The notes under the pieces are model-generated. The model was not told the origin of the DNA. It did no database searches and saw nothing but the letters and a program-made list of their open reading frames with translations. DNA of 56,589 nt, taken from assembly GCF_001194135.2 (NCBI RefSeq), contig NC_069008.1, forward strand, positions 7,206,461 to 7,263,049, in the 5' to 3' direction. This stretch comes from Octopus bimaculoides. Its lineage: Eukaryota. This document shows positions 1 to 56,589 of this stretch, piece after piece. Made by a program: the position numbers and the translations under genes. Position 1 is the stretch's first letter. Every line of letters begins with the position of its first letter.

Positions 1-32
<32 letters not shown>

Positions 33-35
<3 letters not shown>

Positions 36-185
36 CAGACTTCTTTCAGTTTCCGTCTACGAAATCCACTCGCAAGACTTTGGTCGATCCAAGGCTTTCG
101 TAGAAGACACCTGCCCAAGGTGCCACGCAGTGGGACTGAACCCCGAACTATGTGGTTCCGTCTGCAACCCATGTCTGCACCTGTA
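33..185 (-). mobile_element. tRNA-derived SINE family A, 5' part, running into (TA)n
   Basis: Reverse complement matches the copies at 7545, 26091 and 55309 (GTTCAGTCCCACTGCGTGGCACCTTGGGCA..GTCTTCTAC). Confidence 0.85.
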
Positions 186-701
186 GTGTTTCATAATACT
201 GACATAACTCCCACCATATATAAACCTCAACTATGTCATGCCTGTAGATATATACTCTCTACAGGCGGAAGCAGTAAATATATTATTGATTACTGTTTCT
301 TCCCCACTCGCCAAATATTCTGTTGTTATTTCATTAATTATCCATCCATACATGTTTTGGCTGGTTTCTTGTGTGACGGTTTTTATTGTCTGCTGCAATC
401 TAGAATCCTTCAGTTTCAACTTTGAATCCAGGGCTCTTTAGCCAGTGCTGCGATTTCCCTTTCTTTTCGAGGTCATTAGGTATCTTGTGGCTTCGCTTGT
501 CATCATTTTAGCGTGAGGTCCTGTAGATACATTTTTTAGCTTGTTTATATTTATTTATTTTTTTGTTTATTTATTTATTTTTTGCTTTTGTCTGTTGTCG
601 TTTCTTTTTTCCTCGCGCCTGGTTATCGGTTTCTTCCACCTTTGTTTTGTATTCGTTGGCTTTTGCAGACAGAATACTGTTTTTATTGTTTTGTTTGTTT
701 C

Positions 702-745
<44 letters not shown>

Positions 746-1400
746 TATGTTTCTATGATCTTTTACTTCATAACTTCCGTCGTCCTACAGCGGACATTTT
801 AATTTTCTAGGTGTCTGTAATCTTAGTAAATATGACCTTTCTATGTTAAATTTTGGACACTGTATACTAAATGCAGTCATTAATTATTTTTCTTGTGTTT
901 TTTTTTCTTCTGCCAATTAATTTAGCATCCACTTGAGAATGGTACAGCTATAACATATTAATGAGACAGCCAGTGTATTGAAGCCTATCACCATACTGGT
1001 GGATTAAGCTCTGTTTTAAGAATAAATCTAGTGTTTCTATTCTATCTAAATTTCTGTCTCTCACTCAAGGCGGCGAACTGGTAGAAACGTTAGCACGCCG
1101 GACGAAATACTTAGCGGTATTTACTCTGTCTCTGCCTTCTCAGTTCAAATTCCACCGACGTCGACTTTGCCTTTTATCCTTTCGGGTCGATAAATTAAGT
1201 ACCAGTTGTGTACTGGTGTCGATCTAATCGACTGGCCCCCTCTCCACAAACTACGGGCCTTGTACCTAGAAAAGAAAAGAATTCCTTCCTATCACTTGAC
1301 ATTGCGTTTTGTCAAGTTCATTGATTGCTAAGACTTTGTAAGTCTGTAGTTTGTTTATTTTGTTTCTTTTCTTTTTATACAATCTTTACTGCTTTTTCTC
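186..1400 (-). mobile_element. Degraded R4/Dong-like (RLE) non-LTR retrotransposon fragment, interrupted by (TG)n and a SINE
   Basis: Minus-strand remnants KSQHWLKSPGFKVETEGF, YRHDIVEVYIWWELCQYY and LKTELN..FNTLAV resemble the R4-like segments at 21.5-23.6 and 47.2-48.7 kb. Many stops and frameshifts. Confidence 0.55.
1068..1283 (+). mobile_element. SINE family B, full length
   Basis: AGGCGGCGAACTGGTAGAAACGTTAGC head, GTTCAAATTCC B-box-like motif, and GTCGACTTTGCCTTT.ATCCTTTCGGG.TCGATAAATTAAGTACCAG core shared with more than 10 copies in the window. Confidence 0.9.
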
Positions 1401-1499
1401 TTTTCCCTAACCCTAACCCAAGGTTTTCTTGGCCCATTTTTCTTTTTCGAATCTTTATACCAGTTGGTCTAATGAATTAGCGAACTCTCTGGGATAATG

Positions 1500-1632
1500 T
1501 TAAACTCATGGACTGGAGCAACATGAAATGAAGTGTTTTGCTCAAGAACACAATGAATCGCTCGGTCCAGGGATCGAAACTACAATCTTACGATTGTGAG
1601 TCCAACACCCTAACCACGAAGTCACGCGCCTC
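1500..1632 (-). mobile_element. SINE family C, head and core
   Basis: GGACTGGAGCAACATGAAATGAAGTG..TTGCTCAAG.ACACAA motif shared with copies at 17050, 27150, 53620 and 54890, followed by a tRNA-like head. Confidence 0.8.
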
Positions 1633-1699
1633 TAGGATCTTACTTTATGATAAATTCCAGTTCTTTTTTGTAGCGACTGGCATACTTCTTACATTTAAA

Positions 1700-2920
1700 A
1701 AGACCCTCGTGATTGCTTAGGCTCTGTGTTCGTTACTTTCAATGATTTTATGTGTGTAATTTCTTCGTTGTTCAGAATCCTTCCCAGAATTCGTTTTACA
1801 TCTTTTGTTGTTTATGCTACGTGTTCCAAGAAATATTTTTATCTAGTTCTTGGTAAAATCGTTTCGGTCGGAGCAAGCGGCTCGTCTTGCTCAACGTATC
1901 GTTGTCACTATTTATACCGACGGATTCTTTTTTAGGTTTGTCATGGTTCTTATGTTTCATGCGTTCTTCATTTTCCTGTACTTTTTATTTATTCAGATAC
2001 ATTTCTGTCAGGTCACTCGTGTGTAGTATTTGCCAAATTGCCAATCCAGTACAATCTGTAACTTGTCAAGCAACTAGACCGCTTCCCTCTGACGGAGAGG
2101 GTCGCAAGACAAATACAATACACGTCATAAAGTGAAATGAATTCAACACAGAACTAACAAATATAGAAATACTCGAGTTGGTGACCGCTCACGCAATAAA
2201 AGTGATATGCCATAGATGTTTTGTTAAAACCTATATAAAGTCAGAGGTAGATTCTTGTGCAGCTTCAGATTAGTTATTTGAGAGTGTATCACACAGGACG
2301 TGATTGGATCATCGATCCATATCTTGCGCGATACTTGATCAGTCAAAGCACAAGACACAACCAATGTTCCAAACTCACATGATAGGTAAGATGACCAATC
2401 ATTATGTATTAACATGGGGAGTCTATAAGAGACTAGTCGACTCCAATATGTCAGAACAGAAATTGGTCTTGCTACAATGGGAAACATCCAATTCAAAATC
2501 CGAGTTGCGAATAAGACAATGGTTTACGATTGCCACTGAGAAACCACCGATTAAGGGTTAAGTATTCCTACGGTCTTGTGAATGCGGAGGTCACAAGAAA
2601 ATAATTCTGACAGAAATATCGAATTCAAGCTCCGTAGTCGGTTCTTTGCCAAACATTATCATTGTCTTTTGTAACTGTTGTACCTAGAATCATGACTAGT
2701 CGTCTTCAATGTTTTGTTGCTGGATCCAGGTGATTCAGGATTGCTTGGGGGTTTTTGTTGTTGTTATTGATGTCTTTAAGGGTTGAATTCTATTTTCTTT
2801 TATGCGTTTTCAAATGGTTTGCTTGGGTATTGATATTTCTACATGTGTATATTTGAGGGTGAATTTACTTGCTTTTGTAACTACACGGGCTATGTTTATT
2901 ATTATGATTAATTATTAATA
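1700..2920 (-). mobile_element. Possible highly degraded CR1/L2-like LINE endonuclease remnant
   Basis: Minus-strand peptide fragments (IHNDWSSYLSCEFGTLVVSC, LLRERSPTR) loosely recall APE-domain segments. No intact motif. Confidence 0.25.
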
Positions 2921-2927
2921 TTGGGTT

Positions 2928-3530
2928 AACATTTTGACACTAGGCCAATAATTTGGAGGGAGAGGGTAAGTCGATTACATCGACCCCAATGTTCAACTGA
3001 TACTTATTTCGTTGACCCCCCCCCCCACGAAAGGATAAAAGGCAAAGTCGACCTCAGCGGAATTTGAACATGAAGACAAATGAAATACCGGTACGCGTTT
3101 TGCTCGACGTGCTAATGATTCTTTTCTACTCAAGGCACAAGGCATTTTGGGGGAAGGGGCCAGTCGATAAAATCGACCCCAGTACGCAACTTGTACTTAA
3201 TTTATCAATCACGAAAGGATGAAAGGCAAAGTCGATCCTTGGCGGAATTTGAACTCAGAGCATAAAGACAGACGAAATAGCGCTAAGCATTTCGCCCGGC
3301 TTGCTAACGTTTCTTATTTCTTTATTGCCCACAAGGGGCTAAACATAGAGGGGACAAACAAGGACAGACAAAGGGATTAAGCCGAATACATCGACCCCGG
3401 CGTGCTAACGTTTCTTATTTCTTTATTGCCCACAAGGGGCTAAACATAGAGGGGACAAACAAGGACAGACAAAGGGATGAAGCCGAATACATCGACCCCG
3501 GCGTGCTAATGTTTCTGCCAGCTCGCCTCC
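2928..3530 (-). mobile_element. Two tandem SINE B copies; the second is interrupted in its head by a 101-bp duplicated insertion
   Basis: ATCGACCCC..AAGGAT.AAAGGCAAAGTCGA core occurs twice. The head ends GCCAGCTCGCCTCC at about 3530. Confidence 0.85.
3296..3516 (-). repeat. 101-bp tandem unit x2: SINE-B core end plus Tx1-like 3' tail, bounded by three copies of a 19-bp target
   Basis: CCGGC(G/T)TGCTAA(C/T)GTTTCT at 3296-3314, 3397-3415 and 3498-3516. The 82-bp inserts at 3315-3396 and 3416-3497 differ at one base. Confidence 0.9.
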
Positions 3531-3861
3531 CTCGGACGATATTAATATTTCTGTTTCAATTCAGTCAACGATGGTCGGGTTTGCATTTTCTTACAGTTGT
3601 AGTTAATTTCACTGCAGAGTTTTATCCTTGGGGGTCACTTTCCTTTATATTGATTAAATTATTTGATTATTTCCGCCTTTAGATTGCCATGTTCATGGTT
3701 TCTATCATCAGTGTCCCCTTTTTTAAATCTTCCTTAAATTATCTTTTATTTATCGTTTGATTTTGTTTGTTCTGGTTCGGTTTTGTGCCTCAGTTTCTGT
3801 AGGTGTAGGACGGCTTGGTTTTATTTACTTTGTTTTACTATTTGTTTTGCTATTATTTTAG

Positions 3862-4036
3862 TTGTTTCAGTCATTTGACTGCGGCCATACTGCAGCACCG
3901 CCTTTAGTCGAACAAATCGACCCCAAGGACTTATTCTTTGTAAGCCAAGTTCTTATTCTATCGGTCTCTTTTGCCAAACCGCAAAGTTACAAAGACGTAA
4001 ACACACCAACATCGTTGTCAAGTGATGATGGGGGTA

Positions 4037-4042
<6 letters not shown>
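3862..4042 (-). mobile_element. SINE family A, 3' part (post-microsatellite segment)
   Basis: Reverse complement of CTTGACAAC.GATGTTGGTGTGTTTACGTC...GAGACCGATAGAATAAG, also seen at 33758, 40517 and 55715. Abuts (CA)n. Confidence 0.85.
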
Positions 4043-4074
<32 letters not shown>

Positions 4075-4609
4075 NNNNNNNNNNNNNNNNNNNNNNNNNN
4101 NNNNNNNNNNNNNNNNNNNNNNNNNNNNNNNNNNNNNNNNNNNNNNNNNNNNNNNNNNNNNNNNNNNNNNNNNNNNNNNNNNNNNNNNNNNNNNNNNNNN
4201 NNNNNNNNNNNNNNNNNNNNNNNNNNNNNNNNNNNNNNNNNNNNNNNNNNNNNNNNNNNNNNNNNNNNNNNNNNNNNNNNNNNNNNNNNNNNNNNNNNNN
4301 NNNNNNNNNNNNNNNNNNNNNNNNNNNNNNNNNNNNNNNNNNNNNNNNNNNNNNNNNNNNNNNNNNNNNNNNNNNNNNNNNNNNNNNNNNNNNNNNNNNN
4401 NNNNNNNNNNNNNNNNNNNNNNNNNNNNNNNNNNNNNNNNNNNNNNNNNNNNNNNNNNNNNNNNNNNNNNNNNNNNNNNNNNNNNNNNNNNNNNNNNNNN
4501 NNNNNNNNNNNNNNNNNNNNNNNNNNNNNNNNNNNNNNNNNNNNNNNNNNNNNNNNNNNNNNNNNNNNNNNNNNNNNNACCCGCTTCTCTTCATGATTAA
4601 TATTTTCAA

Positions 4610-4790
4610 TGTTATTAAGGTAGCGACCTGGTAAAATCGTTAGCACAAAATGCTTTGCAGTATTCTGCCCGTCTTTACGTTCTGGGTTCAAATGCCACCA
4701 AGGTCGACTTTGCCTTTCATCTTCTCGGGATCGACAAAAAATGGCCTCTCCTCTGAAATTGTTGGCCTTCTACCAAAACTTAAAACCAAT
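4610..4790 (+). mobile_element. SINE family B
   Basis: AAATCGTTAGCAC...GTTCTGGGTTCAAAT..AAGGTCGACTTTGCCTTTCATC, with an internal deletion. Confidence 0.8.
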
Positions 4791-4859
4791 ATTTTCAATG
4801 CTATTATTTTCTATTGTTTTTGAGTTTATTTTTACTTTTGGTTTTGAGAATATATGTTT

Positions 4860-5183
4860 TTTAATCATCTATTTTTGGGGGTCTAGAGTTATGTTTAAAT
4901 AAGATTTATTTTCAATTCAAATTTTAAACTAACTATATCGAGAAGGCCCTGATAACGCGGTCACGTATCGAAAAATGATATGTAACGATGCTATTTCAGT
5001 CAGGTTTTTATTGTTTTAAGATTTTTATAATTTGGTAAGTTTCTGTAAATTTGCCCGTATTAATAATACAAGCAGTTTCATATGTTGGTGAGTGTAATAA
5101 TCCCTTCAGCTCATAGCTGTTTTAGGAATGTAGTTGTGACTCTGTCTGCTCCGGAGGTTTTGGGGTTTTAGATATTTTTAATG

Positions 5184-5219
<36 letters not shown>

Positions 5220-6110
5220 TGGCAGAGGCCAACATTGAGGAAGGTGCACGTTCTTGCTTTCTTTGTTTGTAATTATTTGTGAATGTCTTTCAAGAAATGT
5301 ATAAGATTATTTATCTGCTGTTGCCTTATGAGGATATTATTCAAGTTTATTATGCTCGTAGTGTAGTGTGTGACCGTCGCTGTTATTTTTGATACTGCTA
5401 ATTGCTCTGTATAGTTTAAAGTTAGTTTTATAGTTGGATAAAAATATTTGTCAGATTTCTGTTTTCCTATAGCTTCCCTTTTGTTGTTATTTCCCCGATG
5501 CCAACTTACATTTTCTCTGTGAGTCGTTTTGGAGTAATGTGTTTGAGATTGTGTCTTTTTTCATATGAGGTCAGCTATTTCTGGCGTTCAGTTTGTAAGA
5601 ATTTTTTCTGAGCTATTTTCTGAACATAACGTGAAAGTCATGTGCAGTGATAAAACCTCTAAGTTCTATAAATGTGTTTTTAATATAGTTGATGTAGTGT
5701 AGATTTTTAGAATTTTTGTACGAAGCACTGTATTCTGTCATCTCTATGTTGGTGATAGAAATGTTTTTGAATTTTGAAAAAGTTAATCTGTTTCTTGATG
5801 GAACTTATTTTATCTTGCGTTTTTGAAGTTCTTAAAGGTGTTTTTTTTTCTTCCCCAATATGCGAATGTATCAAGATAATTGATAGAAAAGTTGAAGAAT
5901 TATTTATAGCTAGTTATGGCAGCTATCTGTGCGGGCCAAAGTGAATTGCCTGAGGAAGATCTGCTGCAATTGAAGTGAAGAGGTACGTGTGGTAGTGTAG
6001 ATTATTTATGATATAAAAGAGATTTAATAGAGAAATTATTGTTTTACGATGTATGAGTAGTTTATCATGAATTTATTGCTTCCGCTTTGTGGTCCATTTG
6101 AAACCAGGCA
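4860..6110 (-). mobile_element. Possible degraded LINE remnant; about 85 bp of it recurs at 7465-7545
   Basis: TTCTTCCCC.ATATGCGA.TGTATCA.GATAAT.GA.AGAAAAGTTGAAGAA.TATTTATAGC occurs at about 5838 and about 7487, so it is an interspersed repeat. The LINE assignment is weak. Confidence 0.3.
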
Positions 6111-6444
6111 GCATTGAGTGGCTGAATGTCTCTCCCAAAGTGACTTTCAAGCATTCAATTTCAAAACAGATCTGTTGTTAAACAACATTATTAACGACAA
6201 CAACATCAAAAACAACAGCCAGAAAAAAGGTTTATTTATACACAAAGGAGGACATGTAAATTAAAAAGGAGCGTAGTGATTAAGAGGTAATGGTGGTATA
6301 GAATTATTCCAGAACACACCATAAGTTCCGTATGAGTCTTCAAGTGTTCTTTCGTTGTATTCACAAGTGGTTTCGTTAAAGTGGGAAGACATGTCGGATA
6401 TGAATCTGATAAACAATACATACGTATACGTATATACACAGCTG

Positions 6445-6505
<61 letters not shown>

Positions 6506-6863
6506 GTGTCCCTCTAATAACACTCACACACAATTTATACGCACACACATACACATACATACATACATATATGTGTGTACATACACGCACATACATACAC
6601 ATATATATGCCTATATACACACATCTGCATATATTCATATATGCATATGGTTATATGTATATACATATGTCTACACGCGCATACAAACATACATACACAT
6701 GAGTGCACTCTGTATATGTACTTATATAAATGTAATTATATTGAAATTTAGAGGTAATACTTGACAATTGTAAGCACCTGTGTATTCCACCTAGTGGTTG
6801 CGGTGAAGGAATAAATTGTAAATCCAAAAGAAAAAAAATAACAACAAAACTACAAAGGATTCC

Positions 6864-6942
6864 GCGGTACACGTGTTTCAAGCTTTACATGTGTATAATA
6901 TAATATGTGTATAATTTACAATGCAAAGCTATCCTCAGCCGC
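6864..6942 (-). ncRNA. Type I hammerhead ribozyme motif, intact
   Basis: GCGG-CTGAGGA-T-AGCTTTGCAT..ATGTAAAGCT-T-GAAAC-ACGT-GT-A-CCGC: canonical core, helix I and II pairing, GUA site. Confidence 0.85.
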
Positions 6943-7266
6943 AAAAATTATTTCTCTCCCAGGAAATTATACCACCTCGGCGTTGAAGTAGGAAGAAAGG
7001 TGTGATGTAAGAGGTGAAGATCCTTTCGGTATTCTGTATAGTACTATACAGAATACCGAAAGGATCTTCACCTCTTACATCACACCTTTCTTCCTACTTC
7101 AACGCCGAGGTGGTATAATTTCCTGGAAGAGAAATAATTTTTGCGGCTGAGGATAGCTTTGCATTGTAAATTATACACATATTATATTATACACATGTAA
7201 AGCTTGANNNNNNNNNNCTACTTCAACGCCGAGGTGGTATAATTTTCTGGGAGAGAAATAATTTTT

Positions 7267-7345
7267 GCGGCTGAGGATAGCTTTGCATTGTAAATTATAC
7301 ACATATTATATTATACACATGTAAAGCTTGAAACACGTGTACCGC
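7267..7345 (+). ncRNA. Type I hammerhead ribozyme motif, intact
   Basis: Same motif as 6864-6942, on the opposite strand. CTGAGGA at 7271-7277, GAAAC at 7330-7334, predicted cleavage after A7341. Confidence 0.85.
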
Positions 7346-7544
7346 GGAATCCTTTGTAGTTTTATTGTTATTTTTTGGATTTACAATTTAAATGTAATTA
7401 TATGTATATGCACAAATGCCAACTCGCACGCGCGCACTCACATACCCGCACACATCTCTTATGGTGCGTTTTTAAAAGTGCTTTGTTTTCTTCCCCGATA
7501 TGCGACTGTATCATGATAATAGACAGAAAAGTTGAAGAACTATT

Positions 7545-7712
7545 TATAGCGCAGGAATGGCCGTGTGGTAGGTAGTTTGCTTACCAGTCACATGGTTCTG
7601 AGTTCAGTCCCACTGCGTGGCACCTTGGGCAAGTGTCTTCTACAATAGCCTCGGGTCGACCAAAGCCTTGTGAGTGGATTTGGTACATGGAAACTGAAAG
7701 AAGCCTGTCGTA
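7545..7712 (+). mobile_element. SINE family A, 5' part, followed by (TG)n
   Basis: TGGCCGTGTGG A-box-like and GGTTCTGAGTTCAGTCCC B-box-like motifs. Body matches the other A copies. Confidence 0.88.
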
Positions 7713-8459
7713 TGCGTGTGTGTGTGTGTGTGTGTGTGNNNNNNNNNNNNNNNNNNNNNNNNNNNNNNNNNNNNNNNNNNNNNNNNNNNNNNNNNNNNNN
7801 NNNNNNNNNNNNNNNNNNNNNNNNNNNNNNNNNNNNNNNNNNNNNNNNNNNNNNNNNNNNNNNNNNNNNNNNNNNNNNNNNNNNNNNNNNNNNNNNNNNN
7901 NNNNNNNNNNNNNNNNNNNNNNNNNNNNNNNNNNNNNNNNNNNNNNNNNNNNNNNNNNNNNNNNNNNNNNNNNNNNNNNNNNNNNNNNNNNNNNNNNNNN
8001 NNNNNNNNNNNNNNNNNNNNNNNNNNNNNNNNNNNNNNNNNNNNNNNNNNNNNNNNNNNNNNNNNNNNNNNNNNNNNNNNNNNNNNNNNNNNNNNNNNNN
8101 NNNNNNNNNNNNNNNNNNNNNNNNNNNNNNNNNNNNNNNNNNNNNNNNNNNNNNNNNNNNNNNNNNNNNNNNNNNNNNNNNNNNNNNNNNNNNNNNNNNN
8201 NNNNNNNNNNNNNNNNNNNNNNNNNNNNNNNNNNNNNNNNNNNNNNNNNNNNNNNNNNNNNNNNNNNNNNNNNNNNNNNNNNNNNNNNNNNNNNNNNNNN
8301 NNNNNNNNNNNNNNNNNNNNNNNNNNNNNNNNNNNNNNNNNNNNNNNNNNNNNNNNNNNNNNNNNNNNNNNNNNNNNNNNNNNNNNNNNNNNNNNNNNNN
8401 NNNNNNNNNNTGTGTGTGTGTGTGTGTGTGTGTGTGTATACGTGCAGAGGTATGTGTGA

Positions 8460-8830
8460 GAGCAACATGGCTGAGAAGTTTAGTTTGTTTTGCAACCATT
8501 TCCATCCTATTTGGGCAAATATTTTTCGTTCACAAAAAGCAGGCGAACAGACCTCTCGAGGCCAGTCAGATGTCAAATGGGAAAATGTGGTAAGATAGAG
8601 ATGATGTCAGAGTTCGCCACTTCTAGCCGACCTTTCATGTATAGTTTTCTCGTGAAACTGTCTCGGTTCTTGTGCACCTTAGATCTAGATCAAACGAGAT
8701 CCGAGCTATTGAACTGGTTCATCCGTCCAGCGACCCACAACGTTGTAGGACATGGGCCTGTCACTCCAAGGGCCGAACGGGAGGTCCGCCGGCTTTACCT
8801 GGTTATTCTTGGGGTGGAGCTTGGTATGTA
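8460..8830 (-). mobile_element. Degenerate L1/Tx1-like ORF2 fragment (post-RT region)
   Basis: Minus-strand remnants PMSYNVVGRWTDEPV and RKLYMKGRLEVANSDII resemble the segment that follows the RT core in L1/Tx1 ORF2 (LSLKGR-type motif). Confidence 0.5.
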
Positions 8831-9099
8831 ATAATGTTTCAGTAACGTAGCCCGTATATGACGAGACTGACATTTCGCATCCTACTTTGACAAGATAATC
8901 TTAGTGCCTTTCCAAAACATAGGACGAGGCAGGTTTATTCTATAGCCTCTACAAAATTACATGACCTTTTTTTCTCTGTCCCATAGAATAATATCAGTTC
9001 TGTTGCATTTTCACTAGATTGCTATATTTATTGAAGATTTAAACCAACATGTGATATTTTTAAAGATCTTGATACGTTGTAGTTTTCGTTCTGGAGTGA

Positions 9100-9714
9100 C
9101 GATAAGTATTTGATTGTTACGAGTTTTATTGGACAAAAAGGATGAAAGGCAAAGTCTACTTTGGTCGAATTTGAGCTCAGGGCGTAAAAGGCTTTAACTA
9201 AATTCAGTAAGCTCTAAGGATTCTTCTACCTAACAACTGCTCCTGAAATAATACTAATAGCAATAACTGTTTCTGATTTAGGCACAAAACCAGCAATTTT
9301 GAAGGGGGAGTATTAGTCGATTCCATTGACCCCAGTTCTTGTTTGGTACAATATCAACCCCGAAAGTATAAAAGACAAGTCGACCTGGACGAGATTTGAT
9401 CTCAGAAGGAAAAGAACCGGAAATAATGCCAATAATCATTTTGTCTGCCGACGGTGCTAACGACTCTGCTAGCTCATCGCAGAATAACAACAATAACAAT
9501 GATTTCAAAATTTGGCACAATGCCAGCAATTTCGAAGCAGACAGCAAGTCGATTACATGGACCCCAGTGTTCAACTGATACTTATTGCATCAACCCCGAA
9601 AGGATGAAAAGTAAAGTCGACCCCAGCGGCATTTGAACTCAGAATGTAAAGACGGACGAAATGCTGCTAAGCATTCCGCCTGACGTGCTAACGATTCTGC
9701 CAGCTCAACGCCTT
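9100..9714 (-). mobile_element. Three tandem SINE B copies on the same strand
   Basis: The core GGATGAAAGGCAAAGTC / CCCCGAAAG recurs at about 9140, 9360 and 9595. The last head ends GCCAGCTCAACGCCT next to (AAT)n. Confidence 0.82.
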
Positions 9715-9762
9715 AATAATAATGATAATAATAATAATAACAACAACAACAACAACAACAAC

Positions 9763-9826
<64 letters not shown>
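9715..9826. repeat. (AAT)n/(AAC)n microsatellite
   Basis: Direct inspection; runs into an N gap. Confidence 0.97.
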
Positions 9827-11111
9827 NNNNNNNNNNNNNNNNNNNNNNNNNNNNNNNNNNNNNNNNNNNNNNNNNNNNNNNNNNNNNNNNNNNNNNNNNN
9901 NNNNNNNNNNNNNNNNNNNNNNNNNNNNNNNNNNNNNNNNNNNNNNNNNNNNNNNNNNNNNNNNNNNNNNNNNNNNNNNNNNNNNNNNNNNNNNNNNNNN
10001 NNNNNNNNNNNNNNNNNNNNNNNNNNNNNNNNNNNNNNNNNNNNNNNNNNNNNNNNNNNNNNNNNNNNNNNNNNNNNNNNNNNNNNNNNNNNNNNNNNNN
10101 NNNNNNNNNNNNNNNNNNNNNNNNNNNNNNNNNNNNNNNNNNNNNNNNNNNNNNNNNNNNNNNNNNNNNNNNNNNNNNNNNNNNNNNNNTATATATATAT
10201 ATATATATATATAGATATATATATATATACATACATACATACATATATATATATATACATATATATATATATGTATATATATATACATACATACATTCAC
10301 ACATGGGGGATCGTGATTACTAGAGATTGCTAGCGCGGCGTGAAGTCTGTGGCCGCTTGAAGACGTCTCATTTGCATTTACAAACATATTTACACACGTG
10401 TTGTCCTGTGCTAAGCATTTGACAGGATATCCACCATATGAACATTTTAATTATGGGTCTACTCGGTTACTATTGGTCTTACATGAACAAAAGCAACTGC
10501 AACAACAGTGTAAAAATCATTGTTCAGATAAATTGTCTTGGTTCCTTACATAATCTATAACACAATAAATTCGTCAAACACTTCACTACTCTTCGCACAC
10601 GCATGCATACACACACGTACGCACACGCGCGCGCTCACACATCCTGAAAATCAAAATCAGATAAAGGACACATATGTTAATATAGCTCTACACACACCTA
10701 ACAATGCAAGATGGTCACGGCTTGAGCAATTTTGATGACACGTCGACTAGATTGTAGCTGACCTGGCACAAAACAACATCGCCGACAGTAATAATATAAC
10801 ATTCATTGTGATCGAACACACAAATTCTGTGTAGACATATATCTAAGACACAGCTGTTTCTGTAATCATATATTTAAGACAAAATTATTCATTGAGTCAT
10901 ATATATATAATCACAATAAGTCATGTAATCATACATCTAAGTCACAACAGGTCCTAGAATCATATATTTAAACATCAAAGTCATAATTGTTCATATAATC
11001 ATATGTGATATCGAACTACTCTGACGTCGTATGTGTATAATCTCGTAATCTCAGATTGTACATTAAATATATATATAGAAAGAAAGATACACACACACAC
11101 ATATATATATT

Positions 11112-11196
<85 letters not shown>

Positions 11197-11233
11197 GTAG
11201 GTAGGTAGGTAGGTAGGTAGGTAGGTAGGTAGG

Positions 11234-11296
<63 letters not shown>
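11112..11296. repeat. Compound (GATA)n(GGTA)n(GATA)n microsatellite
   Basis: Direct inspection. Confidence 0.97.
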
Positions 11297-11297
<1 letters not shown>

Positions 11298-12224
11298 CAG
11301 AAAAGTGAATTGGTAGATGAATATATAAACATACAAAAACTCACGTTTAAGCAAAAATAGCTCACACAATCTCACACACTCATGAGCATATAAAACATTC
11401 AGACCAACACACAAACACACACACACACACACACACACAATATACAGACCAAATCACACACATACACACAGAACATAAACATAGACATAGACGCAATAAC
11501 TCATACATACTAATCTATGCACACACACATATATACAATAAGAGGAACCACCACCATTTCCATCATCGCTATTACTACCACAACATTACCAAAACTACCA
11601 CCTGAACGGACACTGGTACTTCAACAGTAACTTGCCGCCACTATCATCACCACCACGACCACCACTATCACACTTGCACGCTGTCACGTCACAATAACCA
11701 CCACCAACACACTACCTCCACTATTATCATTATCAACATCATCATCTTGATAGAATATTTAGTGTATAAGTCTGTTTGTGTGTGAGTGTGTGTGTATTCC
11801 TATATTTTCTGCCTCAAATAATACAAGGATATAACATAGTAGTTAAACGGAGAAGACAAAGAGAAAGAGAGGAGAAAGAGGGGATGAGAAAGTGAAAAAG
11901 AAGGAAAATTGATATCTATGTGTATGAGAGAAAGGGGGAGAGAGAGTGTGGGAGTGAGAGAGAAAGAAGGAGAGAAGGATTTGAATGTCAAGTGTAGTTG
12001 ACCATAAAAGAAAATCGACACGCCTCCAGTTTTTTAAGCCACATACACATACACACACACACACATTACACGCATACATATATACACATACATACAAACA
12101 TTTATATACTCATACATCGATGTTCCAGTGTGGCTTTGGTAGTGACGGCTTAGACAAGTTAAAGACGTAAAGAACACGCACTTACAAATACACATTCATA
12201 TATATATATATATAACAGAGAGTG

Positions 12225-12258
<34 letters not shown>

Positions 12259-12841
12259 GAATTGGTGATGAGAAAGGAAGAGATTGAACAAAGTGCTTAC
12301 TGAGTGGAACTGAATCAAGTGAAGTGAATTTGAGTGTAATGGATTGAGTGTTATGCATATATCCCGAGCGATAACGATAAGGAACTAATTGATACAGCAA
12401 TTGACATTTTGCAAGTGTGCGCAATATTGGAAACTACTTCTAAGCTGTCAGTCATAAATTCTGTTTCCTACACACCAAAAAAAACAAAAAAACAAAAACA
12501 AAAGCCCACACCCGCATAGCATACGCAGTTTTTGTTTTTTCTTAATACTGTCAACACACATAACACGCCATTGCAATAAAGGTTGAGGATCGATACGTTG
12601 GGATCTATAATACACAAAGTGATTCGAGGAGCATATACATTCGCACCACATGCGCACGCGCTCACACACGCACGCACATGCTCACACAAACACACACACA
12701 CACACAAACACACTCATACACCACACTCACGAGGAAATAAATATATGAGTATAAGAGCAGACAAGTAAACGTTGCGTGTGATCTGAAGTTTTATATATAT
12801 ATACACACATCCATCCATACATACAAACATACATACATATA

Positions 12842-12872
<31 letters not shown>

Positions 12873-13039
12873 CTTATATACTTTTATATATCTACATATT
12901 ACAATATCATATACGCATACACACATAACAGGCGTACACAGATACGTACATACGTATGTATGTATATATATATACACACATGCTTACATTAATATATATG
13001 TATATAAAAAAGTGAAATATAACATCAAAACGCCTCACG

Positions 13040-14017
13040 ATGTGGGCTAACAGCACAGACGACCCGGAGAACTTTACCAAACCGAATTGGATTCATATGA
13101 CAATAATGATTGCCGTGACGGTTCTAATCTTGTTGTCATCTCTTTTCACTCTGGCCGTCATCGTTTACTCGAACGGTTACAGGTCATTACAGGGCATATT
13201 CATGATCTGTATAGCTTCGTCTAATTTATTAGTCGGCGTTTTGGTCACACCTGTCGGCATATTTCTCTCGCAAAACCCGGACTATCAAACGATCGAGAAC
13301 ATCTGTCCCGTGTCCTGCACCTCGCTCCTGTGGTCTGTCACTTTCGTTCTCTACTGCATCGGCTTCATGGCCCTGGAAAAGTACTTCAAAATCAAGTTAT
13401 CTATTACCTACGTTAACCGGATTCGACCACTCTACGGTTGGATTGTAGCTTGTCTGACAGCCGTCGGCAGTGCCTTCGTCGTCGCCCTCCCGATAAAGCT
13501 TCAAGGTTCCGAGATGTTCCGTTTGTACTCTGACACCAGTTTTCTGTGCATCTTCAGCTACCAAGGTTTGGGCTATATTTCCACACCAGCCATCCTACTT
13601 AATATCGGTTCGCATTTGGCGCTCGGCCAACTTGTGCGTCATATCAAGCGCAACCCCAATCAAATGTGTCCATCGATGCCTCGCCGACTCAACCGCGACC
13701 TGACGGCAGCGAAAACCATTTCCATTTCACTCGGGATCTTTCTCTGCTCCTATATTCCTGCTACAGTCTGTATCTTCTTACGACAATACGTTGTCGTGGA
13801 CATACCAAAACCAGTCTTTTTCGGAGTCACTTGGTTGACGATCTCAAACAATTTCTTTATTTCCATCCTCTACTACCAACACAACAGTGTGTTCCGGTAC
13901 AAGGCCCAGAAACTGATTCAAGTTATGTGTAATCCTTGCCAGTCATTGTTCTGCAGCAAGACGAACATTAAGGGCCTCTGGACATTTACTGATGTCAATG
14001 ACCAACTAAGTTTATAA
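13040..14017 (+). CDS. Single-exon class A (rhodopsin-like) orphan GPCR, 325 aa
   Basis: Uninterrupted ORF with seven hydrophobic segments. N-terminal sequons NST and NFT. TM3 Cys and ECL2 Cys (FLCIF). LEKY in place of DRY, TM6 AAKT..GIFLCSYIP, TM7/helix 8 WL...NN..ISILY...N..FR. In-frame TGA at 13013-13015, A at -3 of the ATG, and GC content higher than the flanks. Confidence 0.93.
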   Translation: MWANSTDDPENFTKPNWIHMTIMIAVTVLILLSSLFTLAVIVYSNGYRSLQGIFMICIASSNLLVGVLVTPVGIFLSQNPDYQTIENICPVSCTSLLWSVTFVLYCIGFMALEKYFKIKLSITYVNRIRPLYGWIVACLTAVGSAFVVALPIKLQGSEMFRLYSDTSFLCIFSYQGLGYISTPAILLNIGSHLALGQLVRHIKRNPNQMCPSMPRRLNRDLTAAKTISISLGIFLCSYIPATVCIFLRQYVVVDIPKPVFFGVTWLTISNNFFISILYYQHNSVFRYKAQKLIQVMCNPCQSLFCSKTNIKGLWTFTDVNDQLSL

Positions 14018-14638
14018 CCATTAGGTATTTATTTATTATAATTATTATAACAATTTTCATTGAATACGCCAAATATCTACCCATCTACCACCCCAAATTC
14101 ATTCTCCTAGGTTGAGTTGATAAGATATATAACACTGATGGAGTTCACTTCCACCAACTATGTGCCTGTGTCCTTTAGACATCTTTGATTAAATGAAATT
14201 TAAAATCATTATAATGATTTTTGTGTCATTGAATACAATATCTATCATTACATTGGTTAAAAATTAACCTGTCCTTCTTCCAGAGTCGGATTCGATAAAA
14301 TAATCAGTATATCAGTCAGTTTTTAGAGAGAAAAGCGTTCATCTTAATCAAAATATGCGCCATTGCATAGAGATTTTTATATTTTTTTATGTTTGACATT
14401 GTCAAGCGAACTTCTACACAACCACCAGGGGCATCCTCCTTTTCCTGAGGTGTGCATGTGTGCGCGTGCGCGCAGTTAAGTCCTTTAATAAGTATTTTAA
14501 ATAATCTTCCAGTTCTACAGTCGTTACTATTTGCACCAAAGCTTATCTTCACTGAGTACATGTACGAAGAGGGAGGTGCATCCTTTTTAAATCTTCAAAA
14601 ACTTCCTAGAGTGCTAACGACTCTGCCAGCTCACAGCC

Positions 14639-14700
<62 letters not shown>

Positions 14701-14701
<1 letters not shown>

Positions 14702-14860
14702 TGCAGTACCAGGCAGTGGCACTCATGGATTGAGATGTACGTTTTTTATCTTGGTGTAAAAGATGGGCTACAACAAATGTTCTGCTCAGTAGTACAGATT
14801 TACTTGTCGATTGTTTGACTTTAACCTGTTGATCATGTATATCATTCTTTTCTTTTTTGG
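14701..14860 (+). mobile_element. Interspersed repeat family E fragment directly after (AAT)n
   Basis: ATGCAGTACCAGGCAGTGGC..TTGGTGTAAAAGATGGGCTACA is the reverse complement of about 46620-46790. Confidence 0.75.
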
Positions 14861-15216
14861 GGGCGGGGTGAGTTGTTATTTGTTTGGGCAGTGACATTAA
14901 GAGATAGATTCGTCTTTAGACCGTTCACCTTTTGACAGAACACCGCCCATGGACATGCGTTGATGTTTCTTTCGTATTTATAATTATTATTGATGTATAA
15001 GCGAGAGACCGAGAAGAAACAGCAATGTGCATGNNNNNNNNNNNNNNNNNNNNNNNNNNNNNNNNNNNNNNNNNNNNAGGATTTGTATAAATATAGATAT
15101 ATATGTGATTAAAATTTTACTGACAGGTTTGAAGTTTTTGTATAAAGGTATTGCAGTCCATATGTTTTGCATTTTCACGCACGTTTTGCTGAGGCGACGC
15201 ATCTGAGGGAAGCTAT

Positions 15217-15251
<35 letters not shown>

Positions 15252-15252
<1 letters not shown>

Positions 15253-15450
15253 GTTGAAATTTACAGAAAAACAGAAGACGAAGACAGATGGTGTAGACAA
15301 CAAACAGATGTATTAGTTTAACGCTCGGGAAGTGAACAAGTCTTTAACGTTTCGAGCCTACGCTCTTCCACAGAAAGGAACACAGAAAGAAACAAGGAGA
15401 GAAAATAAAGAGAAAAAATAAAGAATGTGTAGTGGCTAGCGATCTATCAT
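15252..15450 (-). mobile_element. PLE-type terminal-repeat fragment (same family as 39290-39470)
   Basis: Reverse-complement similarity to 39290-39470; carries a hammerhead-like motif. Confidence 0.65.
15342..15377 (-). ncRNA. Minimal type I hammerhead-like motif with variant core
   Basis: CTTT-CTGTGGA-AGAGCGTAGGCTC-GAAACGT-T-AAAG. Helix I is CTTT/AAAG, hairpin GAGC/GCTC, palindromic ACGT. Confidence 0.6.
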
Positions 15451-15622
15451 GCCGAAATATATGTATATTTACTCCATATACGAAAATTCTTTCGGTTTCC
15501 TAAGATGGCTTATATTAAAACATAGTCTTCTTTCATTGTTTTTGCGGATTCTTAATTCCTGCTTCGCTATGATTTCAGATTTGATCTATCTTCCCGGCAG
15601 CTCGCTGTCACATATCCATGCT

Positions 15623-15684
<62 letters not shown>

Positions 15685-15685
15685 T

Positions 15686-15978
15686 TATGTTTGACTTTTG
15701 TTTTGCATTTGTACAAGTTGGATCCAAGTCTCACCCAGAGACCTCAAGAGACAACAAGTTAGAATTTCATGTAGGTGTTATGCCTAGGGTACCATATATT
15801 TGGATTTGTACAGTTTTGTTCAAGTGAATGTTTAAGAAACCATAAGAAAATTATGTGTTTGCTTTAAAATTTGAGATCACATAGACAGTATTTTACGTAG
15901 GATATGGGCAGTTCCCATGAGCACTATCTTTTGAACTTCAGCCATTTTGGGGTTTCCTGGTATCTGATCTAGGTAGTA
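15686..15978 (-). mobile_element. 5'-truncated R4/Dong-like retroelement (ORF end plus 3' UTR) within (AAT)n
   Basis: YLDQIPGNPKMAEVQKIVLMGTAHILRKILSM* is a typical RLE-element C-terminus. (ATT)n on both sides. Confidence 0.8.
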
Positions 15979-16078
<100 letters not shown>

Positions 16079-16082
16079 TTTA

Positions 16083-16430
16083 GAGAAGTCACATTGGCAG
16101 AATCGTTAGAGCGTTGCGAAAATTCCTTGCAGTATCTAGTTAGGTCTCTTTCCCCCTCTGAGTTCAAATCCTGCCGAGGTCAAACTTGCCTTATATTCCC
16201 CTCCTCAGAGTCGATAAAGTGCTGAGACTGATGTAATCCTCTCACTATTGTTGGCCTTACACCTAAATTAATTAGAAGCAATTACTAAGGCCATTGACTT
16301 GGAAAATCGTTAGAGAATCGAACAAAATGCCCTGCAGTATTTGGTTAGTTCTATTTCCGTTCCATACTCAAATCGTGCCGAGGCCAACTTTGCTTCTCGT
16401 CTTTTCGGTTAGATAAAATAAAGTAACAGT
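16083..16430 (+). mobile_element. Two tandem, diverged SINE B copies
   Basis: GGCAGAATCGTTAGAGC..GAGTTCAAAT..GCCGAGGTCAA and AATCGTTAGAG..GCCGAGGCCAACTTTGC. Confidence 0.75.
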
Positions 16431-16889
16431 CATTATACCTAAGTTTTGAAGGCGATAGGTTTTTAACAACTGAATGAGTTGTGTGACGATATATCTCAGA
16501 ATCACTTACTAAAGTTAATCTCTTGAATAAGTGAATTACTTATCCGTCGAAATAGCAGCCGAATTCTTTCACATTCCATTCGACCTTCATAAAAAAACGA
16601 AAGAGAACATCGCGTAGTATAGTCATTGCTAGAAAGAAAAACAAAAAACAGCAAAGTTGGTACGCATTTGTCCAATGCTCTATTTGCTAATGAATAGATG
16701 GCTTAAGGCTAAAAAGACAACAAAAATTGGTTAAAGCCAGCCACTGGAAGATGGTTATGATAATGAAACAGGTAAATAAGATTGTTTATTAAAACTAGTC
16801 TGTTTCCCGAGATAGTTAATTTTTAAAAATTTTATTGTTCATTAGAATAACAAAACGGAATGTAAATTGTTACGCTTATGACTGGCACG

Positions 16890-17166
16890 AAATTGCTTAC
16901 GACGACGAGGGAAATTAACATGCAAGTGGCTGAATACTCCATAGACAGATGCACCCTTAGCGTAGTTCTCAGGGATATTCAGTATTAGACAGAATGTGAC
17001 AAGTCTGGTCCTTTGAAATACAGGTACTACTCTCATTTTTGACAGTGAACTGGAGCAACGTGAAATAAAGTGTCTTGCTTAAGGATCCAACGTGCCGCCG
17101 GGAACTGAACTCGTGAGTTTACGACTGTAAGCCGAATACCCTGACCACCAAGCCACGCACCTTCAC
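16890..17166 (-). mobile_element. SINE family C, long form (tail type 1)
   Basis: TGAACTGGAGCAACGTGAAATAAAGTGTCTTGCT core plus a tRNA-like head ending CGCACCTTCAC. Confidence 0.82.
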
Positions 17167-17419
17167 TACTGTCGTACACAGGTTTCTTTAAACTGCTCTT
17201 TTTATCTCGATTGTTAATACGGTGAAATTATTAAATGGACTATTGGGTTATGTATTAAACGAAATACGCAAAACTTCTTATTTAACTAATTAATGCATGT
17301 CTTCCGACAGTCATCAAATACGAAATGTATAATTTAATGAATAATAATGAAGAAAAAATGTTTTTAAAAGAATAAGAAACTGGTTATTTCCTTATATTAT
17401 TTTGTTCAGTGCTGAAGAA

Positions 17420-18170
17420 AGTTAACTGGACCGCAACAAACCTATAGAAATATTTCTGTGAGCTCCAAAGCAAAGATAATTCTGGTGAATTTGTGTCTTA
17501 CTATGAGCATGCTTGTGAATATTTATATACACTTATATGGGAACACTTTCTTGATGTGTGCATTCACTATTGTGTGAATGCTAGCGTGAAACAACTCATG
17601 TTAACGTTCCATCTCCTGAAATTTCTTGAGGAAGGAAAATTGACAAAGTGAAATTTTGAAAAGGCAATTGAAAACTGTCTTTGCTTTTATAAACTGTCTT
17701 TGCATCATAAGAAAACTAAATTGGAAGGGCTAAATGGCCACATCTGAGTAGTCTCAAATTAGACACACTAAAATGAAATGTTACTAGGCCAAAAGAAATA
17801 CGACAAATAAAAACATTACAATTGTATGTTTCCATAAAGTTTTGAAAATATACTGAAAATTCTAATCAGCGAAGCATATGTTGACGTTTCCAGTTTGGGT
17901 AGAAACAGTGCCGTCTTAAGATGTGGGCACACTGGGCAGTTACCCGGGTGCCTCGCAGGCCTCACGGCCCTAATTATGATCATGGTATGCTGTGGTTTGC
18001 TATCAATAAATACAATAGGGCCTAGTGCATTGCTGTTCTCGGGGGGTGGGGTGCTATAATGTTTCTAAGGCGGCCCTGGGTAGAGCGTTTGCTATAGGTC
18101 AACTGGAATTCGTGTTTTAGGTGGAGAATTGATTAATTTCAAATTTACGTGCATGTGGAAAATTTCTTAT
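17420..18170 (+). pseudogene. Possible hAT-like transposase remnant, split by a MITE
   Basis: Remnants SYYEHACEYL and ILISEAYV recall the hAT C-terminal (S/T)xAxVERxFS region. Heavily degraded. Confidence 0.25.
17906..18078. mobile_element. hAT-type MITE, 173 bp
   Basis: Terminal inverted repeats CAGTGCCGTCTTA and TAAGGCGGCCCTG. Flanking 8-mers GGTAGAAA and GGTAGAGC (6/8 match). Confidence 0.75.
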
Positions 18171-18409
18171 TAACAAAGTCATTTTTATTGCCCCCTCCCC
18201 TCTTTGAAAATCACTAACATCACCAGGTTTTTGTATTTTTTCTCTGATAAGCATATTTCAATTAAGATTTGTGTGTACTTCATTCATTACATCAGCCCTT
18301 ATCTCATTAATAGACTATGCCAAATACTTTAATTTGCATACACTGACGGCCAGTATAAATAAGCAATCGTAAATAATTATTTTAACAATCTCGTTTAAAT
18401 CCTCTAGTA

Positions 18410-19120
18410 AACTACTCCCCTCTATATCCTGAATTGTTAAAATAATTTATTGTTCTATAAATAGATTCTTTATTAAAATGGACAACCTGTATATTTGGAT
18501 TGTTAAAGAAACAGAATATTTTTTTATCTATGAATTGTTTACTAAAATCACAATTTGTATATCTGGATTGCTTAAATATGCGACGGCTTCTATAAATGAA
18601 GGGCCTAGTGAAGATGGCCACCTTTATATGTGGATTGTTAGCTGAACTACAGATAGTTTTCCTTTTCTTTTTCTAATTAAAAATAAACATCTGTATACAT
18701 GAATTTATGAATAGGTCATTCATTAAAACTGAATTTGTATATTTGAAGATTGTTAACACAAGTGATCACCTCCTTAAATGGATCGCTTTTATTTAAATAA
18801 TCATTTTATTTTTATTTCTGTGTTGTTACAATAGCCAACCACTTTTACAAAGGGGTTGTTTGTTGAAACTAGTTATCTGAGTCATTAAAGTAACTGTGAC
18901 TAATAGTAAAAATGGATTGCTTAATGAAATAATTACTTGTATAACACAATTGCTAAAACTGGGTGAACACTTCTATAAATGAATTTTTTAAACCGACCAT
19001 CTGAATACCTTGATTGTTAACATAACTGACCACATTTATAAGATTGCTTATTAAACCAGCAATCTACATACACATCGGTACAGTTTTGAAAATAACTGAC
19101 TAGTTTTGTAAAAAGAATTA
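18410..19120. repeat. Degenerate minisatellite, about 65-68 bp period
   Basis: TGTATAT(C/T)TGGATTG(T/C)T at 18488, 18556 and 18623. TCTATAAAT at 18454, 18589 and about 18972. Confidence 0.65.
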
Positions 19121-19329
19121 CGTATATTTCAAACATTGATTAGCTATGAATGCAAAATAAATAAAGTTACCAAATTATATTCTTTTAAAACTCACCAGTT
19201 TACAAAATAAGTGAAATCATTCCATTATTTATTAAAATTTATTTTTTATACATTTTTAAAAAGAAACAAAATGTGACATCAATCTATTATTTGATTGAAA
19301 CGAGCTAATGAGGGGCTTCTATATAAACC

Positions 19330-20880
19330 CTAGAATTCCTAGAAATAATGGCAAAAATCTCCTTCAAGCGATACCTTTCCAAGTACAAAATAAAGAATGA
19401 CATATTGCAAAATGTAGTGATAGATATACAAAAATCGCACGATGGTCAGTAACCATTTGTGTACCTGATCAGCGCTGATCTAGATTAAACAATTTAAAGT
19501 GACTCTAAGAAAAGACTGTAATGTTGGACGACGCAAAATGACCAATGGTATTCCTCTAAAGTGGTTATTTATAAAGACTTGCAGAGACATGGTCGCTTTA
19601 TAAAGAAACAGCAGGCAAATTTTCTTAACCATCACACCTCATCTTCTACGAAAAGTTAAATTCGATAATGGAATTCTGTTTGGACTACGTCTGCGTAAAC
19701 AATGGGATGATCACAAATGTAAAAAAGGACGAGAAGATGAATATTTTGACCATAGATCCGCTCACTAAACAACAATATTGGATTAACAATAATTCAAAAA
19801 TTATTATTTATATGTTTCAAAATTTCGTTTCGTTACTGAAATCTTGACCCAAATTTTGAACAAATTGTCAAAACTGTTTTAATTGATTTCCTAAACGCTG
19901 AATAATTTATACATTCATTTTTTATTCAAAAAGCACCACTTATTTCTAAAATTGTTTTTTTAATGTCTTTTTTTTTTTTTTTTAGCCGTTGTCCTTGTTC
20001 GGAATTATTCCATTATCTACTGTAGAATTATTCCATTATCTACTCACTTCTAACCAAATGAGTATTTGTTATTATCTTTAAAAAGATACAATCACAATTG
20101 GAATTTCATAAGAATGACCAATTTTAACTTTTTACTTGATTAATTAACAGATTTATTGAAAAACAAATGTGATCATTTGTATCATCGGTGAACAAAACAA
20201 ACGACACTAGGTTTTAAANNNNNNNNNNNNNNNNNNNNNNNNNNNNNNNNNNNNNNNNNNNNNNNNNNNNNNNNNNNNNNNNNNNNNNNNNNNNNNNNNN
20301 NNNNNNNNNNNNNNNNNNNNNNNNNNNNNNNNNNNNNNNNNNNNNNNNNNNNNNNNNNNNNNNNNNNNNNNNNNNNNNNNNNNNNNNNNNNNNNNNNNNN
20401 NNNNNNNNNNNNNNNNNNNNNNNNNNNNNNNNNNNNNNNNNNNNNNNNNNATCTGCGTTTATTTACACTTAAAACCTTACAGAACCCTCAACTACTGTAT
20501 TTGGCACCTTCCATTAGAAACTACTGCTCTAGAGTATACACTTTGACTACTCAGATATCTCTTGAGAATGAAAAGCTAATCCACTTTTCTCTTAATTTAC
20601 TGGATAGAAGAATGGTAGAACCCTTGAACTTTTGCAGACTGGCGCAAAAAAAAAAAAAACGAGAAAGAAATCCACCGTTCATAGGTTATGTTCATATAGG
20701 TACAAGTTCTTGCAGCAGAATGGACTTCGCAAAAAGCATCCAGAAACCAACTGGTCGTGCAAAAACGGATGACATGTCTTTCGTCCAAAATTATCTCCAC
20801 ATGGCTGTCTGGATTACAAAATGACAAACCTCGAGTCTTTGAAGCGCAGAAAAAAGCGGCAAAATTAAACAATAAACAAT
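19330..20880 (+). mobile_element. Tc1/Tc3-like transposase remnants (two patches separated by an N gap)
   Basis: KDEKMNIL..QYW (about 19725-19780) and RMDFAK..ETNWS..TDDMSF (about 20715-20785) resemble the segments around the first catalytic Asp of Tc1-family transposases. Confidence 0.35.
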
Positions 20881-21196
20881 AGTGACCACTTGACCACTTA
20901 TGTTTTCAACAGTCATCAGTCAAACTTATCGTGTATTTGAAGCGCGTAATATTGGCACAAAAATTAACCACTTGGATATCTGCCAGATGCAATACTGGCC
21001 GTTCGAATTTCTTACATATGTCAAAACTGACTTAACCGCTCGTATTTCTTGTTTATAAAGTTTAACCACCTATTCCTCTTGAAATACCAAAACAGACCGA
21101 TCGAGTTTTAATATAAAACCTGGCTGGTATTATTCTTGGACTTGAAAAATTTGACCACCTCTTTTCTTTTTCTTCAAATAAACATTACCTACATGA

Positions 21197-21228
<32 letters not shown>

Positions 21229-21232
21229 CATT

Positions 21233-21270
<38 letters not shown>

Positions 21271-21469
21271 TATTCAGTAGTTTTATTTTTACTACTTGCC
21301 TTGGATATGTGCACCTGTGGTTTGTTTTAGTGTTGTTATCTTTACTGTATTAAAAGTGCTTTACGTCGGATGTGTACGGTGCCTAGCAGTTACGTTTTGT
21401 GTATGTTATATATATTCGTAAATCCTGATGTTTTGGTTATGTATTCATCTGTATGTTTTTTTGTTTTAT

Positions 21470-23610
21470 TATTATTATCTTACTTGACTCAGATTTGGTC
21501 TTATTCCTTGTAGACTTTATGCGGGTAGCGTATTACTATCTGTAACCATAGAATATCCACAAGCTTTTCAATATTTCAAGTGCTCAAAACCCTTCTGATA
21601 ATCTTTTCTGTCTATAAAAGGCAAACTTTCTATAGAAGTTCTACAGGACACTCTATTCCAATGTTCTTCAAGCATTTTATCTCTATCATCACTCACAGTT
21701 CCTAATCACCAATCATTATAGGCACAACCTTTACAGTCTTCATATTCCAAACTTTAAGGGATTGTATTTTTTAAATTTTTCGTCTTCTTTCTTCACAATC
21801 CTGGAATCAAACAGACATGATGGATCAATCAGTAAGCAACTTTGCTTTTCCTTGTCAAGTATTTTTATGTCTGATTTATTATTCTTTATCTTCTAACCTG
21901 TTTAAATAGGAAAATCCCATAAATCGTGCATTTCTCCGACTCAAGCATTGTTTTAACACGATAATTAGACTATTACTTCCAGCTTCAAAGCACCACTGAC
22001 AAAGCTTCTAGTGCAAAACTTTCACAACTTGATGATGCCTTTATTTCTTATATTCTCCTTGAATCAGATTGGAACATTCTACTACAACGTATGCCGTTAC
22101 TTCATCAACCTCTACATTTTGCTGAAATCTCCCCGTACGCATATTTTCTCAAGTTGTTTGTTTTTAACACTTGATCTTGAGCTACTTTTTTTCAATTGCC
22201 CGTTTTTTTAACCAAGCCCACGTTTTTATTCCACTTACATCCTCACTGGCTTTCCAAAACTGAGCGCGCAAAAGCTTCCCTTCAATCTGTTTAACATGCT
22301 CTCTTTGAGTTTCATTCTTATTGTTTTCTCCTGTTCCACACTTGATCGCCTGTTCTTTATTCACTGCCTTTAGTAATTTCTGTGATGTTCTGTAAATATT
22401 CTAGTAGGCTTTTTCTTTCCATCTCTACACACTCTTCTACCCCGGTCTCTCTTCATGTATAACCTGCTAATATCAGCTTCTGGATGTCAGCATAGTCAAT
22501 AGCTTTCTAGTTTTTCTGTCAAGTTTCTGTATGTCGCTTTTTGTCCAATCTACAATTCTAACTCTACATATGCTACCAGTACTGCGCTTGCATTTATTGC
22601 TTCAATAACATTTTTTTTATTCAACTTTAACAATAATATTTTTTCATTTTCCTTGTATGCTCCATACTTATAATTAATTTACTTTATCCCTTCATGTTTT
22701 ATTTCATCTACCTCCAGTATCCCCAAATACTTATACCGCTGTCCTTTCTCAATTGCCTTCATTGTTTGCCCATTTGGTATTTCAATTCTATAGCTTCCTT
22801 CAAATCTTAGTTTCATTATCAATATAGCGCACTTTTCAATTCTAAATGCCATACCTACAACATTTGAGAAGATGTGAATAGTATGTACAAGACTTTAAGT
22901 TAGTTCTCATTTTTCGCATAAAGCCTTATATCATCTATAAAAAGGTGATGATTTATCTGACTATACTCTTTCCCCAAATCATAAGCTATTTTGGCTTCTC
23001 GTAATATCAAACTGAGTGGTGGCATGTCCTATACAAGTAGATAAGCTATCACCCTGAAAAATACTACGTCTGATGTTCACTTTCCCAAGTCTTTGTTTTC
23101 CTCCAATCAATTTAGTATTTCAATAACCATTTTCTCCATATTCTCTGCCACTCCAAACATGCACATTGTTTTTCTAATCTAACAGTGCGGTTTCATACCA
23201 TATGCTTTTCTATAATCCAATCATGCTACATTCATTGCCGTCAATCTGCGTCTACAATTTCTGACTATTATTTTATTAGCTAATAACTGGCCTTCAGTTA
23301 CCCTACTTTGTTTTCTGCATCTTTTCTGTTCTACTGGAAGTAAATTGTTATTTTCCAGATGATTATCTAACTTTTCCGCCAAGATGCTGCTCATAAGCTT
23401 CCACATAAGTGCTAACCATGTTATAGGTCGAAAATTTGATATTTTCAAGGGGTCGTTTAGACGTAACAACGTTCGTCTATTTGACATCAAGGTAGGGGTA
23501 TGTCCTTGTTGCAGACATTCATCAAGTTGGGCAGCAGTTCTTTCATGCAGCTGTGTAAAATTCTTCAGCCAGGTCCTTTCCAAATTTGTTGCTTCTTTCT
23601 AACTTCAGTT
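21470..23610 (-). mobile_element. R4/Dong-clade non-LTR retrotransposon, 5'-truncated and degraded (RT plus RLE)
   Basis: NFRPITWLALMWKL, EQKRCRKQSR, WxDYRKAY, IFQGDSLS, LFIDDIRLY, YKYLGILE, KLDRKTRKLL, WDFPI and CLLIDPSC. Multiple stops and frameshifts. Confidence 0.9.
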
Positions 23611-23627
23611 TCAATGAATACAGACCA

Positions 23628-23786
23628 ATTCTTTTCTACTCTAGGCGCAAGGGCCGAAATTTTGGGGGGAGGATCGATTAGATCGACCCCAATACGCAAC
23701 TGGTACTTAATTTATCGACCCCGAAAGGATGAAAGGCAAAGTTGACCTCGGTGGAATTTGAACTCAGAACATAAAGACAGACGAAA
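23628..23786 (-). mobile_element. SINE family B, head lost
   Basis: Near-consensus core, reverse complement. Confidence 0.88.
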
Positions 23787-23806
23787 GGCCTTCAGTAGAA
23801 AAGATT

Positions 23807-24176
23807 ATTACCTCCGCCTTCGCTATGGCGGAGGTATTGTTTTCGGTCGTGTTTGTTTGTTTGTTTGTCCGAGGACAAGATATCTCAAGAACCTCTGGAT
23901 GGATTTGGATGAAACTTTCAGGGATGTTTGACCTCGTGACTGGCACGAACTGATTAGATTTTGGGAATCCGGACAAGGATTCTGGATTATTTTTCCTGTT
24001 TTTTTTTTTTTTCTTACTTAACCTTTGAGAGCAGTCGGATTCATTTTTAGTATTCTCGTCTGTGAGAGCAGTCGAGTTTATTTCAGATATTCTCATTTTA
24101 AAAATCGTCTCTGGTTAATCGTTGAGATGGCGTTTGTGTTGCCTTAGTAGAGGTTTGCGCTCTCTAAGAGCTCTTA
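23807..24176 (+). mobile_element. Non-autonomous Helentron-like element (HINE/DINE-1 type)
   Basis: 5' hairpin TACCTCCGCC-ttcgctat-GGCGGAGGTA, then (GTTT)n and GGATGGATTTGGATGAAACTTT. 3' end AGAGGTTTGCGCTCTCTAAGAGCTCTT. Confidence 0.7.
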
Positions 24177-24289
24177 TTATTATCATTATTATTGTTGTTG
24201 TTGTTGTTTTACTTCTCAGAGCGCTCGGTCTTGTTTACTCGGGTTGATTCTGTGGGAGCGGACAGCAGCCTTCTGTCAGAGGTCTCAAA

Positions 24290-24515
24290 GGGTCTCTTTC
24301 TGCACATTATAAGCTTTGATACTTGGTTGTTAATTATCGTGGAAGATATTCAACATCCAAGTACTAATCTCAAAATCCTAGCTGTTCCCAGCAGATTATT
24401 GTTATTATTATTATTTCCTTTTATCACAGGTTTTGTTGGAACACCTGGAGTCTTGAACGCGTAGCATCCTTGCTACCTGCAGCCCACTGTACCCTGCTAT
24501 CCATCCTTTTCAGCT
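24290..24515 (-). mobile_element. Two very short R4/Dong-like 3' end fragments separated by (AAT)n
   Basis: LLGTARILRLVLGC* immediately after an AAT tract. An adjacent 3'-UTR-like piece ends in (AAT)n. Confidence 0.55.
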
Positions 24516-24549
24516 TATTATCATTATCATTATCATCATCATTATTATT

Positions 24550-24765
24550 ATTATTATTATTATCATTAATGTCATCGTCGGACAAAATGCTTATTTGTAT
24601 TTATTCCCGCTCTTTACATTCTATTTAAAATCCCATCCGAAGTCGACTTTTTTTTTTCCGGCCGGAGTCAATAAAATAAACTACCATCCAAGTATTGGGG
24701 TCGATGGTGTCCATTAGCCACCTCCTCCCAAAAAGTCCTTGACGTTGTGCCTAAATCAGTAAAAA
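24550..24765 (+). mobile_element. Diverged SINE B between (ATT)n tracts
   Basis: CGGACAAAATGCTTA..GAAGTCGACTTT..GGGGTCGAT..GTGCCTA. Confidence 0.7.
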
Positions 24766-24766
24766 A

Positions 24767-24818
<52 letters not shown>

Positions 24819-25192
24819 TAATAAATATATGATGGTATATAAAGCCATTGTTATTATTATCTCTATCTCTATTATTAATTGCTGTTAATTATTATTTGGG
24901 CAGTGGAGTCACAGACGCCATACAAAGATAACACAATGCTTTCGGTTATATTATGCGTCTTTTTCTCCTTCCTTTCATTTCTTCCGGGTCGATAAATTAA
25001 TACCAATCAACAATTGGAGCCAATGTAATCTATACCACGAACGTATACGATTCTGTTGGTCTGTATATCCTGAGCATACTTAAAATGAAGTTCACTATCA
25101 CAATGTCAGTTCGCTATGTCACAGCGTGCCGACTGCTACCATCTGTTGGACGACTTATTAAAATTGTAATCACTAACTTCTTTTTATAGTAA

Positions 25193-25297
25193 GGGCACAT
25201 GGCCTAGTGGTTAGAGCAGTAGATTCGCGGTCGAGGGATCGCGGGTTCGAATCTCAGACCGGGCGAACTGTGGGCTTATGAGCGAAACACCTAAGCG
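25193..25297 (+). mobile_element. tRNA-derived SINE head (family D), 3'-truncated
   Basis: A box TGGCCTAGTGG and B box GGTTCGAATCT. The acceptor stem does not close like a real tRNA and continues into CORE-like sequence. Confidence 0.75.
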
Positions 25298-25549
25298 ATC
25301 ATGGGGGGACAAACACAGGCACAGAAACATATATATATATATATAGGTTGAGGAGGGGTATTGGATTTAACCAAACCCAGGAGGATACAGGTAATACCGA
25401 GTAAGTGCTGTATACCGATTAGTTTGCCCCAGTCGTTATATGAACAGGATTGGGTATTATAAGTCGTGTATTAGCGTGTGTATATGTAAATATATAAAAA
25501 CAAAAGGATAAAGAGAGCAAAGGTAAGGTTGAAGAATTTTATGGATAGA

Positions 25550-25598
25550 GTCTTACAGCTGTTTCTGGGAAGATCCAGTACTTCCCTTCATCGGAGAC
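25550..25598 (-). ncRNA. Type I hammerhead motif (CCGATGA core variant)
   Basis: GTCT-CCGATGA-A-GGGAAG-TACTGGAT-CTTCCC-A-GAAAC-AGCT-GT-A-AGAC. Confidence 0.75.
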
Positions 25599-26090
25599 AG
25601 AAAAAATAAAGTAATCTATTATNNNNNNNNNNNNNNNNNNNNNNNNNNNNNNNNNNNNNNNNNNNNNNNNNNNNNNNNNNNNNNNNNNNNNNNNNNNNNN
25701 NNNNNNNNNNNNNNNNNNNNNNNNNNNNNNNNNNNNNNNNNNNNNNNNNNNNNNNNNNNNNNNNNNNNNNNNNNNNNNNNNNNNNNNNNNNNNNNNNNNN
25801 NNNNNNNNNNNNNNNNNNNNNNNNNNNNNNNNNNNNNNNNNNNNNNNNNNNNNNNNNNNNNNNNNNNNNNNNNNNNNNNNNNNNNNNNNNNNNNNNNNNN
25901 NNNNNNNNNNNNNNNNNNNNNNNNNNNNNNNNNNNNNNNNNNNNNNNNNNNNNNNNNNNNNNNNNNNNNNNNNNNNNNNNNNNNNNNNNNNNNNNNNNNN
26001 NNNNNNNNNNNNNNNNNNNNNNNNNNNNNNNNNNNNNNNNNNNNNNNNNNNNNNNNNNNNNNNNNNNNNNNNNATATATATATATACACA

Positions 26091-26255
26091 CGACAGGCTT
26101 CTTTCAGTTCCCGTCTACCAAATCCACTCACAAGGCTTTGGTTGGCGCGTGGCTATAGCAGAAGACACTTGCCAAGGTGCCGCACAGTGGGACTGAACCC
26201 GGAACCATGTGGTTGAGAAACAAGCTTCTTACCACACAGTCACACCTGCACCTAT
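26091..26255 (-). mobile_element. SINE family A, 5' part, running into (TA)n
   Basis: Matches the other A copies. Confidence 0.88.
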
Positions 26256-26937
26256 GATAAATCTAATGAACACACATTTCCTTCGTTTAATAAATAAATG
26301 AAACACAATAAAATATCATAACCTATTCACGAACTGTAAAACAATTACATTAAAGTCAACACTATTTAAAGCTAATCTCTTGGTAGATCTATTCAAAGTC
26401 GTGAGTAAGAAATTACTCGAATTTTTCATAATAATTTCATTGTGTCACCTCCGGCAGCAGTCAACGCATTTAACTAACATTTTCCTAACGTGACCTTCTT
26501 TCTCCATAGGAAGCATTAACTTTATAATTCTTTGCAAAAGTACACCAGCCCCATGATCCAACTGAATCAAATATTTTGATTAAAAAGCTCTTTATTTTCC
26601 TCTCTCAGCGGGATTCTACTTAGAGCTCAAAGCAAGGATGCAATACAAAGGTTACAGTTATGTACTTTATTATTAATACTAGACACACTCTTTTACCCCC
26701 AACAAAACTGCTGAATATATAAATAGTTAACTTCATTTCCAAGTCACTATTTATATTCGATTCGAGATCTGGATATTTTTTCCGAGCAAACATTTACGGT
26801 AGTTGTAGTCAGAAATAAAAATGAGCAAAACCAGTCACTTGTTTTACTAAAGCTATCTTTTTCATCTTTTTTTTTGTTTTTTGTTTTTTTGTTTACTCAT
26901 TCAGAAAACTAAATTCATGTGAAAATAATTATAAAGG

Positions 26938-27272
26938 GTAAAGACCCCTTTCAGAATGACTATGGGATTGCACCTAGAAAGTTATCCATCATGGCACAAG
27001 TCTGGACAAGCTTGTTTATGGAAGACCAGCAGTTTCCCATGCATACCAGCCCCCCCCCCTCTCACGCCACCAGTGTTATCCAAGGGAAAAGCAAAGACCG
27101 ATATAGCTTGGCACCAGTGACATCGCAATTCATTTCTACAGCTGAGTGAACTGGAGTAACGTGAAATAAAGCGTCTGAGCAAGGACACAACAGGCAGCCC
27201 GGTCCGGGATTCGAACTCACTACCTCAAGATTGTGAGCCTCACGCTCAAACCAATGAGCAATGCACCTTCAC
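26938..27272 (-). mobile_element. SINE family C, long form (tail type 2)
   Basis: Colinear with 54718-55017 over about 300 bp. Confidence 0.85.
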
Positions 27273-27380
27273 ATGTAAAAATGTATATCTGCTAATAAAA
27301 GATTACAATTAACACCAGTCGGCATGTCTTCAATTCGTTTAAATATTCTCTCAACTAAAGCAATAAATGCGTTATTAATA

Positions 27381-28027
27381 ACTAGCGGGACCCGTGACTA
27401 TTTCACGGAATTAATGGTAAAGTTATTGGGTTATTTCTGAAAATGTTATCCAAAATACCTGAAGGTTGTAGCCTGGGTTGCGTCTGTATCAAAAGATAGT
27501 CATTCATCTGCTACTTATTGAAAAGTGAAGGAAATTCGAATACGATGCTTATTTAATTCACTTAATTCACTTATTTAATTCACTTTAATACACTTAATAT
27601 TCTTAACGTGCAATTTTATAGACTTAATACACAGCACTCATAGGATAAATATTGGCTTTTATTTTTCAATTTTCCTATTAACAAAAAAAAAATACTTTTT
27701 AAAATTCACATGGTCACAATTTCATACCTAGAAGACAAAAAACAATTCTAATAAAAACAATTATTTTAGATGTAAAATATAGGAGTCACACTTTTACGGG
27801 GGTAAAAATTTAATGCAACATGGCATGCTCTGAAAACCACATCATTGGTAACATATAGGCTAAGATATGGGTCAGAGCCAATACACATTTCAATTTGTGT
27901 ACACCATTCAATTCACCACCATCTCCATCACCACCACCACTACCACCACTTCCACCACCATTTTCACCACCACCATCATCATCATCATTCTCTCCCTCTC
28001 TCTCCCTCTCCCTCTCTCTCTCTCCCT

Positions 28028-28074
<47 letters not shown>

Positions 28075-28570
28075 TGCCTTTCTTTAACCTCACCATCAGA
28101 ACATCACCCCTCAGCTAAATTTATATTCTCCTCCTCTACATAACTCTCCTCCTCTACATCACCACCTTCAGCTAATTTTTTTAACCACGTAATAAATATT
28201 ACGTCCTCCCTACCTCACGTCATGGACGTTTCTCTCTCCGTCTTTTTCTCTCTCTCCCTCTTTTCTCCTCTTTTTGTCTCACTCTTCGCCTTATCCTCTT
28301 TTTCTGTCTCCTCTTTCTTTCTCCCTCTTACTCTCCCTTTCCCTTCAACTAATCACGTGAAAGCGTACAATCACGTTCCCTCTACCTCACGTCATGGATG
28401 TTTCCCTCTCCCTCTTCTTTTCTCTCCCTCTTTTTCACTCTCCGTCATTTTCTCTCTCCTTTCCTTTCTCCCGCTTTTTCTCTCGCTCTTCGACTTTCCC
28501 TTCAACTAATCACGTGAAAACGTTACGGACGGACTAAGTAACGTACGAACAAACAGAACGATTATCAGAC
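27381..28570 (+). mobile_element. Possible Helitron/Helentron-like non-autonomous element with internal simple repeats
   Basis: Starts ACTAGC with a CCGTGA/TCACGG hairpin (27392-27408). Internal (CAC)n, (CT)n and a ~165-bp duplication. Ends in ACGGACGGAC..AACAAACAG. Confidence 0.3.
28195..28520. repeat. ~160-170 bp tandem duplication with pyrimidine-rich core
   Basis: CTACCTCACGTCATGGA.GTTT at about 28210 and 28383. TTCCCTTCAACTAATCACGTGAAA at about 28340 and 28497. Confidence 0.8.
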
Positions 28571-29014
28571 AAACCTAATCAGCTACTTCAATCTCTTCTC
28601 ACCTTAACAAATAAAAGCATTATAACTACACTTGCATAAAAAGAAATTTCCCAATTTTGATAGAAATATATTAATAACCGTCACTAAACTCTATATCACT
28701 AACTTTAAATATCCCTTCTTGTACTCTTTTCAGTTATAGAGATACAGCGTAGAGAAATCATACAAACGAATGGTTCAAAGTATCTTCTGCAGCTTGCTAG
28801 AAAACCATTACTAGACCTAATATTTCAAAATAAGCTAACATCCAAATTTCAGAAAATTCCTTTTCAATACTTCATAAAATACGACCAAAAAAAAAACTGT
28901 AATACTTTATTAAACAATATAGAGAGATGTTTATTGGCATCTTTCTGCAACCTGCAATAAATCAACTCTTATAAGGGATTTTTATACAATTTTGGAATAC
29001 AAAAATCTTTGTCC

Positions 29015-29103
29015 TCTTCTACGCCGAAACCACGGTTGAGAATCGAACTCACGACTTTGCAATCGTGGGCCGAGTACACAAGCCACAAAGACACATGCCT
29101 TCA
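29015..29103 (-). mobile_element. SINE family C head fragment
   Basis: GAGAATCGAACTCACGAC..AAGCCACAAAG.CATGCCTTCA. Confidence 0.6.
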
Positions 29104-29382
29104 GTGAATATTCACGTTCACTGTATATGTATCCATTTCGTATCAGCAAACACCCAGTCTATCATTCATGTCGGCATTGTATCTATGTATCTAGTCACTA
29201 TCTACACACTGTTTATTTACTCAGTTCAAATATACAGCCCCTCTGTGTGTGTGTGTATGTATGTGTGTGTGTGTGTGTGTGTGTGTGCATGTGTGTGCGC
29301 GCGCGCGTGTATGTGTAATACAGAAATGTATACATAAGCTGTATAACTGCAATGGGTATGTAAACAGTAGTGTGTAAACATT

Positions 29383-30187
29383 ATGTATGTATGTATGTAT
29401 GCATGTATGTATGTATGTATGAATGGATGGATGTATGCATGTATGTATGTATGTATGTATGCATGTATGTATGTATGTAGGGATGTATGTATGTATGTGT
29501 GTGTGTATGTATGTATGTATGTATGCATGCATGCATGTATGTATGTATGTATGTGTGTATGTATGCATGTATGTATGTATGCATGTATGTATGTATGTAT
29601 GTATGTATGTATGTAGGGATGTATGTATGTATGTATGTGTGTATGTATGTATGTATGTATGCATGTATGTATGTATGCATGTATATATGTATGCATGTAT
29701 GTATGTATGTATGTATGTATGTGTGTGTGTATGTATGTATGTATGTATGTATGNNNNNNNNNNNNNNNNNNNNNNNNNNNNNNNNNNNNNNNNNNNNNNN
29801 NNNNNNNNNNNNNNNNNNNNNNNNNNNNNNNNNNNNNNNNNNNNNNNNNNNNNNNNNNNNNNNNNNNNNNNNNNNNNNNNNNNNNNNNNNNNNNNNNNNN
29901 NNNNNNNNNNNNNNNNNNNNNNNNNNNNNNNNNNNNNNNNNNNNNNNNNNNNNNNNNNNNNNNNNNNNNNNNNNNNNNNNNNNNNNNNNNNNNNNNNNNN
30001 NNNNNNNNGTATACATGTATGTATGTATGTATGCATGTATGTATGTATGTATGTATGTATGTATGTATGTATGCATGTATGTATGCATGTATATATGTAT
30101 GCATATATGTATGTATGTATATATGTATGTATGTATTATGTATGTATACATGTATGTATGCATGTATGCATGTATGTATGTACGTAA
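29383..30187. repeat. (TATG)n/(TG)n compound microsatellite with internal gap
   Basis: Direct inspection. It is the source of the YVCM/HTYI pseudo-ORFs. Confidence 0.97.
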
Positions 30188-30489
30188 ATGCTTCAATGTA
30201 TATAGTTGCCATTATTACAATTTATCAGTCCCAATTAAAGCCTTTCGCTCCCATTTAGTAATCAATAACGATTTCTATATCTATAATCAACAAGATAAAA
30301 ACTGTGGCCGGGTCGCAAAGGGAATATCATGTGACACTAAGTATTTACATATTAAATTACAATTTTATACGGCAGGGGTGAAGAGGAGCGGGAGTGGAAC
30401 GGGAGTGCGAGAGAGCGTGAAGGAAGGCATGCGAGAGATCGGAGATATCGAGATTAAAAGGGACTATATATATATATATATATGTATAC

Positions 30490-30521
<32 letters not shown>

Positions 30522-31357
30522 NNNNNNNNNNNNNNNNNNNNNNNNNNNNNNNNNNNNNNNNNNNNNNNNNNNNNNNNNNNNNNNNNNNNNNNNNNNNNNN
30601 NNNNNNNNNNNNNNNNNNNNNNNNNNNNNNNNNNNNNNNNNNNNNNNNNNNNNNNNNNNNNNNNNNNNNNNNNNNNNNNNNNNNNNNNNNNNNNNNNNNN
30701 NNNNNNNNNNNNNNNNNNNNNNNNNNNNNNNNNNNNNNNNNNNNNNNNNNNNNNNNNNNNNNNNNNNNNNNNNNNNNNNNNNNNNNNNNNNNNNNNNNNN
30801 NNNNNNNNNNNNNNNNNNNNNNNNNNNNNNNNNNNNNNNNNNNNNNNNNNNNNNNNNNNNNNNNNNNNNNNNNNNNNNNNNNNNNNNNNNNNNNNNNNNN
30901 NNNNNNNNNNNNNNNNNNNNNNNNNNNNNNNNNNNNNNNNNNNNNNNNNNNNNNNNNNNNNNNNNNNNNNNNNNNNNNNNNNNNNNNNNNNNNNNNNNNN
31001 NNNNNNNNNNNNNNNNNNNNNNNNNNNNNNNNNNNNNNNNNNNNNNNNNNNNNNNNNNNNNNNNNNNNNNNNNNNNNNNNNNNNNNNNNNNNNNNNNNNN
31101 NNNNNNNNNNNNNNNNNNNNNNNNNNNNNNNNNNNNNNNNNNNNNNNNNNNNNNNNNNNNNNNNNNNNNNNNNNNNNNNNNNNNNNNNNNNNNNNNNNNN
31201 NNNNNNNNNNNNNNNNNNNNNNNNNNNNNNNNNNNNNNNNNNNNNNNNNNNNNNNNNNNNNNNNNNNNNNNNNNNTACATATACATGTGTATTTATATAT
31301 CTACTTACACCTATATGCATGTCTATATTTATATCTATCTACATATATATATATTTA

Positions 31358-31427
<70 letters not shown>

Positions 31428-31869
31428 TATGTTTTTATTACACATATTTAGCATATTCACACAAAGCCGTTTGTTAACGAGCATATATATATATATATAC
31501 ATATATATATGTATATATAATTGTTAATAAGATAATAAATTACCATATATTAACATGTTAATGAAATTTCTTTCTTGAAAGAAATATGCATATTGAATGA
31601 AGAATTTCTTTTTGACTCACCATATCTCCGTCTCGTCCTCGATTACACAGGCACACACATCCACACGCGCGCGCGCATACATACAAATAAATTTGCAATT
31701 CGTGTAAAATGTGTACTTATAAACAGGCGCACATTTACATAGAAAGAAACCTACTTTCTAGAGTGTACTTAAGAATATAAGTATAGATTTTTATACATCT
31801 TTAGATATATTCTGTATTTTATTATCGCATTGAAACAAGCATCCTAAACGCATCAGTAATACATACGTA

Positions 31870-32286
31870 CGTGCGTGCGTGCATGCATAAATACATACAT
31901 ACACACACACACATACATACATACATATATACATACATACGTACATACATACACACATATACACACACGTACACACATATACATACATATATACACACAT
32001 ACATGCATATATACATACATAGTACATACATACACACACATACACACAAACCTACGCACACATATACACACATATACATATATATGTGCATACATACACA
32101 CACATACATACATACACACACATACACACACATATACATACATACATGCATGCATGCATGCATACATACATACATACATACATACACACATACATACATA
32201 CATACATACACACATACATACACACACATACATACATACATACACACACATACATACATATACATACATACATGCATGCATGCATG

Positions 32287-32318
<32 letters not shown>

Positions 32319-32330
32319 CATACATACATA
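31870..32330. repeat. (CATA)n/(CA)n compound microsatellite
   Basis: Direct inspection. Confidence 0.97.
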
Positions 32331-32414
32331 GCAAATTAATTATCCTCAAACACGATCTACGGTAATTGAAAAACTTCATTATTGTAAAAAGTTTTATGAA
32401 CAAAAAATGATAAA

Positions 32415-32510
32415 CCGAAAGTTTGCTCGAAAGTTTGCCCGAAAGTTTGCCCGAAAGTCTTCCCGAAAGTTTGCCCGAAAGTTTGCCCGAAAGTTTGCCC
32501 GAAAGTTTGC
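32415..32510. repeat. 12-bp minisatellite (CCCGAAAGTTTG) x8
   Basis: Direct inspection; two variant units. Confidence 0.95.
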
Positions 32511-32519
32511 AGTGTGAAT

Positions 32520-33033
32520 GGCGATATCACGAAGGTGGTAAATGCTTTTTCCCAGGAAGACCAAAAGTCATTTTAGTGGGTAATTTGAAATATAAACAAA
32601 GAACACAATCGCGATGCAGCATAGTTAAACGAACTACGGAGTGAGTATTATATAAATGCCTCTCCCAAAACGTATAACATCACCTTTTAAACGCTCCTAG
32701 CGGTTGTTATTACACTGCCAAATAGAAAATCTCATAAGAGTGACCTACCCGATAGTAAGCTACAGGTACAAAAATGCTCGCGTTCTACAAGGAAATTCTC
32801 AAGATCCTCTTCAAAAACACAACGGACGCTGAACTAGATATATCAGATTAGCTGACACTTACACAGACTACTCTTATCCCCAAGAACAAAGACACCCATG
32901 AGGCGAAAACTATAGGCCCACAGTATACTTGAATACAAACTGTACATAGGTTGTTTGAATATGTCTCTCCAAGACCACTGCCAAATAAATGACGTGATAA
33001 CTGATGAGCAGGAAGGCAGGCAGAATATCGAAT
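32520..33033 (+). mobile_element. R4/Dong-like RT N-terminal fragment
   Basis: QTTLIPKNKDTHEA, NYRP and LYIGCLNMSLQDHCQINDVITDEQEG, with frameshifts. Cut off by the foldback at 33034. Confidence 0.75.
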
Positions 33034-33052
33034 AACATTCTTTATTTTAAAA

Positions 33053-33158
33053 GTCACTACAATTGTTTCGGCACATTTTTACACACGTAGTACATTGCTG
33101 AGATGTTGTGTAATCATTATCCTGCATCCAAAATATAAAAAGCGCTTCCTCATGTGAC
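33053..33158 (-). ncRNA. Hammerhead-like motif with long helix II insert
   Basis: GTCAC-ATGAGGA-A-GCGC..GTGC-C-GAAAC-AATT-GT-A-GTGAC. C3 is mutated to A. Confidence 0.6.
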
Positions 33159-33248
33159 TGTGCAACTGAAAATGACACATCACTTTTGGTATGCATTCTC
33201 ACACTGAGTGAAATGACGGCAGGATCTAACAAAGGACTTATTGAAACA

Positions 33249-33353
33249 ATCACCCGAGAAGCGCATTTTACACTTTGGATGCATAATAATGATTACATAA
33301 CATCTCAGCAATATGCTACGGGTGTAAAAATCTGTCGAAACAATTGTAGTGGT
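33249..33353 (+). ncRNA. Degenerate hammerhead-like motif (mirror of 33053-33158)
   Basis: ATCAC-CCGA-GA-AGCGC..GAAAC-AATT-GT-A-GTGGT, with one core deletion. Confidence 0.5.
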
Positions 33354-33569
33354 TTTAAATAAAGAATGTTGTTCATGCAATTTTCTGTCGTTTATTTATT
33401 TTTATTTATTTATTTATTTATTTATTTAAACGCTGCGAATAATATGAAATTTCTGATGTATTTCCAGTAGCAGTAACATTTTCATTGTATGATGGTTTCA
33501 GGTCGCCAATAAATTAGGACGAGCTTTGCATAGCTTTTTACATAGTGTTTGCCTGAATCTTAAGTAGAC

Positions 33570-33631
<62 letters not shown>

Positions 33632-33660
33632 GTAGATAACAGACAGACAGACAGATAGAC

Positions 33661-33706
<46 letters not shown>

Positions 33707-33710
33707 TGAG

Positions 33711-33757
<47 letters not shown>

Positions 33758-33847
33758 CATCTATCATCGCTTGACAACCGATGTTGGTGTGTTTACGTCC
33801 CCGTAAACTAGCGGTTCGGCCAAGAGCCGGATAGAACAAGTACTAGG
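33758..33847 (+). mobile_element. SINE family A, 3' part (truncated), preceded by (GATA)n
   Basis: ATCGCTTGACAACCGATGTTGGTGTGTTTACGTCCCCG. Confidence 0.82.
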
Positions 33848-34389
33848 GTGTAAAAATCTGTCGAAACATAGATATATATATACATAGATATAGATATAGA
33901 TATAGATATATATACACACACACACACACACACANNNNNNNNNNNNNNNNNNNNNNNNNNNNNNNNNNNNNNNNNNNNNNNNNNNNNNNNNNNNNNNNNN
34001 NNNNNNNNNNNNNNNNNNNNNNNNNNNNNNNNNNNNNNNNNNNNNNNNNNNNNNNNNNNNNNNNNNNNNNNNNNNNNNNNNNNNNNNNNNNNNNNNNNNN
34101 NNNNNNNNNNNNNNNNNNNNNNNNNNNNNNNNNNNNNNNNNNNNNNNNNNNNNNNNNNNNNNNNNNNNNNNNNNNNNNNNNNNNNNNNNNNNNNNNNNNN
34201 NNNNNNNNNNNNNNNNNNNNNNNNNNNNNNNNNNNNNNNNNNNNNNNNNNNNNNNNNNNNNNNNNNNNNNNNNNNNNNNNNNNNNNNNNNNNNNNNNNNN
34301 NNNNNNNNNNNNNNNNNNNNNNNNNNNNNNNNNNNNNNNNNNNNNNNNNNNNNNNNNNNNNNNNNNNNNNNNNNNNNNNNNNNNNNNNN

Positions 34390-34452
<63 letters not shown>

Positions 34453-34834
34453 CAGTAGTAGTAGTAGTAGTTTGAAGAGGAGAGGGAGGAGGAGGTGAAG
34501 GTGTGTGAGGTGCAGGTGGAGGAGATAGAGGTGGTGGAGTTTGTGTATAAGTACAAGTATATTTTGANNNNNNNNNNTTCTTTTTTTTTTCTTTTTTTTT
34601 TTTCACATGTACTTTGTGAAAGGTGGAATAAATATTGTTTGTATCGGTTGATACGGTGGCCTGTTTCTTTTATTTCGAAGATCCGAACTCTTCACTGTCA
34701 CCAATAGTTACCAGGTCAAGCAATTTGCTGCGCAGAGATATATGCACGTTCGTATGCATAGGTGCGGGTACGCATTCGAGGCTGTGAGTAGCTGCACAAC
34801 TAAGCGGGTTTGGATACGTGTACATGCATTTGCA

Positions 34835-34900
<66 letters not shown>

Positions 34901-35078
34901 CAGTAGTAGTAGTAGTAGTTTGAAGAGGAGAGGGAGGAGGAGGTGAAGGTGTGTGAGGTGCAGGTGGAGNNNNNNNNNNNNNNNNNNNNGGAGGAGATAG
35001 AGGTGGTGGAGTTTGTGTATAAGTACAAGTATATTTTGATTGCTACGCACTAGTTTCATATATATATATATATATATA

Positions 35079-35500
35079 CCGTAAATCCTCGAGCATAATC
35101 CGCACTTTTTCCCAAAGTTTAAAGGTCAAAATTTCTAGTGCGTACTATACACGAGGTTAAAAATGAAAAATATTTTCTAAGCAAAATTTTCTAAGTGATA
35201 AATATGTAAATGCAATTTACTTAATATTTATTTTTCACTGACATTATTACTGTAATTTCTTTATTTTCTGCAAACAAAGTGCACAAAAACGCTACACGTT
35301 TGCATTATGTTATATATACATTAATAATAAAGAACGTTACCGTATATACGTTTACAAACCAAGGACGTTATATAGACCTCCTTGACTCAAGTTTGAGAAG
35401 GAGTGCGTATTATACACAAGGTTTAGGTTTTTCAGAGGTACAACCTCCTAAAATTCCCCTGCGTATTATACTCAAGGGCGGACTATACTCGAGGATTTAC

Positions 35501-35502
<2 letters not shown>
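35079..35502. mobile_element. Tc1/mariner-superfamily (pogo/Tigger-like) MITE, 424 bp, in (TA)n
   Basis: 25-bp TIRs CCGTAAATCCTCGAG(C/T)ATA(A/G)TCCGC (23/25 match). TA on both sides. Subterminal GCGTA(C/T)TATAC repeats. Confidence 0.88.
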
Positions 35503-35569
<67 letters not shown>

Positions 35570-35761
35570 ACGAATGAATTATCCTTTGTTTACAGTTAAC
35601 ACGGAAAATTCAATAAACAGTTACCAGGGTAGCAAAATTCACGCAAGTAACAACGATGTAGCGACCTATTCAAAGGTAGAAACTCCTGGTTAATGTGCAG
35701 TAATTTGTATAGTATAAGTAAATAAATAGAGTTAAACGCAGATGTTATTCAAATTCTTTTA

Positions 35762-35847
35762 CTTACGACATATGTTTCGAAGACAACACTGGTTTTATTC
35801 CACAAGAATAAACGGTGTAAAATAATGTAATCTTCTCATCAGGAAAG
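35762..35847 (-). ncRNA. Type I hammerhead motif
   Basis: CTTTC-CTGATGA-GAAGA..TCTTC-GAAAC-ATAT-GT-C-GTAAG. Perfect core, one helix I mismatch. Confidence 0.72.
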
Positions 35848-36344
35848 AATGAGAACCAATCTCAACAACAATATTATAACAATTTTGATGACTGCATAAA
35901 TGATAAACAGAACACTATTGAGTATTTCTAAATAACCGTTAGTAGCTCTGACGTCAAAGGTAGACCATAGGAAGAGAAGGGGTAAAGAAATAATAAGTAG
36001 AGAACAATTTTAAAACATTTAAAATCTACGGCATATGCATATTTTGGATTCCGTGGTCAACGCTGGTCGCAGAATGAGCTTACCAAATTAAAACTAATTA
36101 AAAAGTGGTTTTATAGTAGAGGAACAGCATGACGCCATGTGTGGACAGTGTGTATTTAAAATTTATTATCTTGAAGGCGGTTAGTCAGCATAGTAGTGGG
36201 AGCGGAGAGTGGACAGCCAAGCGTCTGCTCGCCACAATTAAGAAAGAAATAATTCTGTTTATCTTATAATACAATTCAACAAGGAGTATAGGATTAAAAG
36301 TGAAAGATAGTGTTCACAGTTATTTATGTGTCAGCTTTATTACT

Positions 36345-36690
36345 AAACGTATGTTTGATAGAGACATTATTAAGACCAGAATTGTACTACAGGGTGGAAA
36401 GGGAAGTAAGAATAAAGATGGTATTCATCGTGTTAACGGATAAATAAGGAAGTGTACAATTAATTGTGTACCGTATTAATAGATAAAGATTAAATTCATC
36501 TTTAAGTTTTATCTATTACAATCTCTCTTGTAATATTATCCCTTTTCCCTCATATAATGGTGCTATGGTACGCTATTGATTGTGTACTTCCTTATTTATC
36601 TATTTACAAAATGAATACTCTCCTTAAACCTACTTCCCTTTCCATCCTATAGTAGAATTCTAATCTTTATGTCTCCATCAAACATGCCGT
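36345..36690. mobile_element. Old foldback element (arms about 36345-36472 and 36567-36690)
   Basis: GGAAAGGGAAGTA/TACTTCCCTTTCC and GATAAATAAGGAAGT/ACTTCCTTATTTATC are inverted pairs. Decayed AAAC-AT.C-(GT/CG) near the outer ends. Confidence 0.7.
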
Positions 36691-37094
36691 GCATTTCAAA
36701 TGTCTTTAAATGTTCCTCAAAATGTGATTCGTGAATTCATCTGAAGAAAACGGGCTTTTATAATATTATAATGTACCCATTGATCAATTAAAAAATTCGT
36801 AGGAAATAGTCGTAATGAATTGACACCTATCCATCGTTTGTTATTTATTTATGATTCACTTCTCCTGTGTGTTCCAAAGGACCGTATATTTAATGCAGTG
36901 TCCATTTCCAGATTAATCTAAGGGCGGGTAATATACTCAGTTGGGTTCAATTAATTGTATACATTACCTAGTTATCTTTCTGCCTGTACTTCGGCACCAA
37001 TGTTTGTATTCATCTATAGTTGCTGTGTATGCATTTTATTTTGACCCGATCCAGTGCCTTAGCATTTAAGTACCTTATCCACCTGTATCTTAAT

Positions 37095-38560
37095 GTATTG
37101 ATGATACGAGGCTTCTGGTGCTTAAATTTTAAGCATGATGGAAAGGGTCAACATGGATTTCTCACTGACGGGCATTTCTATCGACGGTAAAGATCCATAC
37201 ATGCGCTTGTTGATGCATAGGACCAATGAGTTTGTTAGGAGGATCAGATGGAGGTCACACCATTACGACTCTAAGATGAAAGTAAACAACCAGGAAAGAA
37301 ACGACAACAATAATAATTATACTAAGATATGTGGATGCCGAAAATGCCCTTCATCCAACCCGTGACAAGGAAGCTCTGAAAATGACATCTTCCAGTTAAT
37401 TGCTAATGTTAAGTTCAAAAACCACCCACTTTGGAGGAATTCACAGCTGAGGAAGATGAGAGTCTACATCAAATGCTTAAAGATTAAATCCGGATTACTA
37501 GTACCAGCTGATAAGACAGGAAACCTCTACAGAATAGATTGTAATACATACAGAAGACTAATACTTAAGGTGCTTAGCGCTAAATACAAAGTGAACATTG
37601 AAACCAACCTCAAAATGATTAACTTAGAGGCTAAAACAATTATGGATAAACCGAACTGAACCTAATAGGCCTTATGAACCTAGAATTAATCTAATTCTAG
37701 AATTAATCTAAACCTAGAATTAATCTACACCTAGAATTAATCTAAAGGATCATCAAAAGAATTTTCGTGATAATCCTTCTGTTAGACTTATATGCCCTAC
37801 TAGATCCGATATCGGTAGACTAAGTAAGGTTATTCTTGATAAAATTGTGACTAAAAAAATACCATATATACCTTTGGGATCTAATACAGGTGAGGTGATA
37901 CATTGGTTTACTTCTTTCGACAATAAAAGTAAGTACTCATTTCTTCAATTTGACATCAACAATATTCTTCTAGCATATTCCCTATACTCCTTAACCAAGC
38001 CCTGATTTTTGCTAGGAATTCCTCTTCTATAACTAGGGATAAGATAGATGTAGTCCTATTATCTGGGAAGATTATCATCGAGTTTGAAGGTAAGCTATGG
38101 ACGAGAAGCGATACCCCTGATAATTTGACATGGGATCGAGTGACTCGGTCCAAGTTACTGATCTAGTCGGGGTTCTGCCTCCTACAATGTCTTAATATTG
38201 GGTTTCTTGATCTTCGTGGTGGTCTTTATAGGGATGGTGCTTTCTTTGTTACACCTAATAACAGTAAAGTTGTCTTAGAAAGAACGCGTAACAAAATTAG
38301 GAAATTCTTTAGAAACTTCAACCTAGACCTAACCATTGAGTGTAGTAAATTTATTGGATGCGACATTAGACCTTAAATCTGGATTCCACTATCCATATAG
38401 AAAACCTGAAGAAATTACTCAATAGGTAGATAGATTTTCCAGTCACCCCACTTATGTAATAAAATCATTGATAAAGGGAATTTCACAAAGGATTACACAA
38501 CTATCTGCTAATGTAGTTATATTTAATTCCTATTCTAATTTTTACAATTATATGTATATA
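37095..38560 (+). pseudogene. Penelope-like element reverse transcriptase, disrupted; no endonuclease seen
   Basis: FVRRIRW, LVPADKTGNLY, NLKDHQKNF.DNPSVRLICP, FLQFDI, GLYRDG, LDLKSG..PYRKP and SHP: PLE RT motif order with stops and frameshifts. Confidence 0.85.
37678..37745. repeat. 17-bp tandem repeat x4 inside the PLE RT
   Basis: CTAGAATTAATCTA at 37680, 37697, 37714 and 37731. Confidence 0.92.
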
Positions 38561-38907
38561 TCACAAGTGAAAAATATTTATTGTATAATTTTTGGTATTT
38601 TGTTCTGGACTTATCTCTCGTGTGTTTACGTGTTTTTCGCTCGTTAGTGACGTCCTGTACTTCATGTGTATTTTTTTATTTAGATATATTTATATGTGTA
38701 TGTATGTATGTATGCATGTATTTTTTAATTCTATATTTATATATAACGAGCAAAGTAGCTAGTGCTAAAATCTCTAAAAGAGATATAAGTAGTAACTACA
38801 TTTTAACCGCAGGAAAACGCCTTTTCCAGTTAGTTAACGACACACAACCTGTGTCCGATACATTGTGAATAAAGGAGCGAATCACTCCACTCCAATTTGG
38901 CAAGACT

Positions 38908-38948
38908 AGTAGACCATAGTTTCTTGGTCTTTACCCTTCATCGGTACT
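38908..38948 (-). ncRNA. Type I hammerhead motif
   Basis: AGTA-CCGATGA-AG-GGT-AAAG-ACC-AA-GAAAC-TATG-GT-C-TACT. Confidence 0.68.
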
Positions 38949-39052
38949 GGATAATTGCCTGCTAGAGATAGCAGGTAGGAGTCTCTAGCAGCCAGGTATC
39001 TCTAGCAGGCAGGTGTCCCTAGAAGGCAGGTGTCTCTAGCAGTCAGAAGTCC

Positions 39053-39093
39053 AGTACTGATGAAAGGTAAAGACCCAAAAACCTTGGTCTACT
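39053..39093 (+). ncRNA. Type I hammerhead motif, GAAA mutated to AAAA
   Basis: AGTA-CTGATGA-AA-GGT-AAAG-ACC-CA-AAAAC-CTTG-GT-C-TACT. Confidence 0.62.
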
Positions 39094-39238
39094 AATCTTG
39101 CTAAGCTGGAGGGGGAGTGATTTATTCCCTTACAATATACCGGACACAGGTTGTGTGTCATTAACCAGCTGGAAAAGACGTTTTCCTGAGGTTATAGAAC
39201 AACCATATTATAGAGGCAAATAAATGTTATCGTCGATA

Positions 39239-39291
<53 letters not shown>

Positions 39292-39355
39292 CCGCTGAAC
39301 TCTACACGTTTTTGTTTTTTTTTTTCATTCTCTCTCTGTTTATTTCCTCTTATTC

Positions 39356-39391
39356 CTTTCTGTCGAAGAGCGTAGACTCGAAACGTAAAAG
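39356..39391 (+). ncRNA. Minimal hammerhead-like motif with variant core, in a PLE-type terminal repeat (39290-39470)
   Basis: CTTT-CTGTCGA-AGAGCGTAGACTC-GAAACGT-A-AAAG; same family as 15342-15377. Confidence 0.6.
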
Positions 39392-40044
39392 ACTTTTTCA
39401 TTTTTCCCGACCTTCAAACTAATACACTTACTTGTTGTTCCTACATCTGTCTTCGCCTTCGTTCAATATCAGTTTATGCTAAGAGTAAAGTCGAAGAAAT
39501 AGCGAGTCTTCGCTGAAGTAAGTGAGTAAAAAAAAGTAGTAGAAGCAAGAAAATGCCAAACTCGGGTGAACCATATCGATCTAAAGTAAACAAAGGAATG
39601 TTTTAAGAACGTAATGGCGGCAAAAAATGATAGCTTTCCTTGGAAATTTCTTCTTAAAATTTCGATAGACTCTTTGCTACAGATATCGAATGGAGTTCTG
39701 CCACCTTGATACGGCCATTCCGTTTTAATAATGGGAAAAGTAATATTGTAAGGGATGTTATTGTTCTCAGGATAGTATATATGATTAGCTTGTGATGTGG
39801 AAGTTTTGCGTTTAGCAGAGAAAATGAACTAATGTAGATTAAAGTAATTTCTTAAGGTCTACGATGATCCTATATATATTTTAGCAGAATATTGCTAGGT
39901 ATTATGTATTGTACATTTATATAAAATGTTATACCTTCAATAATAGCCAGTCAAATGGCATTATTCGGGTATCCTACGGTGCATGTCTTTTTATCTCGTA
40001 TTAAATAGCAATTGTCGCTAGTTTTGTCATTGTTATTATTCGCA

Positions 40045-40243
40045 TTGACAGCACGCCGGGCAAAATGCTTAGCAATATTTTTTTCCGTCGCAACGTTCTG
40101 TGTTCAAATTCCGCCGAGGTCGACTTTGCTTTCATGCTTTCCGACTCGGTAAATTAAGTACCAGTGAAACACTGAGGTCGATCTAATCGACTAGTCCCCT
40201 CCCCAAAAATTTTATGCCTTGTACCTATAGTAGAAAGGATTAT
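40045..40243 (+). mobile_element. SINE family B
   Basis: GCACGCCGGGCAAAATGCTTAGC..TTCAAATTCCGCCGAGGTCGACTTTGC. Confidence 0.88.
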
Positions 40244-40463
40244 TGGCATTGATAGTTAAAATAACAATTGCGCGAATAAATATTACCTCTCAATATGCTG
40301 TGATTTGTGCTATGACTTCTAACACTACCATTATTATTAACTTGAATACAGCGATCTCTATTTTTATTGCTATAGTTAATTGATAAGAGGTGCCACTCTT
40401 ATTGCTATGTATAGTATTATTTTTTGCTAATGTATGTATGTATGTACATATGTATGTATGTAC

Positions 40464-40494
<31 letters not shown>

Positions 40495-40516
40495 TGTATG
40501 TATGTATGTATGTATG

Positions 40517-40651
40517 TGTTTGTGTGGTCTGTGTTTGTGCTCCCACCCCGCCTGCCATCGCTTGACAACAGATGTTGGTGTGTTTATGTCCTTGTTAACT
40601 CAACGGTCGGCAAAAGAGACCGATAGCATAAGTACTAGGCTTACAAAGAAT
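40517..40651 (+). mobile_element. SINE family A, 3' part (truncated), preceded by (TATG)n
   Basis: CCATCGCTTGACAACAGATGTTGGTGTGTTTATGTCC. Confidence 0.85.
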
Positions 40652-40879
40652 GCTGACATTAAACTGCCTGAAAACGTTTTTCCGCTTGGTACTGGAAGAT
40701 GTAAGTTTATTAAATGCGCGTAAATGAGAAATTTTAATCCACTCATTATCTCGGCACTTTTATTCATGACTAAGTTAAGTTAATGCGCATAACAGTGAAT
40801 GAAGTGCTCGTGTTTAAATCCTTTACCCAATAACTTGCTTTGTACTCTGTTTAGCATTCCTGCCATTACAGCTGTTCCG

Positions 40880-43800
40880 ACGTAAGTCTAGCTCACTAAT
40901 CTATCTGTAGTGTCACTGAAGGAATTCAACGCAGTTGCGATCACATTAACCAGAATTAAAATCACAAGGGTCCCACCGGAAGTGGATCCTATGTGGTTGG
41001 TGGCGACAGTCCTAATCGAACAGGAAGAGAAAATTACCCTCTTCCAGGCTGCCGCTACCGAAAATGCTAACTGGACTGGCCAAACAGTTAGTCTCCTCAT
41101 CCAGGCTGACCCTAAAATAGTTGAAGCAATTCCCGAGATGATTGAGATAGGGGAGGAGACCCTCGTGGTGTTTGTTGAGGGCCGAAAACCCCGATGTTTT
41201 TTGTGCGGCCTATTAGGCCACATTCGAAGAAACTGCAAGGAAAATGAGGAAGAGGAGGAAGAGGAGAAAGAAGAAAAGAGAAGGAAGAAGAAAAAGATGA
41301 GAAGAAAACAACAAATAAAAGAAATACAATCAGCAACTCAACCGAGAGCGGCGACTACTACAGAACAACGACCAAACAAGACTGCAAGAAGAGAAAAAGA
41401 GGAGAAAGGCATAATAGCCGTATACAGTAAAGNNNNNNNNNNNNNNNNNNNNNNNNNNNNNNNNNNNNNNNNNNNNNNNNNNNNNNNNNNNNNNNNNNNN
41501 NNNNNNNNNNNNNNNNNNNNNNNNNNNNNNNNNNNNNNNNNNNNNNNNNNNNNNNNNNNNNNNNNNNNNNNNNNNNNNNNNNNNNNNNNNNNNNNNNNNN
41601 NNNNNNNNNNNNNNNNNNNNNNNNNNNNNNNNNNNNNNNNNNNNNNNNNNNNNNNNNNNNNNNNNNNNNNNNNNNNNNNNNNNNNNNNNNNNNNNNNNNN
41701 NNNNNNNNNNNNNNNNNNNNNNNNNNNNNNNNNNNNNNNNNNNNNNNNNNNNNNNNNNNNNNNNNNNNNNNNNNNNNNNNNNNNNNNNNNNNNNNNNNNN
41801 NNNNNNNNNNNNNNNNNNNNNNNNNNNNNNNNNNNNNNNNNNNNNNNNNNNNNNNNNNNNNNNNNNNNNNNNNNNNNNNNNNNNNNNNNNNNNNNNNNNN
41901 NNNNNNNNNNNNNNNNNNNNNNNNNNNNNNNNNNNNNNNNNNNNNNNNNNNNNNNNNNNNNNNNNNNNNNNNNNNNNNNNNNNNNNNNNNNNATAAACCG
42001 GGTAACCGAGAAAAAGTTGTTTTTTTCTGATCCAGAAGGCAGGCTGGTCGTTCTTGACCTGACATTCAGTTGTGGCAAGATAATCAGGCTCGTTGCTATT
42101 TATGCACCCAATATTATGGGCCCGCAAAGTGAATATTTTCGTGACCTGGGCAAGTTCCTGGCCACGTCGCATTCGTTAGTATTGTTAGGAGACTTTAACA
42201 CAATATGTGACGCACACACAGATTGCGTTGGCTCGAACATGAACAGAAAATGTAACCCAGGCTTACGGGATCTGCTAAGTCACTTTCAGCTAGCAGATCC
42301 ATATAGGTTGGAACACTCCACAGTGGACGTGGTCAAATAGAGACGGCTCTTCCAGAACATATCTAGATATGATCTTAATTAGAGAAACAGATAAGTCCAT
42401 AGCTAAGTGTCCACAGTTTTTTCTAGTCAACTACAGTGACCACAAGATGGTTACCTGTAAACTGACAATAGATAAGTTACATAGTCAGGGATCTAGCTAC
42501 TGGAAACTCAATACGTCCCTTTTGGCGATCGAGGAATATAGAAAGCGGATCAAGATATTAATACAGAGGGCATTGGCATGTACCATCATTAATAACAAAT
42601 GGTGGTACGCCCTAAAAAGAGCCATCAAATATGAGTCTACTAGGTTTAGTATGAGTTTAGCTAAGAAGGGACGTAGAATAGGAGATGGTTTAGTTAAGGA
42701 ACTAGAAGAAGCCTGGAGGACTGGTAATGCGGACCAAGCGAAGGTGAGAAGACTGGAGTTAAACCAGCATCTTGAAGCCCAACACATGGGAAGTATTGCC
42801 AGAGCTAAGTTACGTGCGATGGGAAGTGACGGAATCAAGGCCGCTGGATGGGCCCGAGTGGTGGAAGCTCGGCAAGGAAATAGTTCCACTATACGGTCTT
42901 TGACGAATCATAATGGGGTCTTGGTAAATGAACCCGAGAAAATGTGTGAGGCCTTTCGAAAGTACTTCACCCAGCTGTTCGGGGTTGATGGCGGTCCTGG
43001 TGGTGGGAGAGCCCTCGAGGACTTTCTTGCCGGTCTGCTGTGTCTCTCGGGGTCGGATGCGGAGTCTTGCGAAGCGCCAATCACGCCTGGGGAAGTGATG
43101 GAGGCTTTGGCCGACTGTAAAGCGGGTAGGTCGCCGGGACTTGATGGTCTTCCGTACGAGCTGTATAAATGTATGCCAGACTTGTTCGGGCATCTACTGG
43201 CTGACGTTTACGCGAACTGGCAACAGACTTGGTTTATCCCCAGATCTGTACGCCGAGGAGTAGTGGCATTGGTCAGAAAGGACCCGGACAAGGAGGACGT
43301 TATAAAGAATTTCTGCCCATCACTCTGTTAAATGCAGAAGTGAAGATTTTGACCAAGGTCTTAGCGAAAACGTTGGCGCGTGTCGCGAATGGTATAGTCG
43401 AGGAGGCACAGACATGTGCCATCCCAGGCAGAACCATTCAGGATACCCTCCATCTTATCTGCTATACCATAGAGAGGATTGGTAATAAATCTGACAAAGG
43501 TGGGACACTGGTACATTTGGACTAGTCTAAGGCTTTTGATAGGGTTGACGATACCTGGCGACTGTGCTTGCGCGGTTTGGCGTGGGCCTTGGCTTCTTCA
43601 GGTGGTTTATCGCTTTGTAACATTGACTCGATAGTTCCGGTGAACGGTTTCCTTTCGAAGCCGTTCTGCATCAGACGCTCGGTTCGTCAAGGATGTCCGC
43701 TCTCACCGCTTTTGTATGTGGTGGCTCTGGACCCCCTACTGCGAAGGTTGAGTGGCATTCCGAGAGAACCAGGTCGAGAGGAGTTTGTTACGGCTTACGC

Positions 43801-45245
43801 GGATGATATCACTATCAGCGTAACCTCAGTAGCACGCCTACGTGAAGTGGGTAAGACTGTTGAGGCTTACGAGGAGGTGGCAGGAGCAAAGATTAACNNN
43901 NNNNNNNNNNNNNNNNNNNNNNNNNNNNNNNNNNNNNNNNNNNNNNNNNNNNNNNNNNNNNNNNNNNNNNNNNNNNNNNNNNNNNNNNNNNNNNNNNNNN
44001 NNNNNNNNNNNNNNNNNNNNNNNNNNNNNNNNNNNNNNNNNNNNNNNNNNNNNNNNNNNNNNNNNNNNNNNNNNNNNNNNNNNNNNNNNNNNNNNNNNNN
44101 NNNNNNNNNNNNNNNNNNNNNNNNNNNNNNNNNNNNNNNNNNNNNNNNNNNNNNNNNNNNNNNNNNNNNNNNNNNNNNNNNNNNNNNNNNNNNNNNNNNN
44201 NNNNNNNNNNNNNNNNNNNNNNNNNNNNNNNNNNNNNNNNNNNNNNNNNNNNNNNNNNNNNNNNNNNNNNNNNNNNNNNNNNNNNNNNNNNNNNNNNNNN
44301 NNNNNNNNNNNNNNNNNNNNNNNNNNNNNNNNNNNNNNNNNNNNNNNNNNNNNNNNNNNNNNNNNNNNNNNNNNNNNNNNNNNNNNNNNNNNNNNNNNNN
44401 NNNNNNNNNNNNNNNNNNNNNNNNNNNNNNNNNNNNNNNNNNNNNNNNNNNNNNNNNNNNNNNNNNNNNNNNNNNNNNNNNNNNNNNNNNNNNNNNNNNN
44501 NNNNNNNNNNNNNNNNNNNNNNNNNNNNNNNNNNNNNNNNNNNNNNNNNNNNNNNNNNNNNNNNNNNNNNNNNNNNNNNNNNNNNNNNNNNNNNNNNNNN
44601 NNNNNNNNNNNNNNNNNNNNNNGGGAGACAGGGAAACCGTCCCTCACGCTATTGTTCAGTGTCCGGAGATATCTGAAATGTGGGCTTATGCTGAGCACCT
44701 GTTGTCCGGCGAAGGAAGAATACAGCTGTCGACTGAGTCAATTATAAAAATTGACCCACCGGGAGTTTTAACAAACGACGGTAAGAATTGTTTTCTCACG
44801 GCTGTAGCATTAGCGAAAGAGGCAGTATAGAAGACGAGGACAAAAGGAATTAAGACAGGCAACTTTATCTCTGGCCACGATTTACGATTATCTTTTACTT
44901 TTCATTTGAAAAGGTGTGGCTGGAGAAGAGATGTTTGTCGGAGTGTACATTCCAAAAGAGATGGAAGCATGCTGCACGAGTGTTGTGCGTGCAAGGAGCC
45001 GTGTGAATAGACGGGGAAAAAAGAACAAACAAAGGTACCAGCGATAGATCGGGGCTTGTGGGGTCGGAGCGTGGCCTGATCATCGCTTCATTTGTATTGT
45101 CTCTGTATTGTTAATTTCATTCGATTTTTTAAATATTTTATTTAATTTTTAAAGTCACATTTTATGTAAAACCATATCGCATTACTGATCCCAATCAATT
45201 GTTCTGTCCATTTCTGTGTTTAGCCCTTGGTGGGCAATAAAGAAA
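40880..45245 (+). mobile_element. L1/Tx1-clade LINE, near full length, disrupted, with two N gaps
   Basis: ORF1 zinc knuckle CFLCGLLGHIRRNC. APE motifs VAIYAPN, LLGDFN and SDHKMV. RT motifs SPGLDGLPYELY, SKAFDRV, RQGCPLSPLLY and AYADDI. C-terminal ETVPHAIVQCP. 3' end GCAATAAAGAAAT. Confidence 0.93.
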
Positions 45246-45246
45246 T

Positions 45247-45417
45247 TGGTATTTCATCTGTCTCTACGTTCAGAGTTCAAATTCTTCCGAGGTCCACTTT
45301 GCCTTTCATCCTTTCGGGGTCGATAAATTAAGTACCAGTTGCGTACTGGAGTCGATCTAATCGACTGGTCCCCCTCCCGCAAAATTTCGAGTCTTGTGCC
45401 TAGAGTAGAAAAGAATA
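45247..45417 (+). mobile_element. SINE family B lacking its first ~50 nt, abutting the LINE 3' end
   Basis: GGTATTTCATCTGTC..CCTTTCATCCTTTCGGGGTCGATAAATTAAGTACCAG..AGAAAAGAAT. Confidence 0.9.
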
Positions 45418-46029
45418 TTCACTACATGAAATAACTAATTACATTGATATGTTCCAGATACGAACCAGGGCAGCAATAGACTTTGAAGAGATTAGAATAG
45501 GAAGGATTTGAAATTCAGCCAAACAAATGCAGAGAAAACTGCCCTTCACTAGCTAACTTTGTGTTATCGCTTGATATTTTAGAGGTGGCAACCAAATCTC
45601 ATTCATATTACAATCTACTGTTTTAAATATATATGGCATCTCTGGAGAATGTAGCTCCGGTTACAAAATTTTCTGCTAAAAATACGTGTTTGTACCAGCT
45701 GGGATGTGTTTGAAAATATGTTTGCTATATCTAAACTACTTGGGGCAACATGGTCCTAGATACACAACGCAAAAATAAAAGATAAGAAGGTCAAAGAGGA
45801 AATATCTTTAATCATAGATTTAAGGATGAAGGTTGACCTAGGGCTACAGATCAACAAGGAGGGATACGGTAGATTGTTCTACTATAGTGTCTAAATAAAA
45901 TATGGGATGGCCATGGCTGGAAGAGCTTTCTGAATAAACTTCCAGCATAATGCGAGATGATTTAGAGCTTCAGTTAAGATAATGCTCTCTTTAGCTGCTC
46001 TGCTCCGAGATTCATGGAACAGCAATGAC

Positions 46030-46795
46030 GTACGAAGCCCAATAGACTCATCGTGACTATTCATCTGATAAGAGTACACCAGGCACATGCATCACAACCA
46101 TATGTGCGCGACATGGTGATCTCATATCAAGATAAACAGAGCATGACCTCGCAGGTAGGGCCCAGTTAGAATTTTCTTCAGGTCGGGTAGCCCATCCTGC
46201 TCAAAAGGTCCCTGAATAAGGTTCGCTTAAGGATGTTGAGCAAAACACCCATGTTTCCAAAGATGAATTATTCAAACCCCAAAGAATTCCTCTCAACACA
46301 TGGCTATGATGCTCCCCCACTACTTCTGCTCGTGATCAGAGATGCACATATCATCAGCCACCAAGGGACATGCTCAACTGGTTAAGGTCAAACAACTGAC
46401 AAGCAAATCTGTGGTATTAAGCAGAATATTTGCTGTANNNNNNNNNNGCCCATCCTGCTCAAAAGGTCCCTGAATAAGGTTCGCTTAAGGATGTTGAGCA
46501 AAACACCCATGTTTCCAAAGATGAATTATTCAAACCCCAAAGAATTCCTCTCAACACATGGCTATGATGCTCCCCCACTACTTCTGCTCGTGATCAGAGA
46601 TGCACATATCATCAGCCACCAAGGGACATGCTCAACTGGTTAAGGTCAAACAACTGACAAGCAAATCTGTGGTATTAAGCAGAATATTTGCTGTAGCCCA
46701 TCTTTTACACCAAGACAAAACAATGTACATGATAACACTTCCAATCAATTAAGATCAGAAGTCATGAGAGCCACTGCCTGGTACTGCATCCGGGC
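46030..46795 (-). mobile_element. Interspersed repeat family E (includes an assembly overlap at the 10-N gap)
   Basis: Shares sequence with 14701-14860 and 49490-49625. Abuts (ATT)n at 46796 onward. Confidence 0.75.
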
Positions 46796-46857
46796 TATTT
46801 ATTATTATTATTATTATTATTATGCTCATCCTTATTATCATTATTATTATTATTATT

Positions 46858-46889
<32 letters not shown>

Positions 46890-46897
46890 TATTATTA

Positions 46898-47722
46898 CTC
46901 CTTCGTAACACAGTGTAGGTAAAAATGCACTGGAGTCTTAAGTCATTTGTCAAGTCACAACAAGGACCTCAGACAGATAATACTTTCCTTAAGATGTGCA
47001 CTGTGCCCAATAAGGCTGCTTTTTGCAAGACATCAATCTTCCATGGGATTTCCAGTTGCCTTAAGAAAGCTCCGATCACCACTGATATCACTTTTACATT
47101 ACCCTCTCACATTCGTTAGTCTTGCCATTTCCACTTCCAGTTCAGAGTACTTGGTGATTTTTTTCAACCTCTTTACTCACAACATCAATGATCAGACAGT
47201 ATTTCTATCTCTTACTCAATATGACAATATCCGGCCGATGGTATTCGATTACACGATCCGACTGAAAATCATAGTCCCAGAGTATCATTACTTTTCCATC
47301 CCCCTGCATATCTTTTCTGGGTACATGTTCATACCAGTTCTCTGTTACTTCATATTGGTATTTATGGCATAAGAGCCAATGAAGATACACACACACTTTA
47401 TCGTAGCAGCGCTTGTATTTTTTTTTTGCAAGGCTCTCACATCCACTTACCAAGTGGGTCACAGTTTCCACACTCTTTCCACGGAGTGTACATTTCTGGG
47501 TGTCAGAAGTTTTATAGATGTTATACTTCACTGAATTAGTAGCGAGAGCCTGGTCTTGTGCAGCAATGATCAGGCTTTTAGTGGTATGCTTCAAATCACC
47601 TCACTCATGCCCATGATGATGTATTATCCTTAACGTCTTGTGTATTCCTTTCAAACTGTCCATGCATTCGCATTTCAAGGTCTTTTCTCTTCTCCTCAGT
47701 TCTTTGGTTAAACTATTGCTGT
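46898..47722 (-). mobile_element. R4/Dong-like 3' fragment (zinc finger plus RLE plus 3' UTR) between trinucleotide tracts
   Basis: MHGQF, LIIAAQDQAL, ETVTHLVSGC, ILWDYDFQSDRVIEYHRPDIVI and LQKAALLGTVHILRKVLSV*. Confidence 0.9.
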
Positions 47723-47741
47723 AATAATAATAATAATAATA

Positions 47742-47794
<53 letters not shown>

Positions 47795-47814
47795 GATTAT
47801 TATTATTATTATTA

Positions 47815-47870
<56 letters not shown>

Positions 47871-48658
47871 NNNNNNNNNNNNNNNNNNNNNNNNNNNNNN
47901 NNNNNNNNNNNNNNNNNNNNNNNNNNNNNNNNNNNNNNNNNNNNNNNNNNNNNNNNNNNNNNNNNNNNNNNNNNNNNNNNNNNNNNNNNNNNNNNNNNNN
48001 NNNNNNNNNNNNNNNNNNNNNNNNNNNNNNNNNNNNNNNNNNNNNNNNNNNNNNNNNNNNNNNNNNNNNNNNNNNNNNNNNNNNNNNNNNNNNNNNNNNN
48101 NNNNNNNNNNNNNNNNNNNNNNNNNNNNNNNNNNNNNNNNNNNNNNNNNNNNNNNNNNNNNNNNNNNNNNNNNNNNNNNNNNNNNNNNNNNNNNNNNNNN
48201 NNNNNNNNNNNNNNNNNNNNNNNNNNNNNNNNNNNNNNNNNNNNNNNNNNNNNNNNNNNNNNNNNNNNNNNNNNNNNNNNNNNNNNNNNNNNNNNNNNNN
48301 NNNNNNNNNNNNNNNNNNNNNNNNNNNNNNNNNNNNNNNNNNNNNNNNNNNNNNNNNNNNNNNNNNNNNNNNNNNNNNNNNNNNNNNNNNNNNNNNNNNN
48401 NNNNNNNNNNNNNNNNNNNNNNNNNNNNNNNNNNNNNNNNNNNNNNNNNNNNNNNNNNNNNNNNNNNNNNNNNNNNNNNNNNNNNNNNNNNNNNNNNNNN
48501 NNNNNNNNNNNNNNNNNNNNNNNNNNNNNNNNNNNNNNNNNNNNNNNNNNNNNNNNNNNNNNNNNNNNNNNNNNNNNNNNNNNNNNNNNNNNNNNNNNNN
48601 NNNNNNNNNNNNNNNNNNNNNNNNNNNNNNNNNNNNNNNNNNNNNNNNNNNNNNNNNA

Positions 48659-48737
48659 TATGTTTTTGGTAATTTCTCGTGGGGAGGCTTTGGTCTTGTG
48701 CAACAATTAAAAATCCTTCAGTCTCTGCTTTGAGTCC

Positions 48738-48740
<3 letters not shown>
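48659..48740 (-). mobile_element. R4/Dong-like fragment starting directly at (AAT)n and running into a gap
   Basis: GLKAETEGFLIVAQDQSLPTRNYQKH. Confidence 0.8.
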
Positions 48741-48806
<66 letters not shown>

Positions 48807-48982
48807 CATTATTATTATTATTATTCAGATATCAGAAGCTCAGAAAATATAGCACGAAATGGATAAGCGAAATCGATGAAACAATCGGAAAAAAATTAAA
48901 GAAATGATGCAAGACAAAGCCGCACATATTGAGTAGAAAAGGTCAGACTTCTGCAAGGATAACAATATTGCTTTCTGATCCT

Positions 48983-49013
48983 CATCTGACGAAATGACGA
49001 AACGATCGTGGAT
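48983..49013 (+). ncRNA. Degenerate minimal hammerhead-like motif
   Basis: CTGACGA-AATGAC-GAAAC-GATC-GT-G: intact core and palindromic ACGATCGT, but a G at the cleavage position and poor helix I. Confidence 0.4.
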
Positions 49014-49156
49014 TACATGTATAATATGTTGTAATATTAGATAATCATTATTTATATTCGTGACCTGTTTGAACTATATTTTGTTGAAATGATTATACTG
49101 AAGGAATAAATATAATACCAATACCTCAATTCTAGGACTTACTAAACACACGCACG

Positions 49157-49239
<83 letters not shown>

Positions 49240-49318
49240 ACACACACATTATTTTTCATTTATTTCTCATTTCATAAAATTTTTACCATACGACACATGG
49301 ATATCTCAGGTCACGTGT

Positions 49319-49361
49319 CATGCTGAGGATTTCAAAAAAAAATGAAACATTTCTGTACATG
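49319..49361 (+). ncRNA. Candidate hammerhead motif
   Basis: CATG-CTGAGGA-TTTCAAAAAAAAAT-GAAAC-ATTTCT-GT-A-CATG; weak helix II. Confidence 0.45.
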
Positions 49362-49489
49362 CTTAGCACAAACTAAAAATTTTAAGAACTTCGAAATAAT
49401 TAAGCAAAAACAATTAAATACGCATATTCTATGTATCTTCTTTTTTTTAGCGTAAATTTCACTTTCAAGCATCTAATCTCGCCAGATAT

Positions 49490-49625
49490 TATAGGTTGTT
49501 TAAGGATGAACAAATACCCATGTTTCTTGTGGTGAATTATTCAAACCCCAAAGAATTCTTTTGAATCTAATGCTCCCTCACTACTGCTCCATGATCAGAG
49601 ATGCATATATCATGATTATCACCCT
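49490..49625 (-). mobile_element. Diverged family E fragment
   Basis: ACCCATGTTTC..TGAATTATTCAAACCC.AAAGAATTC..GATCAGAGATGCA, as at 46245-46350. Confidence 0.7.
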
Positions 49626-51198
49626 TACATTGCCCGGTAGGGGATATCACATGTTTAAAGGTCACTCGCTGTGAATTCGAAATGATTCAGCTAAAGTGCA
49701 GACGTGAAGTGGTGGCGTTAAGTCTATGATGAGATGTATCTTCCACTTCTTAACGAAAGATTTCTTCTACGAAGTAACAGCGAGAAGCCAATATGTACAC
49801 CTTGAATAAGATATCGAAAATGGCTCGTGAATTTCGCTTGTGAATTTCGTCGTGAAGTTTAGCTTTTGTAAGAACACCTTCACAAGATGAAACTCATTGG
49901 AGACAGTAACCCATTATGCGGACACTTAGAACTTTCTGTTTCATTTATTTTGATTACTAAAAAGAAAAACGCACATTCCATTGATTTCCTCCAAACTATA
50001 ACTATTTTTCTTCTGTAAGAAATGTTCGCTTCATAAAATGTTTAATTTATATCCCCCTGGTTACAGCTGACTACACGTTTTAAGAATTTAGTAATAAGTA
50101 GAAAAATAAATAAACAAATGTGTATATTCTATATATCTTTCTATTTCCTTAATTTCAAAGTCATNNNNNNNNNNTCTCTCTTCCTCCCTGTCTCTCATTG
50201 CTCACCTATATTCTACTTCCTCCCTTTTTTCTCCCTCTACCACTCTTTCTCCTTGCCCTTCGCTGGTCACATGTGTCCGGCTACTACTTCCTTTCTTATC
50301 TTGGCCTCGCCAAGCTCGCACGAACTATTCTTCGTCCCGCTTCCTTCCAGTTCGTTGCTTCACAGCGTTCAGTATACACATATTTTGTCACGTCTGGTCG
50401 TATAGCCTTTCTTGTTTATTTTTACTGTTTCGTTTTCATGTCTTGTTTTCTGTCCGCCACTACATTCCTCCACGGTACAAATTTAATTTGTGGTCCGTGG
50501 GAAGAGTCATTCTAACAATGCGTCCTGCCCTAACTCTTCGAAACGCTTAGTTTTAAAATGGTGGCAGCTGATGAAGGAAATATTCTCTATGTGGCCTGTT
50601 TGTTTTCTGTGCTCTGTTTATGTTCTGTTTATCATTTTGTCCACGTTTTTTTTTGCAACGTCCTGTACCCAGATATGCATCTATATATACATGTAGATGT
50701 AGGTATGTACATATATGTACGTATATATGCATACACTCATATATTATTTGTATTATATATATATATATATNNNNNNNNNNNNNNNNNNNNNNNNNNNNNN
50801 NNNNNNNNNNNNNNNNNNNNNNNNNNNNNNNNNNNNNNNNNNNNNNNNNNNNNNNNNNNNNNNNNNNNNNNNNNNNNNNNNNNNNNNNNNNNNNNNNNNN
50901 NNNNNNNNNNNNNNNNNNNNNNNNNNNNNNNNNNNNNNNNNNNNNNNNNNNNNNNNNNNNNNNNNNNNNNNNNNNNNNNNNNNNNNNNNNNNNNNNNNNN
51001 NNNNNNNNNNNNNNNNNNNNNNNNNNNNNNNNNNNNNNNNNNNNNNNNNNNNNNNNNNNNNNNNNNNNNNNNNNNNNNNNNNNNNNNNNNNNNNNNNNNN
51101 NNNNNNNNNNNNNNNNNNNNNNNNNNNNNNNNNNNNNNNNTATATATATATTATGATATACATATATACATATATAGAATGCATATGTGTGTGTGTGT

Positions 51199-52090
51199 GT
51201 GTGGTCTGATCAATAAGTATCCAGAATGTTGCCATAGTAACGAAGCTAAATTACGCAGCGTGAAGCCGCTTGGTAAAAATTGACCTTGAATTTTGCTGTG
51301 CAAGCGCCCTAAGTTTTAACGTTCTGGCTCACTTCCGATGCTTACAGCAGTGCTTGAAAGGAACGTGTGTAGTGTGTGATCATCGCATCGACCATGACAG
51401 AGAAGGTTGAGCAGAGAATCTGCACCAAATTTGGCCAAAGGCTTAGTGATACCTTCTCAGAGGGCTAGGCAAAGTTTGCAAAAAGTTTTCATCGTTCTCG
51501 ACACAATCAAGGAGATCATGTGCAACTGAAACCCAAGTGTCCTTTTGGTCAGTTGAAATCAGTTTGGGCACAGACTTGGCAGACACGCGTTTCATGTCCA
51601 AACCTTCAGTGATAATGGACTGAACTGAACCGTAACTAATCTGCACATCCTCTGATAACTCACGGTTGATGATTCGACGATTTCCCCTCACAGCTGCATG
51701 CACATTTGCGATGTTTTCCTCAGTTCTGCTGGTTGCGGGTATCCCAGAACGTTCGTCAATATAGATATTTGTTCGGCCATCTTGGAAACGTGTGACCCAC
51801 TCGAACACTTGTGTGCAATTCATACACTCCTCTCCATACACTTTCTGCAACTTTGCGTAGGCCTCTGAGCAGGTATTGCCATGATAACTTTCTCTGTCAT
51901 GGTCAATACGACGATCACACGCTACACACCTTCCTTCCAAGTACTGCTATAAACAGTAGAAGTTAGGACGTTAAAACTTAGTGTGCCTGCACAGCAAAGT
52001 TCAAGGTCAAACTGTGCTAAGCAGCTTTACTCTGTGTGTTTTAGCTTCGTTACCATGGCAGCAGTCCAGATATTTATTGATCACACCTCA
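51199..52090. mobile_element. Mariner derivative made of two 5' portions in inverted orientation
   Basis: Both ends read GGT.TGATCAATAA.TATC..CCAT.GTAACGAAGCTAAA..GACCATGACAGAGAA.GTT. The minus arm encodes a mariner N-terminus (EAYAKLQKVYGEECM..VFEW..RF..GR..DERSG.P). Confidence 0.88.
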
Positions 52091-52133
52091 TATATGCATA
52101 TGTCTCTATATCTATAATGTATAAGACGGAAGT

Positions 52134-52179
<46 letters not shown>

Positions 52180-52279
52180 NNNNNNNNNNNNNNNNNNNNN
52201 NNNNNNNNNNNNNNNNNNNNNNNNNNNNNNNNNNNNNNNNNNNNNNNNNNNNNNNNNNNNNNNNNNNNNNNNNNNNNNN

Positions 52280-52460
52280 TTCTTGAATTATGTCTCTTGT
52301 ATATGACGACAACTTGGTAGATAATTTTGTTCCAGAAGCTACAGCTCTTCTAATGGCAGCATCTTTCCTTTTGATCGTTCTTATCGTAGCTTCGTTCAGG
52401 CAGAAAGCTCTACCCAAGGACGCTGCACTTTCGCCCATCCGAAGACGATCCAAAAATACA
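52280..52460 (-). pseudogene. pogo/Tigger-like transposase fragment (CENP-B-type N-terminal HTH)
   Basis: LDRLRMGESAASLGRAFCLNEATIRTIKRKDAAIRRAV. Confidence 0.7.
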
Positions 52461-53539
52461 TATGTTTAGAAGTGTGAACGTTAATAATTGAAATACATAA
52501 TAAATACAATAAAAAGAATAACTAAATTCAAATGGATAAAATAATTAAGTAAAGAAAATTTGCAACGGTCATAAAATGTTTTTATGGATCTCCAATGACA
52601 TTAATCGAAAAATATTTTAATTGAAAATAATCACTGGCCATTTTATAAAATATAATCAATACCTATATAATATGTAATATATCAAAACTTTATGGTGGAG
52701 TAGGAAATATATTTTATTTAAAATTACTATACGTATATTATGATGAAAAAAGATGAATAAATAAGGATATCTTTAATTCTGACACTAAATTCAATACAAG
52801 ATTTCTTAATCGATAATTCCGTCACTCAATATTTTACTACCAAATAAAAGAAATAAATTATGTTAATCCAATATTTTAATTCTATAAGTTTATATCCGTA
52901 TACAGGTTCGAGAACAACATAATGTTACTATATCTGCTAAATATTCATAGGTACTAGAATAAATATTCGAAATGGATAATTATTCAAAGAGATATATGAT
53001 TATATATAATGATAATATATAGCTATATAATAACTACTCTCTAAAATACAAATTTACTAAGTTTATCAAATGAAATATCTCCGTAAGTAAAATAAACAAG
53101 AACATAGAGTTATGATAATTATAAACTATATTATCTCATAGATAAAGACAAAATAAACTATAAATAAAAAAATATCATAATTTTACTTAGTTTTTCAGAA
53201 GGAACCAAATTAGAGTAAGACAATAGTTATACTATTCTATAATTTATTAATTAATTAATTATTAATTATTAAGCTCGAAAGACCATCATATGATGAAATA
53301 TATTAAACTAAATACATACCATAAGAAATATACATATATGTATGATTATTTAAAAAGATATCATTATATATAATAATTTTTCTAATTTATTTATTTGTAT
53401 TTATATAAACATTATTCATAGTACAAAATACTAAATGACTTAGTTTATCAGATACTACGCATGCATATATAAACGCTTACCATGAAATTTGTTCAATTCT
53501 CGATCTTCTCAGTATCCAAGTCCAGCCCTAATAAAATGA

Positions 53540-53830
53540 AAGTGCATGCTCTGGTAGTTAGGGTGCTGTCTCGATGATCTCCAGATCATGGTTCTGATTG
53601 CCTGACTAGTGATGCGTTGTGTTCTTGAGCAGAATAACTAATTTCACGTTGCTCCAGTCCACTCAGCTGTAAATCGATAAACTTGCGACGAACTGACTCT
53701 CAGTTCAGGTGGAATGTTGGCCTACCCACCTAGCCAGCGAAGTGGCATCATTCAAAAAGCTACCACAATGCAAAGTGCACTGGGACCAGCGGTGTATAGC
53801 AACATCTGATATCATGGTCGATGGCATGAT
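53540..53830 (+). mobile_element. SINE family C, long form (tail type 3)
   Basis: TGGTAGTTAGGGTG head and TTGTGTTCTTGAGCA..ATTTCACGTTGCTCCAGTCCAC core. Confidence 0.75.
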
Positions 53831-53857
53831 ATATATATGTGTGCGTGGGGTGGTGTA

Positions 53858-53918
<61 letters not shown>

Positions 53919-54193
53919 ATGTGCTGTTCTGTGATGGTAAAATCAATAAAAAAAGTACTCTATCGGGTGAAAGATAATTATTATTTAATAAACACAATGT
54001 TTTTGTGCTTCNNNNNNNNNNNNNNNNNNNNNNNNNNNNNNNNNNNNNNNNNNNNNNNNNNNNNNNNNNNNNNNNNNNNNNNNNNNNNNNNNNNNNNNNN
54101 NNNNNNNNNNNNNNNNNNNNNNNNNNNNNNNNNNNNNNNNNNNNNNNNNNNNNNNNNNNNNNNNNNNNNNNNNNNNNNNNNNNNNNNNNNNNN

Positions 54194-54227
<34 letters not shown>

Positions 54228-54717
54228 ACCTCACACACACATACACTCGTATTCAAAGGGCAGCAAACGCCTTTGACAGCCTAGAATCTAAGGTCTGGTC
54301 GGTCACAGTACCATATCAAAGCTGACACTAAGATCATGATACATGTCTTCTTTGGTCCTTTCTGTTGTATTCTTCAGAAACTTGGACGAACAATATACAT
54401 GCGTTACGTAAAAGCACGCGTCATGTAAAGATGTTGGGAAAATGTCACCAGAAATGCCTCCCCTAAATACTCAGCATAAACCTATCCTCACTCATTCCTG
54501 ACACTGAGGTTTTTGCTGAAGCTAGGATCGCATCAATCCAAGCCATGCTTATTAGAAATCAACTACGATGGACAGGCCATTTCATCCGTATGGATGATGA
54601 GTGCATCCGAAAGGAAATGCTTTATAGTCAGTTTATTCCGGGAAAGAGAGAAAATAGTAAGGCGAAGAAAAGATACAAAGATTCTTTAAAATCAAATTTA
54701 AAACGTCTTAAAGTGTG
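54228..54717 (+). mobile_element. RTE-clade LINE 3' fragment
   Basis: RIQRAANAF..L..KVW, LLYSSETWT, QLRWTGHFIRM and KRYKDSLKSNLK; disrupted. Confidence 0.85.
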
Positions 54718-55017
54718 TTGCAAAAGTTACCCTCCGAAACACAAGCCCAGGCAAGGTTGTTTATGGAAGACCAGCAGTCGCCCATGCATACCAGCTTCCC
54801 CTCTCCACGCCACCGGTGTTATCCAAGGAAAAGGAAAAGGCCGATATAGATTGGCACCAGTGACATGGCAACTCGCTTCTACAGCTGAGTGAACTGGAGC
54901 AACGTAAAATAAAGTGTCTTGCTCAAGAACACAACACATAGCTTGGTCCGGGAAACAAATTCACTACCTCATAATTGCGAGCACCACGCTCTAACCACTG
55001 AGCTATGCGCCTTCATA
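54718..55017 (-). mobile_element. SINE family C, long form (tail type 2)
   Basis: Colinear with 26938-27272. Confidence 0.85.
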
Positions 55018-55308
55018 CTGCACAAGACTAATCTGGAGATTAAACAATAACAATAACAATTCCGGAAAATTACTGTAACATATCGCTTCCAACGTCGAAG
55101 CTGTTGGTGCGTCATCGTCGCCAACTTCTCTTTATCTTCATTATCTTCGTTGGGATTGCCGTTGTTGTGAAGTGCTAATCGTCATCATGGCTGTTGTCAT
55201 TGTTGTTTATCAAAGTCGTCATTGTCTCCTTTGTAATTGTAGTCGTCTTACTGATCACCATCGTAGTTTTATTTGTCTTCGTCATCACAATTTTTGCTAT
55301 CATGGTGG

Positions 55309-55865
55309 TCAGCCATGGCTATGGGGTAAGAAGCTTGCTTCCAAACCACATAGTTCCGGATTCAGTCCCACTGCGTGGCACCTTGGGCGAGTGTCTTCTA
55401 CTATTACGTCGGGTCGACCAAAGCCTTGTGAGTGGATTTGATAGACGGAAACTAAAAGAAACCTGCCGTGTATGTGTGTGTGTGCGTGCGCACGTGTGTG
55501 TGTGCGTGTGTGTGTGTGCATACATGTATGCATGTATANNNNNNNNNNNNNNNNNNNNNNNNNNNNNNNNNNNNNNNNNNNNNNNNNNNNNNNNNNNNNN
55601 NNNNNNNNNNNNNNNNNNNNNNNNNNNNNNNNNNNNNNNNNNNNNNNNNNNNNNNNNNNNNNNNNNNNATATATATTTGTGTGTGTGTGAATGTTTGTGT
55701 GTCTATGTGTTTGTCTTTGACAAGTGATGTTGTAGTGTTTACATCTCTGTAACTTAACGGTTCGGCGAAAGAGACCGATAGAATAAGAAGCAGGCTTTAA
55801 AAAATAATTCCTGGGGTCAATTCGTTTGACTAAAACCCTTCAAGCCGGTGCCCCAGACAGAAATG
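55309..55865 (+). mobile_element. Complete SINE family A: head, internal microsatellite (gapped), 3' part
   Basis: The A head (55309-55468) and the 3' segment (55715-55865) are on the same strand, separated only by (TG)n/(TA)n and N. Confidence 0.8.
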
Positions 55866-56589
55866 TCATTGTGGTTGTCATCATCTCCACCACTGTTGTC
55901 GTGGTCGCCATTATTTTTATACGTGCTTTGTGACAGATCAGCCCTGACTAAGCAAGGCTATGGCGAACAGAATTCCGCTCATAATGCCTCAGTACTTTGT
56001 GTACCTCGGATTATATTATCTAATGTGTCCGTCTTCGCTATGTAAGACGATTGTTTGCTGGTTAAGAAACATCTCTCTGGTTGGTGGCAATTTCTAGAAG
56101 TTTGAACGGCTACTTAAGACTTCTTCACTGGCCTATCTATACATGGAGAATTGTATGGTGGTGTGGAGGTGAGTAATATTGGTGGTGACGTGTGGTGGTG
56201 GCGGCGGAGGTTTGTAATGACGAAGGTTGTCCACAATGGGGATATATCCTCAGAGTTGTCTCCCGAACAATAATAAACAATGAAAATTAATAACCAAACC
56301 AGTAACGTCCTATTAGCATTTTCCTCTCTGACTGTAATTTGATCTCCCACTGAACATGTTAATGTACAAAAGCATTAAATAAGCTTTTACCCACTTAGCA
56401 AAATCAAACAAACTGTTTGCATTGTTTCACTCAGAATAGCTCCGGGCTTTTCGTTGCACACCACTTTGAGATAGCGAACACTGTCGCGAAGGTTTTTGTT
56501 GAGGTTGGTATTAGTGTCAACATTGTCGTTGTTGTTTAGGGTTTGATGGTTTCTCATACTTCGCACTTGGCAAGGTCGTTGCACTTTTG

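What the first reader, a model, noticed from the sequence alone, without database searches (positions are those of the whole stretch)
13040..14017. Intact GPCR ORF that has lost most class A signature residues
Seen (Ballesteros-Weinstein positions assigned by eye): N1.50 to S, D2.50 to N (IASSN), DRY to EKY, ICL2 Pro to S, W4.50 apparently absent, Y5.58 to S/H, CWxP to SYIP, NPxxY to ISILY. Retained are C3.25 and the ECL2 Cys, P5.50, F6.44, P6.50, N7.45, Y7.53, helix 8 FR, two N-glycosylation sequons and C-tail cysteines. There is no Asp3.32 (not a canonical amine receptor) and no Lys7.43 (not an opsin). Established: D2.50 and N7.49 form the Na+ pocket, and DRY/NPxxY are activation switches; chemosensory and atypical receptors often diverge there. 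Inference: a lineage-specific sensory, atypical or constitutively biased receptor, isolated in a transposon desert.
Basis: partly seen in the sequence, partly recalled or inferred. Interest (0 to 1): 0.7.

Follow-up and report, generated by a model that had tools for sequence, protein, structure and literature searches.

The report
Cephalopod orphan receptor with rewired core
This is an intact, evolutionarily conserved single-exon gene for a cephalopod-restricted orphan class A G-protein-coupled receptor whose usual activation residues have nearly all been replaced and then kept unchanged by selection, so it is a working but unconventional receptor, not a dying gene.

Summary
Window 13040-14017 (+) is one intact 325-codon ORF. 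It passes Pfam 7tm_1 only narrowly (38.2 bits, cutoff 30.5) and models confidently as a 7TM plus helix-8 receptor (pLDDT 88.9). Its nearest solved structures are beta1-adrenergic, melatonin, serotonin and adenosine receptors.

Two independent alignments confirm S1.50, N2.50, E-K-Y, S34.50, A4.50, S-Y-I-P and I-S-I-L-Y. That is 7 of 10 hallmark positions lost, against 0-3 in the 54 nearest class A relatives.

It is not a pseudogene. Intact orthologues at 87, 78, 64 and 63% identity carry the same substitutions. dN/dS is 0.19 and 0.07. The cytoplasmic halves of the helices are 74% invariant.

The family is tiny: these cephalopod sequences plus one 29%-identical metagenome protein, then a gap to generic class A. 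It appears single-copy. Public records call it 'GPR52-like', but GPR52 is not its closest relative.

Best reading: a lineage-restricted orphan receptor with a remodelled sodium-pocket and microswitch core. It probably signals atypically through a family-specific cytoplasmic surface and a conserved C-terminal tail. That mechanism is inferred, not shown. A sensory role has no support. No expression data could be obtained.

The parts
13040..14017 (+). Complete single-exon CDS (325 aa plus TAA) of the orphan class A receptor
   Evidence: ORF listing. Pfam 7tm_1 38.2 bits, E 1.5e-9. Orthologues 63-87% identical over the full length. dN/dS 0.19 and 0.07.
13049..13078 (+). Extracellular N-terminus with two N-glycosylation sequons (N4-S-T, N11-F-T)
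   Evidence: Sequon scan. All five orthologues have a sequon at or near position 4. The rest of the N-terminus is poorly conserved (3/16 invariant).
13088..13168 (+). TM1 (aa 17-43), with S33-S34 at 1.49-1.50 in place of G-N
   Evidence: AF2 helix 17-43. S34 aligns with N1.50 of beta1-AR. N at this position in 52/54 relatives; S in all family members including P0010.
13187..13273 (+). TM2 (aa 50-78), with N62 at 2.50 (nt 13223-13225), C57 at 2.45 and I58 at 2.46
   Evidence: N62 aligns with D2.50. D in 54/54 relatives, N in all five orthologues.
13283..13396 (+). TM3 (aa 82-119): C89 (3.25), L96 (3.32), V103 (3.39), E113-K114-Y115 (nt 13376-13384) replacing D/E-R-Y, K117 (3.53)
   Evidence: R3.50 in 51/54 relatives. 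K in all five orthologues and in P0010.
13427..13519 (+). TM4 (aa 130-160), with A141 at 4.50 and P151 at 4.60; the invariant W134 lies 7 residues upstream of 4.50
   Evidence: W4.50 in 51/54 relatives. P0010 retains W4.50.
13520..13558 (+). ECL2 (aa 161-173): short predicted beta-hairpin carrying C170, the disulfide partner of C89
   Evidence: AF2 strands 162-164 and 169-171. C170 invariant and aligned with the ECL2 Cys in 50/54 relatives.
13559..13651 (+). TM5 (aa 174-204), with invariant P183 (probable 5.50) and no Tyr at 5.58
   Evidence: The register is ambiguous by 3 residues (see observation check).
13667..13792 (+). End of ICL3 and TM6 (aa 210-251): invariant C-P-S-M-P-R-R-L-N-R-D (210-220; D220 = 6.30), S230 (6.40), F234 (6.44), S-Y-I-P (nt 13748-13759)
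   Evidence: Invariant columns. BW table. W6.48 in 50/54 relatives; Y in the whole family.
13808..13882 (+). TM7 (aa 257-281): N270-N271 (7.45-7.46), I-S-I-L-Y (nt 13859-13873) replacing N-P-x-x-Y, Y279 (7.54)
   Evidence: N7.49 in 52/54 relatives. P0010 keeps N7.49 (N-T-V-F-Y).
13886..13930 (+). Helix 8 (aa 283-297), with F285-R286 and C297 as a possible palmitoylation site
   Evidence: AF2 helix 283-297. N282-S-V-F-R286 invariant.
13931..14014 (+). Disordered C-tail (aa 298-325) with two conserved short motifs: L313-W-T315 and V319-N-[DE]-[QH]-L-S-L-COOH (a hydrophobic-x-hydrophobic terminus)
   Evidence: pLDDT below 65 here, yet these residues are invariant in five orthologues. The PDZ-ligand reading is inference.
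12877..13039 (+). Conserved 5' flank (possible 5' UTR or promoter-proximal sequence)
   Evidence: Colinear with the 87%-orthologue contig L003, 84% identity against 78.5% at third codon positions. Function not shown.
14018..14326 (+). Conserved 3' flank (possible 3' UTR), with a conserved ATTAAA at 14188-14193
   Evidence: 86% identity to L003. The polyadenylation role is inferred only.

Best explanation
The ORF encodes a functional, single-copy orphan receptor of the rhodopsin-like (class A, amine/melatonin/adenosine-like) fold, found so far only in cephalopods.

In the ancestor of this small family, the polar core that normally relays agonist binding to the G-protein site was rebuilt. This core comprises the Na+ pocket (N1.50, D2.50, S3.39, N7.49), the toggle W6.48, the hydrophobic lock at 6.40 and R3.50 of D-R-Y. 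It became S1.50, N2.50, V3.39, I7.49, Y6.48, S6.40 and K3.50, with new invariant residues at 3.53 (K), 7.46 (N) and 7.54 (Y). Purifying selection has since kept this state unchanged.

Shown here: the gene is intact, conserved and constrained; the fold is 7TM plus helix 8 with the TM3-ECL2 disulfide pair; the cytoplasmic side is the most conserved part.

Inferred: the receptor cannot bind allosteric Na+ and cannot run the canonical NPxxY/DRY relay. It therefore most likely works as an atypical receptor. It may be biased towards one conformation (the polar 6.40 loosens the TM3-TM6 lock, and a K3.50-D6.30 pair is possible). It would engage its intracellular partner through the family-specific surface K3.50/K3.53/D6.30/A6.33-A6.34/I6.37/S6.40/Y7.53-Y7.54 and through a conserved hydrophobic-x-hydrophobic C-terminal tail that looks like a PDZ-type scaffold ligand.

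The binding pocket is uncharged (L3.32, A6.51, T6.52, I7.43), so any ligand is not a classical amine or retinal.
For: - Intact ORF and Pfam 7tm_1 hit.
- AF2 model pLDDT 88.9, pTM 0.87, seven helices plus H8. Foldseek top hits are beta1-AR, MT2, 5-HT1D and A2A, with TM-scores 0.72-0.80.
- Profile search of PDB sequences ranks aminergic receptors first, at 78 bits.
- Orthologues at 87/78/64/63% identity all have intact ORFs of 325-327 aa and identical motif states.
- dN/dS is 0.19 (dS 0.36) and 0.073 (dS 1.06), with Fisher p of 9e-17 and 8e-53. dS is saturated in deeper pairs while dN stays at 0.15-0.31.
- Cytoplasmic TM halves are 74% invariant against 41% for extracellular halves.
- P0010 is only 29% identical overall, yet shares S1.50, I2.46, K3.50, K3.53, D6.30, A6.33, A6.34, I6.37, S6.40, S6.47, Y6.48, N7.46, Y7.53, Y7.54 and Q7.55. 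The remodelled cytoplasmic surface is therefore a family signature.
- Published mutagenesis in A2AR shows that D2.50A, N7.49A and N7.45R abolish agonist potency, while 6.40 and 3.43 substitutions give constitutive activity (PMC6954041).
- ACKR2 naturally carries D-K-Y-L-E-I-V and does not signal through G proteins (PMC9168005).
Against: - No functional, expression or ligand data exist for this gene in anything I could search.
- K3.50 keeps a positive charge. Y7.53, F6.44, P6.50, D6.30 and helix-8 F-R are retained, and the conserved positions 3.53, 3.54, 6.33 and 6.37 are also G-protein contact sites. Ordinary G-protein coupling through a compensated network is therefore not excluded.
- The AF2 model resembles inactive-state structures slightly more than active ones. 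This does not favour constitutive activity, although AF2 conformational state is not reliable evidence.
- The PDZ reading of the tail rests on three residues only.
- The Logan contigs look genomic, so they give no evidence of transcription.
Confidence: 0.6

Rival explanations
1. It is a conventionally G-protein-coupled orphan receptor. In this view K3.50 substitutes for R3.50, and the co-evolved polar residues (N2.50, N7.45, N7.46, S6.40, Y6.48, Y7.54) rebuild a working relay. The receptor might have high basal Gs-type activity, like the GPR52/GPR21/GPR61/GPR101 group of orphans to which automatic annotation assigns it.
For: - Retained Y7.53, F6.44, P6.50, D6.30, F-R of helix 8 and the C3.25-ECL2 Cys pair.
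- G-protein contact positions 3.53, 3.54, 6.33, 6.34 and 6.37 are invariant even in the 29%-identical P0010.
- The nearest structures are all G-protein-coupled aminergic, melatonin or adenosine receptors.
- TM7-H8 gives a local match to GPR52 and GPR21.
- Related bilaterian orphans form a clade inside the monoamine-type receptors (bioRxiv 10.1101/2025.04.18.649542).
Against: - R3.50, D2.50, N7.49, N1.50 and W6.48 are all missing together. Single substitutions at D2.50 or N7.49 abolish agonist potency in A2AR.
- GPR52 and GPR21 are not among the 60 best profile hits and match only aa 232-303 by single-sequence search.
- The natural K3.50 precedent, ACKR2, does not couple to G proteins.
Confidence: 0.3
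2. It is a chemosensory (sucker, skin or olfactory) receptor.
For: - Chemosensory GPCR families often lose class A motifs (general knowledge).
- The extracellular half is the least conserved part, at 27-41% invariant.
- It is lineage-restricted.
Against: - There is a single cluster per species, no paralogues in the window, and no close paralogue in the 15-billion-protein collection.
- Strong purifying selection, omega 0.07-0.19.
- Pocket-lining residues L3.32, A6.51, T6.52 and I7.43 are invariant across deep divergence. This points to one fixed ligand or none, not a diversifying repertoire.
- No expression data.
Confidence: 0.07
3. It is a recently inactivated or neutrally drifting pseudogene whose ORF is open by luck.
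For: It has lost 7 of 10 hallmark residues, scores close to the Pfam cutoff, and sits alone among transposon debris.
Against: - Intact full-length ORFs occur in at least five divergent species, with synonymous sites saturated between the deeper pairs.
- dN/dS is 0.07-0.19, with p below 1e-16.
- The unusual residues themselves are invariant.
- The start and stop positions are conserved.
Confidence: 0.01

Closest known systems
Aminergic-type class A receptors (beta1-adrenergic, 5-HT1, D2, TAAR13) and their neighbours (melatonin MT2, adenosine A2A)
   Same: They are the best sequence-profile and fold matches: beta1-AR at 78 bits and TM-score 0.72-0.80. Shared features are 7TM plus helix 8, the C3.25-ECL2 disulfide pair, F6.44, P6.50, Y7.53, helix-8 F-R and an acidic 6.30.
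   Different: Only about 20% identical. It lacks the amine-binding D3.32 (L96), the aromatic 6.51/6.52 pair (A, T), N1.50, D2.50, S3.39, R3.50, W4.50, W6.48 and N7.49-P7.50. The model predicts ECL2 as a short hairpin.
GPR52/GPR21 (the name given by automatic annotation to the Octopus sinensis and Argonauta hians orthologues)
   Same: Local similarity over TM6-TM7-helix 8 (aa 232-303; 24.5 and 20.6 bits). Many of the nearest relatives, like this protein, lack Pro at 7.50. Both are orphans and have an intron-less coding region.
   Different: They are not the closest family: absent from the top 60 profile hits, while beta1-AR aligns full-length at higher score. The sequences labelled GPR52 or GPR52-like among the relatives (P0019, P0014 cluster) keep N1.50, D2.50, D-R-Y, W6.48 and N7.49. 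The label is a best-hit artefact, not orthology.
Atypical chemokine receptor ACKR2 (D6)
   Same: It is a natural Arg-to-Lys change in the D-R-Y box (D-K-Y-L-E-I-V against E-K-Y-F-K-I-K) in a receptor maintained by selection that does not activate G proteins (PMC9168005). This is a 'works like' analogy only.
   Different: There is no specific sequence relationship. Chemokine receptors are not among the top hits. ACKR2 belongs to a different class A branch and binds protein ligands. The octopus protein has lost many more core positions.
Metagenome protein P0010 (ENA ERZ23499624 scaffold_23364, 324 aa; source organism unknown)
   Same: It is the only other family member found (E 1.3e-33, 29% identity, full length). 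It shares S1.50, loss of D2.50, K3.50, K3.53, S6.40, S-Y-x-P, N7.46 and Y7.53-Y7.54, and also has a single-exon ORF.
   Different: It keeps W4.50, P34.50 and N7.49 and has D-K-T instead of E-K-Y. It therefore shows an intermediate state, with a different C-terminus.

Membership tests
Class A (rhodopsin-like) GPCR, Pfam PF00001 7tm_1 | Scores above the curated Pfam gathering threshold | tested here: met
   38.2 bits against a cutoff of 30.5, aa 36-271. The margin is narrow, and the 87% orthologue P0002 has no precomputed Pfam hit.
Class A (rhodopsin-like) GPCR, Pfam PF00001 7tm_1 | Seven-helix bundle plus amphipathic helix 8, superimposable on solved class A receptors | tested here: met
   AF2 pLDDT 88.9, pTM 0.87. 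Foldseek gives beta1-AR at E 1.7e-9 and TM 0.72/0.78. It is a prediction, not a solved structure.
Class A (rhodopsin-like) GPCR, Pfam PF00001 7tm_1 | Conserved Cys3.25-ECL2 Cys pair | tested here: met
   C89 and C170 are invariant and correctly aligned.
Class A (rhodopsin-like) GPCR, Pfam PF00001 7tm_1 | Hallmark residues N1.50, D2.50, R3.50 (D/E-R-Y), W4.50, W6.48 (C-W-x-P), N7.49-P7.50 (N-P-x-x-Y) | tested here: not met
   The residues are S34, N62, K114, A141, Y238 and I274-S275. P6.50, Y7.53 and E3.49 are kept. It is a member by fold and profile but a deviant in the microswitch signature.
GPR52/GPR21 orphan receptors | Closest relatives by sequence (reciprocal best family) | tested here: not met
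   GPR52 (6li2) scores 24.5 bits over aa 232-302 only, and GPR21 20.6 bits. Both are outranked by about 30 aminergic entries and absent from the top 60 profile hits.
GPR52/GPR21 orphan receptors | ECL2 acting as built-in agonist with high constitutive Gs activity | not testable with these tools
   Needs a signalling assay or an experimental structure. I could not inspect the model coordinates.
Biogenic amine receptors | Asp3.32 counter-ion for the amine | tested here: not met
   L96 at 3.32, invariant in all five orthologues; I in P0010.
Opsins | Retinal-binding Lys7.43 | tested here: not met
   I268 at 7.43. No opsin appears among the top sequence or fold hits.
Atypical (non-G-protein) receptors such as ACKR2 | Altered D-R-Y box together with absence of G-protein signalling | tested here: inconclusive
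   The altered box is present (E-K-Y), and ACKR2 has D-K-Y. The functional half of the definition cannot be tested here, and there is no sequence kinship to ACKRs.
Lineage-expanded chemosensory GPCR families | Many paralogues, often in tandem arrays, with relaxed or diversifying selection | tested here: not met
   One cluster per species and no paralogue in the 56.6-kb window or the protein collections. Omega is 0.07-0.19.

The most novel reading that the evidence does not exclude
This is the founding member of a small, previously undescribed class A subfamily (coleoid cephalopods plus one unknown metazoan). The entire Na+-pocket/DRY/NPxxY relay has been replaced by a different, co-evolved network (S1.50-N2.50-V3.39-S6.40-Y6.48-N7.46-I7.49-Y7.54 with K3.50/K3.53). 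The receptor would couple to a transducer in a structurally new way: a naturally evolved alternative activation mechanism within the class A fold.
Probability: 0.2. Interest if true: 0.75.

Novelty: new variant of a known kind. Interest (0 to 1): 0.42.

Why it matters
Class A receptors are thought to share one activation pathway running through a handful of near-universal residues. A receptor that has replaced seven of these and then kept the new state under strong selection, across divergences deep enough to saturate synonymous sites, is a natural experiment. It can show which parts of that pathway are truly indispensable. It could also reveal either a compensated G-protein relay or a non-G-protein mode of action outside vertebrates.

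It adds a conserved, single-copy, cephalopod-restricted signalling gene to the list of lineage-specific novelties. It also corrects a misleading automatic name ('GPR52-like').

The practical value is modest until expression and signalling are measured. Divergent orphan GPCRs are common in invertebrate genomes.

Tried and rejected
1. AF2 on the five orthologues alone gave an unusable model (pLDDT 42). Adding 54 distant class A representatives fixed this.
2. I tried to identify the species and library type behind the Logan and ENA orthologue contigs (SRR11869385/91, SRR82816xx, ERZ21867824, ERZ23499624) through full-text searches. Nothing relevant turned up. The 327-aa orthologues are therefore only inferred to be from more distant cephalopods (probably decapodiforms), and P0010's source is unknown.
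3. I tried to use the Logan contigs as expression evidence. They end in microsatellites. One of them (L003) is colinear with the window's genomic flanks and carries a dispersed repeat. They look genomic, so this was rejected as evidence.
4. Literature searches by accession and by 'octopus + GPR52' found no paper on this gene. General cephalopod GPCR searches were uninformative.
5. The opsin-without-lysine idea (gluopsin-like; PMC9368030) was rejected, because no opsin is among the sequence or fold neighbours.
6. Neighbouring ORFs in the orthologous loci L001 and L002 were examined for synteny or species clues. Only low-complexity or repeat ORFs were found.
7. tRNA and Rfam scans of the window were empty.
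8. Most long ORFs elsewhere in the window turned out to be artefacts of N gaps.
9. The third homologous-protein search was left unused, because the exhaustive representative search had already bounded the family.
Full report
**What is there**

Window 13040-14017 (+) is a single uninterrupted ORF of 325 codons. It has no assembly gaps. An in-frame stop lies 24 nt upstream of the ATG, and there is an A at -3. Its GC content is 0.46 (GC3 0.59), against 0.33-0.35 in the 2-kb flanks and 0.32 for the window. At this composition an open frame of this length has a chance of about 2e-7 per start. The other long ORFs in the window are artefacts of N gaps, simple repeats or transposon remnants.

**Family and fold**

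Pfam gives only 7tm_1, at 38.2 bits against a cutoff of 30.5. The protein is a class A receptor but close to the edge of the family.

Single-sequence and profile searches of PDB sequences rank beta1-adrenergic, 5-HT1, D2, TAAR13, melatonin, H2 and A2A receptors first.

An AlphaFold2 model built on five orthologues failed (pLDDT 42). With 54 distant class A representatives added, it reached pLDDT 88.9 and pTM 0.87. It shows seven helices, a short ECL2 hairpin and helix 8. Foldseek against the PDB returns turkey beta1-AR, MT2, 5-HT1D and A2A, with TM-scores of 0.72-0.80.

**The observation**

I assigned Ballesteros-Weinstein positions from the phmmer alignments to beta1-AR and independently from the 60-sequence alignment.

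- S34 (1.50) and N62 (2.50)
- L96 (3.32)
- E113-K114-Y115 (3.49-3.51)
- S121 (34.50)
- A141 (4.50)
- S237-Y238-I-P240 (6.47-6.50)
- I268 (7.43)
- I274-S275-I-L-Y278 (7.49-7.53)

The retained features are also correct: C89, C170, F234, P240, N270, Y278, F285-R286, two N-terminal sequons and three tail cysteines.

One caveat applies. P183 is invariant and is probably P5.50, but the HMM alignment shifts TM5 by three residues. In either register there is no Tyr at 5.58.

Seven of ten hallmark positions are lost. The 54 nearest class A representatives have lost 0 (34 sequences), 1 (15), 2 (2) or 3 (3).

**Is it a live gene?**

A search of 5.8 billion protein clusters found five clusters:
- the window's own protein, whose 90% cluster also holds Octopus sinensis XP_029657882, annotated 'G-protein coupled receptor 52-like'
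- an 87% orthologue from Logan assemblies
- a 78% orthologue from Argonauta hians (GAB1607157)
- two 327-aa proteins at 64 and 63% identity, from unidentified samples

All have intact ORFs with the same start and the same C-terminus. All carry the same unusual residues.

I took the DNA of each and computed Nei-Gojobori dN/dS. It is 0.19 for window against the 87% species (dS 0.36) and 0.073 between the two 327-aa forms (dS 1.06). All deeper pairs have saturated dS with dN of only 0.15-0.31. Fisher tests give p of 9e-17 and 8e-53. The pseudogene reading is refuted.

Conservation is highest on the cytoplasmic side:

| Region | Invariant |
|---|---|
| Cytoplasmic TM halves | 74% |
| Extracellular TM halves | 41% |
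| Intracellular loops + H8 | 56% |
| Extracellular loops + N-terminus | 27% |

The remodelled region is exactly the part under the strongest constraint.

**How big is the family?**

An exhaustive HMMER scan of 1.84 billion representatives with the orthologue profile found one further relative. This is P0010 (E 1.3e-33, 29% identity, 324 aa), on a 1.3-kb metagenome scaffold of unknown origin. After it, scores drop to 1e-12 for generic class A receptors from brachiopods, nematodes and amphioxus, which carry mutually inconsistent automatic names. A second word-indexed search with P0010 added found nothing new.

The family is therefore tiny and apparently single-copy.

P0010 is an informative intermediate. 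It has S1.50, no acidic 2.50, D-K-T, S-Y-L-P, S6.40, N7.46 and Y7.53-Y7.54, but still has W4.50, P34.50 and N7.49. At 29% overall identity it shares almost every residue at 3.46-3.54, 6.30-6.41 and 7.53-7.55. The altered cytoplasmic surface is therefore the family's signature.

**Is it GPR52-like?**

GPR52 and GPR21 match only TM6-H8 (aa 232-303), at 20-25 bits. They are outranked by full-length aminergic matches and are absent from the top 60 profile hits. The sequences labelled GPR52 or GPR52-like among the distant relatives keep the canonical motifs.

The name is a best-hit label. At most the protein belongs near the loose group of monoamine-type orphans (GPR21/52/61/101/161) described in bioRxiv 10.1101/2025.04.18.649542.

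**How it probably works**

Established background comes from Zhou et al. 2019 (PMC6954041):
- Agonist binding is relayed through 6.48/6.44/3.40 and the Na+ pocket (2.50, 3.39, 7.45, 7.49).
- The relay continues through the hydrophobic lock (3.43, 6.40, 6.41) to Y7.53 and R3.50.
- In A2AR, D2.50A, N7.45R and N7.49A abolish agonist potency, while substitutions at 3.43 and 6.40 cause constitutive activity.

Here 2.50, 3.39 and 7.49 are N, V and I, so a Na+ site cannot exist. Position 6.40 is a polar Ser. Position 6.48 is Tyr. Position 3.50 is Lys, with an acidic 6.30 retained.

My inference is that the canonical relay is not used. The receptor is either held in a biased conformation or uses a co-evolved substitute network. 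The strongly conserved cytoplasmic surface shows that it still binds something inside the cell.

ACKR2 is a natural precedent for Lys at 3.50 in a selected, non-G-protein receptor (D-K-Y-L-E-I-V; PMC9168005).

The disordered C-tail carries two invariant short motifs, L-W-T and V-N-[DE]-[QH]-L-S-L-COOH. The terminal hydrophobic-x-hydrophobic pattern fits a class II PDZ ligand. That assignment rests on my own knowledge of PDZ motif classes and is an inference.

The pocket residues L3.32, A6.51, T6.52 and I7.43 are invariant and uncharged. This argues against amines and retinal, and against a diversifying chemosensory role.

My confidence levels are:
- functional, constrained, lineage-restricted orphan receptor with a remodelled core: about 0.9
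- specifically atypical (non-canonical) signalling: about 0.45
- conventional G-protein coupling through compensation (the main rival): about 0.3

**Context**

Within 56.6 kb this is the only recognisable cellular gene. The rest of the window contains:
- 21 N gaps (6,644 N)
- long tetranucleotide microsatellites and a few tandem duplications
- a reverse-transcriptase fragment at 43568-43900, with a weak zinc knuckle upstream of it
- a Mos1/mariner-type HTH fragment at 51446-51946 on the minus strand

There are no tRNAs or Rfam families.

The flanks 12877-13039 and 14018-14326 are colinear with the 87% species. They are 84-86% identical, more than third codon positions (78.5%). A conserved ATTAAA lies 171 nt past the stop. 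This fits UTRs but does not prove transcription.

**Limits**

I could obtain no expression, ligand or signalling data. The species behind three of the orthologue clusters and behind P0010 are unknown. I could not inspect the model coordinates, so the K3.50-D6.30 and polar-network contacts are untested.

**Verdict**

The gene model already exists in public annotation under a misleading name. The conserved wholesale remodelling of the activation core has not, as far as I could find, been described.

I rate it a new variant of a known kind, of moderate interest.

Noticed in passing
window 4075-4578, 7739-8410, 9827-10189, 25623-26073, 30522-31275, 41433-41992, 43898-44622, 47871-48657 and 13 smaller runs: The window holds 21 runs of N (6,644 bases, 11.7%), so it comes from a gapped scaffold. 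The gaps translate without stops and create many spurious long ORFs in several frames on both strands (e.g. 7581-8598, 29487-31451, 47601-48809).
   Followed up: yes
window 43568-43900 (+), with 40910-41432 and 42294-43328 upstream: A reverse-transcriptase fragment (RVT_1, E 8e-12) runs into an N gap. Upstream are a weak zinc-knuckle hit (below the Pfam cutoff) and a 345-aa open frame with no Pfam hit. It is probably a retrotransposon remnant. This is the most GC-rich part of the window (0.46).
   Followed up: partly
window 51446-51946 (-): An ORF fragment carries the HTH domain of Mos1/mariner transposases (HTH_48, E 1e-6). It is a DNA-transposon remnant.
   Followed up: partly
window 11101-11301, 29382-29753, 30015-30186, 31882-32330, 33565-33757, 47742-47870; also 12780-13010 just upstream of the gene: Long tetranucleotide microsatellites are present (ATAG x50, TATG x93, CATA x117, TAGA x49), along with an ATT x43 run. 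An AT/AC-rich simple-sequence tract abuts the receptor's start codon.
   Followed up: no
window 3295-3516, 7094-7331, 46187-46702: There are three near-perfect short tandem duplications: 101 bp x2.2 at 97%, 124 bp x2 at 98%, and 258 bp x2 at 92%. Their origin is unknown.
   Followed up: no
L001 6835-7415 (Argonauta hians locus) vs window 26180-26240, 7563-7620, 55319-55378: A roughly 52-bp tandem array downstream of the Argonauta orthologue matches short dispersed copies in the window at 77-83% identity. This suggests a repeat family shared across octopods.
   Followed up: no
L003 1638-1773 vs window 40511-40648 (-): Beyond the colinear block, the 87%-orthologue contig ends in a sequence that matches a dispersed repeat 26 kb away in the window. 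An insertion or deletion therefore differs between the two species about 310 bp downstream of the stop codon.
   Followed up: no
L008 152-1126 (metagenome scaffold ERZ23499624 scaffold_23364): This is the only distant family member (P0010), an intact single-exon ORF on an AT-rich, eukaryote-like 1.3-kb contig inside a metagenome assembly. Its motif state is intermediate (keeps W4.50 and N7.49). The source organism is unknown.
   Followed up: partly
window 13976-14014 (aa 313-325): The disordered C-tail ends in two invariant short motifs, L-W-T and V-N-[DE]-[QH]-L-S-L-COOH. These are conserved across all five orthologues although the rest of the tail is poorly conserved.
   Followed up: partly
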